From Marsupella aquatica (taxonomy: Eukaryota; Plantae; Marchantiophyta), in contig OZ316892.1 of the NCBI GenBank assembly GCA_973895155.1, forward strand, positions 12,216,238 to 12,280,237: a stretch of 64,000 bases of DNA. The letters are read 5' to 3'. The first letter of the stretch is position 1. Each line of letters opens with the position of its first letter. Position numbers and translations under genes: made by a program. This document shows positions 1-64,000 of this stretch, piece by piece. The notes under the pieces were generated by a model. It was not told where the DNA came from and did no database searches. It saw nothing but the letters and a program-made list of their open reading frames with translations.

Positions 1-3000
1 GTTCAGCATTGCGGGTCCTCACCATAAGTGTTGCTTTTGTGGAGTGTCGTGTGTTCACGTCCTCTGATAAGCACCTTCGATCAGCAAGGTGAGCAGGAGC
101 TGTACTTGCCTCACCAACAACAACCAACCTTAAATTATCAGTTCCCACTCACTGTGTCATTCCATTGGTTCCAGCTAGGGGTCACAATGTAAACATAGCA
201 TGAAACACTCTTAATCAACTTGCTTACAAACTACAATATCCAGAAAGAGTGAAAGTCTCACCCTCCAGTGAGCAGCAGAGAGGTAGTTCACTGGATGTGT
301 TGATGTGCAGTTAAACCTCCACTATTGCTTACTTCTGGTGTATGCTGCTCAGTCGAAGACATATTAGTAGCAGCAAATTGCAAATAATGGCCATAAGCAA
401 ACCGTGAGAGTTTGCAGAATGCTACGACAACTATTCATCCATCACAACAGTGCTCCACAGGAATGAAACCAAGCAAAATTTGGTGACCTCGGCCAATGAC
501 AAGGCCAATGTAGTTCACAATCCTTGACCGATCAGGATATGGATTGGAATTACAATTAGTCAGCTCTTCTTCTTTGTTTCCTAACTCTGCGGGAAATGAG
601 CATGACAAGGGAATTCTCTGAGAAATAGAAGTGCACAGGGAAAATGAAATTGACTCATTGAGCTGCGCAAGATGACCACTACAGCATACTTGGACAGTAG
701 GTTCCGCAATCCATAAAATCCCCGTCTGACGTATTTAAGCAGTGCAATTTAAGCAGTCAGATGCTACATAGCAATTAAGCACAAAGGCTACTTCATGTCT
801 GTTTACATAGAATTTTGGATTGAAGTAATGAGAGCTATACATTTAAACTTACGGTGCCAACTCCGTCAGTAGTTGCTGAAAATGGCATGGGAAACACTGG
901 TATGACAGGAACTCAAGGAAACATTTGCGGCAATGTCTTCACAGGAAAAGAAGAATTGCTAAGTACAGTATTCTTAATAGTAGTTTCGTTCTAATTCTGA
1001 AATCTACACATAGGACGGAAACCCAGGACATTTCTCATGAAAATTGAAGATCCATTCGACAACTCCATGACAGCCTATTCCGCATTGTGTCCGTCCCATG
1101 CAAGCAAGGGGTGTTCAGCCGAGCTTAGTCTAACCACGAATGATTGTTCTGGAAGCAGTTGCGATAATGTTTTGGTAATTTTCTCCTATATCCAACTCAG
1201 TAGCTCACAAACATGGCATTGGACCCATTAAAAAATTATACTTGCCATCATTCTCAACTGTATTACATGGCCCACACTGCTGATGTCCCTGACTCTTAAG
1301 GGAAACTCATCTCCTGGGCCAGCAACATCTCAGATTCTACAAAAATGAGAAACTATGAAGACTTATTGAAGTCATATCCTGTGATTGTAGCATGTATGAT
1401 TTGCTGGGACTACAAGCAGTTCTAGATCCTGCTGCACTTTATATACAACAGCAACCTGAGCTACATGAACTTGTTTTTAATAGACGTGCGTTTGACCACG
1501 GCTACAACTCCAAAACAATCAGTCACCCAATCAAATCATAACAAACCCACCCGCAAGCTGAATGTAGAGGATAGAGATAGAGAAAATCACCGGGGCAATG
1601 AAGTTGGATCACAGGGTGCAAAACTAGTACTCAACAGGGTAAGACCGATCACAGCAAACAAAGCACAGAGCTAGACCAACAAAACTCCAGCAAAGATAGT
1701 GTCATGTCCATTTATTTGTAGGGAATGAAGTCGGATCGCAGAGTGTAAAACCAGTAGGGTAAGACAGATCACAACAAACAAAGCTAACACAACAAGCACA
1801 TAGAGGAACAAAACTCCAGCAAGACATAAATTAGACCTCGCAGCTTTTTGACTAGCAAAGGGAGATAGTCTACGCTTTCCATTGCTGGTCACAGCGCGAC
1901 AGGCAATCAGGATGATGCCATGCCGAGTAGAAGAACAACAAAGCATTCTATAAAAAGCATTGAGGTTGGCGTTATAGTAAAAGTGGTAGTACTTCCAGTA
2001 GCGCGACCAACTCGCTAAGTGACAGTCCGGAGTAGCTTACCTCCGAGAAGAAAGCCAGAGCAGTTTAGCAGAAATCCCCAAGAAAATCCCCACTCTGAAG
2101 ATGGTAAGCTTGCAGTTGCTCCCCCGAGTGCTCCCCTCAACCTCGCCACTTCTATTCTGAGCAGCGCAGGTCTTCTCCACCCTCTCACCTTGCACCTACT
2201 GAACAAGTGACCAGCACTATCCACTCCCACCGCAACTGTGGACGGTCCCTAAAAAAATGTAGATGACAGCGACCAATAGACAAAGGATTACAGGCGTAGA
2301 CCTGGCAAAAATCTTCTTCCGAAAAGCTTTCCTCAGCCCGATTCTTGTGCACATCAGAAAAAACTCAAACCATTTAGAAATGAGATCACAGATTACTCTT
2401 GACAATCTAAAAAATGCCACAACCTAAGCACTCATAGCTCCGTCCCCCCATTCTAATTTCTCTGACGAGTTTGCCTTAAAGCACATCCACTCGCGGTTCA
2501 AGCAGATTCATAATCATCATAGACAATAGAGTGTTCCACCATAGCCCACGGTAGGTCCACGACCATCATAACCAACCCTCACACCCAGCTCCCTCAATAC
2601 CCACAGCTCCGCCCAGCTCCGCGCCTACCGGGGTTTATTAGTATTGCTCACTTTTAAGAAAGGCAGTTTTCTCAAAAGCAGTCTAATTGCCTAGACGGCA
2701 CTAGAAAAGTTGGAGGCAATATCACAGCGGAGCATTCTGTGTCTAAGGGCCAGCGACGAGTTGCAAAGGTGGTTTAACCTCATTCTGAGTCAAGACTAAA
2801 AGCTTTAGATCCAGCCATTCCGCGATTCCTTAAAGAAAACCCGTGATGGACATGCAATGTTGTGCTACTGCAATGAACAGAGTAAGGCAATGCAGTGGTC
2901 ATCGTAGCTATGAAGAAGAAATGGTAGTGGAAAGTCTAGCTCAAACAATGGAGTGTATGAATCAGCGCTCAAGAAGGTCACCTGAAAGTTGCGCGTACAG

Positions 3001-3699
3001 CTTGAAGATGGAGCAGCCCAATCGGCTTCCAATCGATGAGCAACGAGCACAACTCCACTGTGAGTAGACTGTCTTTGCAATGCCTCCGCGAGCTTAAGGA
3101 GCCACTACAGTCCACCTTCCGCAACAATCCCCTTCCGCATGGATCGCCTTCCTCAGCAATTTCCTTCCGTAGTCCACCTTCTGCAGGAGCATGCAAGTCC
3201 ACCTTCCGCAGCAGCAGGTTGGTCACTTGTGGATTAGTCAAACTTGGAACCTTAGCTCTCCTCCCACCAAACTCCCACCACTGTCCGACCACACAAGCTT
3301 TGGTCCGGAACCGCAATGGCGCACAACTCCTCCCCTCAGCTAAACCCTTAGCGCCTCAGTCCCCAGATCACAGCTCCTCCCGGACTGCAACTCACTGAAA
3401 ACGTAAGCACTCAGGATTGCCCTTGACAATGTTGCCGTTGCGCTACACATTGCCCTTTCGCAGCCACAACCTTCTTCGCCCTACCAGCACAACCCTCTTC
3501 GCCCTACCATCACATTACGCGCGGGAAGGGAAGTCTACAATCATCGCAAAAGTGGGCAACATGAAAAAGGAAAACCCTACGTAAAACCCCGAACCTTGGA
3601 CCCCTCACGTTCTAAGTCCAATGACGATGGCCCGAACACTCCAAAGTCACTCCCAAAGTGAAGTTTAGTGCCTCTTTACCAAATTAGGGGACTTAAGTC

Positions 3700-4739
3700 A
3701 TTAAGGGGAGCCTTACCGTTTGAGTGAGCCGTTGAGTGTCACCCAAAGTGAGAGTTGAGTGTCACCCAAAGTGAGACACCACTACAAAGTGTTACTGCAT
3801 GGCCATCTTGGATATGTTACTGATTTTTCTTGGCTTGGAAAACTTCAATAAAGCGGGATCATGCTAGCCCAAAAATCTTGGGTATGCGTGCACACCGGTT
3901 CTTGGCTTGGCAAACTTGAATAGAATGGGATGTTGGTGAAGCCCAGCACCCTTTGGAAAACCCCAAACGCCCAACCCAGGACCCCACCCCCTTGCTTAGG
4001 CCACCAAGTAATCAATGAGATTCTCCCGTGCCCACAAGTTAAGCGTTAACCCACGCCCTTAAACTTGATTAGGGTAAGAAGGCCCTTACCGTTGGGGTGT
4101 GAAGTTGACCACAACGACTCTAAATGTGAAGCATAAGCCCCTCACCCCGTGAAGATGTAACCCCCCCCCCCACGCTTGACATATAAACCCCCCTAAACCC
4201 CATTTAGTGACCCCCCACACCCTTGACATATAACCGGCACACCCTTGAGATATAAATCCCCTTTATTGACCCCCACCCCCAAGTTGTATCCAAACCGACT
4301 CACCCTTGACATATAAACCCCCCTAAACCCCCTTTAGTGGTGACCCCCCACACCCTTCACATATAACCGGCCCACCCTTGAGACGTAAACCCCCCCTAAA
4401 CCCACTATGGAGTTTATGAGACATTAGGGCATTTAGACATTTACTGAGTTTGTACGTGTTCAATATAGCGGGACGTAAAGTCCCCCCATATGGCCATTAT
4501 CAAATTAAAGTTGACAACTAAACCCCACAACCATCATGTGTGAGAGTGTTCACCCTTTCACAAACTAGGGTACGTGGAAACTTTTGATAGTCTTATCCTA
4601 AACCAAAAAGCACTCACAGTCTTTTGTAGTGTTCATGTGAACCGGTGCAATGGTTTTGAGTCATTTGAAGTTGCAAAAAAGGACTTAGTGGCCTTAGTCC
4701 TATAAGGTTTGGTCTAAATTGCCCCGGTTTCTACTAGTG
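3700..4739 (+). mobile_element. Terminal part of a CACTA (EnSpm) element, family A: subterminal repeats and terminal inverted repeat
   Basis: Ends in TGCCCCGGTTTCTACTAGTG (4720-4739), whose reverse complement starts CACTAGTAGAAACCGGGGCA. The same 20 bp occur at 22528-22547. C-rich subterminal repeats lie at ~4130-4400. The other end was not seen in the window; the start coordinate is arbitrary. Confidence 0.8.
4130..4405. repeat. C-rich imperfect tandem repeats (CTTGACATATAAACCCCCCTAAACCCC) in the CACTA subterminal region
   Basis: The motif cttgac/gatataaacccc(c)taaacccc recurs about 6 times. A related motif occurs at 21850-22020. Confidence 0.8.
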
Positions 4740-5244
4740 GTAGGCGAGTTTATATAGGCAACACTTATCTTGTGCTCTGGCGTCAGTGGCTGGGTACATG
4801 CCTATAAAAACTTATCCTTACAAGCTTTCTTGGAAGTATTTAGGCTGAGTGGTCATTTTCATAAACACTTTCATCAAACTGCTAAATTACAACAGGACTT
4901 CTAAGTTGTAAGCGTATAAATTATCAGGCATGCGATTAATCAAATTGCCCTATAAGTTTGTCATTGAACGTATCCTCCTTTACAACAAAATATGTATGTG
5001 CCATGACAAGTTGGTTGCACTTCATTTCACCTTCGATATGGATTTTGTAGTATATATTCAAACAATGTCTTGCATCCGTGCAGGTGCCTAGTACGTATTG
5101 TTCACATATCCCTTGTACCTATCAAAATCGGACCTGAGCACCAGTGGGCCAGATCAACTCAAAAAGCAGGAATTTTGTTGTCCTTGTATTTTCAGGTGAA
5201 CCCATTCTTCCAAAATTCACTATCATCACGTAGGGTGTGTGTAC

Positions 5245-6117
5245 ATGGAGCCTGGGAAACGTAGAAAGTGTGACCACCCAACAGTGTTTACAGGGGTCAG
5301 AGCCATTTTGGTCCATGGCCAGCATGGGTTGACCAAAGTGCATTGGCCAACTGTACAGAAACGATTCTCTGAGCTCCATGGCACTGTAGTTCAGGACATC
5401 ACTCTAGAGACTACACATGTTGTTGCAGGGACATGGCTATCAGTGATAAAGAAGTGGTCATGGTCCTACATGAATTCTGCAATTACTAAGCAAGGCCTAA
5501 AAGTAGTTGAGGCCTCTTGGATCACAGATTCCATGGCACATCAGATTGTACAGGATACTGAGCAATATGAGTTGTGGGAGGATGAAGAAGCTACTGCATC
5601 AGCTTGGGCTGAACAAGAAGTCTGGGAAGCAAAGGCACGGCTTGCTGATGTCCAATATGGACCTGTACTCAACAAAGGACAGAGCTCTAGAAGGCTGAAG
5701 AGTATGTTGGCTGAGGAGACGAAGCAACCAACCCCCATTCTGAAAGGGCTGAGCATGGTATTTGTGGAGGTGGGAATTGGAGAGGTTAAGTGCAAAGTGT
5801 ACAAGTCCACGGTGCTTGACCTAGGTGGGACAGTTGAGGAGAATATAACAGAGGACACCACTCATGTCATTACTAAGTCATATCCCAAAGCCTGCCGCAA
5901 GTTTGGGAAGGGAGACATTCGCTTTTATGTCATGTCCCATAATGTGTTTGTGGTTTCATATGCTTGGCTTGTGGAATCAGTAGCAGCTGGGAAGTGTCAA
6001 AACCCAATGGACTATGATCTTTTTGAGGCCTGGCCACGGAAGGGTCAGGATCCTTACAGAGAGGACTATGAGACAACAAGTGAGGAATGGGTCATTAGCG
6101 ATTCTGAATCAGAGTGA
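5245..6117 (+). CDS. Intronless tandem-BRCT domain protein (~290 aa)
   Basis: Two BRCT-like repeats: VFTGVRAILV...HGTVVQDITLETTHVVA...VVEASWITDSM...Y and ILKGLSMVFVEVG...LGGTVEENITEDTTHVIT...VVSYAWLVESV...Y. Both show the BRCT hallmarks G(G)-x-V, THV and W-[IL]-x-[DE]-S. First ATG at 5245; no internal stops. Confidence 0.8.
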   Translation: MEPGKRRKCDHPTVFTGVRAILVHGQHGLTKVHWPTVQKRFSELHGTVVQDITLETTHVVAGTWLSVIKKWSWSYMNSAITKQGLKVVEASWITDSMAHQIVQDTEQYELWEDEEATASAWAEQEVWEAKARLADVQYGPVLNKGQSSRRLKSMLAEETKQPTPILKGLSMVFVEVGIGEVKCKVYKSTVLDLGGTVEENITEDTTHVITKSYPKACRKFGKGDIRFYVMSHNVFVVSYAWLVESVAAGKCQNPMDYDLFEAWPRKGQDPYREDYETTSEEWVISDSESE

Positions 6118-6649
6118 GGAGTAGTAGCATCAGTTTGGACACAAGTTTTTTTGTATAAATCAGATCATTGAAATAAATGTGATCTTTGAACTAATGTACC
6201 TTGTTATGGTTGGTGGCAGTTGGGCTTATTTTACTGTTGGCGGATTGTTGTTTCCTGCTGCCTGGGGGTGTCACTGTAAACGTACTGGGTGGGCTCAAAT
6301 CTTGGCGGTGAGATATCTGATACCGCTCTCACACCTATGCCTATGACTATACATGATTGGACTCTGATATGGTCATGGGTGTACATGCAGAGGCGGTACA
6401 TTTGAGGACAGCTGTGGAGGTGGTGACACCCTCAAACATTGAGGAATTTTGTGTCATTCACTTGACAATAGGTACACTACTCGCAAACCTGTTTTTTTCT
6501 TTTGGGGTGGTTTAGGGTTTGTGAGAATTTATTACACGTTATGTTAACTCTTTTGGCACATACAGTCAGGGATATATGGAACACAAATACCACCATTAGG
6601 CATCCCTGTTCACTGCTGTCCATGACTGCAGAGCTTCCAGCCTGTTACA

Positions 6650-9600
6650 ATGCACCCTGGTCACCACCCTCCCCAAACCCAGCCCAGGGCACAGGCACTG
6701 CCTTTGCATCATCCCACAAGGATATCACGCCATGATAATAAGCTTTGGCAGCGTGAAAGGTTACGAACCAGACTTTCAGGAGCCAGTAGGATGAGATGTC
6801 CTTGTGCAATCTGCCAAGGATCCCGTACCAGGGGTCTGAATGAGGTTTGGCGGCATATCGCGGTTCATGGAAGAGATCCACGACATTGAGTTTGGAATGA
6901 TCCTGCAGAGGAAGATTCTTCCGACGAGGAGTGGAGGTTAGAATTTGATGCTGCCAATGCTGCAAGACGGGCAAGTGAGGTTCTGCCTGGTGCATTTGAA
7001 AATGTTGTAGCTGGTCTCTGTGGGTTGTCAGCTCTCCAACGGGATGGTGCTCAGGCAGCACCACGTGACGAAGGAATTCATGTGGAAGAGATGGTGAGAG
7101 ACATCTTCCAAGACTTGGATGCATTTCATGATGGGCTGGACAATGAAGAGGATACGGCTGCAGATGCAAGTGTGCCCCCTGTCGAAGAGCCTCTTGATGA
7201 GTTTGAGATAGGACAGGAAACCCCTGGGCATGATGGGATGTTTGGCTCTCCCCTGCAAATACAGGAAGGCAGGAAGTCTTTGTACCCCGGTAGCAAATGT
7301 TCTAAACTGGGATTTGTCATCATGTTCCTGAACATTTGCGGCAACCACAATGTCCCCAACGTTTTGGTTTCTGAGTTGTTGGCATTCTTGTGAACAACTG
7401 TGCTACCAGATGGTAATATTTTGCCCAAGAACATGTACGAGGCAAAAAGATGCATATCTAATCTTGGATTGAACTATGATTCGATCCATGCCTGTCCTGA
7501 TGGGCATGTTCTTTTCAGAAAGGAGTATAAAGAATCGTTGACATGCCCTAAGTGTGGGAAGCACAGGTATCGGAACTCAGGAAAGTCTATGGTTCCCGCC
7601 AAGGTACTTCATCATTTTCCACTCATTCCCAGACTTTAGCGGATGTTCAGAAGCCGTGCCATCTCGGAGATGATGACTTGGGCAACTGACAAGAAAAGTG
7701 ATGATGGGCTACAACGACATGCTGCAGATTCAAGGCAATGGAAACTCATAGATGAGATGTATCCCGAATTTGCTGCTGAGCCGAGGAATGTCAGACTTGG
7801 GCTGTCATTGGATGGGGTAAACCCATTTGGAGACAAGAACAACAAATTTTTGTGCTGGCCTGTAACTATTTTGAATTATAACCTTCCTCCTTGGATGACT
7901 ACAAAGCGATTTTTTGTTCTGATGGTCCTACTGATACCAGGGCCAGACAGTGCTGTATCTGCCAACATAGATGTGTTTCTGGCTCCCCTAGTGGAGGAAT
8001 TGAGAAAGCTTTGGGAGGAAGGAGTTCTCACATATGATGTCCTACAGAGGCTTGGGAGGTTAAACCCATTCATCCTTAGAGCCATTGTCATTCTGACTAT
8101 AGCTGACTACCCAGCCCATGGGATGATATCAGGCCAAAAAACAAAAGGATATTGTGCTTGTACTATCTGTGGGCGCAATGTCACGAGTGAGTACTCCAGA
8201 GCCCTGCAGAAAGTGATATACATGGGCCATCGTCGTTTTCTGAAGGCAGATCACCCTTACAGAGAAAGACAGGCACTGATTGCACACTTTGGCAATGAGA
8301 TTGAGCAACGTGGACCCCCAGCACGAGTGACCAAAGAGGAGATCAGGCAGTGGGGAGCACTGAGGGATGACTATATCAAACGAGGGGGCAGGGAAGATGG
8401 AGTGAGTGATCCAATAAAGCGATATGGTGTAAAAAGACTGAGCATATTGGACTTGGAGCTCAAGTACTGGAGAGTAAGCCTCTTGGAGTTGATGCTAATT
8501 GGGATACATGTTTTGGTTCAAAGCATGTGCATTCATTTCGAAGAGAGAGACTAAACTTGAGGCATTTCCTGACGCTTTTGCATTGCAACGATGCAGGAGT
8601 TTGAGCCAAGCAAACATAACATTGATGTTATGCACATTGAAAAGAATATTTGTGAGAGTCTACTCAGATTCTTGTGTGGAGAGAAAGACACTGGTTCAGT
8701 GAGATTGGATCTTGAACAGAGGGGAATGAAACCCCATCTTTGGTTGAGGCCACATGCCCACAGAGCTGATGTGCTCTTGAAGTACCAAGCGCCCTATGTT
8801 CTGACAGACACAGAGTGGGAACTATTTGTGCAGAGGTTGAGTTCTTTGAAGGTTCCTTCAAACTATGGCAGTGCTTTCAAGAAGCATATCATGACTAGAA
8901 AGCTTGGTAGTATGAAAAGCCATGACTACCATATGTTGATGCAACAGGTGTTGCCTTTATGCCTGAGGGGCCTGTTGCAGAAGCCTGTTCGTACTGTGAT
9001 CATGCGACTCAGTGATGTGTTTCGTCGTATTTGTGTGAAGGTTTGGGATGAAACACACTTCCCACAACTGACAGAAGATGTCGCTCAGGAGCTGTGTGAC
9101 CTGGAGATTTATTTTCCTCCCGCATTTTTTGATGTCATGACCCACCTACTTGTCCATGTTGTGGAAGAGCTACACCAATTTGGGCTGTGAGTGCTCGTTG
9201 GTTGTACCCTTTGGAACGGTACATGAAGCTACTCAAAGGTCACGTGAGAACATATTACAAACCTGAAGCAAGCATGGCTAAAGGTTACATCAAGGATGAG
9301 ACTCTAGGATTTCTGACCGAATACATAGCACAATATGAGCATGTGAAGACCAGGGTGTGGAATTCTGATGAGGAGGAAGGGGTGATAGGTGAAGTACTGG
9401 AAGGGGCTGCAACCACAAAGAACCTGACCATATCTATGAGAGACTTGGCACATGACTTTGTATTGCACAACACTGTGGTGATGGAACCCTGGATACAGTG
9501 AGTGCATACATGTGCTATAATCCAGTTCATGAGCTTAAATGTTGTGTTCATGTGGTTTTCTCTTTCAGTCTGTTCATGTTTACCCAAGCTAATGCTGTGT

Positions 9601-10380
9601 GGTTGTTCGTTCAGGGAGTATGAGTCATTGAAGGCGGCCCATCCCACTGCAGGAACAACTTTTCCAGGTTTCATGGAGTGGATCAGAGTGGCAATTAGAG
9701 AGCATCACGAGACCCACCCAGACATGGATGCAGATGTTTACCTACTGTCTAATGCCCCTAGCCTGAAAGTGAAAACTTACAAACGGATGAGAGCATATGG
9801 GAATCACTTTCGAGTGAAGGATGGTGACAGTGCCTACAGGGTGACGAATGACTGCGGGCTCATCACTGTATTTGAGCAACAGAGCCACAATCACGACAGG
9901 GCCTGGATGGAGATGGGATATGTGGGAGAATTAGTTGACATATGGGCTCTGGACTATGGGGCGGTGTCCAGTCCTGTGATTCTTATGAAAGGTTCATGGG
10001 TGCGGCAGGATTGGCTTGGTAACAGGGCTACCATGAAGAGAGACAACGACGGTTTCTTGCTGGCCAATTTCAGAGGGAAATTGCCCGAATGGTCTGAGCC
10101 ATTTGTGTTTCCTAGTCAGGTGGAGCAAGCTTTCTTCCTGGATGTGGAAGACTCCCCAGGTTGGCGTGTAGTGTGTCATAAACAGGCCAGGCAATGTCGG
10201 ATGGAAGGATCAAACCTTGAGTTTCATTTACACTCTCATAGTGCCTTTGATCGTCGGCGTTCAGACCAAGTGCCTGTAGTTCATGATAGCAGGGACTTCA
10301 TTCCTGTGACAAGGGTAGATGCATTTGCTGAAGGAGGCGAATTCAGAGATGCAGATGCCAACAGTGTGCCTGTGCCATGA
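6650..10380 (+). pseudogene. CACTA TnpD/TNP2-type transposase (transposase-associated Cys/His N-terminus, Transposase_21, DUF4218 and DUF4216-like regions), disrupted
   Basis: Motifs RCPCAICQG...RHIAVHG; IHACPDGHVLF...CPKCGKHRY; HFPLIPRL; RNVRLGLSLDGVNPFG; NYNLPPW; DYPAHG; IDVMHIEKNICES; MKSHDYH; FPPAFFDVMTHLLVH; RWLYPLERYM; EPFVFPSQVEQAFF. In-frame stops at ~6887, 7391 and 7637, and a 1-bp frameshift at ~9186. Introns at ~8475-8596 and ~9499-9614. Confidence 0.92.
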
Positions 10381-10529
10381 GTAATGTGAATTGTTTGCAT
10401 GGACATTAGTGAGGGGAAGGATGTGTAATAAAGTAATTCTGAAGCAACACAGATGTATGGATGGATGCCTGGTGATTGTGGTTGCATTGTGTTATACGGG
10501 GTGATCATAGATGACATGTTTTTGTGGTC

Positions 10530-13500
10530 CAGTAGGATGGAACAGAGTGACACAGAGATGTGTGAGTATGAAAGGAAAGCTATGGAACAACGAGCATACG
10601 TGAAAGCCAAAATTGCAGAACTGGATCTGGAAAAGGATGTGGCTGAATTGTAAGGGAACGATTCTCAACTACACCCCTCCGCTGAGTTTGTGTGACATGA
10701 ATAGTTCAATGTGGCACTGAAATTGTGACTGTATTCTCATATTGGAATGTCGCAGAGCCACAGCATTTTAAAAGAAACAAAAGGAGTACGCAAGAAGGGT
10801 GACCAACACTATCTCTGGGCCTGTGCGTCGGAGTGACAGGTTGAGCAAGAAGGTCGTACCTACAATGGCAGAATGTGGAGATGACATTGATGCTGCACAG
10901 GTGGGTGCAGACACTAGACAAGAAGATGCAGATGATGAGTATTTTCCAGAGGAAATGGATGAGTATTTTCCAGAGGAAATGGATGAGGATGGGGGTTATG
11001 AAGATGAATACATTGTAGAGCAGCCCCAAAAGAAACAGGTAAGTAGTTTTCCCAACAAGGTTTTGAGTTAAAAACTCTTGTTTAGAGGTTTCATATGTTC
11101 AGTACTACACATATGTACCTTGCTTAGTTCCTGACATTGTAGTTGGTGATGTGATGCAGCGTCCTGCCAGTTCTGTTTTGCCTTCGAAGCCTGTGCATGC
11201 ACCATACCAGCAGGGGGGGCTGACCTCTGATCAAGGTTGGCGAGGTGGTAGTAGTGGTAGATCCCAGGCTGGTGCCCAATACTATGGCAGGGGGCAAGCT
11301 CTAGGTTATGCCCGTGGTAGAGGCAGAGCAGGTCCAAACCCACAATCTCGTGGGTATGGACGTCCACCTCAACCATGGGGATGTGAGTATATATCTATAT
11401 GCCAGTTCTTTGTGAAGGCATGGCGCTCCTGAATTTCAGACTGCATATCAATTTTTGACATTGTTTGGGATGTATTGGATTCAGACAACATGAAATTCTG
11501 TCCACCTGCCATTGCATGCAGATTCTGCCCAACCTGATTGGGCAAATGCTAGTAATGATCAGTTCCAATGTCCACAAGGACAGACATGGGTTGAACCAGG
11601 TTGGGAGGATGGTGGTGGGTCGTGGAATGAACAAGGTTGGGAAGGTGGTGAAGGTAATTGGCAGGGATATCAAAATTCAGTACCTACAAACGCTGGAAGA
11701 GGGGCAGGTAATGTCTGATCTTGTCAGCAATGGAAGAACTCATTATATCTGGAGTCCATTCACGTGGGGGGGACTCTGCACATGTATAATGATAGAAAAT
11801 GTATGTGTGCAGGTTGGACAGTCGAACCATCGACTCAAGTATTCACTAATGCCCCTATGCAGATGCAGCACGGAAGGGGGACAGGTATGTTGGTGAATGT
11901 TCAGTTGTTTTCCTACAGTTTGTACTTAGTTTTCAGTACATATGTTTGCACACACATACCTAGAAAGTGACATCATCCGGCCCCTGTACTAGGCTGGACA
12001 GGTGGTCCAGGGTCGCAACAATTTCAGAGTGCAGTCCCTGCACAGGCATCTACAGGCAGAGCTACAGGTATGTATGTTTGAAGAATTTTTCTTGAAGTGA
12101 AGCATTGAATGTTTCCGTCATCCATTCTGCTATATGTAGTTCTCAAGCATGAATGGCATTGTATTTTCCCAGGTGGCTTCAGAACCCCAGGTAGGGTGAA
12201 TGAAGGGGTGGCCAATACAACGCCCAGTACTACCGAGAGCAGTGCATGAGGGGAGGTGACAAAGAAAGGGAACGTAAAGTTGAATGAGAGACAATGGGTG
12301 GATGCTGAGTGTCCTCGCAAGAACCGATGGCATGCTGATTTGAAAGCTGAAGTATTGCGTTGGTTAGATGTGAGTGTTATTAATTTTAAAAAACAGCATC
12401 CAAAAGATTGGAAGACTGTATGTGAAAATGTTGCTGCCAAATGGAATTATGTGGGCAGTGATGATGGCGTGGACATAGGTTGCCTAGAGAGTACAGCAGG
12501 GAAAATCATCAAGCAAGAGAGGTGGAGAATGCATAAGGCTTGGAAGGAAGGTGGGGAGAAGCCAAATATGCCTCCACCAGCCAGTTGTGATGATAAAGTG
12601 TGGGCAAGGTTAGTAGCTGATTTTGTAACAGATGCTTCAAAAAAGAAGAGTTCACAGATGACCGAGGCCAGGTTGAGTGTTCAGAACCCTAATCTGACAG
12701 GAAGGACCGGCACTGCACCGACAGCTAAACGTTTGGTAAGAATGAATGGCCTAGCTATGTAATTTATGCTACACTATGTACTGTTTTTTAGTGTAAACCC
12801 ATACATGTAAACTTTGTTTTTTAGTGTACGTTCCCTGAATATTGATCGATAACTTGTGTTTGCCATGCATGTGCAGAAAGCCCAATTGGGGCAAAGCCCT
12901 TCAAAAGAAGAGTTGAGGGCTGAAATTGTGAACACCCGGGCTCAAGAGGGTGCATCTGAATCCTCCATGCATGTAAGTTATATGAGTTCTGATTGGTAAT
13001 TGAATGACCTGCGTTGAATTTCAGGTGTACACTGTATATAACATTGATTGTGCATACATTGCCCAACATTTCATATGGAGTGATTGAACCTATACCCCTG
13101 TGTCATGTAGGGAGGTGGATCTTCACTTACAGAGATAAGTGGTCGTTTGAAGGCTGTCGAAACATGTCTTCCAGAGATCAATGAACGTTTGAATTCATTG
13201 ACTGACTTGTTCCATGTGAACTTCAAGACATTAATGGAAGCTGTTGTGTCGGTGAGAGATAAAATTGATTCCAATTCTGCAGGAGTTCCACCATCACCAC
13301 TTGAGGTGGCAAAGTCGATGCACTCTTCTGGCATGCCAACGACATGTAGGCTTGAAGGTAAGGCCTTTACAACTGTGTGGGATATGATTATTAAATGTAT
13401 AGTTTGAATTGACATTGTTTGTTGAATGTGTTATTTTCAGTAACATATATTGTGGTTGATGTGTCCATAGAGAATAAGACAGGTGCTACAGAGAAGAAGT

Positions 13501-14267
13501 ATGAGAACCTGGCAAATACTCGCTGTAATTTAGAGGCAACAAAGTTGCAGTCTGTACAAGCAACTTGTTTGACAGAGGGCAGTCAACCATGTTTGGATGA
13601 GGATGACATTGGCAAGGGAGTGGATGATATCAATGTTGGGGCAAATGAGGATATCAGCAAGCATGACAATGATACCATTGAGCCAGATTCATGCTATGTA
13701 GATCTTGACTCCATTGCAGAGATAAATGATTTGCAAAATGTATCATTCTCAATGACAGGTGTGCCTCTTGTTGAGATAAATCCAACCAAAGAGTTAGTTG
13801 GTATGACACTCCCAGGTGATGAACTTGCTACTGTGACAGTCCTAACAGAGGAACCTACTGAGCCTAGCTTCACTACTGTGAAGAGAGGAAGCATGCGCAC
13901 ACGAAGCAAGTCTGCTGGTGGGAGCAGAGCCACGTCAAAGGTTTCATACAAACCTCCAAGAACGGTGCTGGCAGAAAGATCTAAGGTGGAAGTGGGGAAA
14001 GCACCTAGTGCTGAGGGACAAAGTGGCTTGTTAGCTCTTGATGAGAGTGGAACACGAGTAGGATTTGGCCGAGTGCAGGTTGGTTCCACAACGTTCCATG
14101 GCAAGAGGATTCCCCCAGGTTATTCAGTAGTGTTAGTCACATTACTAGTGAAACCTAAAGCTGTCCTTCCCATTCCAAACACAAATGATGATCCTCCTCA
14201 AAAGACACTTGGAGATGCTGCAGGTTCTTTGGTATTATGGCCAAGCAAGTTCATAGAGGATCCATAA
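10530..14267 (+). pseudogene. CACTA second gene, TnpA-like / ORF2 (multi-exon), probably disrupted
   Basis: Same strand, downstream of TnpD, with many small GT-AG exons. 12256-12735 resembles the Ptta/En-Spm Transposase_24-type region (W..L...W...KKKSSQMTEAR...HTG-like LTGRTG). The C-terminus VGFGRVQ...FHGKRIPPGYSVVLV...LPIP...TLGDAAGSLVLWP is typical of CACTA ORF2 C-termini. In-frame TGA at ~12247. Exact exon model not resolved. Confidence 0.7.
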
Positions 14268-16899
14268 CAATGTCATGTCATTATTTGTTTGTAGTGTGAG
14301 TCATGTTATGTAGATTTTAGATGTCAAGAAGCAGTACAAGAATCATGTCCTCTTGGAGATTCATAGTATCATGCATGTGCTTTCAGTTATCTCATCCTGC
14401 AGTCATCAATTATGAGTTCCTGTTTTGTCTGAATTACATTGATCACATTGTAAACTATTCCATTGGAATTCAAATGATCTTCATTTTTTAGCAAGATTGT
14501 GATTGTGTTTAATTCTTATGAATGTTTTATGTAGGATCTGCTTATATGATGCTTTGTTTCATGTGGATGTCATTCATGCTATGTTCATTTCTTGTATTGA
14601 ATGTGTTATATTTCTAAAGTTAGAACATCAGGTTTCTATGTATTGTAATGTCGAGTGCTCTCTCTCCTTATGAACTGTCCCTCTGTGTTCATTAGTCATG
14701 GTTATAACTTGCATGTGAACCTTATTAGTTAAAAACATGAGTATATAGAGTCCCAAATGGTTCTGTTGTGTGACGCGGGCCAGGGTCTCCATTGGTCTCT
14801 CCTGTGACACTAAATGGTCACACACTAGTCGTTGTTGAATGCGGGTAAGTCATGCATGTGACTTACGATGTGACTCGCTGAAGTCATATTGCAGTCACGT
14901 CGAAACAAGGCTAGACTCCACAATAAAGTCACAGATCAGTCACAAATGGGTATCAAGCAAGTTGCAAAGCCCAGTATCAATAGTGACTACCATTTTTTGG
15001 TCTCAACTTTTGCAACTCCAAGGGTCATAGCGTGGGTCAAGTCACGTTGAGTCACAATGAAGTCACATGAGCCAAAATGAGTCACATATTGCGGTCTCAG
15101 TTCACCTCGGATTCTTCTAGTGGGCTGAGTATTACGGACCTTTGAAGAAGAAACGAAGCTCCGAGAGAAGTCTGAACGAATGGGCAAGGGAAGATTTTCT
15201 AGATAGCGATAATGCGGACTCTGACAAGTGGATGCCATCATCCTGGAACGATTGAATGAGGCATTCTGGAGTCAGCTCTTGGGAGGTGTTTTGGAGCTAT
15301 TTTTTGTGCGAATGCAATCATCGCATAGGAATTTGTTAGTTGATCCTGCATTGTGTTTAGGTGTGAACAGAAAGTGCTTGCATTTTCCGCCTTAGTGTTT
15401 TCCGCTTGGGAGGCTTCGGCGTTTCTGAGCCTGGGAGGTTGATTTTAGGGATGCCTACCCCGACATCAACCAGAATTTTTGTTAGGCACATATGTTTCCT
15501 ATGAATATACCAAGCGTATCTTTATGTGTACAAATGTGGAATGTTGTTTTGTTATGCAAATTGGATGTTGGTGCTCTTTGATTTGCAATCCCCTTGTTCT
15601 TTGCCCTTCTATTTCTGGAGCGACTTGGTCTTCGGCAGAGAGGAGCCTCTTTTCACATGATGCTTCTCCCTCTGCGTGTGGGATGGGAGGAGAGAGTATA
15701 GAGGCTAGGAGCCTTTATTCTCACAATGCCTTCTATTATTGCGTGTGTTGTTGGAGGAGAGTGGCTTGTGCTCGATTGCGGATGAACGACTTTGCAAAGT
15801 CCTTCGTCTATCATACTCCTCCCTCACAACTAGACTTGTAGAATTCCTGTATGCATCATTCTAGGCATCGATAAAGCTTGCAAAAATGCTTGCTAAACTA
15901 TATGCTCCTCTGGACTGTTACACTTGGTCCCGCCCACTTTTTATGATCATATGTAGTCATCTCCAGTATCTTACTCTTCATTGAAGCTTTGAGTGCACCT
16001 TTTGTTCCGTCGTGCCCCTTAGGTGTCAGGGCGACTCTTGTTGTTGAGCTTTTACTCTTTACTCTTGTGCGACTCTCTGGCCCTCTTCTTTTGGGGGCTT
16101 TTAGGGGTATGCTGTGCATGTTCTTTGTTGTGTGTGAGGCTGCTTGTTCCCCCTTGTCGTGTGGCTTTTCGTGGCTGGTCTCTATCTATTAAAACACTCA
16201 TTGGGATGAAGTTAACAACGTGTGAACCTAAGCCCCTTTTCTTATGCTATGTGTCAAAAGTTTGTACCAAATCACAACTTGAAGTTTCCAAAATTGGTGC
16301 TGAAGTATCCGGAAGAAAATTGGAATTGTTCAGAACCCTTATTTAAAACTCAAAAAGTATGTTCTCAAATTTCTAAAAAGTAACATTCAATTTTCCAAAA
16401 GTACACTATCAAAATTCCAAGTGGACTATAATATTCCAGAGTTAGTGAAAGTATTAATTTAGCCTTCCTCTTCGCATCAAGAGCCAATCCCGGACTCAAA
16501 ACAATCGTCTTGCCTCAATCTCTCCGTTGAGTCAAAACACTTGACGCTTCTCCCTCCGAGTCGATTGCAACGACAAGAAACCCCTCTCAGGCAAAATAAG
16601 ACTCCATAACCGGTCAGAAAATCAGAATGCTTCTTTTGCTCGTCCCGTCGCACACGATACTCACTTGGTAACAAATCAGCCACCAAAACGGCCAGCTCGT
16701 CCCGATCTACAAGTGGAGCTCCCTGGGCCCTCACTCCATGTAAAAGAAGTTTAGGGCCCTTTTCGTGTTTGCCCCTTGTTATTTCCATTTTACCATTAAA
16801 AGTTCCCTTATTACCGGTAATAATTATAATTATTAGTTCAAAATGAATAAAACTACCCTTCGAGCGTGCGCACGTCCTCCATGTACTAGTTAAGATTGA

Positions 16900-17579
16900 G
16901 GGCCCATGGGCGGAGCTATAACATGCGATGCCTCATGCACCACAAAACTCACACCATCGAAAAAATGAACTCTATTCCCTCCTCCAAAAATCCGCCAAAC
17001 ACGAATGTTGCAAACTTTCTTCACAAAATCCAGAACAACAAAAACTTAGATCTCTCCGCACCACAAACTCCGTTCAGCGATTTCTTCGCACCGTTAGAAA
17101 GCCCTCGCCCTAATCTATCCGTTGAGCCCATAAACTCCAAGTTCCACGCGACAAAACTTTGGGAAATCCACCGACACTCAACGCTGGAAAAACCGTCACG
17201 AACAATGTCACCTCCCAGGCATGCTTTGATACCAATTGTTGAGCATAGACGACAATCGCAACGGTAAGCACATGACACATCCAACGATAAAGTAGGCGAC
17301 ACAAGAGATACGTGGTTCACCTCCTCGAGGCTACGTCCGCTGGAACACACAAGAGAGCTATACTGAACTCTAAGCCCGTCGGCCAGACCAAGTCTCCATA
17401 GTGTAAGCTCTCTTCATCTCTCAAGTGGCTCCATAACAATGAGCCTAAGTTCCACTTATCCAAGCAAACACCGTTTGACATACAGTGTGCATCCTAGTTA
17501 ACCTAACCACATCTCCGACTATGGTTAGTCTAATTACGGTTACATATCGTAACCCTAGACCTTGAGTAAATACCTAACA
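16900..17579 (-). mobile_element. Truncated copia-type LTR retrotransposon: 5' LTR (17237-17579), tRNA-Met primer binding site and 5' internal fragment
   Basis: On the minus strand the LTR runs TGTTAGG...CAACA and is followed 2 nt later by TGGTATCAAAGC (17223-17234), the canonical initiator tRNA-Met PBS. It shares the GGACGTAGCCTCGA...GAGGTGAACCACGTA core with the LTR at 22622-22919. Confidence 0.8.
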
Positions 17580-19074
17580 CCCTGAGGCTGCGATGAGGGC
17601 TTTGGTTAGATAGCTTTTCTTTGTTTTGGTGACTTTTTATTTCATTGCTCTTTCTGCCCTTCGGGCTCGCTGTTGGCTTTTGCCTCCCCTTCCCGTGGGT
17701 TTTTGCCAGTTTCATTGAAGGAAAAACAAAAAAACTGACTCCTATACCTAAGGTAGGTCGCCAGGAATAATCTGACTATATTCTCAAATAGATGTAGAGA
17801 AATACAACGATGGGATGACAAAATTTAACAGAGTACACTTTCTTTCAGTTGTTTTAACAGGGCAGTGTGCAAACTGTCTTGGGGGGTTTCATTCTAAGGG
17901 AGGTTTCACATCATGTGCAAAATTTTCAAAGAATAAACACCCTAAAACTTAGAAAAAATTAAGTTATTTGTAATTATTTAAAATCCCTAACTTTATGAAA
18001 GATTATAGGAACAGTTTTCTACCAAATTGAATTAAAAACCCTAACTTATCTATAGGCCATGGGTGGGAAGAAAAGAAATGAGAACCCAGGGCAAACTGCC
18101 CATGAAACGGGTGTCCCATGAAATGCAAACTTCGGCTCTAGCCTAGACCTCCTCCAGCCCATTGGTTACCCTAGACTTTACCTCCTTTTCCTGTAAGTTT
18201 GATTTTTTCCTTCCCCCAAGATGCCGCATAGGGGAATGATTGTTGTGGCATGACACAACAACATGGGTTTCCCTACACTTCTACCTTCAAACCTTGTAAT
18301 TTAGGTTTTTCCTTTCCCCCTAGCTGCCGCCGGGGGGGGGGAATGATTTTTGTGAGACATGATAACAACTACTGCACTGCAGCCTGTTTCTACGAAATAT
18401 CCTTCGATCTGTTTGCACACCGGTACAGTAGTATGCTTCTCAATTTGACTAGAATTCAGGGGAAGCACCCTCCGGCCTCCCATTGTGGAGTCCAGACTTC
18501 AACGCGTTGGGAGACTTCCGTGATTCGACGCACCCACCAAACCTTGAACGATCGCCGCGTTGGCAAACAGCTACCCAGACGAAAGGCTAGGTCCTCAGAC
18601 CGGTGTGTGACAGCAAGGAGGTCGTCCACATTACTTTGTCGACTTCGACCTCTCTACCATTGCTGAAGCAGAAAGACGAGGTTGATGTGCGTGACGGATG
18701 TGTGTGGGTCAAAATTGAGAATCGCTCTCACGGTCAATTCACGGAGGAAGTCGATCAGCGGGTCGAAGAATCCATTTCAGCTCTGCACTGCGGAGAATTT
18801 CATGTATCTGCATCCTTCCTTGGATTACTTCCAATTCAATGAAAAGGATTCGTCTGATTCTCGGGGGCAATTCACCTGGGCAGCAGCTCAAAGTATCAGA
18901 TATATTGGCTTCCTCCGGCTTCTTCGAGTCCAATTACCGGCATATCTCAAGTCCTATATCTTTTGTGCTTACCAACATGTAAATGATTGGGATCCCTACA
19001 ATTGGACAGGACTACGGTAGCACCTTCTTCCTTTCGAAGAGAGTCCACCTTCTACCCTGGTTTTTTCTGGCGTG

Positions 19075-20537
19075 ATGATAATAACAGAGGTGAACTCCTG
19101 CCTAGACCTGGTGCTTAAAGCTTCCAAGTTCGCTAACCAGCTCCAAGATGGTTGGTACAAAGGTTCCGCAGACGTTGATTCGTTCAAAGCCCAAGTCTCG
19201 ATACTTCGTCAGAAGCATGATCAGTGGAGCGCTCAGCTACGGAGACATGGGGTTTCGGAGGACGAACGACTTTTGCGGGCAGTGCAGGCAGCCGTTGAGG
19301 TTCTGGACGAGCAAGAGCAATACGTTAACAAACTCCAGAGAAATCCTCTCTTGCGATTGAGGAGAAAGGCATTCCCAGGCCAGCTTATTTATGTTTTGAG
19401 AAATGTGTCCGACATCGTGGACGCTGGGCCTCAGCTGCTGACCACACGGGTTGATACGTTTGATGTGTTGGAGAGAATCGTAGCCCAGACTCCGTCTCCA
19501 TTGCCTTTTATTCCGGATCCCAATTACGTCCCGATTACAAACTCTGTTTTGGAGATACGAACTGCGTTGGAGGATGAACAAGGCCCTCGTGTAGTGACGG
19601 TGTTTGGAGGGCCAGGACTGGGAAAGAGTAGTGTGGTGAAATATTTAGCACTCCAGTACGAAGAGGAGAGAAAGCAAGGCTTAACACAACCCCAGCGCAA
19701 GGCACTCAGTTTTCCAGATGGAGTGTATTATTTGTTTTGCGGAAAGGATGCTCAAGACAGAGTGAAGCAGTTGGAGGTAGAGGTGGTTGAGTGTCTGGGC
19801 TTTGGACCCGGTTCAAGTTCAGCTCCACCGAATGACCAGACGGGTAACGGAATGCAGGAAGGCGCCTATATTCAGCTACCGTCACATCAAATGAAGCTTA
19901 GATCACGCTTAGCTGAGCAGTACTTGCTCATTGTGCTGGATGATCTATGGGAGCGGAAGGCATTGCAACAACTGTTGCAAATGGTTCCTGCGAAGGGAGT
20001 ACGATATCTCGTAACATCCCAGATGAAAGAAATTTGGGGTCCGGCAGCAAAAATCCAGATGAGATATCCGACTGTTGCAGAAGCTAGGCAAATCATGTCT
20101 AATTATACAGACGGACTTCCGACGAAGGGAGAATTTCCTCACAACATTCAGGTACAACTTCAAGTCGTGCTACTGTCATTTTCTGTCAGAGTTCAGGGAA
20201 CTGCGTGTACATGTCTTTCTTTTACTCGAATTACTATTGTCATTTTCTGTCGGACTTCAGTAAACTGCCTGTAGATGTCTTTCTTTTACTTGAATTACTA
20301 TTAGCAGCCTTTGCGTCGTTGGTTGCTGCCATCCGTTAAAATTGTACAAGCACTGAGATCTGAAACAGTATTAGTAACTATTATCGATTAAGCCTTAGTT
20401 TACTGATTTCGAGCATTTTCCATTCCCTGTAGACTGTGACTGATGCAATCATAAAGAACGTAGGTTACCTTCCACTATCTTTGGCTGACGTTGGCATAAG
20501 CGTCAACAGCAGCAGAGCAACTGACGTCAAAGCATAG
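19075..20537 (+). CDS. Truncated NLR-like gene, copy 1: helical N-terminal domain + NB-ARC ending just after the GLPL motif (~393 aa; exons 19075-20151, 20433-20537)
   Basis: P-loop GGPGLGKS, Walker B LLIVLDDLW, RNBS-B RYLVTSQ and GLPL-like GYLPLSL. Phase-0 GT-AG intron. Homology to copy 2 stops at ~20535, where TAG occurs at the junction with CACTA-derived sequence. Confidence 0.8.
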
Positions 20538-22547
20538 AGCCACTTGGACGTCTGCAATGTTGTGAACTTGCTCCTTTCCTCACACTGTGACCGATGTTGC
20601 AAGGCACAACAGTCCTATCAATCCCCACAGAATGTGGAATCTTTCCGTTGCAGTTGAGATCCTATGCCTGATGACATGATCAAGAATGAGTAGCTACAAT
20701 GTCCAGTCTCTCTTGACAGGGTGACATAGCAGCAATACATACATTGGATCAAAGCACGAGTTGGAGAAAAGCAATGAGAGATAAAAATGGACTTTCGCTC
20801 ACCCATGTGCTGGATGGAAGAATGCAGCTACGAGGGCCGGTCTCCAGCTACAGCTCCTTGATGGCAAACCGCAAGCTCTTCCCGGTTCTTCAACCAAAAA
20901 CTGACCCGAAACACACTCTTGCAATGTCCTGAGTTAGTCGCAACAACTCCAATGTAGGTTGCAGCTGCCAATTCATTCCCTCCGCCCTCCTTGCCAATGC
21001 CAACTCCCAATAGCAATGAGGCTTGTTCAGCTGACCTCCTTCGTAGGAGCTCCCAACTCCCAAAGGAAAACTGTCACTACTCACAGCTAAAAAACGGTCC
21101 CTGGACCTTGTCGCTGCCAATGTGCGTCGTGCGCTCAGTTCTCCTGCCCACCAAGAACTTCAACTATAACTTCAACTCCAATGCCCAAGAAGATTGATGA
21201 ACTCCTTAGTCAAAGACGCAACTGGAAGGGTATGCACGCACTTACAGTTCACTAAGTCGGGAGTTTTGCTACTGCTGCGGAAGGCACTGCACAAGCTTTA
21301 CTAATGCGGGACCTGTGTGGGAGGCGTAAAGACTTAGGGTGAAGTCTACTGCAACTATCCTTCTCTTCCAAGCATATTGTGAGCTCAAACAACGTCGCGG
21401 GATTCCTGAGGTGAAGAGTGCAAGCTGCGACCAGTCTCAGGAGCAGCTCCTCAATCGTCCCGGGCATTGGAGCTGACTCCCTCCTTCCGCAGCAGTAGTG
21501 ATCACCTCCCTTGGCGCAACTACAAATTAATGCGCTCTACTTGCAGCCCAAGGACTCAAATGTGTCCAGCATGCAGCGATGGAAGGTTGGCAATGGGAGA
21601 AGTTCCATACGGGACCCACACCACCACAATGAGCTCGTAGTTTTACGAGGGAAAGTGAAGGAAATGCGCACCCTAGCCAGCCGCAAGGATGCACTTCCGC
21701 CTTGGTGCGATCTGCACCTTCTCCCGTCTCCCGATCGAACGAAGCTCAGACATGTGTGACTAAACGGGACGTGCGACTAAACGGGACGCGGGAACGGAAA
21801 AGTTTCACCTGATGGTGGCGATCAACTCCATCCAATGGTGTGTGTCCCCCGATTAACCCCCTCCCCCTTGAGATCGATATAACCCCCACACCCATGTCAT
21901 ATAACCCCCCTAAACCCCCTTTAGGTGTCTTGCTACAACCCCCCTAAAACCCCCTTTAGGTGTCTTGCTACAACCCCCCTAAAACCCCCTTTAGGTGTCT
22001 TGCTACAACCCCCCCTAAACTCTGGCAGGAAGGGTTACATGCATGTGGATGAGTTAGCTAGGCCTAAACTGCACTTCATGTAACACAAAACCCCCAAAAA
22101 AGCCTCCCTAGCAAACCCTTATGCCCCTTGCATATAGTTCAGTCAATGGCTATGTAAAGCGTAATCCCATGGCTCAGAATGTGTATGGGATCGGGTAAAT
22201 ATCCTTTAACCAGGCATATGGCACTACATTATTTTAAAAAGTGTTCAATGGCCACAATGAAAATGAATGGACAAGTCAATTTTGTTGACTAAATTGGACT
22301 TGGCTTACTATTGGCCATTGTCTTATGTTGACTAAGTATGACTATGTAGTCAGACCTGAATGACTCATTCAATAGAGCAAGATTTTTAAAAAGTTCAATT
22401 GTCTTAAGTAGTCATATATACATGACTACTGATGACTATCAAGTCTTGTGGCGTCTCAAAAATAAGACTGATGTTCAAAGGTTGCACTTGCGTGGTCACC
22501 CCAGTCACAAGTGGTCTGGTCATGAAATGCCCCGGTTTCTACTAGTG
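20538..22547 (+). mobile_element. 5'-truncated non-autonomous CACTA element, family A (second copy)
   Basis: Ends in the same 20-bp TIR as 4720-4739. C-rich repeats at 21850-22020 include three copies of an about 35-bp unit (AAACCCCCTTTAGGTGTCTTGCTACAACCCCCCT). GAC/GTC-rich subterminal motifs at 22260-22520. The left boundary is inferred from loss of homology between the NLR copies. Confidence 0.7.
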
Positions 22548-22621
22548 TCTAGAACTTCCCGCTGAAAATTCCATATGGTAACATTTAGTCCAGTCCCCAA
22601 GACAAGAGTCAAGAGAGAGTT

Positions 22622-22919
22622 TGTTAGGTATTGCTCTTAAGTCTTGTGACTCTTGAGTTAACCACAATTAGGCTAACTCAGGTTAGGACTTAACTAAGGT
22701 TAGCGGTAGTGTTGTTGTGTATAAATTCGGGGCTGGTGCCAGTCCTTGGTGGATCTTCAGCTCATTGTTGGAGTGGAGCAAGAGAGAAGTAAAGGTCTCT
22801 TGCTTTCCCGTGGACGTAGCCTCGATTAGACGTGAGGTGAACCACGTACTCGTTATGTCGACTACTTTGTATGGTGTTCACATGTGCATGGTGTCTCGGG
22901 ATAAGGATTATCCCTAACA
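22622..22919 (+). mobile_element. Isolated copia-type LTR
   Basis: TGTTAGG...CTAACA termini, TATA-like TATAAAT at ~22719, and a core shared with the LTR at 17237-17579. No matching 5-bp TSD seen. Confidence 0.7.
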
Positions 22920-24375
22920 GTCAGCATGTGTAAGACTTTTTGAGAGATAAGAAGGTCAACCACCGGCAGTTTTGACCTTCACATGATGTCAAAACCCCTG
23001 TTTCAAAATCCTTGAAAGAAACCATCTCCTTATGCTCAGGGCTCAAAGACTTGTCTTGACATCTTATGTGTAACACACAGTCATGGGGCTATCAACCAGT
23101 ATAATATCCAATCCCGCCTTAAAAGGAGTCTTTGTCCCTTAAGAAATTAACTTTTGGAGACTTTTGGAAACTTTTGGAGGGAATCCATGACACCCTTCAA
23201 AATTATTTGTCAGTTTCTTGGGCTGCGCAAATATCAAAAAATTGGGCAGCTATAAACTTAAGCAAATAGATGAAATAAGTGTCGAACTGCTGAGCAGCCG
23301 AACCCCGAACTGCTTGAGATCATCCAGAAGTACTCTGGCAACTTTCAAGGAACGAGAGATGGCCTGCCAGCTTTACCTAAGTCACCACCTACCACAAATC
23401 AATCAGAGGAGGACAATGCACAGAGGAGGACAATGCACAGGAGGAGAGTCAGAGCTCAGATGACGAGTGACCCCTGAAACGGTGAGAAGGCCAGACAATT
23501 GCTGCGCGCAAACCTAGCCTCAAGACAGTTTTAAGACAGAGCGCTCCATTGCTCTATTGACAACGCACGAGATCATTGTAGGGAAGTAGGCCCATGAACA
23601 TTTACTGTCAGTACGTGTCCAACTCTAGAAGTAAAGCCTGATTCATTTTCAGATTTTGATTTCACATGCTCTTGTGTGGTATCTAGTTGACTGAAATTGA
23701 AACCTCGTAACTTTCCTTCGCCCGTACACAGTGTGAATCCTAAAATAAAAAATAGTCCACACAAATTAGTGTGACTCTAATTTTGGTATCACACTAACTT
23801 GTCACTCATACTAGTTAAGGTGGACAATGTACTTAGATCCGATATCGGTTCTTCAGATCCTAAGGCCGGCAGCTGAGAGAAAGGAGAAGTTCTGTGCAGA
23901 TTATGTTGTATGCTTTGGCATCTACACCATCGGACAGTGTACCTAGATCCGATATCGGTACTCTCGATCGTAAGGCCGGCCGGCACGAAGGAGACTCGTT
24001 CTCACGGTCCATGCAGGCTGGAAGGCGATCAAGGAGTCGAGATATCCTTTTCAGCTCTGCGTTGCGGAAAATTTCACATTTGCATCCTTCAGTGAATTCC
24101 CTCCAATCCAAGCTGATCTCCGATCTACCATTTTCAAACGATTTGCTGATTCTCGGGTGCAATTCACTTTGGGCAGAAGCTGAAAGTGTCATATATATTT
24201 GCATCCTCCAGCTTGTTCTCTCCAAAAATCGACTTTGATTATTGGCATTTCTCTAGTCCTATATCTTCTGTGTTTCCAAAACTGTAAATGACTGGGGTCT
24301 CGACCAATGGACAGTACTACGGTAGCACCTTCATCCCTTAGAGAATCCACCTTTTACCCTGGTTTTTTCTAGCAG

Positions 24376-27300
24376 ATGATAATAACAGAGGTGAACTCCT
24401 GCGTAGACCTGGTGCTAAAAGCTTCCAGGTTTGCTAACCAGCTCCAAGATGGTTGGTACAAAGGTTCCGCAGAGGTGGATTCGTTCAAAGCCCAAGTCTC
24501 GACACTTCGTCAGAAGCATGATCAGTGGAGCGCTCAGCTACGAAGACATGGCATTTCGGAAGACGAACGGCTCTTGCGGGCAGTGCAGGCAGCCTTTGAG
24601 ATTCTGGACGAGCAAGAGCAATACGTGAGGAGACTCCAGAAAAGTCCTTTCTTGCGATGGAGGAGAAAGGCATTCCCAGGCCAGCTTACCTATGTCTTGA
24701 AAAATGTGTCCGACATCGTGGACGCTGGGCCTCAGCTTCTGAGCGCAAGGGTTGATACGTTCGATGTGATGGAAAGAATCGTAGCCCAGACTCCGTCTCC
24801 ATTGCCTTTCATTCCGGATCCCAATTACGTCCCGATTACAAACTCTGTTCTGGAGATACGAAATGCCTTGGAGGATGAACAGGGCCCTCGTGTAGTGACT
24901 GTGTTTGGAGGGCCAGGACTGGGAAAGAGTAGTGTGGTGAAATATTTAGTACTCCAGTACGAAAAGGAGAGAAAAGAAGGCTTAAAACAACCCCAGCTCA
25001 AGCCACTCACTTTTCTAGATGGAGCCTATTATTTGTTTTGCGGAAAGAACGCCCAAGAAAAGTGAAGGAGTTGGAGCTAGAGCTGGTCGAGTGTCTAGGC
25101 TTTGGACCGGGTTCAAGTTCAGCTCCACCGAAGGACCAGATGTTTAACGGAATGCAGGAAGGAGCCTGTCCTCAAAGACCGTCACATTATATGAAGCTTA
25201 GATCACGCTTAGCGGAGCAAAACTTGCTCATTGTGCTGGATGATCTATGGGAGCGGAAGGCATTGCAACACCTGTTGCAAATGGCTCCTGCAAAGGGAGT
25301 ACGATATCTGGTAACCTCCCAGATGAAAGAAATCTGGGGTCCGGCAGAAAAAATCCAGATGAGATATCCGACAGTTACAGAAGCTAGGCAAATCATGTCT
25401 AATTATACAAATGGACTTCCCATGAAGGGAAAATTTCCTCACAACATTCAGGTAAAACTTCAGATCTTGCCACTGTAGTTTTCTCTCTGAAGTTCAGGGA
25501 ACTGTGTTTGGATTGTTCCTTTCACTTGAATTAATGTCAGCAGCTCTTGCGTCGTTCACTTAGTTGCTACTATCCATTGGAAATGTCCAAGCACTGACAT
25601 CGTAAACCGTATCAGTACCTATTATCTCTGAAAGCTTTACTGATTTCGAGAATTTTCCATTGCCTGTAGAGGGTGACTGATGCCGTCATCGAAACCGTAG
25701 GTTACCTTCCACTTTCTTTGGCTGATGTTGGCATCAGCATCAACAGTAGCAGAGCGACTGATGCAAGGCATTGGCAAGCGATCAATGATAATTTAAATCA
25801 TGTTCATCTTCACGAGGACGACTTCCAGGTCAGTCCGGTTATGTATGAGAAATCTTACGATCTCACTGTCGGGGCCTCTATGATGCTCATGGTGGAGTCT
25901 TTGACTCCACGGCCAGATGCAAGGCGACTCCTCTTCTTGATTGCATTATTAGGGGACGGCCATTTGCCAGAAACCCTGGTGAGGTACTTTTACAAATGGA
26001 TTCAATCGGCTCAATCCACAGCTTCCCTTAGGCTGAACTACGAGAACCAGGAGAAGTACCTGGCAGACAGGTCATTGGTTGATTTGCACATGCAAGGAAA
26101 TGAGTCAACGTGGGAGAGGATGCCCTCCATGTGGGGGCAAAGAACGGTGGCTGGTCATCGCTTGAGGATGCGCTTCATTCGGGAGAAGAAATCTCTCGAT
26201 GTCCGGTCTATCGCTGCTCAAATATTAGAAAGCAGTAATCAAGGTGGAACTGAAGTTATTGAGAAAGGGGATGCAGAGGCAACGCTTGTTACGATATTGA
26301 GTGCAAGTTACTTCCAAGAACCTTTCACGGATGTCGTAGCAGACACTCTCGAAAATCATCGTCGAATCATCCATGATGGCGCCATTCCACCGAATCTCAG
26401 TACGGGCATCCATCCACATCATGATCTTGTGAAGAGGACAAGATACCAAATCGAACGTCTAGTCTGGCTTATCAATGTCGATCATGGAGATCCTGCTTGG
26501 AAGCAGAAAGCACATGGGTGTGCCAAAAAGGTAAGGATGCTAATCATATGTACTCTGCCAAAAATGTTCGCCTTCAAATACCATAGAGTACAGATCAGGT
26601 GCAAAAATGAGCAGTGATAAGAGATGCAATAATAATGTCCAGTTCCTTCGTTATAAGTCTTCAGCGCGCGTCTCTGAGGACACTGACTGGGTGCTTAGCC
26701 CACGTGAGAACAAGATGTAGGATAGAAGGGAAAAGAAATTCTTAGAAATGATGGAATTGCCAAGACTGCAATCCTATCAAGGTTCGATATAGCTCACACA
26801 ACCAGAATCTAACTATTAAGGGCATCACATTAATTGTACTGAAGTAAGCTGCAGATCCGTCTTTCATCTGGTTTCTCCCAATTCCAGCATAAATTGTGTA
26901 GTAACGACATTTACATTTCTCATGTGGAGCTAGATTATTATCAAGCTAGCTTGTCAAGGGATATTGGACGACTACAGTATGGCAGGCTTGCTTCAACTCC
27001 CTCAAACAACCTCAGTTGCATGTACAGTATTCGAGGGCTACATTCGGGCTTTCGGTTCCTATGATGGAAATGAAACAGTCTCAAGCAAACATGGCGAGAC
27101 AATGAATACTCAGCTCACTCTCTTGCATGATGATGGTGTATCAACCACAAGACGAGTTCCTGTAATCAGGGCCTTCGGGATAGTTCTTGACTACGAGAGC
27201 AAAGATACAATCCTCAGCGTGGCTGCTAAGTATATGGAACTGCTGGGCACGGATTTCAGTGAATCTACTCTCCAGATTGCTGTAGCGCGAAACCTGTATC

Positions 27301-29352
27301 AAATCGATCACTGTCCTACGAGAGCAGCAATTCTTATGGGCGAATTTACAGGAATTCTGGATCGCCTCGTGGCGTTACTAGTCTCCGTAAAAGACTACGA
27401 GGTCCGACTTTCTGCAGCAGAGACTCTCCGGTGGTTCTGTAAATGGAAGTGTACTGCCCTCAAAGTAGCAGCCATACCAGGCGCTCTGGAAAAGCTCTTC
27501 AATTTCTTCCTCACAACAGCAACACTCTCACACGTTGCTTCCACTGAGCCGGAGTATACATTCCTCAGCAGTTTGGCAGGATATATTTTAGTTGACCTGT
27601 CATCCGTGGACGAGAACAGGATCAAAGTTCGTGCCCTCCAGAGCGGTTTATTAGATGGCCTTGGAAATATCCTGGCTCGACTCAAGGGAAGTTGGCAGGG
27701 CACTCATAGCGAGAAGCATCGGCCCGGATTGAGGGAACGAGCTTCTATAGCTGCCGGAATACTGGATCAGCTAGCACTAGACAAGGAGCTGAAACATCCC
27801 ATTGCTTCGTTGCCTGGGCTTGAGGAAGGTTTGCTATTCTTGCAACTTATTCAGATTGCTAGAATCACGGATCACACTACGTTCATTGCTCCCATTAATT
27901 CTACGAGGGCACTTACAAAGCTCTGCTGCGCTTCAACTAACCCAAGATTGAGAGACGTACCAACTCTGAAACAAGCACAAGCAGTATCTTCTGCTGGCGA
28001 ATGTCCTCTATCGATGGGAGCGGCGGCATGCGTCCGAGCATGCGTCACAATATATTGGAGTCGTGTTGAAACCCATTGTCAAATGGGAGCGTACGAGGAG
28101 GCTCTTGAAAACTTGGAAATCGCTCAACTGCAGCTCGACCAGATCTCCACTCCGGATCATGGCGAACCGTTTCTACTGGGAACCTCCAGGTTGAGTTTGA
28201 TGGGCTTCAGGTGGAGTTTGATGGGCGCTACAGAAATCTTGAGGTACTAAACTGCTTCGCTTGGGTATTTAATCAGATCCCATTGGGCAATTTTTTTATT
28301 TGAATCTGGGAGATAAGTTGAGTTGACACTAACAATTTTAATAATCGTCAATTAAGAGGCTGAAATTGAGAGGGAGAGGGACAACTCTCACGTTCCAATT
28401 TTCAGCTTTACGACGATAACAATCGAAATTGTAGGGACCGACAAGTCATAACTGTAGCCAAAGATACGACAGACAAGGAAAGTGAGTCCCTTTTCTCCAG
28501 GCCCCTGGAAGCCGTAGTATCCAAGTCCCTGAACCCCTGTCAAGAGGGCAATAATGTCCCGCAAAAGCACCTCGGGCAAGCCTGCACTTGGGCTTGATCC
28601 ATGACACTTTGGGCTTTCTCCATGACCCTCCCCTTATGAGAGAACTTTATTATACCCAAGCTTGTAATATTGTGTTGTGTGAGAATGAAGTTCCGCGTTC
28701 CGTATCCCTTCTTTCATACTAATATTACCTTATCCACTTTGAACTTTCGACTGACGTACCAACCTGTCTCCGCAGCTGTACGAGGATATTTCTTCAAGCT
28801 ATGATGGGGGATCAGGCGGGTGCCTTATTGGGGGCAAATGAGAAAGTTTACCGCACCCAGTTGAACGCAAATGAGAAAGCTGCCTTATTGGCTGCAGATA
28901 AGAAAGTTGGCACCCGGGTTGGAACTCAGTTGAATGCAACTGAGAAAGCTCACAGGGCCCGAAACTGGCAAATCTATTGTAGATTCCTAGACGCTTTAAT
29001 ACAAAGAGGAATCGTACGCAGGCTGTGCAGAGATTTACAAGGGGCGCTCGACGACTTGGATGCAGCGTTTAATGACCTTGTTGGAGCTTATCAACTGAGT
29101 AACTTTCATGGGCGGGCCTTCTTCTTCTGGGGTCGCCTTTTTTATATCCTCAAGCATCGAGGCTATATCAAATATTTGATGGAGGACGAAGTTGGAGCTA
29201 GCACAGATGCAGAAGCTGCCCAACGACTACAACTCAAAACCAAGTGTCCTATTCTTGAAGAAAGTAAAGATGATAAGTGTTTTTGGGACATAATTAGACT
29301 ACCGATAAACTATTTGGGTTACTTTTCCTCCTCCAAGCCAAGTCTCTCCTAG
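24376..29352 (+). pseudogene. Non-canonical NLR-like gene, copy 2: helical N-terminus + NB-ARC + ARM-like repeats + TPR-like repeats (~1274 aa if frame restored); 1-bp frameshift at ~25060
   Basis: Exons 24376-25451, 25670-26530, 26934-28243 and 28776-29352, all GT-AG and phase-compatible. Motifs GGPGLGKS, LLIVLDDLW, GYLPLSL and a GHRL variant at the MHD position. ARM-like GILDRLVALL...VRLSAAETLRWF...IPGALEKL. TPR-like HCQMGAYEEALENLEIA and RGIVRRLCRDLQGALDDLDAA. Exon 1 is 1 nt shorter than in copy 1 (CAAGAAAAGTG vs CAAGACAGAGTG). Confidence 0.8.
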
Positions 29353-31149
29353 ATTTATTTCCAGTGACATTAGCATGGTTGATAGTGCTGCTGTCCTTAC
29401 TTCATGATCAGAAGGTGCTTGTCCAAAGTTCATGATCTAGCACAAATTCTAGCATAAGGCGTTCAGATGCGTGTTCTGATATACATATATAGGGCAACCA
29501 GACTCGGTGGAATTGCTGTCCGATTGAATGGCTTACTGTCGTAAACTGTGTGAATTTCATTGGGTCAAGTAAAAAAAAATTGGAATAAAAAACAAATCAA
29601 ACCACTTAAACCACCCAGTATCCTGCCCAATATGCTTATGTGTCAGATTCTCATATTATGTCTTAATACTAAGTGAAGACAAGGGCACTGCCCTCACTGC
29701 TCAGGGTGAATTTAACAGTCCTGAGCTTGTGAGGGCTCTAGCAGAAGAATATTTGGCCAACAGCTGGGTGGTCTGGCAAAGGGCTGGGATAATATGTGAG
29801 TCAGTACAGCCTACCTTGATTAAGTGCAGACATGGGGGGAGACACCTCAGCCTGCAATTATCCATGTTATGCAGTTTGTCATAAGCTCTTGGGATATCAT
29901 TATTATTTTATGCACTTCTTCATAGGTGCATGTGAAATGATTTCTTCCTATGTGTTGTCAGGTCATACACATAGGACTCCTGATACCCCGAACCCTCATA
30001 CTGCATAATTCAACTGGACTACTGCATGGAAAACTGTATGTTTGTGTCTGTTACACTTAAATATCAGTAAATGCTTCTAGCATATGCGTTGCAGTGACTG
30101 ATAAATGCATGGGCACTCTTATAGATAAAAGTGCATTTATGTATATGTTGTTTTGTGATGTTGACCTGCACTTACAAATGATGCACTTTTTGGTGCATTT
30201 ACAAAGGAAAGTGCTGAAATATTCACCACTTTGCTAGAAAATTTATTAATCTCTCACCAACCAAAACCTGGTTACAAGTACTTCTACTTTTTCGTCATTT
30301 TTCCATACAGGCAAAGGTTTGGACTCCTTTTTTGGCTAGCAAACTGGCCTACGATCTGGAGCCCTACGAATGCACTAGAACCTTTCACTCTGAGAATACC
30401 TATGGGTTTTGTTTTTTGTTTTTTGTTTTTTGAAAGAAAAATCTATTACACAGTAAGGGCCAAACAAAGTACAATGACCAGCAAACAAAAGAAGTCCAAA
30501 GAGATGAAACCCAAAAGAAGCAAGTCCAACCCTGAAATAAAAATACTACCACGGCACTGGAGCGATGGACCAACATCGAAAGTAAATGTACCTATAGTTT
30601 CATAGAGAATAAACAGAGGTATTATACGCACATCTTTATTTATTTCTAGGCTAGCGATCTCGCAGACGAAGAGGGGGTGTCTGATTGGGAGACTCCATAA
30701 ATTGATATGGGATTAGTGGACGGCTGTGACTCGCAAACAATCCTTCCTTGCTGGCAAAATCCTTTGTTTGCTCGTATCTTACTAACCCGCTCGCTAGCAT
30801 TCCTTCCTCACTCGCGAAAATTCTTGTTTGAATGCATTTTAATAACCCACATCCTGAGTTGAACGGATCACTACCTTAGTCGCCAAAATCAATGCTCCGT
30901 AGTTCATAAATGCTACAGTGTGCAGCACAGACTCTCAGCCGAATACCTTCTGTAGGAAATTGTAGCTCTGACATGCAGATCTACTTTCGCTCGCACACAC
31001 TCTACTACCTTCGAGGGCTGCGGATTCTCATAGACTGCGATTGAATTGGCTGGAACTGAAATGGCGAACTAAAATCCGAGTCAAATTGTGACACTGAGAT
31101 TGAAGAGAGAGAAGAGAGGAAAACGAGAGAAGGCAGGGCAGGGGCAGCC

Positions 31150-34100
31150 ATGGCGAGTGACAAGGGAGGTTCACTCCGGGAGTACGGAGACAGTAGGGGA
31201 ATTAAGTTCTTTCTGGTAATTCCCATCTCATTCAGTTTCTTCCGTGGCGTTCTGACCCCGAGTTTTTAGCTTTCCTGAGTCGAATTGACGTTGGGGCTAC
31301 TACCAGAGTGACATGAGCTGCTCTAGGACTCTGGTCAGGATTCACTTGGATATACAAGACCACCAGCTCCAGATTTGGTGGTCAAACCAATTCCTCCTTC
31401 TACACTAACTTGTAGCACTCATTTAGCTAGGGAGTATGTCGAGTCTCAAGGACGGAAATTGTGAGCTGTAGGGGATGCTGAGGTGTTGATGATGTTGATG
31501 TTGAAAGTGAATGGGCCGTTTTCTGTTGTCTGGATGGTGCTGACAAACAGGTCAGTTTTGTGGATCTACTCGGTGTGGTCCGGTCCAAGCTGGTGCCGAT
31601 TGCAGCTATCGAACAAATGCAGGCGGGTGGGGCCGGTTTCGCTGGATATGCTGCCCACTTCGACATGTCACCTGCTGATCCAGACCTGGTGAGATTTTAG
31701 CAGACCAGCTGTAGATACGTTCAGTTCTTTCGTCTTCTCCAAATATTTTATATTCATTTCTTTTCTCATCCTTTCTGAAGACTTAGGAGTCATTCGTCCG
31801 TTGATTCTCTTAAATTTTCCAATTTCATTCATCCTTCAAAATTCATTCAATCCCAAGAGAGCAAGGTAGCTTTGAGTACTCTGTAAACTACGGAACTGGG
31901 TTAAATTGAAGATCGTCTGGCCCTCTCTTTCATCGTTTCCCTGAAGCCCTGCTACTTACAGCAGTAGTGCCTGTGCTTTTATTGAAATTTCTTCCCTTTT
32001 GGAAATTGCAGTTTGCATTCCCGGATGCATCCTGCGTGATTCAGCTGCCCTGGAAACAGGAAGTTGCGTGGGTTCCAAGCGACCTGTATATGCATGGCAA
32101 GTTGGTGAAGCAAGCCCCTCGTCAGGTGCTCAAGGACCAAGTAAGCTTGCCTAATTTGAAGCCTGCTTAAATGAACCCTCTCAGTTCCCACTCATGAACG
32201 TCATACAAATGAGAGTGCATATTTGAGTTTGCACCTTCTGAGGGTGTATTGGAGGGTTCTCGGGAGGGTTTACATCTTGCAAACTTATTCTCTAAAAAAG
32301 TGCTGAGTTATTTGGGGCCCAATGAGAGCCAAACGATTCACCTGAAGAAATTCAGAGATCTATATATGACTAATCGATAAGGTGACCAATCTTTTTCCTC
32401 TGACTAGACACATCACAAATTGACAACCGCTTTAAAAACTTCATCTTCAGATTTCAAAGGGTTTGAAAAAGGGCTACCGGATGAAAACTGGTGTGGAATG
32501 TGAATTCTTCTTACTGTCTGGCGACGCCGTCAATGTTTCTGACGCCAAGGACTCTGCTGCTAAACCATGCTACGACCAGGTTTGTATTTGCAACGTTTGT
32601 CCCACCAGACTTGTAGCTCAGCTCTCTCGTAGTTCAACACAACTAGATTAAACATTTTTGTAATCGTGGCTCCATTTCCTGCATCTCTCAATAAAAAAAA
32701 GCAATGTTGCCTCTCTTGACGCAAGGAATTACTTAACAAGGAGCCTTCCATTTTCAGGGTTCATTAATGAGGCGGTTTGATATAATTTCAGAGTTGTTTC
32801 AATACATGGAAGATCTTGGGTGGAAACCGTACCAAGCTGATCATGAGGTATAGCTACTCACCACTTCAATATCCGTGACTGGAACATCCTGAGACTTTGC
32901 ACAATGGATACCTTTTAACGAAATGTGATCAAGTTGTGATGGTATATCTGCCTCCCATGGGAAGCTGAAAATTTCTTCTAATCCGATTGTTCTTGTTTTA
33001 TATTGGCAAGGATGGGAATGGACAGTTTGAGATGAATTGGGAATATGATGACTGTCTCAAAACTGCTGACAAGCATGCCTTCTTCAAGTTCATGGTGAAG
33101 TCCATTGCAGAGAAACATGGTAAAGTTCATTCCTGGCTTCTGGCAGCAAACGCATTGACAGCTGAAGATTTGTTTGGCTACAGCACATACTGAAGATTCT
33201 CTTGCTGCAATGGTGCAGGATTTAGAGCCACATTTATGCCAAAACCGTTTTTAAACAAAACAGGTAATGGCGCACATTGTCATGTTTCAATATGGGACGA
33301 ATATGGAGAAAGGAACTTATTTCATGACCAAAGTGGAGAATTGGTAACCTTCAACCTTTCCAGTCTTTTTCAGCAAGACTGCCGTAAGCAATTTGTCCCC
33401 GCGTCAGATTTCTAGCAATTCAGAATATATGATATCTTACAGGCATATAGTAGCCTCAATTGGGTCCTCCTCTTCGTGGTGACCACTTCCGTACAGCTGA
33501 TGGATTGGATTTTTCCCATACTGGCCTGATTTGTGCAGGGATTGTCCTTTTTAGGCTATGCATTTCTCGGGGGTCTCTTGGCCAATGCAAAGGTATGACT
33601 GTAGAGACTTGATGCATTTGATGGGTCCACCATCAGAAATTTTGCAACGGTTGATCTTACCATTACAAAGCATGAAATCTGTCTGAAACTCTTAAACGAG
33701 AGGGTACTGAAGTTGATATTCTGATTGGCATATCTGTCTTCATTCATTCCTTCAATTGTAGGATGACAGTAAATTACCCTGCTTGGGCGTTTAGCTGAGT
33801 TTCTTGGTCAAGCCTCGTTGCAGACCGCTGTTTAAGTCAAGTACTATTCACGAAGAAATGATTTTTTTTGCTGCAGGCGTTATGTGGAATCTTGAATCCA
33901 ACGGTGAATAGTTACAAGCGTATTGATGGAACCACCACTGCTTCTGGCTCATCTTGGGCTCCTACATCTGTGTCGTACTCCGGCAACAATCGAACTCACA
34001 TGTTCCGGTCAGTCTTTTCTTCAAATTAATTACCTTACTGAGATTGAAATGTCGGCAGGTCTAGTATGAGGTCTGATCGGAATGAATGGTTTTGATGTCT

Positions 34101-35220
34101 GAGAAATGACGTGCACTCTCGTGACAATCCATAACAATCTTGTAAATATAAACGGATCAGCCTTTATTTGTTGCATCAATCGGTCTACAGTATACTCAAA
34201 ATAAGATTGTAGAAGTCTTGAGTCAATCAGTACCGTTGTATTATTAATGCTAATATCCAGCTGCCTCTTCTGTAACTAATGTCGACTAGGGCAGTATACC
34301 AGATGAAGGCAGGTTTGAGCTAAGGCTTCCAGACGGCGCTGCCAACCCGTATTTGATGCAGGCAGCCATTTTGGGTGAGTTTTTTGTCGGCAATAGACTT
34401 GTGGGGATATAGTCTTTCCTCCCAGCGTATCGTTTAAAAACCACTGAACATGTCCATGGTGCTTTTAACAGCTAGCGGACTGCACGGAATTGAGAACAAA
34501 CTGGACCCGGGACCTAGGGCTGACTGGAATGGACATCTTCCTCCACCTGCAGGGCAGGTACTTACGATTCTGATATTATTCTGACTTCGTGGCTGCTTCA
34601 TGATGCACTCGCAAGGGCCTTATCCGAATATCAGAATTTCAACTTTTGAGGTATCACGGCACGTGGTTATGGAATCAGAAGGGGCGCTCTCTAGGTACCT
34701 ACGGCTCGTGTGCACGCATTTTGATACTGATCTTGATGTTGGTAATTTTTCCAGAAGCTTGAATTTCTTCCCAACAACCTGCTGGACGCATTACAACAGC
34801 TCTCTGCATCAGAACAATTGAGAGAAGTAAGATACCAGTTTTGCTTTTGTTACTTTTTCTACATTCTAGATATGAAAGAATGGTATCCTTGAGGAGAAAT
34901 CTTTAGGTCATCCGCATCTACGTAAGCTAGGATTGGGGAATGTAGGTACATCAATAAGATCATCTACCCAGCATAAATCAATCGGTCTACAGTATACTCA
35001 AAATAGGATTGTAGAATTCTTGATTCAATGAGTACCGTTGTATTTTCATGCTAATATCCAGCTGCACGCAGTCGTATTTCTGATCAAGACTCTGCTTGCT
35101 TTTCTGCAGGAGTTGGGAGTGGAGCTGATTGAAAGCTATATAAAGTTACAAATGGAGCAGTGGAAATCTTACACAAGCCATCTTAGTCGGTGGGAGCTGG
35201 ATAACACTCTGGACTGCTGA
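31150..35220 (+). CDS. Bacterial-type GlnT/GmaS-like glutamate--amine ligase (glutamine synthetase superfamily), 13 exons, ~439 aa
   Basis: Hand-spliced exons: 31150-31215, 31551-31688, 32012-32140, 32451-32579, 32758-32847, 33011-33119, 33219-33343, 33539-33592, 33877-34007, 34295-34374, 34472-34557, 34755-34826, 35110-35220. All introns are GT-AG and the frame is continuous. Product: MASDKGG...GIKFFLVSFVDLLGVVRSKLVP...GAGFAGYA...IQLPWKQEVAW...MKTGVECEFF...KPCYDQ...YQADHEDGNGQFEMNW...FFKFMVKSIAEKHGFRATFMPKPF...TGNGAHCH...NPTVNSYKRI...GNNRTH...RFELRLPDGAANPY...LPNNLLDAL...TLDC. Confidence 0.93.
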
Positions 35221-35509
35221 TGCAATAGCTTTAGCACGAATAATTCTTTTGGAGTACAGTGAAGCCTGAGGAGGGCTTTGCACACCGATATTGATGTGTC
35301 CTGATGGACTGGTTCGTTTTTGGATCAGCCAGGACCACTTCTTTGTGAATATTACTGGTGTCCTGTGAGTAATTTGTGATTGGAAACGTTTGACTGTTGG
35401 TGGATCACAATCGTTGCATTACTTAAACTGAGCAACCGCAGCCTCGCTCTGTACGGGAAATAGCTCTCAGATTGACGAACCGCCGACTCATTTTGTTCAA
35501 TACAGAGTG

Positions 35510-36100
35510 AAGTCAATAAAACTCAGTAGATTGTCTTGTGCTTTCTAGCGGACTTCTCCAGTAGTTCTGCAATGGATTACTTGCAGTAGTAGCACTATAT
35601 AACAAATTGGGACAGGTAATATACCTTACCAAATTGGTAGAATTCAGTGATACACTATTGTCCCAAACAAGGAAAGCAGTTCTGTATCTCTTAGCGTGCC
35701 CGTAAGAATCCGTTTTCTTGTACAGTGGACTGGAAACACACACGAAGGAAAAATGACCGGACTGATCCAGATATCCCATCTGGTCAAGACGATAGTGAGA
35801 ACCCTTGAGTGCACGAAATTCGATCCTATTCGTTGGCAGGAAAGGCTACTCAAGATATATCTTGCAAGTAATGGAATTTCCCGGAGTAGCTCTTTAGACT
35901 CGAATAAATTAGAGAGTTTCTCAAGAGCGTGTGGAATGAGTCCTAGTTTCAATGCCTGCTCACTTCTCATGCATGTTGCACATGTACTTGCGACAATTCT
36001 TAATAAACCTGAGATTGGTAGACTTTGCAGCTACGCCGAGGATGGCATCCGTTCTCTCGTAATGAAGGAGAACCTAAAGAGCTCACACCAAAAATAAATC
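35510..36100 (-). pseudogene. Degenerate fragment of a third NLR-like paralog (ARM region)
   Basis: Minus-strand peptides HYERTDAILGVAAK and ALKLGLIPHALEKLSNLF...LARYILSSLS match copy 2 DYESKDTILSVAAK and ALKVAAIPGALEKLFNFF...LAGYILVDLS in the same order. Interrupted by deletions and frameshifts. Confidence 0.65.
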
Positions 36101-36114
36101 CGACTTAAACAAAG

Positions 36115-36250
36115 CGCATCGTACTTCAATACGGGATAACGCACTCACGAGAGGGCTTTATCTACACATGTGGATGCATCCTCGCATCGTACTTCAATAC
36201 GGGATAACGTACTCACGAGAGGGCTTTATCTACACATGTGGATGCATCCT
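36115..36250. repeat. Near-perfect tandem duplication of ~68 bp
   Basis: CGCATCGTACTTCAATACGGGATAACG(C/T)ACTCACGAGAGGGCTTTATCTACACATGTGGATGCATCCT occurs twice. Confidence 0.9.
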
Positions 36251-38010
36251 TAAATGTAGCTCAAGCTATTGATTAATTTCTTACACAAAAAAGTCGTCAC
36301 CCGTCACACAAGCAACATTTGTCAGTGCCAACACTTGGCCTGAAGATTACCCAAGTAGAAATTTCTTACCTGTCATTGGGGTTTATTGACCAAAGCAGGA
36401 AGGGCGTTTATTGACCAAAGCAGGAAGGGCGTTGTGTTTCCTTCTAAATTTCTTTGGTGCAATCATCATTGCTATGCGCTTCTTTTCGGCTGGTGAAGTG
36501 TTTGGGTTGGTGGCTTGGAATCAACTTGTAGAGTGCATGGGAAGCGTTTGCATTGGTGGATTGGAAGTGGAATCCGTGCTCATTTGGTTCACATGTTGAC
36601 TGGCGTGATCCATCCTAAAACACACAGAAATTTGTACGAACTCTCCACTTTCCCTTAAATTTCCACGTCACAAAGAGTGGAAGTACAGAACATTTACATT
36701 GAGCTCTTCGGAAACTTTACTTGGGCCTTGAGCTCGGCAGGTATATTAGAATTGACTACTGTAGGCTTGTCACTTTCCTGGTGGAGCTCCACTAAGAGAA
36801 TGTCAAGATGTGGAAATTTGCATTCACATGAAAATCATACCTTCACATTCGATTGGGTTATTCCTGAAAGTCCTTCAACCAAGCAAGGAGTGTGCTACAT
36901 CTCTCTTGCTTCCCCATGTTCCAAGGGCACAAGGTTGTGAGCTTTTCTGTACTCGATCTCGCTAATTACACAAAATTCTCAAATCTAATTTCCAAATTCA
37001 GTATAGATTTCTTTGAGCATTCCACGCACAAACCTTGATGGACGAGAATGAATGAGATGAACAAGTATCTTTACCCCTCAAGATCGTTATCCCAGGAAAG
37101 TACACAATGTAGCCAAATGTTTATCAATGTCCGCTAAACCTCGAAATTTCAAATACATGTCCACAACAAACTACACTTGCGTTGTTAAGATAATGTCACA
37201 ACTTGCAATAGAGTTGAATCTTGACAACAAGCAAACAGACCGAATGTGTGTCGAGTGAAACACCCCGAGACGTGAAAGGTACCACTCCTCAAGTAGACTA
37301 GGATCGCTGTAAGGATGACATGATGTCACTTTTACATCATGTCATCCTTCATCATGTCTCCATAACCAACACAGTTGGTGTACCTGATCACTTCATCTGT
37401 TCAAACTGATAGCTGTGGTTCAATCGCCTTTTCCTGACGACGGCTGAAGAAAGCTTATATCTTCCGATGCAGTGAATACACATTATTATCAACGGGACAA
37501 CATCCCAACTCAAATATATTGGCGAATCGGTGCAATGAACTCAAAGAATTGAATGTACTGAAAATGAGATTGCAAAAATTGCCTCTGGAAGAAGGAACCT
37601 CGACCAGGTAGTCCCGTCATATTCTTCTGAGTTTCCTTGCACTTTCGAAGTTTGTGGCTCGCCCACTGATAATGGATCCTATGTCAGTTCGACAACTTCC
37701 AGAAAGATCCATAATCTCATGAAGTATTTTGAGAATAGCAAGATGGACCCTGTGTTTCAGTAACCCCCCCAAAAAAGTCACTATCACAAACCTTGCACGT
37801 TGTACGTTGCATCCAGACCGTACTGCCGGTTAACGAGCTACTTCCACAAGCTTCAAGATATTATGTGAATCACCTTCAGCCCGCCTGATGATGCCATCGA
37901 AGTTTTTGGGAGTCCCCGAGGCCTCGCAAATGGGCAATGCGGTCACTTCACACGTGCAACGAAACTCAAAAGAATTGAGGCCAATGAGCCAAATGAAAAA
38001 CCCACCCAGT

Positions 38011-41000
38011 TCAATGACTGCTTGAGGCTTCTTCCTCTTGCTCTTCCATCAAAGGACCCAAGGAAGGTTGCCGTGAAGGAGGGTTGGCCGACGACCCCAG
38101 ATTCTTGCCGTAGAGCGTCTGATATACTCTATAAGTACGCTTTGTAAGCACCAAGCTCAAGAGAAGTCCCACAACGCATATCGCTGTCATTATCATGAAA
38201 GTGACTTGAAAGCAGACAGGCCCATTGCAGACTAGTCCATCGTGACTACTAACCATTCTGACGTGAGCTCCAGCTGATCCGTTTTTCTGCTTTGCTGCTT
38301 CTCGGTCATAGAGTGGACCAGCAATGAGACCAGAGAATATCAGTGAGCCAGTCGGCACTGCTATTGTGAGAACATTGTATAATGTCCCGAAGTTTTTCAG
38401 CCCAAATAACTCGGAGGCAGTAGCAGGAAAAACCGACCAATGACAACCGTATCCAAAACCCACCAGGAGTGACCCAATATACATAGACCCGGGCCAGCTC
38501 ATGGCAAATTCTAAATGGCCGAATGCCATCAAACCCTGTGCAATAGCGAACAGAATGGCCCTTGGTGCGGCATAATCCCTGCAGAGGTAACAAGAAATTC
38601 TTCTATCAGTAATCTCATCACATGACATGACCATTGAATGGCATTACAAACAAGTTCACCTTCTGCATGCAGAAGGTGATCTCAGGGTAGGCTGCACCAA
38701 TCCTTCTCCAAGTACAGTACAAGAATAGAGGTCTAGAGTCACCAATCAAATAAACGTGTACTCATGAAAACATAATGTGCCCAAAGCAGAAAAATCTTAA
38801 TAGAAACTAATGTCGCTATAAGTGGTATATATCTATGATTTGACATAAGTATCCACAATTTGATCATGTCTTTGCTGGCACGATGCGTTGTGCAGTGCGA
38901 CCAAAGTGAACTCAAGGGCCTCTAGTGCTTTGCTGATTGACAGACCTATACTAATCCTTCCCACAGGGCTCTAATGATTTACATTTAGCACGCACTTATC
39001 TCATGTGTGCAGGAAAAGCAAGGAAATCAATATTCAGCGCAAGCACTACAGGTTCCTCGTATGACAATAGGCCAAAGACACTAGAATGCCAAGAAAAGGA
39101 AGTAGTCATTCGTGTTCGAGGTTGCAATTATTATTATGCTTATTATTATATTTCGCTGAACAGTGATGCCCCGAAAACATTTTATAGCTGTCTACATAGC
39201 ATATTAGTTCACCCCCGAGGACTCCTGACACCATCGCTGTATTTTCGTTTTAATATGTGATGTCGTCTGGCATACCATAATGACGCCGTAGTTTGTAATA
39301 GCAATTCTCACAGCCGCCTCTCTACGAATGCACCAAGCATAGCTATGCAAATCGAAAGTACGACGGACGGAAGGCCAATCCTTCTTCGAAAGCGACTTGC
39401 CTGAACTGGAGTAGTTTTTCGATTAATCATTGCAATTTATTTCTACAAGTAGTTGCATAACCTTTACGAAAAGCACGAAAACTGGAAATCTTCGATATTG
39501 AAAACGTTCAGGATACAGAACTTGACTTCCTAAAAGGATCAGAAAACTCGGATTAAGAAGTTTCTACAGCTCAAATCGCGACAGAAAGCTAAGTTCACGT
39601 GGCTTAAAGTGACGAATATATTATCCACCCGAAACCAAATTCCTTCACTGGCCCAGCATCATTTAAAAAACAATTTTTACCAAAATATCCCATCTAGGAC
39701 ACTGCAGTAGAGCTGACTACGATACAGGAAAAGTATTCGAAACTACAGGATGGATTATTTACCTGACAATAATCTCTGAAGCCCATCCTGCTCCAATCCG
39801 ACCCAGGAAGCTCCAAATGCTGATGAGAGAGACAAATATGTGCGCGCTAGCAAAACCCTGGGATTCGCCAATTTGACCCAGGTTGTCAATGGCCGTCAAT
39901 CCTGATCCCGCGCCACATACGAGGATGGCAAACAAGAGCCAGAAGTCAGCTTTTACAAGAGCCTGCGACAACGTGAAGTCTTCTCCTCGACGTGGGCCCT
40001 TCCTGCGCTTCAGCTTCACAGCTCCCTCTGCTACTGCCTTCGTCAAACTGGAACGCATGCGCGAGAGTCTCTGCCGGAGGACTCTTTCGGGCACGTTTGG
40101 CCTCATCTTTTCATCCTCCATTTCGCTGAAGTCTGCGTAATCTGCTGCAGGCGGGAATGTCTCGGATCCCTTTTTCTCAACGTCAACTTTCACCTCACGC
40201 CCGCTCTCGTTACTAGCAGACATTTTTGGCGGTTCGGGAAGCAGGGGGGCTGATTCTTCATCCCTGGGAGCGTCATACACTACTAAACGATAAAACGGAA
40301 TACTCAGAGGTAAAAGTAGCAACAACACCAGTCCGAAGGCCAATCCCTTTAGAACTGTAGAACTCACGTCCACGATATCAAGGAGAACCATAGTGCCCAT
40401 CAAGTATGCGGCAATAACAAGGCACAGGCTGTAGATGAAACTGAAGTTTGAGGCATCTGTTTTCAGATTGCTTTGAGCATAGGGAATGGGACGGACGATG
40501 AACAATCCAAACATTGTAACCATGAATGGCCCGACCGCAACCAAGAATATGAAAGATGCCTTGTCCGGAGCATAAAAAGAAGTATAAAGTTGAGTAAATA
40601 TTGCACCACTGAGACCCGTGAACCCTTTCAATATGCCCACAATTCCTCCCCGATTCTGAGGGAAGTTGCCCACACAGGCGACCAGTACACCTGTGTTGAG
40701 GAATGTCTCGCCATTTGTCGCCAAACAAATGAGTATGCACACCTGGAATAAGAGCAACGAACTACGGTAAGAAGTCACCCTCAAGAGGTAAAGTTCAGAC
40801 CTTGTTCACACACTATCGCCACTACCTGTACTCCCAACTATTTGATCTGCTTCGTTGAGTCTACAAATGAGCAATCAAAGCCTCTAACCCTACGAGTGGG
40901 AAAGGTTCCGAATTTGATCTGGCAATCCAAGAATAAACTGAAGCCCACATCCTTAGGCGTGAGAATTAGTCCAGATTAACGGATAGCAGGGAGCCCGCCG

Positions 41001-42046
41001 CGTAACGTTACGGCAATCAGATTCGTAACATGAGCCAATTGAAACCCCTGTTCCCCAACTGTGGTACGTGATTTTCCAGGACATCAGCAAATTTTTGACG
41101 AAGGATTGTCCTAATACAGAACTCCCTCTGAGATCGAAAAGTCTTCTCACAAGACAATGAGGTCACTCGGCACCTGAGATCCTAAAGAATCACAACGGCA
41201 TACACAATCCTCGAAAAATTCCGCCAGATACGTGGACAATCGTTACCGGACACCACCACCCTATAGACATGGACAGCGATCCAGCAGGAAGCACGGCTAA
41301 AGAGTGTAAACAATTGATATGCTTTACATAATTGGAGGAAATCCTTGACAATTCAGTAAGCCCGGGAAAAATAATACTTAGCAAAGCTATGCATAATGAC
41401 AACCCAGGAGCACTTTCCTTGCTGGGATAACGGAAGGGCTGTCAGTAAATGGGAAAACGAGGATTCAGCTTCCTTGGTGCTTGGTAGAAGCGGGCACATC
41501 TCACGTACAATTCTATTGAGAACTGGACAATAGTAGAACGGGCAACATTTCGCACTCAGATAGCCTGCCTCGCCTGGAATTTAGAAATAGCTGAAAAGGC
41601 AATGAACAAGACCCTGGGAAATTCGAATTGGGAGTACGGCAGCTGTCTTCAACGACGAACGAGGGATGCCTGAAAACTGAGAACTGACAAGTGAAAGTTG
41701 AGAAGAGACAAATACTCACAAACCAAAAGGGAACCGCGGGAGCTTGCCCAGTAACAATGAGCCAAAGCCACCCATATCCAAGCAGGTTCATAAGAGCCCC
41801 GACAACGAAAAGGGCCCATATCGGCAGCAGATCACAAAGAGTTCCAGCCAGCAGCCCCACACTGTCGCCAATGTCCTTGGCGACTCCCAAGACGCTGATC
41901 TGTTTCTGACTGTAGCCGAGGACACTCTTAATTACGGGCGAGTAGCTCCCAAATGCGTAGCCCACTCCGTCGCACGCTTGGATGCAGATTGCAACCCCCA
42001 ATACAAGCCATTTGTTCGTCGACAAATCCCGCCATAATGGTCTCAT
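38011..42046 (-). CDS. Nodulin-like major facilitator superfamily transporter (NFD4-like); exons 42046-41720, 40742-39763, 38578-38011
   Basis: NKWLVLGVAICIQACDGVGYAFGSYSPVIKSVLGYSQKQ...LGVAKDIGDSVG; NFPQNRGGIVGILKGFTGLSGAI; GPRRGEDFTLSQALVKADFWLLF; IDNLGQIGES; ASELFGLKNFG; CNGPVCF. GT-AG introns are in phase. Confidence 0.93.
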
Positions 42047-43809
42047 TTTGGCAGCCAGCCGCACCAATCGCACGAACGATTTGTGTGATTCGGAGAATCG
42101 TCGTTTCTGCTCCCGCAGTTCTCTTCTCACCGACCAGCCGATTCGTCGGCCCGACAATTTCTCCCGCCGATCAAAGCGAAAGACCGACGGACCACTGCAT
42201 CCCTTCGTCAAGCCGAGCACATTCCAGCAAGTCGTGATGAAACAACGCTCCTGACCGAGAAATCGCTTTGTCAACTTACCACTGTTGCGGTACTCCCCAC
42301 ACGCATCAGCAAAGCCGCCCTCGGCAGGCGCACTCTCGTCTCAACCTACGAACGGAAGAGTACGAATCCGGCAGATGGGAACGCATACTGTCTTCCTTGT
42401 TTGCCTTGCAAATTTCATACAAATTGCTTTACTAGGATACAGAGGACGAGTGGCTCACAGAGGGAGACGAAACCGTTAAGACATGCCTCTTCTAAGCTAC
42501 AGTGGCCATCAAAGCAAACCTTTAGACGTTCCGATTCCGAGACTATCTTTTGTTAAACTGTATAGTCCCCTAAACCATCGAGAGTGCTTTTGTATAACCT
42601 CCCCACCTACTGTAGGTCAAGAAACGACACAGCGACAAATATAATAAATTGTTCTTCGTCCCCTGGTTCGCCCACTTAGGGCCGCTCATTTAACTATCTG
42701 CACCCCTGGTAGGGTCATCGTATTCCATGTTCCAAAGATCATTGTCTACTGATGGGTGGCTCACCTTTCGGTTTCAGGGCGAAACTAAATTCTTCTCCAT
42801 TCGGAGATGTTTAGGTAGGATACTCTCTATGCAATCGAAGCTTCGGACCAAAGCTCAGGAGCACATTACTCATTACCTCCACCGATCCCTCAGTCATGCA
42901 GAGAGCGAGGAGCTGTTAATTGGCCCCTTGCGACAGTAAGTTTGCTTCTCCCGCTGGTATGGATTAATCATTACTGAGCTCGGTGACGAGACGAATAGAC
43001 GATGGCTACGATACCGTAGTGTTGAACGTTATTGATCACGTTGACCACTGATTGTGGATCTCCATAGACCTCCTCAGCTCTAGTGTGTTCCCAGTGCTCT
43101 AAAAAGCTGCCCCTCCTTCAGAGCGTTTTTAGTGGTCAGCGCACTTTTAGCTCCCACATCTCCTGCCTCCAATTAAAGGGCACAGTAGTTTCTACATTCT
43201 GGGCCTGCCTGTCCGCTGATGCCTTGAGGCCGCTTTCCTGCCACTGTTCTTCGCAGCCCTCCCTGGGATGCTACCCCGAACTGACGAAGTGCGACCTCCG
43301 GTTGCACTGTTGCAGTGTGTGCCTGGCTTAGATCTTCATTGTTTTACAATACACCCCAACCGAATCGATTGACCAATCCCGACCCACGGGCCCCTCCTCC
43401 ATCAATGGAAGCGCACCGGCACGCCAGCGATGGCGTCCATTACGGAGCAGAACCACAGAACTGCAGATCTGCAGAACAGTACGAGAGGTTGCGTCGATGA
43501 TTGCAGCAACAGAGTGATGTTGTACTTGTGGGTACGTCGGTAAGAGATGCAATGAGAGTAGCTGACACGGAGCCCCGCTGGACGGACGCGAATTGCTTGC
43601 GACGAGCGAGCGATGAGCGATGGAGCGATGAGCGATGGAGCTAACGCTTTGCGACTGCGCACGGGCTGCTTGCCGGCACTTTCCGAACACGATAGCGGTG
43701 GCTTGGAAAGTGAGGGGACCGGCAATACAGCACTCTACACTACTACGAGGGCGTATCGAAGCTTCAAAGTTGCTATGATGGCCATAGCTTTTTCAGCGGG
43801 TAATCACAG

Positions 43810-44020
43810 ATCAAAATGTGTTACTATGCTGTGTCCAGACATCAAATTGTGGTAATATGGTGTGTTCGATAATTACATTTCAAAATGTGTGAATATGTTG
43901 GTGTGCACTCATTCACACTTCAAAATGTGGTAATATATTGGTGTGCACTCATTCACACTTCAAAATGTGGTAATATATGGTGTACACTCAATGTGGTAAT
44001 ATATCGGTGTGCACTCATTG
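43810..44020. repeat. Tandem repeat, ~40-bp unit (CAAAATGTGGTAATATATTGGTGTGCACTCATTCACACTT)
   Basis: About 5 imperfect copies visible. Confidence 0.85.
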
Positions 44021-44869
44021 ATTTAAAAAGAATAACTACTGTAGATTTATCATGGTATGGAGAGATTTGGTACACCTTGTATATCATATTTTGATGTGCA
44101 GTTACTGAGAACTCTTTTTCAGAGAGTTATATAAACTTTAGTTTCTTTGGTTTTTTACTAACCTCTACTATGACTTATGATGATCATATGACCAATTTTT
44201 ATCACAAAAAGGCAGTGAGTATAAATTTGATAATCTGCAAAGTTGTAAACTAGGTGACAAGGCAACCCCAATGGGTTATTATAACTTTGTTCTCTGTTGA
44301 GCTCATTGGGGTTTTTGGTTACTAGATTTGTATATGAGCAGGTGTATAGCTCATGGACTATATACAGGATTCATTTTTGGGTTCTCCAAGATCAAATGAT
44401 TAATCCAAGGTGCCTCCGTCAAGAGATACTAAAAGACCCACTAACCATTGGGCTTGGATTTTGAGGTATCATCCTTCCTATATACACTATACTATATAAT
44501 TCTTTAGGCTATATTTAATGTATATACTAAGCAAACAGGTACACACTTGGAAATGCTCTAAGTTCAGGTCTATCAGATTTGAAACTCAAAGCCTCATAAG
44601 TAGAGAGGATGGCTTTGGGGCAGCAGTAAGGTTTTCCATAAGACTCTGTAGATTTTTTCCCCAAGCCTGTGGAATAGTTTATGGTTATGGCATATGATCA
44701 TACTTTATATGGCAAACTGTTAGGATAATGCAGAGGGTTATTAGGATGTAACCTTGTAACAAGAAAGTGAATAAAAACTGTCCAACAGTAGCTAGGAAGC
44801 TTTCTTGAACACTGGGAGAAGGAGTGTAGTCTAGAATCTCAGCCCAAACTGTCATTATAGTACATAAAT

Positions 44870-45750
44870 ATGGTGAGAACATAAATAGATAAAGGACACC
44901 TTGCCCCCAATCTCTGTTTTTCTCTAGCACTCTTAACTTCAGTTATGTCCTTAGAGTCACTGTCTACTGGACTGCCAGTCTTGAACATAACATGACATAA
45001 ATAGATCGAATACACCTCCAATCCCTGTTTTTCTCTGCACCCCTAACTTCAACTAAGCCCCCCATAGTCAGGGTCTAGAGTCTTCACTCTAGACTGTAGA
45101 CTTTGAAGAGTAACATGGCATATATTTAGATTGAGGACACTATGCCCCCAATCCTTGTTTTTCACTAGCACCCTTAACTTCAATTACACCCAAAGTTGCC
45201 CTATAGAGGTTTTACGACTGTAGCCCCTGAAGAGTAACATGACATAATTAGATTAATGAGGACACGTTGCCCCAAAAATCTCCACCCCTAACCTCAACTG
45301 TCCCCCTCTAGTCAGGGTCTGGAGATTTCCCTCTACACTGTAGACCCAGAGGAGTAATATGACATAAATAGATTGGGGACAACCTGCCCCCAATCCTTGT
45401 TATTCACTAGCACCCTTAACTTAAGTACCCCACGGTCATTGCCTAGATGTTTCACTCTAGAGTGTAGATTCTGAAGATAAAAGTGCCATAAAAAAGATTG
45501 AGGACACCAACCCCCAATCCCTGTTTTTCAGCAGCACCATTAGCTTCAGTTATGCCCCTAGAGTCATGGTGTAAAGATTTCACTCTAGAGTATAGACTCT
45601 GAAGAGTAACATGACATAAATAGATTGAGAACACCCTGCCCCCAATCCCTATTTTTTACTGTACCTCTAATTTCAGCTAAGGTCCCCTAGTGGTGATATA
45701 TAAGTTTCACTCCAGATTGTAGACAAGGTGTAGGCCTCGAAGAGTAACAT
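44870..45750. repeat. Diverged tandem array, ~120-bp unit
   Basis: About 7 copies of GAAGAGTAACATGACATAAATAGATTGAGGACACC-TGCCCCCAATCCCTGTTTTTCACTAGCACCCTTAACTTCA...TAGAGTCAGGGTCTAGAGATTTCACTCTAGACTGTAGAC. Confidence 0.85.
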
Positions 45751-48722
45751 ACTATCACAAGGATATACTTAGATAGCGTAATGCCATAAATGGTTTCGGT
45801 AGATTTTAGTTCTTACATAAAATTGGTAATAATATCCATCAAATGTGCATTGTAAAGTATTTCGAAACACAGACCTAAAATTTTGTATTACTGACTCCAA
45901 TTTTCAATAAATCATTTGTTTTTTGCACTCAACTGATTGTCACTACGGTAGAGTCACGGTAGTGCCATCTCGGTTGGAGCAAAATATAAATAATGATTAT
46001 GACTAGCCTAAATAGAAACACCCTTGCATGCAAAAAAGGGCTCGACCCCCATTGGCGGTCCTTTCTCACAAGCCTAATGTGAATCAAAAACAAATGAGGG
46101 TTGGCTGTAGGGTAGTGTCGATGAGTCCCTACACTAGGGACAGTGGTTAGACCAGAAAATAATTAATTTTTTAGAATTTCATTTTCCACCGACAGAAGTT
46201 TAGATCCTGTTTCAGATACAGTAGCGAAAAGCTCGAAAAGAAATTCTCAAGACATCTCAAGAATCTTCTAAGCATCTTGCAAACATTGATTTGTAGTTAT
46301 GAACCATTTTAAAACGTGAATTCCTGAGCAAACACCTCTACTTCTGGGCTATATTGTGGAAAGATTAAAATACGTGCGAGATCCAGTGGTCCCTGACGAG
46401 GGTGAATTCAGGTTGACCATCATCATGTCAACTCACTGAGCAGTGAAGTAGGGACTATGGACGCATTCTGTAAACAATAATTATTTTTCGACTATGGAGG
46501 CATTCTGTACACAATAATTATTTTTCTAAAGGGAAAAAATGCACCTTCGCATTAGATGAACTTTACATGCAACTGCATTGCCCAATCAGAGGTTGCCACA
46601 TCTGAAATATTTTAGAACGAATCCCCATATTGATACACTTTCAGTTGAGTTATATGATCCCTAAGCATTTCTGGCAAATATCTAAGTATTGTGGCACTCA
46701 CCCACACATTGGGTGAATTTTCATGCCAACCTAAACCCTATTATTTTGTTCATTTATATTAGCGAGTGTTGCAACCAGGTACAGTCTAGTACTTTCTTTA
46801 TGTGCAACTATCCAGATGCTCGGGGTCCTGGTAACTGCACATCAGAATGTGATATATGATGTGTATCACATTTTTCTATACCCTGATATACTTATTTTTT
46901 TAAATTACTGAGTGCACACTGTATATTATTGCATTTTGATGTGTGATTACTGGCAGGGTGAAGGGGATCTTGTTGTGGACGCCTATGGGAAGCTCCTTCC
47001 AAAATCTCTAGCATCACGTTGAGCCACATCATCAAGTTCAGTCACAAACCGAAACAATGATGTTCTCTACAAGAAATAAACAAAACTATTTGTGTTTGAT
47101 GCAAATCTTGTAAGTCTTGACAAAATCTCTGAATGTCACACTCACAATGGTACCATGCCCTACTCTGAGCCTTCCTACCGTGAACGGGAAATATTTAATG
47201 CAGGCACTATGGAGTTGAATGACTTTCTTTGTAGTTTGACAATAGGGGTGATTTTACATGGCTGCAAAGAAATGTAAATCTTGATAGCCGCAAAGGAATG
47301 TATGAGTGAGCAGGCTTCAACCTACGGATGATGCTCATAAGTTTGAGGGATATCCCACACTAATGGCTGTCACATACGGAGGGACATGAGGGTGAGAATT
47401 TGCACCACCCCAACAAATTAGTCTGTACCGGGAGTCTGTAAGGACATGGAAGGCCTACTTTAGTGGTAAAAATTCATCAAATTCCATCTCACTGAAAAGT
47501 CTTTGTTACTTTGGCAAAACTTTGCCAGGCTTATTGTCTTCAAATAACCCCCTTCCCACCTAGCAATACCCCCTCTAGGCAGAATCAGACAGTTATGCTT
47601 CAATTGAGGGAGATCTAATGGTCAGAAATCAGTCTACTAAAATCAGATAGTTAACTACCTCACTGAAAATTATAAAAGTGACCCTGACTAAAAAGAAAAA
47701 ACCTTAAAAACTACCCTGATGGGAAGCCATTAGCATCTCAACAAAGTATGTGAAGGAGACATATTCCTCTTTGGCACAGGGGCAGCCATTTGTGGAGGCT
47801 GGTGTTGATGGCTCCAGTACTGTTGGTCATTTCAGGAAAGTCCTCTAGGCTCCTTCAATAATATCTTAGCTCAAGTCTGTATAAAGACTAAAAGCAATCT
47901 CAAGGCTAATTAGGAGTCTTGCGCAATATAGCATGCTCATCCTGGAACATGCTTTATTTTTTGTCTTGTAGTGATATGAAAGTAAGTAAAATATGAGAGC
48001 ATAGAAGTGCTGTTATATAAGTAAAGTGTCTGCCAAGAAAAGCACAGTGACCAAGAAAAGGTACGGTCAAACGATGTTACGATGTGTGCACTTAACTCAG
48101 GGTGCCTTATGAATGACACTCCTTTCAATAAAAACCATAAACCTAGGAAAGAAAAACATGAGGAGAACTTAAGAGGCTATGCATTCATGTTCTTCAGCAT
48201 CATTTCTCTCACTCGTGGTGGTGGAGCCTTTGGTTTCATCTCTAAGAAAACACATACTGTGAAAGGGGGCTGCCAAAATAAGTTCAAAACACTCTAGAAT
48301 ACCTAAAACTAAAGGGGTCTAAAAATTAATTAAAAATGTATAGAATACAAAGGCTGCCCCTTGATAAGGCAGATTGAAATGAAAATACATGACACAAAAA
48401 TCTGAATAAGACAAAATTTGAAATGTGCATTCACCATATAGCAGCTTCAAAAACAGCGCAATAATTAACCCACAAAAAACAATCTCAAGACTAATTAAGA
48501 GCCTTGTGCATTAATTAGCCTGTAAGTACTGCCCTTTAGGCTCCTTCAATAATATCTTAGCTCGAATATGTTAAAAAAAGACGAAAAGCAATCTCAAGGC
48601 TAATTAAGAGTCTTGCCCATTAATTAACCTACTGAAAGATTTCAAGACTAATTAAGACCCTTGCGCATTAATTAGACTGTAAGTACTACCCGCATATGGA
48701 TATCAAGTTTTGATGGTAAATA

Positions 48723-48891
48723 GGAGAGATATACTTGATGGACCCCAGAATACAAAGTGTTTCTCGATGAACCCATGAATGATTCAGACCATTGATAGAT
48801 CTCAAAATAATGTACCCAAAAGTTCATGGGGTCTCATGGGGTCTATCAAGTGAGACATTTCAATTTAGAGGTCCATCAAATATATCTCTTT
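48723..48891. mobile_element. Small MITE (~170 bp) with terminal inverted repeats, flanked by TA
   Basis: GAGATATACTTGATGGACC ... GGTCCATCAAATATATCTC inverted pair, with further imperfect internal symmetry. Confidence 0.65.
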
Positions 48892-48964
48892 ACATATGAA
48901 GCTCTTTGTGGTCAATAACCTTGTCACTTCATCCCCCATCAATGATTGTTGCAATGTGCAATAA

Positions 48965-49434
48965 CCCCGGTTTGACCTTGCCCGTCAAACTGGCCCAAAA
49001 ACTCAGGCAAAACGACAACCCGGCACCCGGGTTCGGGAGCAGTCCGGGACGGGACAAGTTCGGGAGAGGTTCGGGAGAGGTCTGGGGGGGGGTTCGGGGA
49101 GCCGGTAGGGGGAGGTCGGGAAGGGTCCGGCCCGAGTTCGGGAGAGGTCCGGGCCGGGGTTGGGGGGGGAGGGGGAGCTGGTCTGGGGGGGTTTGGGGGA
49201 GCCGGTCCAGGTCGGGGGGAGCCGGGTTGGGGGGAGCCAGTTCTGGAGAGGTCCGGGAAGTGTCCGGGGGAGTCCGGGAATTGTCCGGGGGGGTCCGGGG
49301 AGAGTTTGGGAAGGGTCCGGGGGAGTTTGGGAGAATCTCGGCGAATATGCGTCAAACTTCCAGTTGTGGGGCCGTCATTTGACGGTTTTACGTGCCCGGC
49401 AAGGCGTCAAGTTGCCCGTCAGGTTAAACAGGGG
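48965..49434. mobile_element. G-rich non-autonomous insertion (470 bp) with 14-bp imperfect TIRs and apparent CAATAA target duplication
   Basis: Left CCCCGGTTTGACCT, right AGGTTAAACAGGGG. CAATAA on both flanks (48959-48964, 49435-49440). Interior is a degenerate GGGAG/GTCCGGG repeat. Confidence 0.65.
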
Positions 49435-50433
49435 CAATAACCTTGTCAGTTCATCCCTCATCAATGATTGTTGCAATGTGCAAGAACCCAGTTCATCCCT
49501 CATCAATGATTTTTGCAATGTGCAAGAACCCACTGCATCCATGAGGCACGAGCTAAAAATTGTTACTGGTTGTGATCATCATCATTGTCACTTTAGTTTT
49601 CGACTGCTGACTGTTCTATGAAGCAAGTAAGTGCCAACTATAAAGCCTATGGGCTGTGACTTATTGCTGCTTTCTGATCATTAACCTTGTCACGTTATCC
49701 CTCTACTACTGACTGTTGTAATGCCCTCGTGTCACACCAACATTGGCATCGGTATAAATGAGTTCGTAAATTTCTGTCATCTATTTCTAGAGCTCATTTG
49801 TCGTTGATAAAACTCAGGATTGTGTATACGTCCTCCTGCTGCAGCAAATAGTCACATCCTTTCTGGATATTTTAGCATCAAAGGCGACCGATTCGCGGTT
49901 CAAGATGGCACCTAGAACTCATTCTTTGACACAAGCTAATCGCTCGCATCTATTCAGACTCACTCATGCACTTTCTGGGCTTTTCACCTCAAATGGGCAC
50001 GAATTGTTTCAATGATCTCATCTGCTGAGGAACTAGAGGATCAGGACGCTAGCTACTACCAATATGAATGTAACCACTCATCAGGGCCAGGGAATTTAGT
50101 TGAAAAAAGCAGCTTGAATAGCACTGAGTATCTGGTTGAAAAGGGTAAAAGAATATATTCACGGTCCAGTACAAAGCTTTCAGGTGGAAGCCAATTGATG
50201 ACTTTGACAGTGAACCTAATAGTGGCAACTCTCTTCGATTTCTTCAATCACCCCGCCCCGGCCCCCCATTTTCAATGTCGTGACAAAATTCGATAATATC
50301 ATGTTCTCCCCTGGATACCATTCTAGAATTCTTTCTCTAAATTGTTAGAGCGAACACTTTCAACATTTAATAACAAAATTCTCCCGGGCTAAAGCTCTTA
50401 TTTACAGAGCAACTCATTCTTGGTTTCATAACA

Positions 50434-53400
50434 TCATTTCGAGTATCCTCCAAATAGCTCCAGAGCTCGTTCACAATGATGCTCGACCAAATGGAGCTCG
50501 CCGTGCTTTCCTTGCTTCTCAAGAGTATTAACAGCATGCTCCACAAAGTACACTTTTGAGCCATATATATGAGCTGCACATGCTGCCTTGTAAGCAAGCA
50601 GCCATACGTCCCCTGTGCAATGGGGCAGAAACCAGAGCAGCAGTTGTTAGTGAACCAAGCAATGTCATTGTATGATTTAATCACTATCACTCAAGTCTGA
50701 ATATCTGAATAATGAAAGAACATTCCACAGATGACCCCAAGTGACTTCAAACCTACCACCGAGGTGAAGTTCACTGCCAGTCACTCCAGTGCCAAAATGT
50801 TTCCTGAGCCAATAGCTATGTCGGTTCGCCCATAATTGCTGTAAAGTAGCTCTTGAGAGCAAAGTTGGATGTCTCGGCCCCTCTTCCATGGGCTCTGCTA
50901 TACTTTCTTCCTGTATTCTCTCCTCAGCTTCAAGAAGACAAGACGCCAGCTTCTTCCACGTTCCAACGGCACCAGGGCTAACATCCAAGTGCAAACAGAT
51001 GCACTCCAAGAGGTTCCCTGTTTCAAGGTTACCTGGAGTATAAAAGGGGTAGAAGCGGGTTAAGCACAATCTAAACCTCGGGGAAGGCAAATCCCTGCAG
51101 ATACGGAAGGTTGATTGCGACAGAGAAATGGGCAGAGACTATAATGCGCTTAAATAGTGACCTATAAGCTGCCTACATCTGCACATCCAATGCGAAAGCT
51201 GGTATACCAGAAGCTTGGAGGTTGAACAGGCCTTTCAGCGACGAGAGTGAAAGCGGATTTCTAATCAGAACATCTCGATGACAAGCAGCTAGTTGGATGG
51301 GATCTTTCTTGTCCAAGCACTCCAGCAGCGCAACCTTTATGCTGAGTAGAAGTCAATTTTGAGACACTTTAATATGTAGCCCAAAACGTTTTAAAAATAA
51401 AGATTGAAAACAAGGAATCACTAGCACACAAGGCAAATAAGTGTCAGCCTGTGACGCTTGTATGAGAAGTACATCCGTTGAAAAGTGAAATAAATCACAA
51501 TAGACTACCTCGGTGGTATGAAGTGTTGCTTTAACACTCGGGAGCACTTGTCTATCTCGTCTACTGCACCTTTAATGTCATGCACAGCCAGAAGCAACTT
51601 CGATAGAAGTAGAAAGTTAGAGCATTCTTCTCATCAATTCCAGGAATTTCTCTACCAAAGTGGTCAAAATAAAATGATTCCTCTAATTGAGAATAAAAAG
51701 GTTGGCACATGAGACATATAGTGGACACCTGGACAAGTGGAAGCAGAGCGGGAAGCATGTCAGGTGCAATAGCTAAAGCTTGCTTCAGATGCTTTATCGC
51801 AGCAGAATGTAGATCTCTTGTTCTACCATCGCTCATAGGGACCATGTAATGCGTCTGGTCCAGATCTCGATGGACCTGGACGGGGAACAATTTCGAATCC
51901 AATTCTGCACAAAGTAGAGCGCTTACAGTGAGCAGGACATTTAAACAATGAGCCAATCACAAGGCTAGGTTAGAAGTACTGTCGACAGACTGGAAGAAAG
52001 AATGTTTGCACAATTTAGTTGACAATTTTTCGGAAAGCTTGACCAGCTATACCTGGAGACCACGGAATAGTCACGCTTCGCCAGAATTCTTCCCCAGTTT
52101 GGACAAAACCCTGCTCATCAGTTTCTTCATAAATGGATCTTTGAGAAGCCTGCCAGATGTTGTCGTCAAATTCCATCCCTGCTTCACTTGAATTCTCGAA
52201 TTGAGGTTGGTCCCAGTCAAGCTGAATTGCAGCCGTTGACCGCTGAGAATCTCTGAGGCGCAAGCTATCCCCAAGACTTCGTAAGGATGTCTTCATCCGT
52301 CCAGGATAACTACTTTGGTCATCAGCTTCAGGTGCAGTACTCTCACCGATCCCTTCTGTTGGAACTGATCCCTCGTTCTCCGAACTTCTTCCAATTCCAA
52401 TGATTTCCTGTCTTGAGACCTCTTCAACACATTTTTCGTACCAAAGGTAATATGAATTAAGACCATGGCACAAATTTACCACAGGATCCTCCCGATGGTG
52501 CTTACCGTCCACAATCCTGGAATACGGAGAGCACGGATGATGAGCCCGATTGCACGTCTGAAAAACCCCAAACTACAACTCGCAAATGCTGGCTCTCCGC
52601 CTGACAATACATCAGTGACACAATGCTAGTATATATGGATTTCCAAACTTTTCGCTCCCTACCACTGCAACAGCAATGATCCCCTGACTTTTAAAGGACA
52701 TCTCACTGGCTCATCTTATACTCCACCCATCAACGTACTGTATACACAACTCTTTCGTTGATTCCTATGCTCTCATCCCTCATCCTGGGTTAGCTAGCTG
52801 AGAAGCTCGTTTCCAAGAGTGAAGATGACACCCACATTGACCTAGGAGGACATTAGTCGGGTTCACTTGAACGACTTCAAACATAACGGTCCCCTGGCGT
52901 AATCGGATGGTCCCACGAGCAACTAGTTTCTCCCGAGACTTAACAAGTGGTATACGCGTTCCGATTCGCATAAGGTGCACCCATGGAGACTGTAGGCATG
53001 AAACATACGGGCGTAGTTCATCATAAGCTGCCTCCCGATCGCCCACACTTATCAGGTACAGTGCTAGTTCAATTTGCACCTTTGCGCGCGACCTCTGTAG
53101 AAAACATCAAAGACAGTTTGCATGAGTTGGTGCCACTGCTGATGCAGTCACATTGACCTCATTTCAACGGTACCCGCATAAATAGCTCAAAGGCTTTTCG
53201 AAAATGGAGTGGATATGACATAAATGGCTATGCACTTACTGCATTGGGCTGTTGAAGACTGAGAACTCGAAACATCCGTCTTACTCTCAAGTCGTTGGAC
53301 TCTACACTATCAATTCGCCTCATTACCTCCATAGCTGCCTGAGAAAAAATGCTCCCAAAGAACAGTAGAATTCAGGGAGATTTGCATTTAATATGAAATC

Positions 53401-53934
53401 TTTCTGACATCATTGTCACTAAACATGGAACGCTAAAGTTGGTATTCCGGAGGAGAGAACGGAAGCAATGCGAAAATACCTCTTAAATGATAGAAACAAA
53501 ATACACACCGCGAAATCGGACCAACGTCCGGCGACGGCTGGAGCCGTAAGGCTTTCGTAAGGAATTTTTAGCAAAACGCCGAGCACACCAGACGCGTGAT
53601 GCCATTTCCGCTGCTGAGAAAGCACACTCAGCAGATACCGGAGCTTGCTGCGATGATATGACAACAGATTTCCGCTGTCTCTGTCAACACCATACCGCTC
53701 CCAGGCAACTGATCGATATCTGCTGTTTATCGTCCTTCCTACTTCCTTCGGTGCTGCTAATCGTCTCGCCTTCGTGATAGCAGCAATCACCAGAACGTTC
53801 TCGCTTCCTCCGTTCACTTCCTCTGCAACGTCATCTATATCTTCGATCTTCACTTCGGGGAAATCGGTATGTGCACTCCCAGTCGGCCCCTCACATTCCT
53901 CTTCAATCTTCACCGTTGCCAAACCGCTCACCAT
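50434..53934 (-). CDS. TAF1A-like protein (RNA polymerase I TBP-associated factor subunit A family), multi-exon
   Basis: Spliced segments KLRYLLSVLSQQRKWHHASGVLGVLLK; VQIELALYLIS; DPVVNLCHGLNSYYLWY; AIKHLKQALAIAPDMLPALLPLVQ; LLECICLHLD...WKKLASCLL; WANRHSYWLRKHF; last exon LLAYKAACAAHIYG...GGYSK* (50612-50434). These match my recollection of the plant TAF1_subA family. Not all internal exons were resolved. Confidence 0.7.
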
Positions 53935-54000
53935 GGCCCTAAACCCTACACCCAAAGTTCGTGCTCTCCAACTTAGCCTTCACAGTTCCTGTCTTCCGAG

Positions 54001-54142
54001 TCCATCCGTGATACATCGGGATTGGTCAAGAGCGGAATTCCCTCCTCGAACTTGACGATGGTCTTCGGGGTCCATCCGTGATACATCGGGATTGTTCAAG
54101 GGCGGAATTCCCTCCAGATTGCCACTCGAACTTGACGATGAG
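54001..54142. repeat. Tandem duplication (~70 bp) upstream of the TAF1A-like start codon
   Basis: TCCATCCGTGATACATCGGGATTG(G/T)TCAAG(A/G)GCGGAATTCCCTCC...CTCGAACTTGACGATG occurs twice. Confidence 0.85.
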
Positions 54143-56502
54143 ACACACTGAAAATTGAGATCGAACCAAGACATGTGAGAACTTTGTTGAAAACGAGGAA
54201 TCAAGCATGCAATCACGGCAGGCTGGAAGTTCTCCTGCACATGATTCGGATTTTCCAATTGAATTTGGATCGGATAGAGTTTTGGCGTCAATGATCACCA
54301 ACCGTCCTCGCCCGAATGATTTTGGGGGTTCAATAAAATTCACAGCCTGTTACTACGTAATAGCTTTCCGAGCTTTAATCTCGAAATTTGCTTGTTGCGA
54401 TTGACAACAGCTCACCTCCTCTCTCTAAATAGTTCATTCGGGCGACGAGTGATTCCTGTGCACACAGTACATGCACAGCATGTATATATCACCGTGCCCA
54501 AGGGCAAAAAACGCCGAACCGGGAGACATGATCCTAATGGCAAAGCAACCCATGTGTGCGCGCATGCCTATTCAAGGTTCGAACTTAGAGATCGGTTAAC
54601 ATCACTTCACCTCTCAAGATAAATTTCAATGGTTGTTTCACCTGTCAAGCCAGCATTGTCTAAATTAGGGGCTCTGTTCTAAGAGCATCCCACAATGGTG
54701 CCAGTCAGTTTATTCGCATTAGGCAAACCATTCACCAGAGAGCCCAGGCTGTTGGTTTTAGGGCCTCTAGACAGATTCCCCTCCCCGACGTTCCTGTGCG
54801 GTTTACTCCGAAGCTCCACCAGGCTATTTAGTTTTCCGCCTAGTAGGGTTTTAGTTCTAGGGGTTTTAGTTCTTAGGCTGCCGCAGCTACAATGGCGCAC
54901 ACCAGTCTTCCTATGTATCCCTGCATTAGGGGTGGAAACTGCCATTATAAAGACATGAATTCATTTTCTAGTAGCAATCTTATCCTTGAGGGTCCAGTTT
55001 CACCAGGATAATATCTATTGATAGGAATCTTTCATGTTTGTGTTTTTTGTTTCTGGTGGCGGGGGCTCACTGGTTTGTTGGGCCTCCTTGCTCCTCTGGG
55101 GGTCTCCCCCTTTTTTCCCTACCTTTGTTGGATCCTTTCGCCTTTGGATCATGTCTCCGGGTTTGGCATTCCTATCATTTGGGCAGTGTTATATATAAAA
55201 GGTGATTGGCTAAGTGGTTTGAACTGGCACAGCGCATGAAGAAAAGGTGATTGGCAAAGTGGAGATGCCCACTACCAACATGAGCACATTTGGGGGACGC
55301 CATGAGTTTTCAGTCTCTGCTCGCATGATTCAGTCTCTCTCTGAATAAGGGTGTCTCAAACCTCTCCTTTCTGCCTCCAGTTGTGATCAGCGACAAATTT
55401 CCCGGAAAAAAAACTGGCGGACACAATTATGCATGTACACACTCCCGACCCATGATTGAAAATGGTAGTTTGGGGCATCATTTTCCCCCCGTAACTTCAA
55501 GGTGTGAGACGCCCTAATAGTGCCACATGGTCACATCTAAATGGGACTGACTTTTCCCTCCCCTACATTGGAAACTCATCATAGACACTCATTAATTTGC
55601 CAGAGTGAGAGTCCTTGGATATGTGGGGGTTGTTGACAGCGTATTTTTCAACGGGTTTCTGTTTTAGCTAGTGTGGCCAATGTCAACCTTTGTGAAGGAG
55701 AAGATGCTACAACTATTCCTTATCTGTTTTCTGGAATTTTTCCCTGACCATTACATCTCTCTAGATTTATGGATAACTGTTACATTCTGGAGAATGAGGT
55801 TTATAACTAGGTGGGAAATTGGCTAATGGGCTACAAAGAACGACAATTTTTGCCAAGTGGCAAATTTTTTGGGGGAGGTGGAATATGGCGGAAATTTGCA
55901 TTAAAAAAACACGTTGTTGTTGATTCTACAGTTGGGAGCAGTGATACCTATGCTGCTGCTAAGAAGGCAGCCCAGCTCAGCTCAAGGAAGAGGCCTATGC
56001 AGGTCGTTATCAAGGGATCTATTCTAACCTAGAGGTCATTGGGGCTCTCCACCCGAACTTGAAAGGTTTATGCAAGCTTGTGGAGTCTTTTGTACTGAGG
56101 GGAGCCCATATCCCCTTGTTTTTGTCCTAGTTGTTTTCTTTACACAGACAGTGTTTGTTGCAATTCAGAGGACTCAGGATTTCACTATTCTTTGTAAAGC
56201 TGAGGCAGGTGGTTTTAGGGCCTCAAAACAATTTCCTCTTCATGAACTACCTCTGCGGTTTACTCGGGAGCTTTATCAGGCTATCCAGTTTTCCCACCAT
56301 TAGGGTTTTAGTCTACTCTACAACCTGGTGGGCTTATAGTTCTTTTGTGTTTCTGGGGGACTTCCCCCCTCCTGTTGGGCCTCTTTGGTCTTCTTGGGGT
56401 CTTTCTCTTCTCCTCTTTCCCACCCCCCTCTCTTAGTCATATCTTTTGCCTTTGGGATCCTACCTCCAGGCTAGATTTCTCTTTTTGTTCTTTTGGCACA
56501 GT

Positions 56503-56531
56503 GATAATAATAATAATAATAATAATAATAT
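56503..56531. repeat. (ATA)n microsatellite
   Basis: About 9 copies of ATA, directly after a repeat-derived segment (possible retroelement tail). Confidence 0.9.
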
Positions 56532-58713
56532 GGAGGTGCAAATGGCAGGGGCTGGTGCCATGGTTTTTAGTTCGTAATGCAGGACGATTCAGGCCTGCAG
56601 ATGCTGTAAGAGCATCTGCACTGGTGCTATGCTTGCACAGGAGTTAGGTGTACTTAAACCATATTCAGGCCCATGTAAAAATTATTTTCCAGGAGTTGAA
56701 TGCTGGAAATAGGCTCCACTCTGTTGATGTTAGAATTAACTCTTAGTCATGAGTTAACCTCTCTCAGTCTAATGCCAAAATACTGGCCAATTTCCCAAGC
56801 CAAACACTTCCAGCCTGAGCCCTGGCAAAACTAATCTACTTGGGCCAGACTGCCACATGTCTGCATCTGTGTAACAAAATTCCCCCCTTGCCTCTGCCAC
56901 CAACAATTGAAGGTCAGACTGCCGCATGTTTGAATCTGTGTGACAAAACTCCCTCCCTTGACTCTGCCACCAACAATTGAAGGCTATTCCACTCGTGCAA
57001 GGAAGTCCTACCGTTCCTAGATTGAACGATCACGGCCTTGAACACAACTCCAAAAAATGATGTGTGACAGGCTGTGATTAGTCGAGGTCTTTAACACAAC
57101 TCTGAAAAATAATATAAGCCACCGTGTGATCAGATACCTTATGCAGATGCTTTTAGACAAGCGTCGTTCAACTTACAAACGTTATAATTAAGAAAACGAG
57201 TAGGATTTAAAGGCAACTAATGGGTTGGGTGTAAAGCAAAATCATGTGTATAGCAAGGACAAATCCCCAGTTGCCAGAAGCCAAAGTTCATGACAAATGT
57301 CCTGACAGTTGCTAGGAATTATTTATTTATCATCCATTGAACGCTGCAGGTGGTATTGTAGCACCAACTTTGTAGTGTCAAATTTGTCGAAAGTAGTGCC
57401 TTTCGAAACAAAAACAAAACAAAAATTGGAAGTGGATCATTTTCTGATGAAGTACGGGAACTCAAGATCCTCCTTCAGAAATGTAACCAAATCCACCAGA
57501 TCGGCATCGCACAGTTGCCTTCAGAGCTATGTCAACATGACTGGGAGTTGAGAATTGAAGGTGACGAATGCATTGAGCTAAACTCACTTGAAAAGTACAG
57601 ATATCTGCCCACGGGTATACTACTAATGAAATGCAAAAGTTCGAAAAGTTTAAAATACTTTGAGCCAATTAACAATGGGGAACAGCGTCTAAGTCGACCA
57701 AAGTTCAAAAAGCTCCAAAAACGTTTCTGGCCTTCAGTAGCAGTCCTTTAAACTTTGTCCATACAAGACTGGTCCTCTCCAGAAAACCAAATACAGAGCC
57801 AGAATTCGAAAGGAAACATGGAAATGTTTTCCGTAATACACTCAGCGCAAGAACGACAAAACCTTTGTGATTAATTTGAACGTGAAAGCATTCCATTTCT
57901 CACTAACAAACCCCTCAAGTCTTATTTTTGTTCGCAATCAGCGCCAATTTTATTGCACAGGCCCCTTCAATATGTCATTCCAAGGGTCGCTAGTGTTTCG
58001 AAATACCTACAGTAGTTAAAGGAGACAATTTCGGCTGCATTGAAGACAATAAGTCGAAGTCCACTGTGGTGATCGTAATAGCTCAGTTGCATATGGGCCA
58101 TCAAAACTAGTTTCGTTCCTACTTTCCTAAACATCGCATTATTCCAATCTCGTCCACTGAAGATGCGGCAATTGCCAAAAGTACAAGCCAGGGTCCATTC
58201 GGCAAAGGGGAAGATCAGATGCTTTATCATAGTCGTCAGAAAACCATTTGCATTCTACCACACCCATAAACATTATCCACATAAATTTGCACACCAAAGC
58301 CTTTTCCTCGTCCATTCTGTTCAAGGTAATCGTGACACCGAAGTGGAAAGTACTCACTTCCACGTTACCAAACCATCTATATGCACTCCAGCTTTCTAAT
58401 TTATCCTATTCAATGTACAATATTCAACATACATAGCCAGTACCAGAGTGGAAACTATTTAAGAAAGTGGTTGTTTGAGACCAATCTGTTACCCGAAGCA
58501 CTTGTACTGGGCAACTAGCCCCGATTGTATAAGAAATCTCCCGGAAGAGGAGTGCTTCTCAGCCAGCAAAACCTTTCCCTAGCAATGTCAAATGCTCTGA
58601 TCACTTCTGGAGCCCTGCTCAATTCCACGAGTGAACTAATTACTCTTCCTGGTTAAATAACATTCTCAAGTCCAAATGGGATTCATTCGATTTGACAAGA
58701 TACTGGACATGCT

Positions 58714-61700
58714 TCAGTCAATTTTAGCATGCACGTAATCTTTGAAGATGAAATTTTTCTCTGATTCTTTCAATAGGTAGGCTGTCCCTGCGGAGATTAC
58801 TGCAGCCGCAGCGAGAATGAAACGTAACGACATGTCTGGTGGTACTCCAGCGCCAGCTGCGAATACCACAGTGGCACCCCACAAAATCTTCTGGGCAAGC
58901 TGAAACTTTTCCAGAGCTTTTCTACAGGAGGCACACTTCAGTGTGTGTTGTTCATATCTATCCAGCATCTGCAACACAGAGACTCGGTTCAGTCAGCTCT
59001 CCAAGCCCGGTCATGAGCATAAACCCTATCCCTTCTAACTGTCTACGAAAATGCACACATGAAAGCAATCCTCAAATAAATTCCAGCATGTCATCTGACG
59101 ACCATGATCAACAACGAACCAGTCCTCTAAAATTGGATAAATTACAACTTTAATTTGCGAATGGAAATAATATGATAAGGAAAAAAATAAGAGGTTACTA
59201 TGAAGCCGCATCAGAGGTCATTCAACTAAGAAGCAGAGTAAATCAACAGTAAGACCTACTTCACTGCTTATGTGAATAGAGGCTCACCACTGTCTTCGGC
59301 AAAACGGTTGATGGCAGCGGCTTCGTCAAATCGACCTCAGGGAACCATTCTGGCTGATTGTTGCCATGCTTACGTAACCAGTTCCGGAATGCCAAGACGA
59401 AACGATCTGCTTGCGTAGGGGTGAAAGTCAACTTGGAGTAGTTCTTGCTCGTGTCAGCATAGTTGCCACCAATGCCAAATGCCTTTTCTTGCCCTTGCAG
59501 GACAATCATGTCACCATCATAAACCTTGTTGCTAGTCCAATGCTCATACCACCGTGGCATAAGCTTCCACCACTCTGGGCCAGGTACAGTAAATTGGAAA
59601 AAGTTTCGGGCACTGCAGACGATTGACCTCGTTTTCCCAGGAGCCATGGGAATGTTGAAGGAGCAAATCCATATTGTCCATATCTCCTGATTTGAGAAGG
59701 GCAATTTGGGGGCCGGTATCTCTACACTGCACGTTGGAATCAGCAGCGAAGCAACAATATATAAGCCGACAAAACAATTGTGCTTAAAAGAATATCGTCA
59801 AGGAGAAGGTGACTATCAGCACTGTAAGCGGACAAATAAATTGCGCGAAGTGCTAACAAGAATATGGTCGAGGGGAAGGAGACTATCAGCTCTACCTCCA
59901 TGGATTTTCACATAGTAATCAAGTTCAAATTCATGATACGTAGGACATAAACAGGCAAGACGCGTCCTCATTCCTCGAATCCTATAGCCTATGTCTACAT
60001 AGCTGGATTACAGGCATTTTAGCTGGAAAGCATACCGATTATAGTAATAACAAGGGGGAAAGAACCCGGTGGTGATCTTGGGTGTATCTGGATTGGAACC
60101 CTTGAATCCCCAATAACCACTTTCTTCCACATTAAATGGAATAGGTTTCGCCCTGTCCCTCCGTCCTGTCACCTGTTAAATTGACACAACTCAGTACCGG
60201 ACCACAGTTCAGTAAAAACTAAAGAGCTCCGGAATTTGTCATCTGCTTCAGTCTTACGGTGTCCAAAAGACCTAACTCCTGGTCCCTACAACATTTTTAT
60301 AGAAGAAAACTAGAGGACGAGAAATAAATGAGGTCACCTTGTGATGAGCGAAGTCGATATGTGATGGATCTGAAACGTTTTCCATAAGCGTGTCATATCC
60401 ATAAAAGAGATCTCGTTGGATGTTCACCACAGCAAACTCGGGATCGGTGAATGCCGGAGGTAACCTGTAAGAACAGACTTTAGAGTTTAACAATTGCGCC
60501 AAAGAGCACACAATGAAGATGCAGTTTCAAACTGCTTCAAACCTGGAAATATAAAAGATTGACCCGTGAGAAATCTTCTAGCAGAGTGACAGATAGACTA
60601 GTGGAGACAAAGTCCCAAGCGAGAAACCAGTTTTCGAGATGAGTTTAAGTTTCTAAAAAGAATCAACTCACTTAGGGGGGTCCGTGCTGAGAGCCTTGTC
60701 CCATCCCTTCTCGTCGGGCCAGACGAATAGAAGACCATCGGACACGAGCGTTGGCAAACTGGTGGCGCAGGCCTTCGGCGAAAACTGTGCCTTTGACTCT
60801 GCCCCTGTCGTGGACGCCTGCGGAATAACCCCACAGGATCCATCCGGCTTGAAGGACCAACCATGATACGAACACTGCAGCCATCCATTCTCGTCGATTC
60901 TCCCTTCCTGACAGAGAGGTACAAATGACAATTCAATAAACTTCGTCCGTATTTGGCAGCCCAGGCTGAAATGGGCACCAACTACTAGAGAGAAACTACT
61001 CGAGGAAATGTCAGATTCTCGTATGTGATAAATTAATTTCGAATGTGTGTTCTCAAAGAAAAAATGAGTTTTGTAAGGGAAGGCCAAGTGAACCGGCAAT
61101 CTGAGCACCCCTCTTTCTCGCATACGGAAATTCCTCATGCAGGAGAACCCCTCAATGGTACCGATTCCCGCATAGTTTTGAATACATACAACGGAGGAGA
61201 ATTTGCAAACAAAAGAATTGAACTCCACACACAAGCAGGAGATAAGACAACTTACAGAGAGCGGTGCTAGGCGGTGAGGGCACTTGTCCACAAAAGCACG
61301 CCAGGATCCTTCTCTATCCTTCCACAAAACAATTTCCCTGCCAAGGATCTGGAATGGAGTCGGCACATCTGGCTCCAAATCCTCGATGAGTGAAACGGGA
61401 TACCAATGATCCTTCCATGAAAAGGTCCCGGACGAATCATCCGTAGTCACAGAATCCTCCGTCTTCTCCTCCAGCTTTGCGCCCTCATCCTGCTCCTCCT
61501 TGTCAGGACTGAAAGAAGGACGAGAAGGAGCAATTGTCGCCCTGGCTACTCCCGTCGCCCTCTTCCATGCCTTGCCACCCTGTTGTCGCTTCGGACCGTG
61601 GAATAGGGCCAATCGGGTGGTGCTGCTAATTCGCCTTCCGGAGACGCTCTCCGCTGAAAAACCCGCAGGACTAAACGCACGCGAGCTAACTGTTGCCAGC

Positions 61701-61816
61701 TCCACCCCGCTCATCGCATTCTTCACTCTGCACGACGAAGGGGCAATGTCCGCAGTAGCACCGCATCCCACGAGCGACGCGCTCACCAGAGACGAAGACG
61801 TCGCTGCTGCAAGCAT
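58714..61816 (-). CDS. PAO: Pheophorbide a oxygenase (Rieske monooxygenase, chloroplast), multi-exon
   Basis: Ser/Ala-rich transit peptide; Rieske motif DKCPHRLAPLS|EGRIDENGWLQCSYHGWSF; mononuclear iron site MENVSDPSHIDFAHHK; IWICSFNIPMAPGKTRSIVCSARNFF; PRWYEHWTSNKVYDGD; QHTLKCASC; C-terminus DYVHAKID. First ATG at 61816. Confidence 0.95.
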
Positions 61817-62654
61817 CCTGGTCGACGAATATTTTTCCAAATTTCGATAAGCTTAGCTTGAGATCACAGCTCTCCAAGTCCTGCTCTTTACGTCTTTCCC
61901 CCTCTACTTACTTTTGCGCTCGTCTATATCCAATACCGCACAACCAAAACGGGCTCAATTCAATTCGCTCAAGGATTCGTATAAGCTCGTTCGCAATCTG
62001 CTCAGAAATCCGTCCGAGGGCTCCCTGCCAACGAGCTGTCCGTGGACTAGTAAATTCTCAAAATCTTTCGGATGCAGACCTAAATACCTTCTCAAAATCC
62101 CCCTTTAAACAATTGAGAAATCACCCAATTTCTGAAAAGCCAGATGAGCTACAAAACGAGCTCTCGTCAACGAAATGATCCGGAGAGCGGAATGAATATC
62201 ACTGTTCCACAAATTCTGAAAAGCCCGAGCTGGGAACGACCTCTTATCAAGAACACGCAGAACTCCCACTCTCTCGCTCAATTCCACGTCGATATTTTTA
62301 TGGATGTGACGAAAGGAGTGAATCACTCAATTCTCGACGGGTTTGCTTGCCCAGGCGGACAAGAGCACCATCGGGGCGCTGGTGGATGCAGGGACGGGAG
62401 ACAGGAAGGAGGGGTTCTAGAGAGTGGTGGTGGCTTGATGGACACTCCTCTCATGTGCCCCACACCGCCTCAAAACCAGCGCAGAGACGCCCACCGCAGC
62501 AGACCGCCCGACGACGCTAATGCATTAGAGGTCGTTAGATCGATCGGCAGCTTGGTCAGATTGCAAAGCAGCTTCGCTCTCTTCCTCCCTCCCTCCCTCG
62601 GTACGTCAACGTGCTTGCTTGCTCTTCCGCGTCGCTCATGGAAAAAAGGGGGCA

Positions 62655-63226
62655 CAGTGTACAGTCACGAGAGTCGACGACGAAAGTGAAAGTTCTCATT
62701 GGCTACACCCGACCATGTGTAAGTGCAAACCATGATTAAGTGCAAGACGAGTCGTTTCGGTACAGTCACAAGAGTCGACGACGACAGTGAAAGTTCTCAT
62801 GGGCTACATTCGACCATGTGTAAGTGCAAGACAAAGTGCAAGGCGGGTCGTTTTGGTACAGTCACAAGAGTCGACGACGAAAAGTGAAAGTTCTCATGGG
62901 CTACATTCGACCATGTGTAAGTGCAAGACAAAGTGCAAGGCGGGTCGTTTTGGTACAGTCACAAGAGTCGACGACGAAAAGTGAAAGTTCTCATGGGCTA
63001 CATTCGACCATGTGTAAGTGCAAGACAAGTCGTTTTGGTAAGTCACAGGAGTCGACGACGAAAATGAAAGTTCTCATAGGCTACATTGGACCATGTGTAA
63101 GTGCAAGGCAAAGTGCAAGACCGGTCGTTTTGGTACAGTCACAAGAGTCTATGACAAAAGTGAAAGTTCTCATTGGCTACATTGGACAAAGTGTAAGTGC
63201 AAGACAAGTCGTTTGTCCCAAGTACT
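62655..63226. repeat. Tandem array, ~85-100-bp unit, ~6 copies
   Basis: GTACAGTCACAAGAGTCGACGACGAAAAGTGAAAGTTCTCATGGGCTACATTCGACCATGTGTAAGTGCAAGACAAAGTGCAAGGCGGGTCGTTTTG repeated; central copies are nearly identical. Confidence 0.92.
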
Positions 63227-64000
63227 AGCCTGATACCAGTTCCTTGGAAATAAGTAGACATGAGTAAAAAGAAAACCTTGCAGTAAAAGGGTTTCCATGC
63301 TAGCACTCAGTTAGAGTCACCAAGAGGTTTCACTCTAGATAGTAGGCACAGAGAGTAACTTTGGACGGTGCTCTCTTAGTTAGATTGTTGTTGTTCACTT
63401 TCAGTCGTGCCTTCTGGTGGAATCACACTTTCAGTTATGCCTTCTGGTAGAGTCAGGGTTTAGAGACTTCACTCTAGACAATAGGCCCAAGAAGTGGCTT
63501 TTGATTGCACTTTTTTTTTCCCCTTTTTTTTTCCCCCTCCTTTTGATTGTGCTTTGTTTTATGTTATTGGTTTTAAGGGAGCAATTGTTGCGTCTTATTT
63601 GCTTTGCTTTGGGGGGCTTTTGGCTTCTTGGTTGCCCCTTGATTGGGTCTTGCGCCTTTGGGATCATGTCTCTTGGTTGTGCACTTTTTGTCTTTTGGCA
63701 GGTCAAATATTTATCTTGTGAGGGGGAGCTAAAATTTGTGTCATGGCCATGGGGTTTTTTGTCTTTGGCAGTTTGAATATCTTACTAATAAAGCTCAATG
63801 CAAAGCTATTTTGAGGGCTATTGTGTAGAGTGAAACCTCTAGACTATAAGTCACAAAACAAAAAAGTCAAGTGAACAAAAAACAAAGATAGAGCAAAAAT
63901 GAACGGGAGATAGTATACAGTCATGTTTATTGCATGATTCTTTATTGTCTTGGTCTCTGTTCATGTTCAAGAAAGTCATGTTTATTGCCTGACTCTTTAT

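Follow-up and report, generated by a model that had tools for sequence, protein, structure and literature searches.

The window analysed here, a 64-kb stretch of DNA from the liverwort Marsupella aquatica, contains a GmaS-type gene on its forward strand between positions 31150 and 35220. Joined by coordinates, its 13 exons form a coding sequence of 1320 nt with a single terminal stop, which encodes 439 amino acids, and all 12 introns (97-335 nt) have GT..AG borders. This open product agrees with the 13 exons and ~439 residues proposed in the first-pass annotation and contains all motifs named there, including FAGYA, GSSWAP and the C-terminal TLDC. Next to the gene lie nuclear genes of plant type and a CACTA transposon. 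Within the 64-kb window, neither mgsABC or mgd genes nor paralogs of the gene were found. The features are as follows (equivalent RhGmaS residues, Rh, in brackets):

31028..31149, + strand: probable 5′ UTR, reached by relatives' spliced contigs starting at 31028 and 31035
31150..31215, + strand: exon 1, ATG, aa 1-22
31551..31688, + strand: exon 2, aa 23-68; K35 (Rh K30′); GAGFAGY loop, in which A53 (Rh A48′) stands where true GS has Asp50′
32012..32140, + strand: exon 3, aa 69-111
32451..32579, + strand: exon 4, aa 112-154; E127 and E129 bind metal, Y152 belongs to the amine pocket
32758..32847, + strand: exon 5, aa 155-184; Y179, Q180, catalytic D182 (Rh D177), E184
33011..33119, + strand: exon 6, aa 185-220; catalytic E191 (Rh E186), N193, W194, Y196
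33219..33343, + strand: exon 7, aa 221-262; G236, H240, H242, S244
33539..33592, + strand: exon 8, aa 263-280
33877..34007, + strand: exon 9, aa 281-323; R295 and R319; flap GSSWAP, whose W307 (Rh W300) takes the place of Glu in true GS
34295..34374, + strand: exon 10, aa 324-350; R324, E332, R334
34472..34557, + strand: exon 11, aa 351-379; contains the loop DWNGHLPPP of the plant clade
34755..34826, + strand: exon 12, aa 380-403
35110..35220, + strand: exon 13, aa 404-439, then TGA; C-terminus WELDNTLDC
35221..35542, + strand: probable 3′ UTR, where coverage by a contig of run X2 is interrupted by a gap

The exon borders were compared with sequencing runs X1 and X2, which derive from related organisms and are presumed to be RNA. 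Contigs of X2 skip the introns at the predicted sites in 12 of 12 cases; those of X1 together show 11 predicted joints, and the joint of intron 6 is found in a separate table. At introns 2 and 12, the contig joints carry two replaced letters. All 12 junctions are thus seen in spliced contigs of two related organisms, and the predicted joints are absent from the other two runs compared, X3 and X5. Run X3 contains the entire 64-kb window without a difference and may be the data from which it was assembled. When the exon pieces were scanned singly, TIGR03105 was the top match for nine of 11, in the order of the model, which argues against a chance chain of exons. The spliced product aligns 1:1 and gap-free with two proteins of Calypogeia fissa (89.5% identity). 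A synonymy tally over the 40 rows listed, which is not a formal selection test, counted 27 coding differences, 14 of them silent; outside exon 1, 14 of 21 are silent.

In bacteria, GmaS acts as a marker gene of methylamine utilisation. The Marsupella protein is a ligase of this GmaS/GlnT type, as the first-pass annotation had claimed from its motifs. Because the Marsupella product itself was scanned as 11 exon pieces, whole-protein scores refer to other plant-clade proteins: all 17 scanned passed the TIGR03105 cut-off of 469.6 bits (559-624 bits; 615 for the Calypogeia ortholog). The same set stayed below the thresholds of the GlnA model TIGR00653 (253-294 bits, cut-off 429) and of gamma-glutamylputrescine synthetase NF045547 (206-250 bits, cut-off 650), with the Calypogeia ortholog at 276 bits for GlnA and 232 for the PuuA-type model. 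The GlnII model gave at most 18.7 bits. A search of the PDB returned RhGmaS 7CQL first (E 2e-162) and Methylovorus mays GmaS 9QUR next, ahead of any GS; the predicted monomer structure has a TM-score of 0.90 to 7CQN. The product is a single GS-fold chain lacking the amidohydrolase fusion of the NodGS type, and its 439 residues, compared with about 435 in bacteria, leave no transit-peptide extension. Phylogenetic trees place the plant proteins within the GmaS clade, separate from GSI. The ESM Atlas returned the family name and nothing further. Three long top matches in the 50% library (P0300, P0304 and P0310) are tandem multi-GS proteins of just 25-33% likeness to the present one rather than GmaS-Mgs fusions.

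The available parts of PMC7948447 define 21 RhGmaS residues for binding of ATP, glutamate, Mg and amine and for catalysis. The Marsupella protein has all of them, as well as the equivalents of Ala48′ and Trp300, and so do all 22 plant rows apart from one exon-skipping isoform; one Diphasiastrum isoform lacks precisely the exon 5 stretch (aa 155-184). The amine pocket of RhGmaS (K30′, Y147, Q175, D177, E179, E186 and N188) corresponds to K35, Y152, Q180, D182, E184, E191 and N193, and the remaining 14 residues, ligands of ATP, glutamate and Mg, are likewise unchanged. In all 22 plant rows, A53 replaces Asp50′ of GS and W307 the flap glutamate, so the earlier view of FAGYA and GSSWAP as altered ammonia-handling motifs is borne out by both the RhGmaS residue definitions and the alignment. 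Three loops of the plant enzyme depart from bacterial GmaS. Beside the active site, Trp is changed to His at position 58 (17/22 plant rows), Phe to Tyr at position 55 (16/22) and Asn to Ala at position 181 (15/22). The flap reads GSSW instead of GATW, and a tyrosine at position 372, invariant in 105 of 105 bacterial rows, is missing from the plant loop DWNGHLPPP.

Liverworts, mosses (including Sphagnum), lycophytes (including Selaginella) and the alga Spirogloea form a single fully supported plant clade (100/99 and 100/100; land plants 100/99-100) on a long stem branch (0.16-0.47), to which a hornwort copy probably belongs. Among the matches listed, we found no fern or seed-plant names and none of red algae, glaucophytes or chlorophytes. 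Marchantia (MARPO_0140s0025) and Physcomitrium (LOC112278114) have one listed locus apiece. As a proxy for shared introns, we counted model breaks within two residues of Marsupella exon borders and found them in 18 of 29 other plant models; two Spirogloea models break at aa 280, which matches a Marsupella exon border. Since mosses, liverworts and clubmosses as well as their sister alga all carry the gene, its acquisition likely pre-dates life on land, and the copy in Spirogloea makes it older than first proposed. The gene's entry into the plant lineage was likely a single event, with a bacterium as source, and preceded the split of land plants and zygnematophytes.

Of 66 close bacterial loci whose upstream DNA is long enough, 62 carry mgsABC. 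Cyanobacterial TIGR03105 proteins of clade I are found instead near a class-I glutamine amidotransferase (32/44 loci), an Fe-alcohol dehydrogenase (31/44) and an aldehyde dehydrogenase (25/44), a neighborhood resembling a pathway that gamma-glutamylates an amino-alcohol or diamine. Clade II occurs in Thermostichus, Pseudanabaena, Xenococcus and Pleurocapsa (loci L162 and L206-L234, the cyanobacterial and myxobacterial stand-alone set). Because TIGR03105 also takes in these cyanobacterial clades, which lack mgsABC and lie beside other enzymes, membership in this family does not fix the amine.

Bacterial proteins are ~62% identical to the Marsupella product, a value that might suggest a contaminant or a chance splice model. 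We give this virtually no chance: the 12 introns are spliced in relatives, the neighbours are plant nuclear genes and orthologs sit on chromosome-scale contigs in many plants, which refutes contamination, in line with the first-pass annotation. As to the source of the gene, the trees lean towards a proteobacterial donor. Of 1000 bootstrap trees, 997 show one of the 12 most frequent sister sets of the plants; none of these sets is purely cyanobacterial, and in about 880 trees the sister set consists of proteobacterial or unnamed proteobacteria-like rows. A mixture-model tree from a quick search unites plants with a proteobacterial set (SH-aLRT 91), and plants stand apart from cyanobacterial clade I in five of five rooted trees that include it, three of which, the mixture-model tree among them, are quick searches. 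At first the donor had seemed clearly alphaproteobacterial, an idea that lost ground when the cyanobacterial clades joined the trees. An origin from cyanobacteria (whether the ancestor of plastids or an associate acquired later) or from the ancestor of mitochondria, rather than from a free-living proteobacterium, seems unlikely to us. It would fit the mean identity of clade II to the plant set, which at 53-58% is near that of the closest proteobacteria (55-60%), its similar C-terminus and loop (R-x-D-N-N-x-Y-T-D-P-L-P), its lack of mgsABC and the clade I copy in a Gloeomargaritaceae bin; AU tests rejected neither the pairing of plants with clade I (p 0.199) nor that with clade II (p 0.073). 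Against it stand the bootstrap sister sets and the mixture-model tree, and the plant protein has no targeting peptide. Because red algae, glaucophytes and chlorophytes are missing among the matches listed, an organelle origin would also need many losses. Of the earlier proposal of a horizontal transfer, the part on an old, assimilated bacterial gene is supported by its introns, its plant neighbours and the nesting of the plant clade in bacteria; Proteobacteria are the favored candidate donors.

We favor, with somewhat better than even confidence, a nuclear liverwort ligase of the GmaS family that joins glutamate to a small alkylamine via ATP and descends from one bacterial entry before the split. 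By analogy, the products of the predicted enzyme would likely be N5-methylglutamine or theanine. With the same origin and chemistry, the plant enzyme could have shifted to ethanolamine, a diamine or a specialised amine, yielding a plant-specific gamma-glutamyl amide. The remodelled loops fixed throughout the plant clade, its long stem branch and the resemblance of the clade I neighborhoods to an amino-alcohol or diamine route speak for such a shift, which we nevertheless regard as somewhat unlikely, given that all seven amine-pocket residues are identical to RhGmaS, that scores with the PuuA-type model are far below its cut-off and that plants and clade I separate in the rooted trees. A low-affinity additional glutamine synthetase mopping up high ammonium appears quite improbable, as both GS ammonium residues are missing (Ala53, Trp307), the GlnA cut-off is not reached and GSIIe and GSIIb already exist in these plants (PMC9310647, in the sections available). 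Its appeal lies in the label "glutamine synthetase" that some plant copies bear in UniRef and NCBI, and in RhGmaS itself, which according to the accessible text of PMC7948447 has a broad substrate range and turns over ammonium at equal kcat, with Km values of 27 μM for methylamine, 58 μM for ethylamine and 8.7 mM for NH4Cl.

If the favored alkylamine ligase works like RhGmaS, it would be a cytosolic 12-mer of two rings. Mg-ATP would be used to form gamma-glutamyl phosphate with the aid of R319, D182 would deprotonate the amine and E191 the tetrahedral intermediate, and the Trp flap would have a gating role only. Methylamine and also ethylamine would be substrates; they may be taken up off wet surfaces or produced internally, and keeping them as a neutral amide could serve both detoxification and nitrogen storage. 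More tentatively, and short of an even chance, we suggest that zygnematophytes and the first land plants kept a bacterial methylamine ligase for more than 450 million years as an overlooked organic-nitrogen route, that bryophytes and lycophytes convert scavenged methylamine and ethylamine to N5-methylglutamine and theanine, and that ferns and seed plants lost this pathway. In that case, volatile methylated amines would have a direct sink in moss carpets and Sphagnum peatlands.

We found no report of a plant GmaS in the literature covered; the gene may be listed in Ma et al. 2022, Bowman et al. 2017, Cheng et al. 2019 or de Carvalho Fernandes et al. 2022, which lie outside this scope. No publication matched the gene identifiers of four species. 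The gene was not found in the available portions of the supplements of PMC12513842, PMC11096116, PMC11906373 and PMC9255765, and in that of PMC7027989, as far as available, the hornwort gene appears in an annotation table only. An intact, spliced and clade-wide copy suggests that early land plants had a capacity in nitrogen and one-carbon metabolism that is absent from the plant GS accounts examined, in the parts available. Non-seed plants gain a further GS-family type with this gene, which is also a candidate for a pre-terrestrial gene acquisition; if our reading is true, it would be a native plant candidate for making theanine outside tea. With a single listed locus each, Marchantia and Physcomitrium are amenable to knockout, which makes this directly testable. 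In addition, gmaS-like transcripts in moss or peat metatranscriptomes (e.g. L126, P0063) can derive from plants.

GSI-like NodGS is a plant GS type, and the tea theanine synthetase CsTSI makes a product of the kind predicted here. Both, like GSIIe, GSIIb and the gene of Yue et al. 2012, have the GS superfamily in common with the Marsupella protein but belong to a different family. In the parts of the sources available, GSIIb is described as a bacterial gene in non-vascular plants (PMC9310647) and the Yue gene as an additional CFB-like GS of Physcomitrella that is confined to mosses and has 59-61% likeness to Runella, Dyadobacter and Meiothermus (PMC3493653). Both are likewise bacterial acquisitions in non-seed plants, and the premise that land plants use just GSII and NodGS was thus incomplete. 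The transferred "glutamine synthetase" of Yue et al. was considered as an earlier report of our gene, but judged by distribution and relatives it is probably another one: the GmaS-type family also occurs in Selaginella and has its nearest relatives in Proteobacteria. A weak scan with the Physcomitrium protein as query gave five loci, none from Bacteroidota or Deinococcota.

The stand-alone TIGR03105 proteins of cyanobacteria and myxobacteria resemble the plant enzyme in their GmaS-type active site, the lack of mgsABC nearby, a Pro-rich C-terminal loop and their phototroph hosts. Those of clade II differ in that a MetX-like hydrolase and a desaturase-like gene adjoin, and they are not the plants' sister in free trees. 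Compared with bacterial GmaS, the Marsupella gene is nuclear, has 12 introns and lacks adjoining mgsABC or mgdABCD, its loops read GYAAH, GSSWAP and DWNGHLP without the invariant tyrosine, and its activity is a prediction from sequence. With GmaS/GlnT (TIGR03105; RhGmaS 7CQL, PMC7948447 in its available parts; M. mays 9QUR), it shares the fold (TM 0.90), the 21 functional residues, the Ala/Trp pair, the length and the terminal TLDC.

The gene at 31150-35220 on the forward strand contains 12 GT-AG introns of 97-335 nt, and its exons splice into an open frame of 1320 nt that encodes 439 amino acids and ends in a single stop codon. When 11 exon pieces were scanned singly, TIGR03105, the GmaS/GlnT family model, was the best family for nine, with the matches in profile order. 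Exon 2 as sole query retrieved first a 439-aa protein of Calypogeia fissa, then Selaginella and Ceratodon proteins, and two C. fissa proteins align with the spliced product without a gap at 89.5% identity, which makes a leafy liverwort the probable source of the window. Contigs of X2, a sequencing run guessed to be RNA from a related organism, lack the introns at all 12 predicted sites; those of X1, likewise guessed to be RNA of a relative, lack them at 11 predicted sites and, in a separate table, at one more. No predicted splice joint was found in runs X3 and X5. The gene is real, spliced, and set within plant DNA; the intron-rich gene proposed in the first-pass annotation therefore stands, as does its exclusion of contamination, given the spliced introns and the plant genes around. 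The surroundings comprise the following features:

7640-12760, CACTA transposon pieces
19021-25480, two NB-ARC-like genes
38014-42340, gene for a nodulin-like MFS transporter, opposite strand, 2.8 kb downstream of the GmaS-type gene
50680-51138, TAF1A-like piece
59264-61852, Rieske/PaO-family gene

An element of ~90 bp occurs in intron 9 (34175-34264) and intron 12 (34977-35065), 93% alike and with no third copy in the window, and is possibly a small mobile element. Downstream of the gene, 36115-36250 holds a 68-bp tandem duplication (99% alike).

Assignment to GmaS/GlnT, also proposed at first pass, was confirmed at several levels. The Calypogeia ortholog scores 615 bits with TIGR03105 (cut-off 469.6), 276 with GlnA (429) and 232 with the PuuA-type model (650), and all 17 plant-clade proteins scanned exceed the first cut-off and fall below the other two. 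The closest solved structures are the bacterial γ-glutamylmethylamide synthetase RhGmaS (7CQL, E 2e-162) and M. mays GmaS (9QUR). An AlphaFold model (pLDDT 78.6, flap 288-306 modelled poorly) superimposes on 7CQN with a TM score of 0.90. For RhGmaS, Wang et al. (PMC7948447) assign 21 residues to ATP, glutamate, Mg and amine binding and catalysis, and name Ala48' and Trp300 as features separating GmaS from GS. Read from the pairwise alignment of the structure search, the window protein and 22 of 22 plant rows retain all 23 positions; the sole exception is an exon-skipping isoform, which has gaps at four of them. The Km of RhGmaS lies at 27 µM with methylamine, 58 µM with ethylamine and 8.7 mM with ammonium (PMC7948447). 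The nearest bacterial relatives are situated in N-methylglutamate operons: mgsA, B and C are all present at 62 of 66 such loci with at least 3.5 kb of upstream DNA.

Orthologs in bryophytes and algae, for which the first-pass annotation had suggested a survey, were found in liverworts (Calypogeia, two Marchantia and two Riccia species), mosses (six Sphagnum species, Ceratodon, Physcomitrium), lycophytes (Selaginella, Diphasiastrum) and the zygnematophyte Spirogloea muscicola (three copies), with which three further proteins (P0066, P0070, P0188) group outside the land-plant rows. According to its annotation in the supplement of PMC7027989, from which rather than from sequence it is known here, the hornwort gene AANG007490 is transcribed and best matches the Selaginella member D8R0I5. 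A second hornwort gene, AANG011979 (Table S32 there), is listed with a GS catalytic domain only and no database match. In the plant-profile search, 18 plant-clade rows came on top and the remainder were bacterial-type, with no fern, seed-plant or chlorophyte name among the best 120 of 8000 matches. The plant clade is supported at 100/99 and 100/100 in two trees, and land plants, mosses and lycophytes form clades within it. As a proxy for common intron positions, we used breaks in gene models: 18 of 29 other plant models start, end or carry an indel at most two residues from a window exon border, including a Diphasiastrum isoform from which precisely exon 5 is missing and two models from Spirogloea that have an insert at aa 280. 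This family of GmaS-type genes is old, intact and bacterial-derived and is carried by streptophyte algae, bryophytes and lycophytes; the simplest reading would be a single gain before the alga-land plant split, followed by loss in ferns and seed plants. Moss-type copies that lack introns, on short contigs from JGI (L126, P0063), fall within the moss clade, and environmental gmaS-like transcripts can thus derive from plants. A 531-aa GmaS-type protein of Paulinella chromatophora (P0302, EukProt; TIGR03105 527 bits, N-terminal extension) falls outside the plant clade and is a possible second eukaryotic acquisition.

The bacterial origin of the plant gene is secure. Alphaproteobacteria give the top matches (62-64%). 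Cyanobacterial clade I (Nodosilinea, Leptolyngbya, a Gloeomargaritaceae bin) shows 46-50% likeness to plants, and clade II (Thermostichus, Pseudanabaena, Xenococcus and others) 53-58%, compared with 55-60% for proteobacteria; clade II also resembles plants in the Pro-rich loop and C-terminus. Plants join the proteobacterial set weakly in the unconstrained LG+G4 tree (84/41) and with SH-aLRT 91 in a quick mixture-model search, and no cyanobacteria-only sister set occurs among the 12 commonest bootstrap sets (997 of 1000 trees). AU tests did not reject plants with clade I (p 0.199, before extra cyanobacteria joined the dataset) or clade II (p 0.073). Of the old, assimilated transfer claimed at first pass, the bacterial origin and the age hold on trees and introns, while lateral transfer from a proteobacterial donor is favoured, not shown.

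By transfer from RhGmaS, Mg-ATP would phosphorylate glutamate, D182 would take a proton from the amine, E191 would resolve the intermediate, and the Trp flap would gate the active site. The protein start is in register with bacterial ones, so the enzyme is probably cytosolic. By analogy, we consider it somewhat probable that methylamine or ethylamine is converted to N5-methylglutamine or theanine, a form for detoxification and storage. Against this count alterations that the plant clade has fixed in three loops (at positions 55/58, in the flap with GSSW, and at WNGH), cyanobacterial family members with very different neighbours, and the lack of any downstream-pathway gene within the 64-kb window. 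WNGH, presumably the counterpart of the GSI tyrosine loop, replaces a motif with a Tyr that is conserved without exception in the bacteria (105 of 105 rows). That the plant enzyme shifted to another amine seems rather unlikely. A low-affinity ammonium role appears quite improbable.

Other family members differ in context. A cyanobacterial and myxobacterial TIGR03105 clade (L162, L206-L234, L236, L238, L239, L244) has no mgsABC nearby; a MetX-like hydrolase (PRK07581) accompanies it at 23 of 29 loci and a fatty-acid-desaturase-like di-iron gene at 22 of 29, apparently an undescribed three-gene amine module. In a second cyanobacterial clade (L081-L124; Nodosilinea, Leptolyngbya, Gloeomargaritaceae), the neighbours are a class-I glutamine amidotransferase (32/44), Fe-alcohol dehydrogenase (31/44) and aldehyde dehydrogenase (25/44), resembling a Puu-type γ-glutamylation route; at L111 the gene follows an ammonium-transporter-like gene. 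Giant proteins (P0300, 4424 aa; P0310, 2757 aa; P0304, 1356 aa) carry GS domains in tandem: Pfam counts six and three catalytic domains in those of Candidatus Auribacterota, and the Heterostelium protein is a triple GS.

In databases, the plant copies go under "glutamine synthetase" or "uncharacterized", and one Ceratodon entry carries the automatic name "Type III glutamate--ammonia ligase". We found no published report of a plant GmaS in the literature and supplements searched; three major HGT surveys lay outside this search, and the chance that the transfer itself already stands in a table of a published survey is somewhat below even. The parts of a plant GS phylogeny (PMC9310647) available to us treat GSII, with no mention there of GlnT or methylamine. 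The moss-only GS reported by Yue et al. (2012; PMC3493653) as similar to Runella, Dyadobacter and Meiothermus is, from the part available, probably another gene. With its loops remodelled and no partners visible in the window, the plant gene represents a known kind of enzyme in a kingdom new to it.
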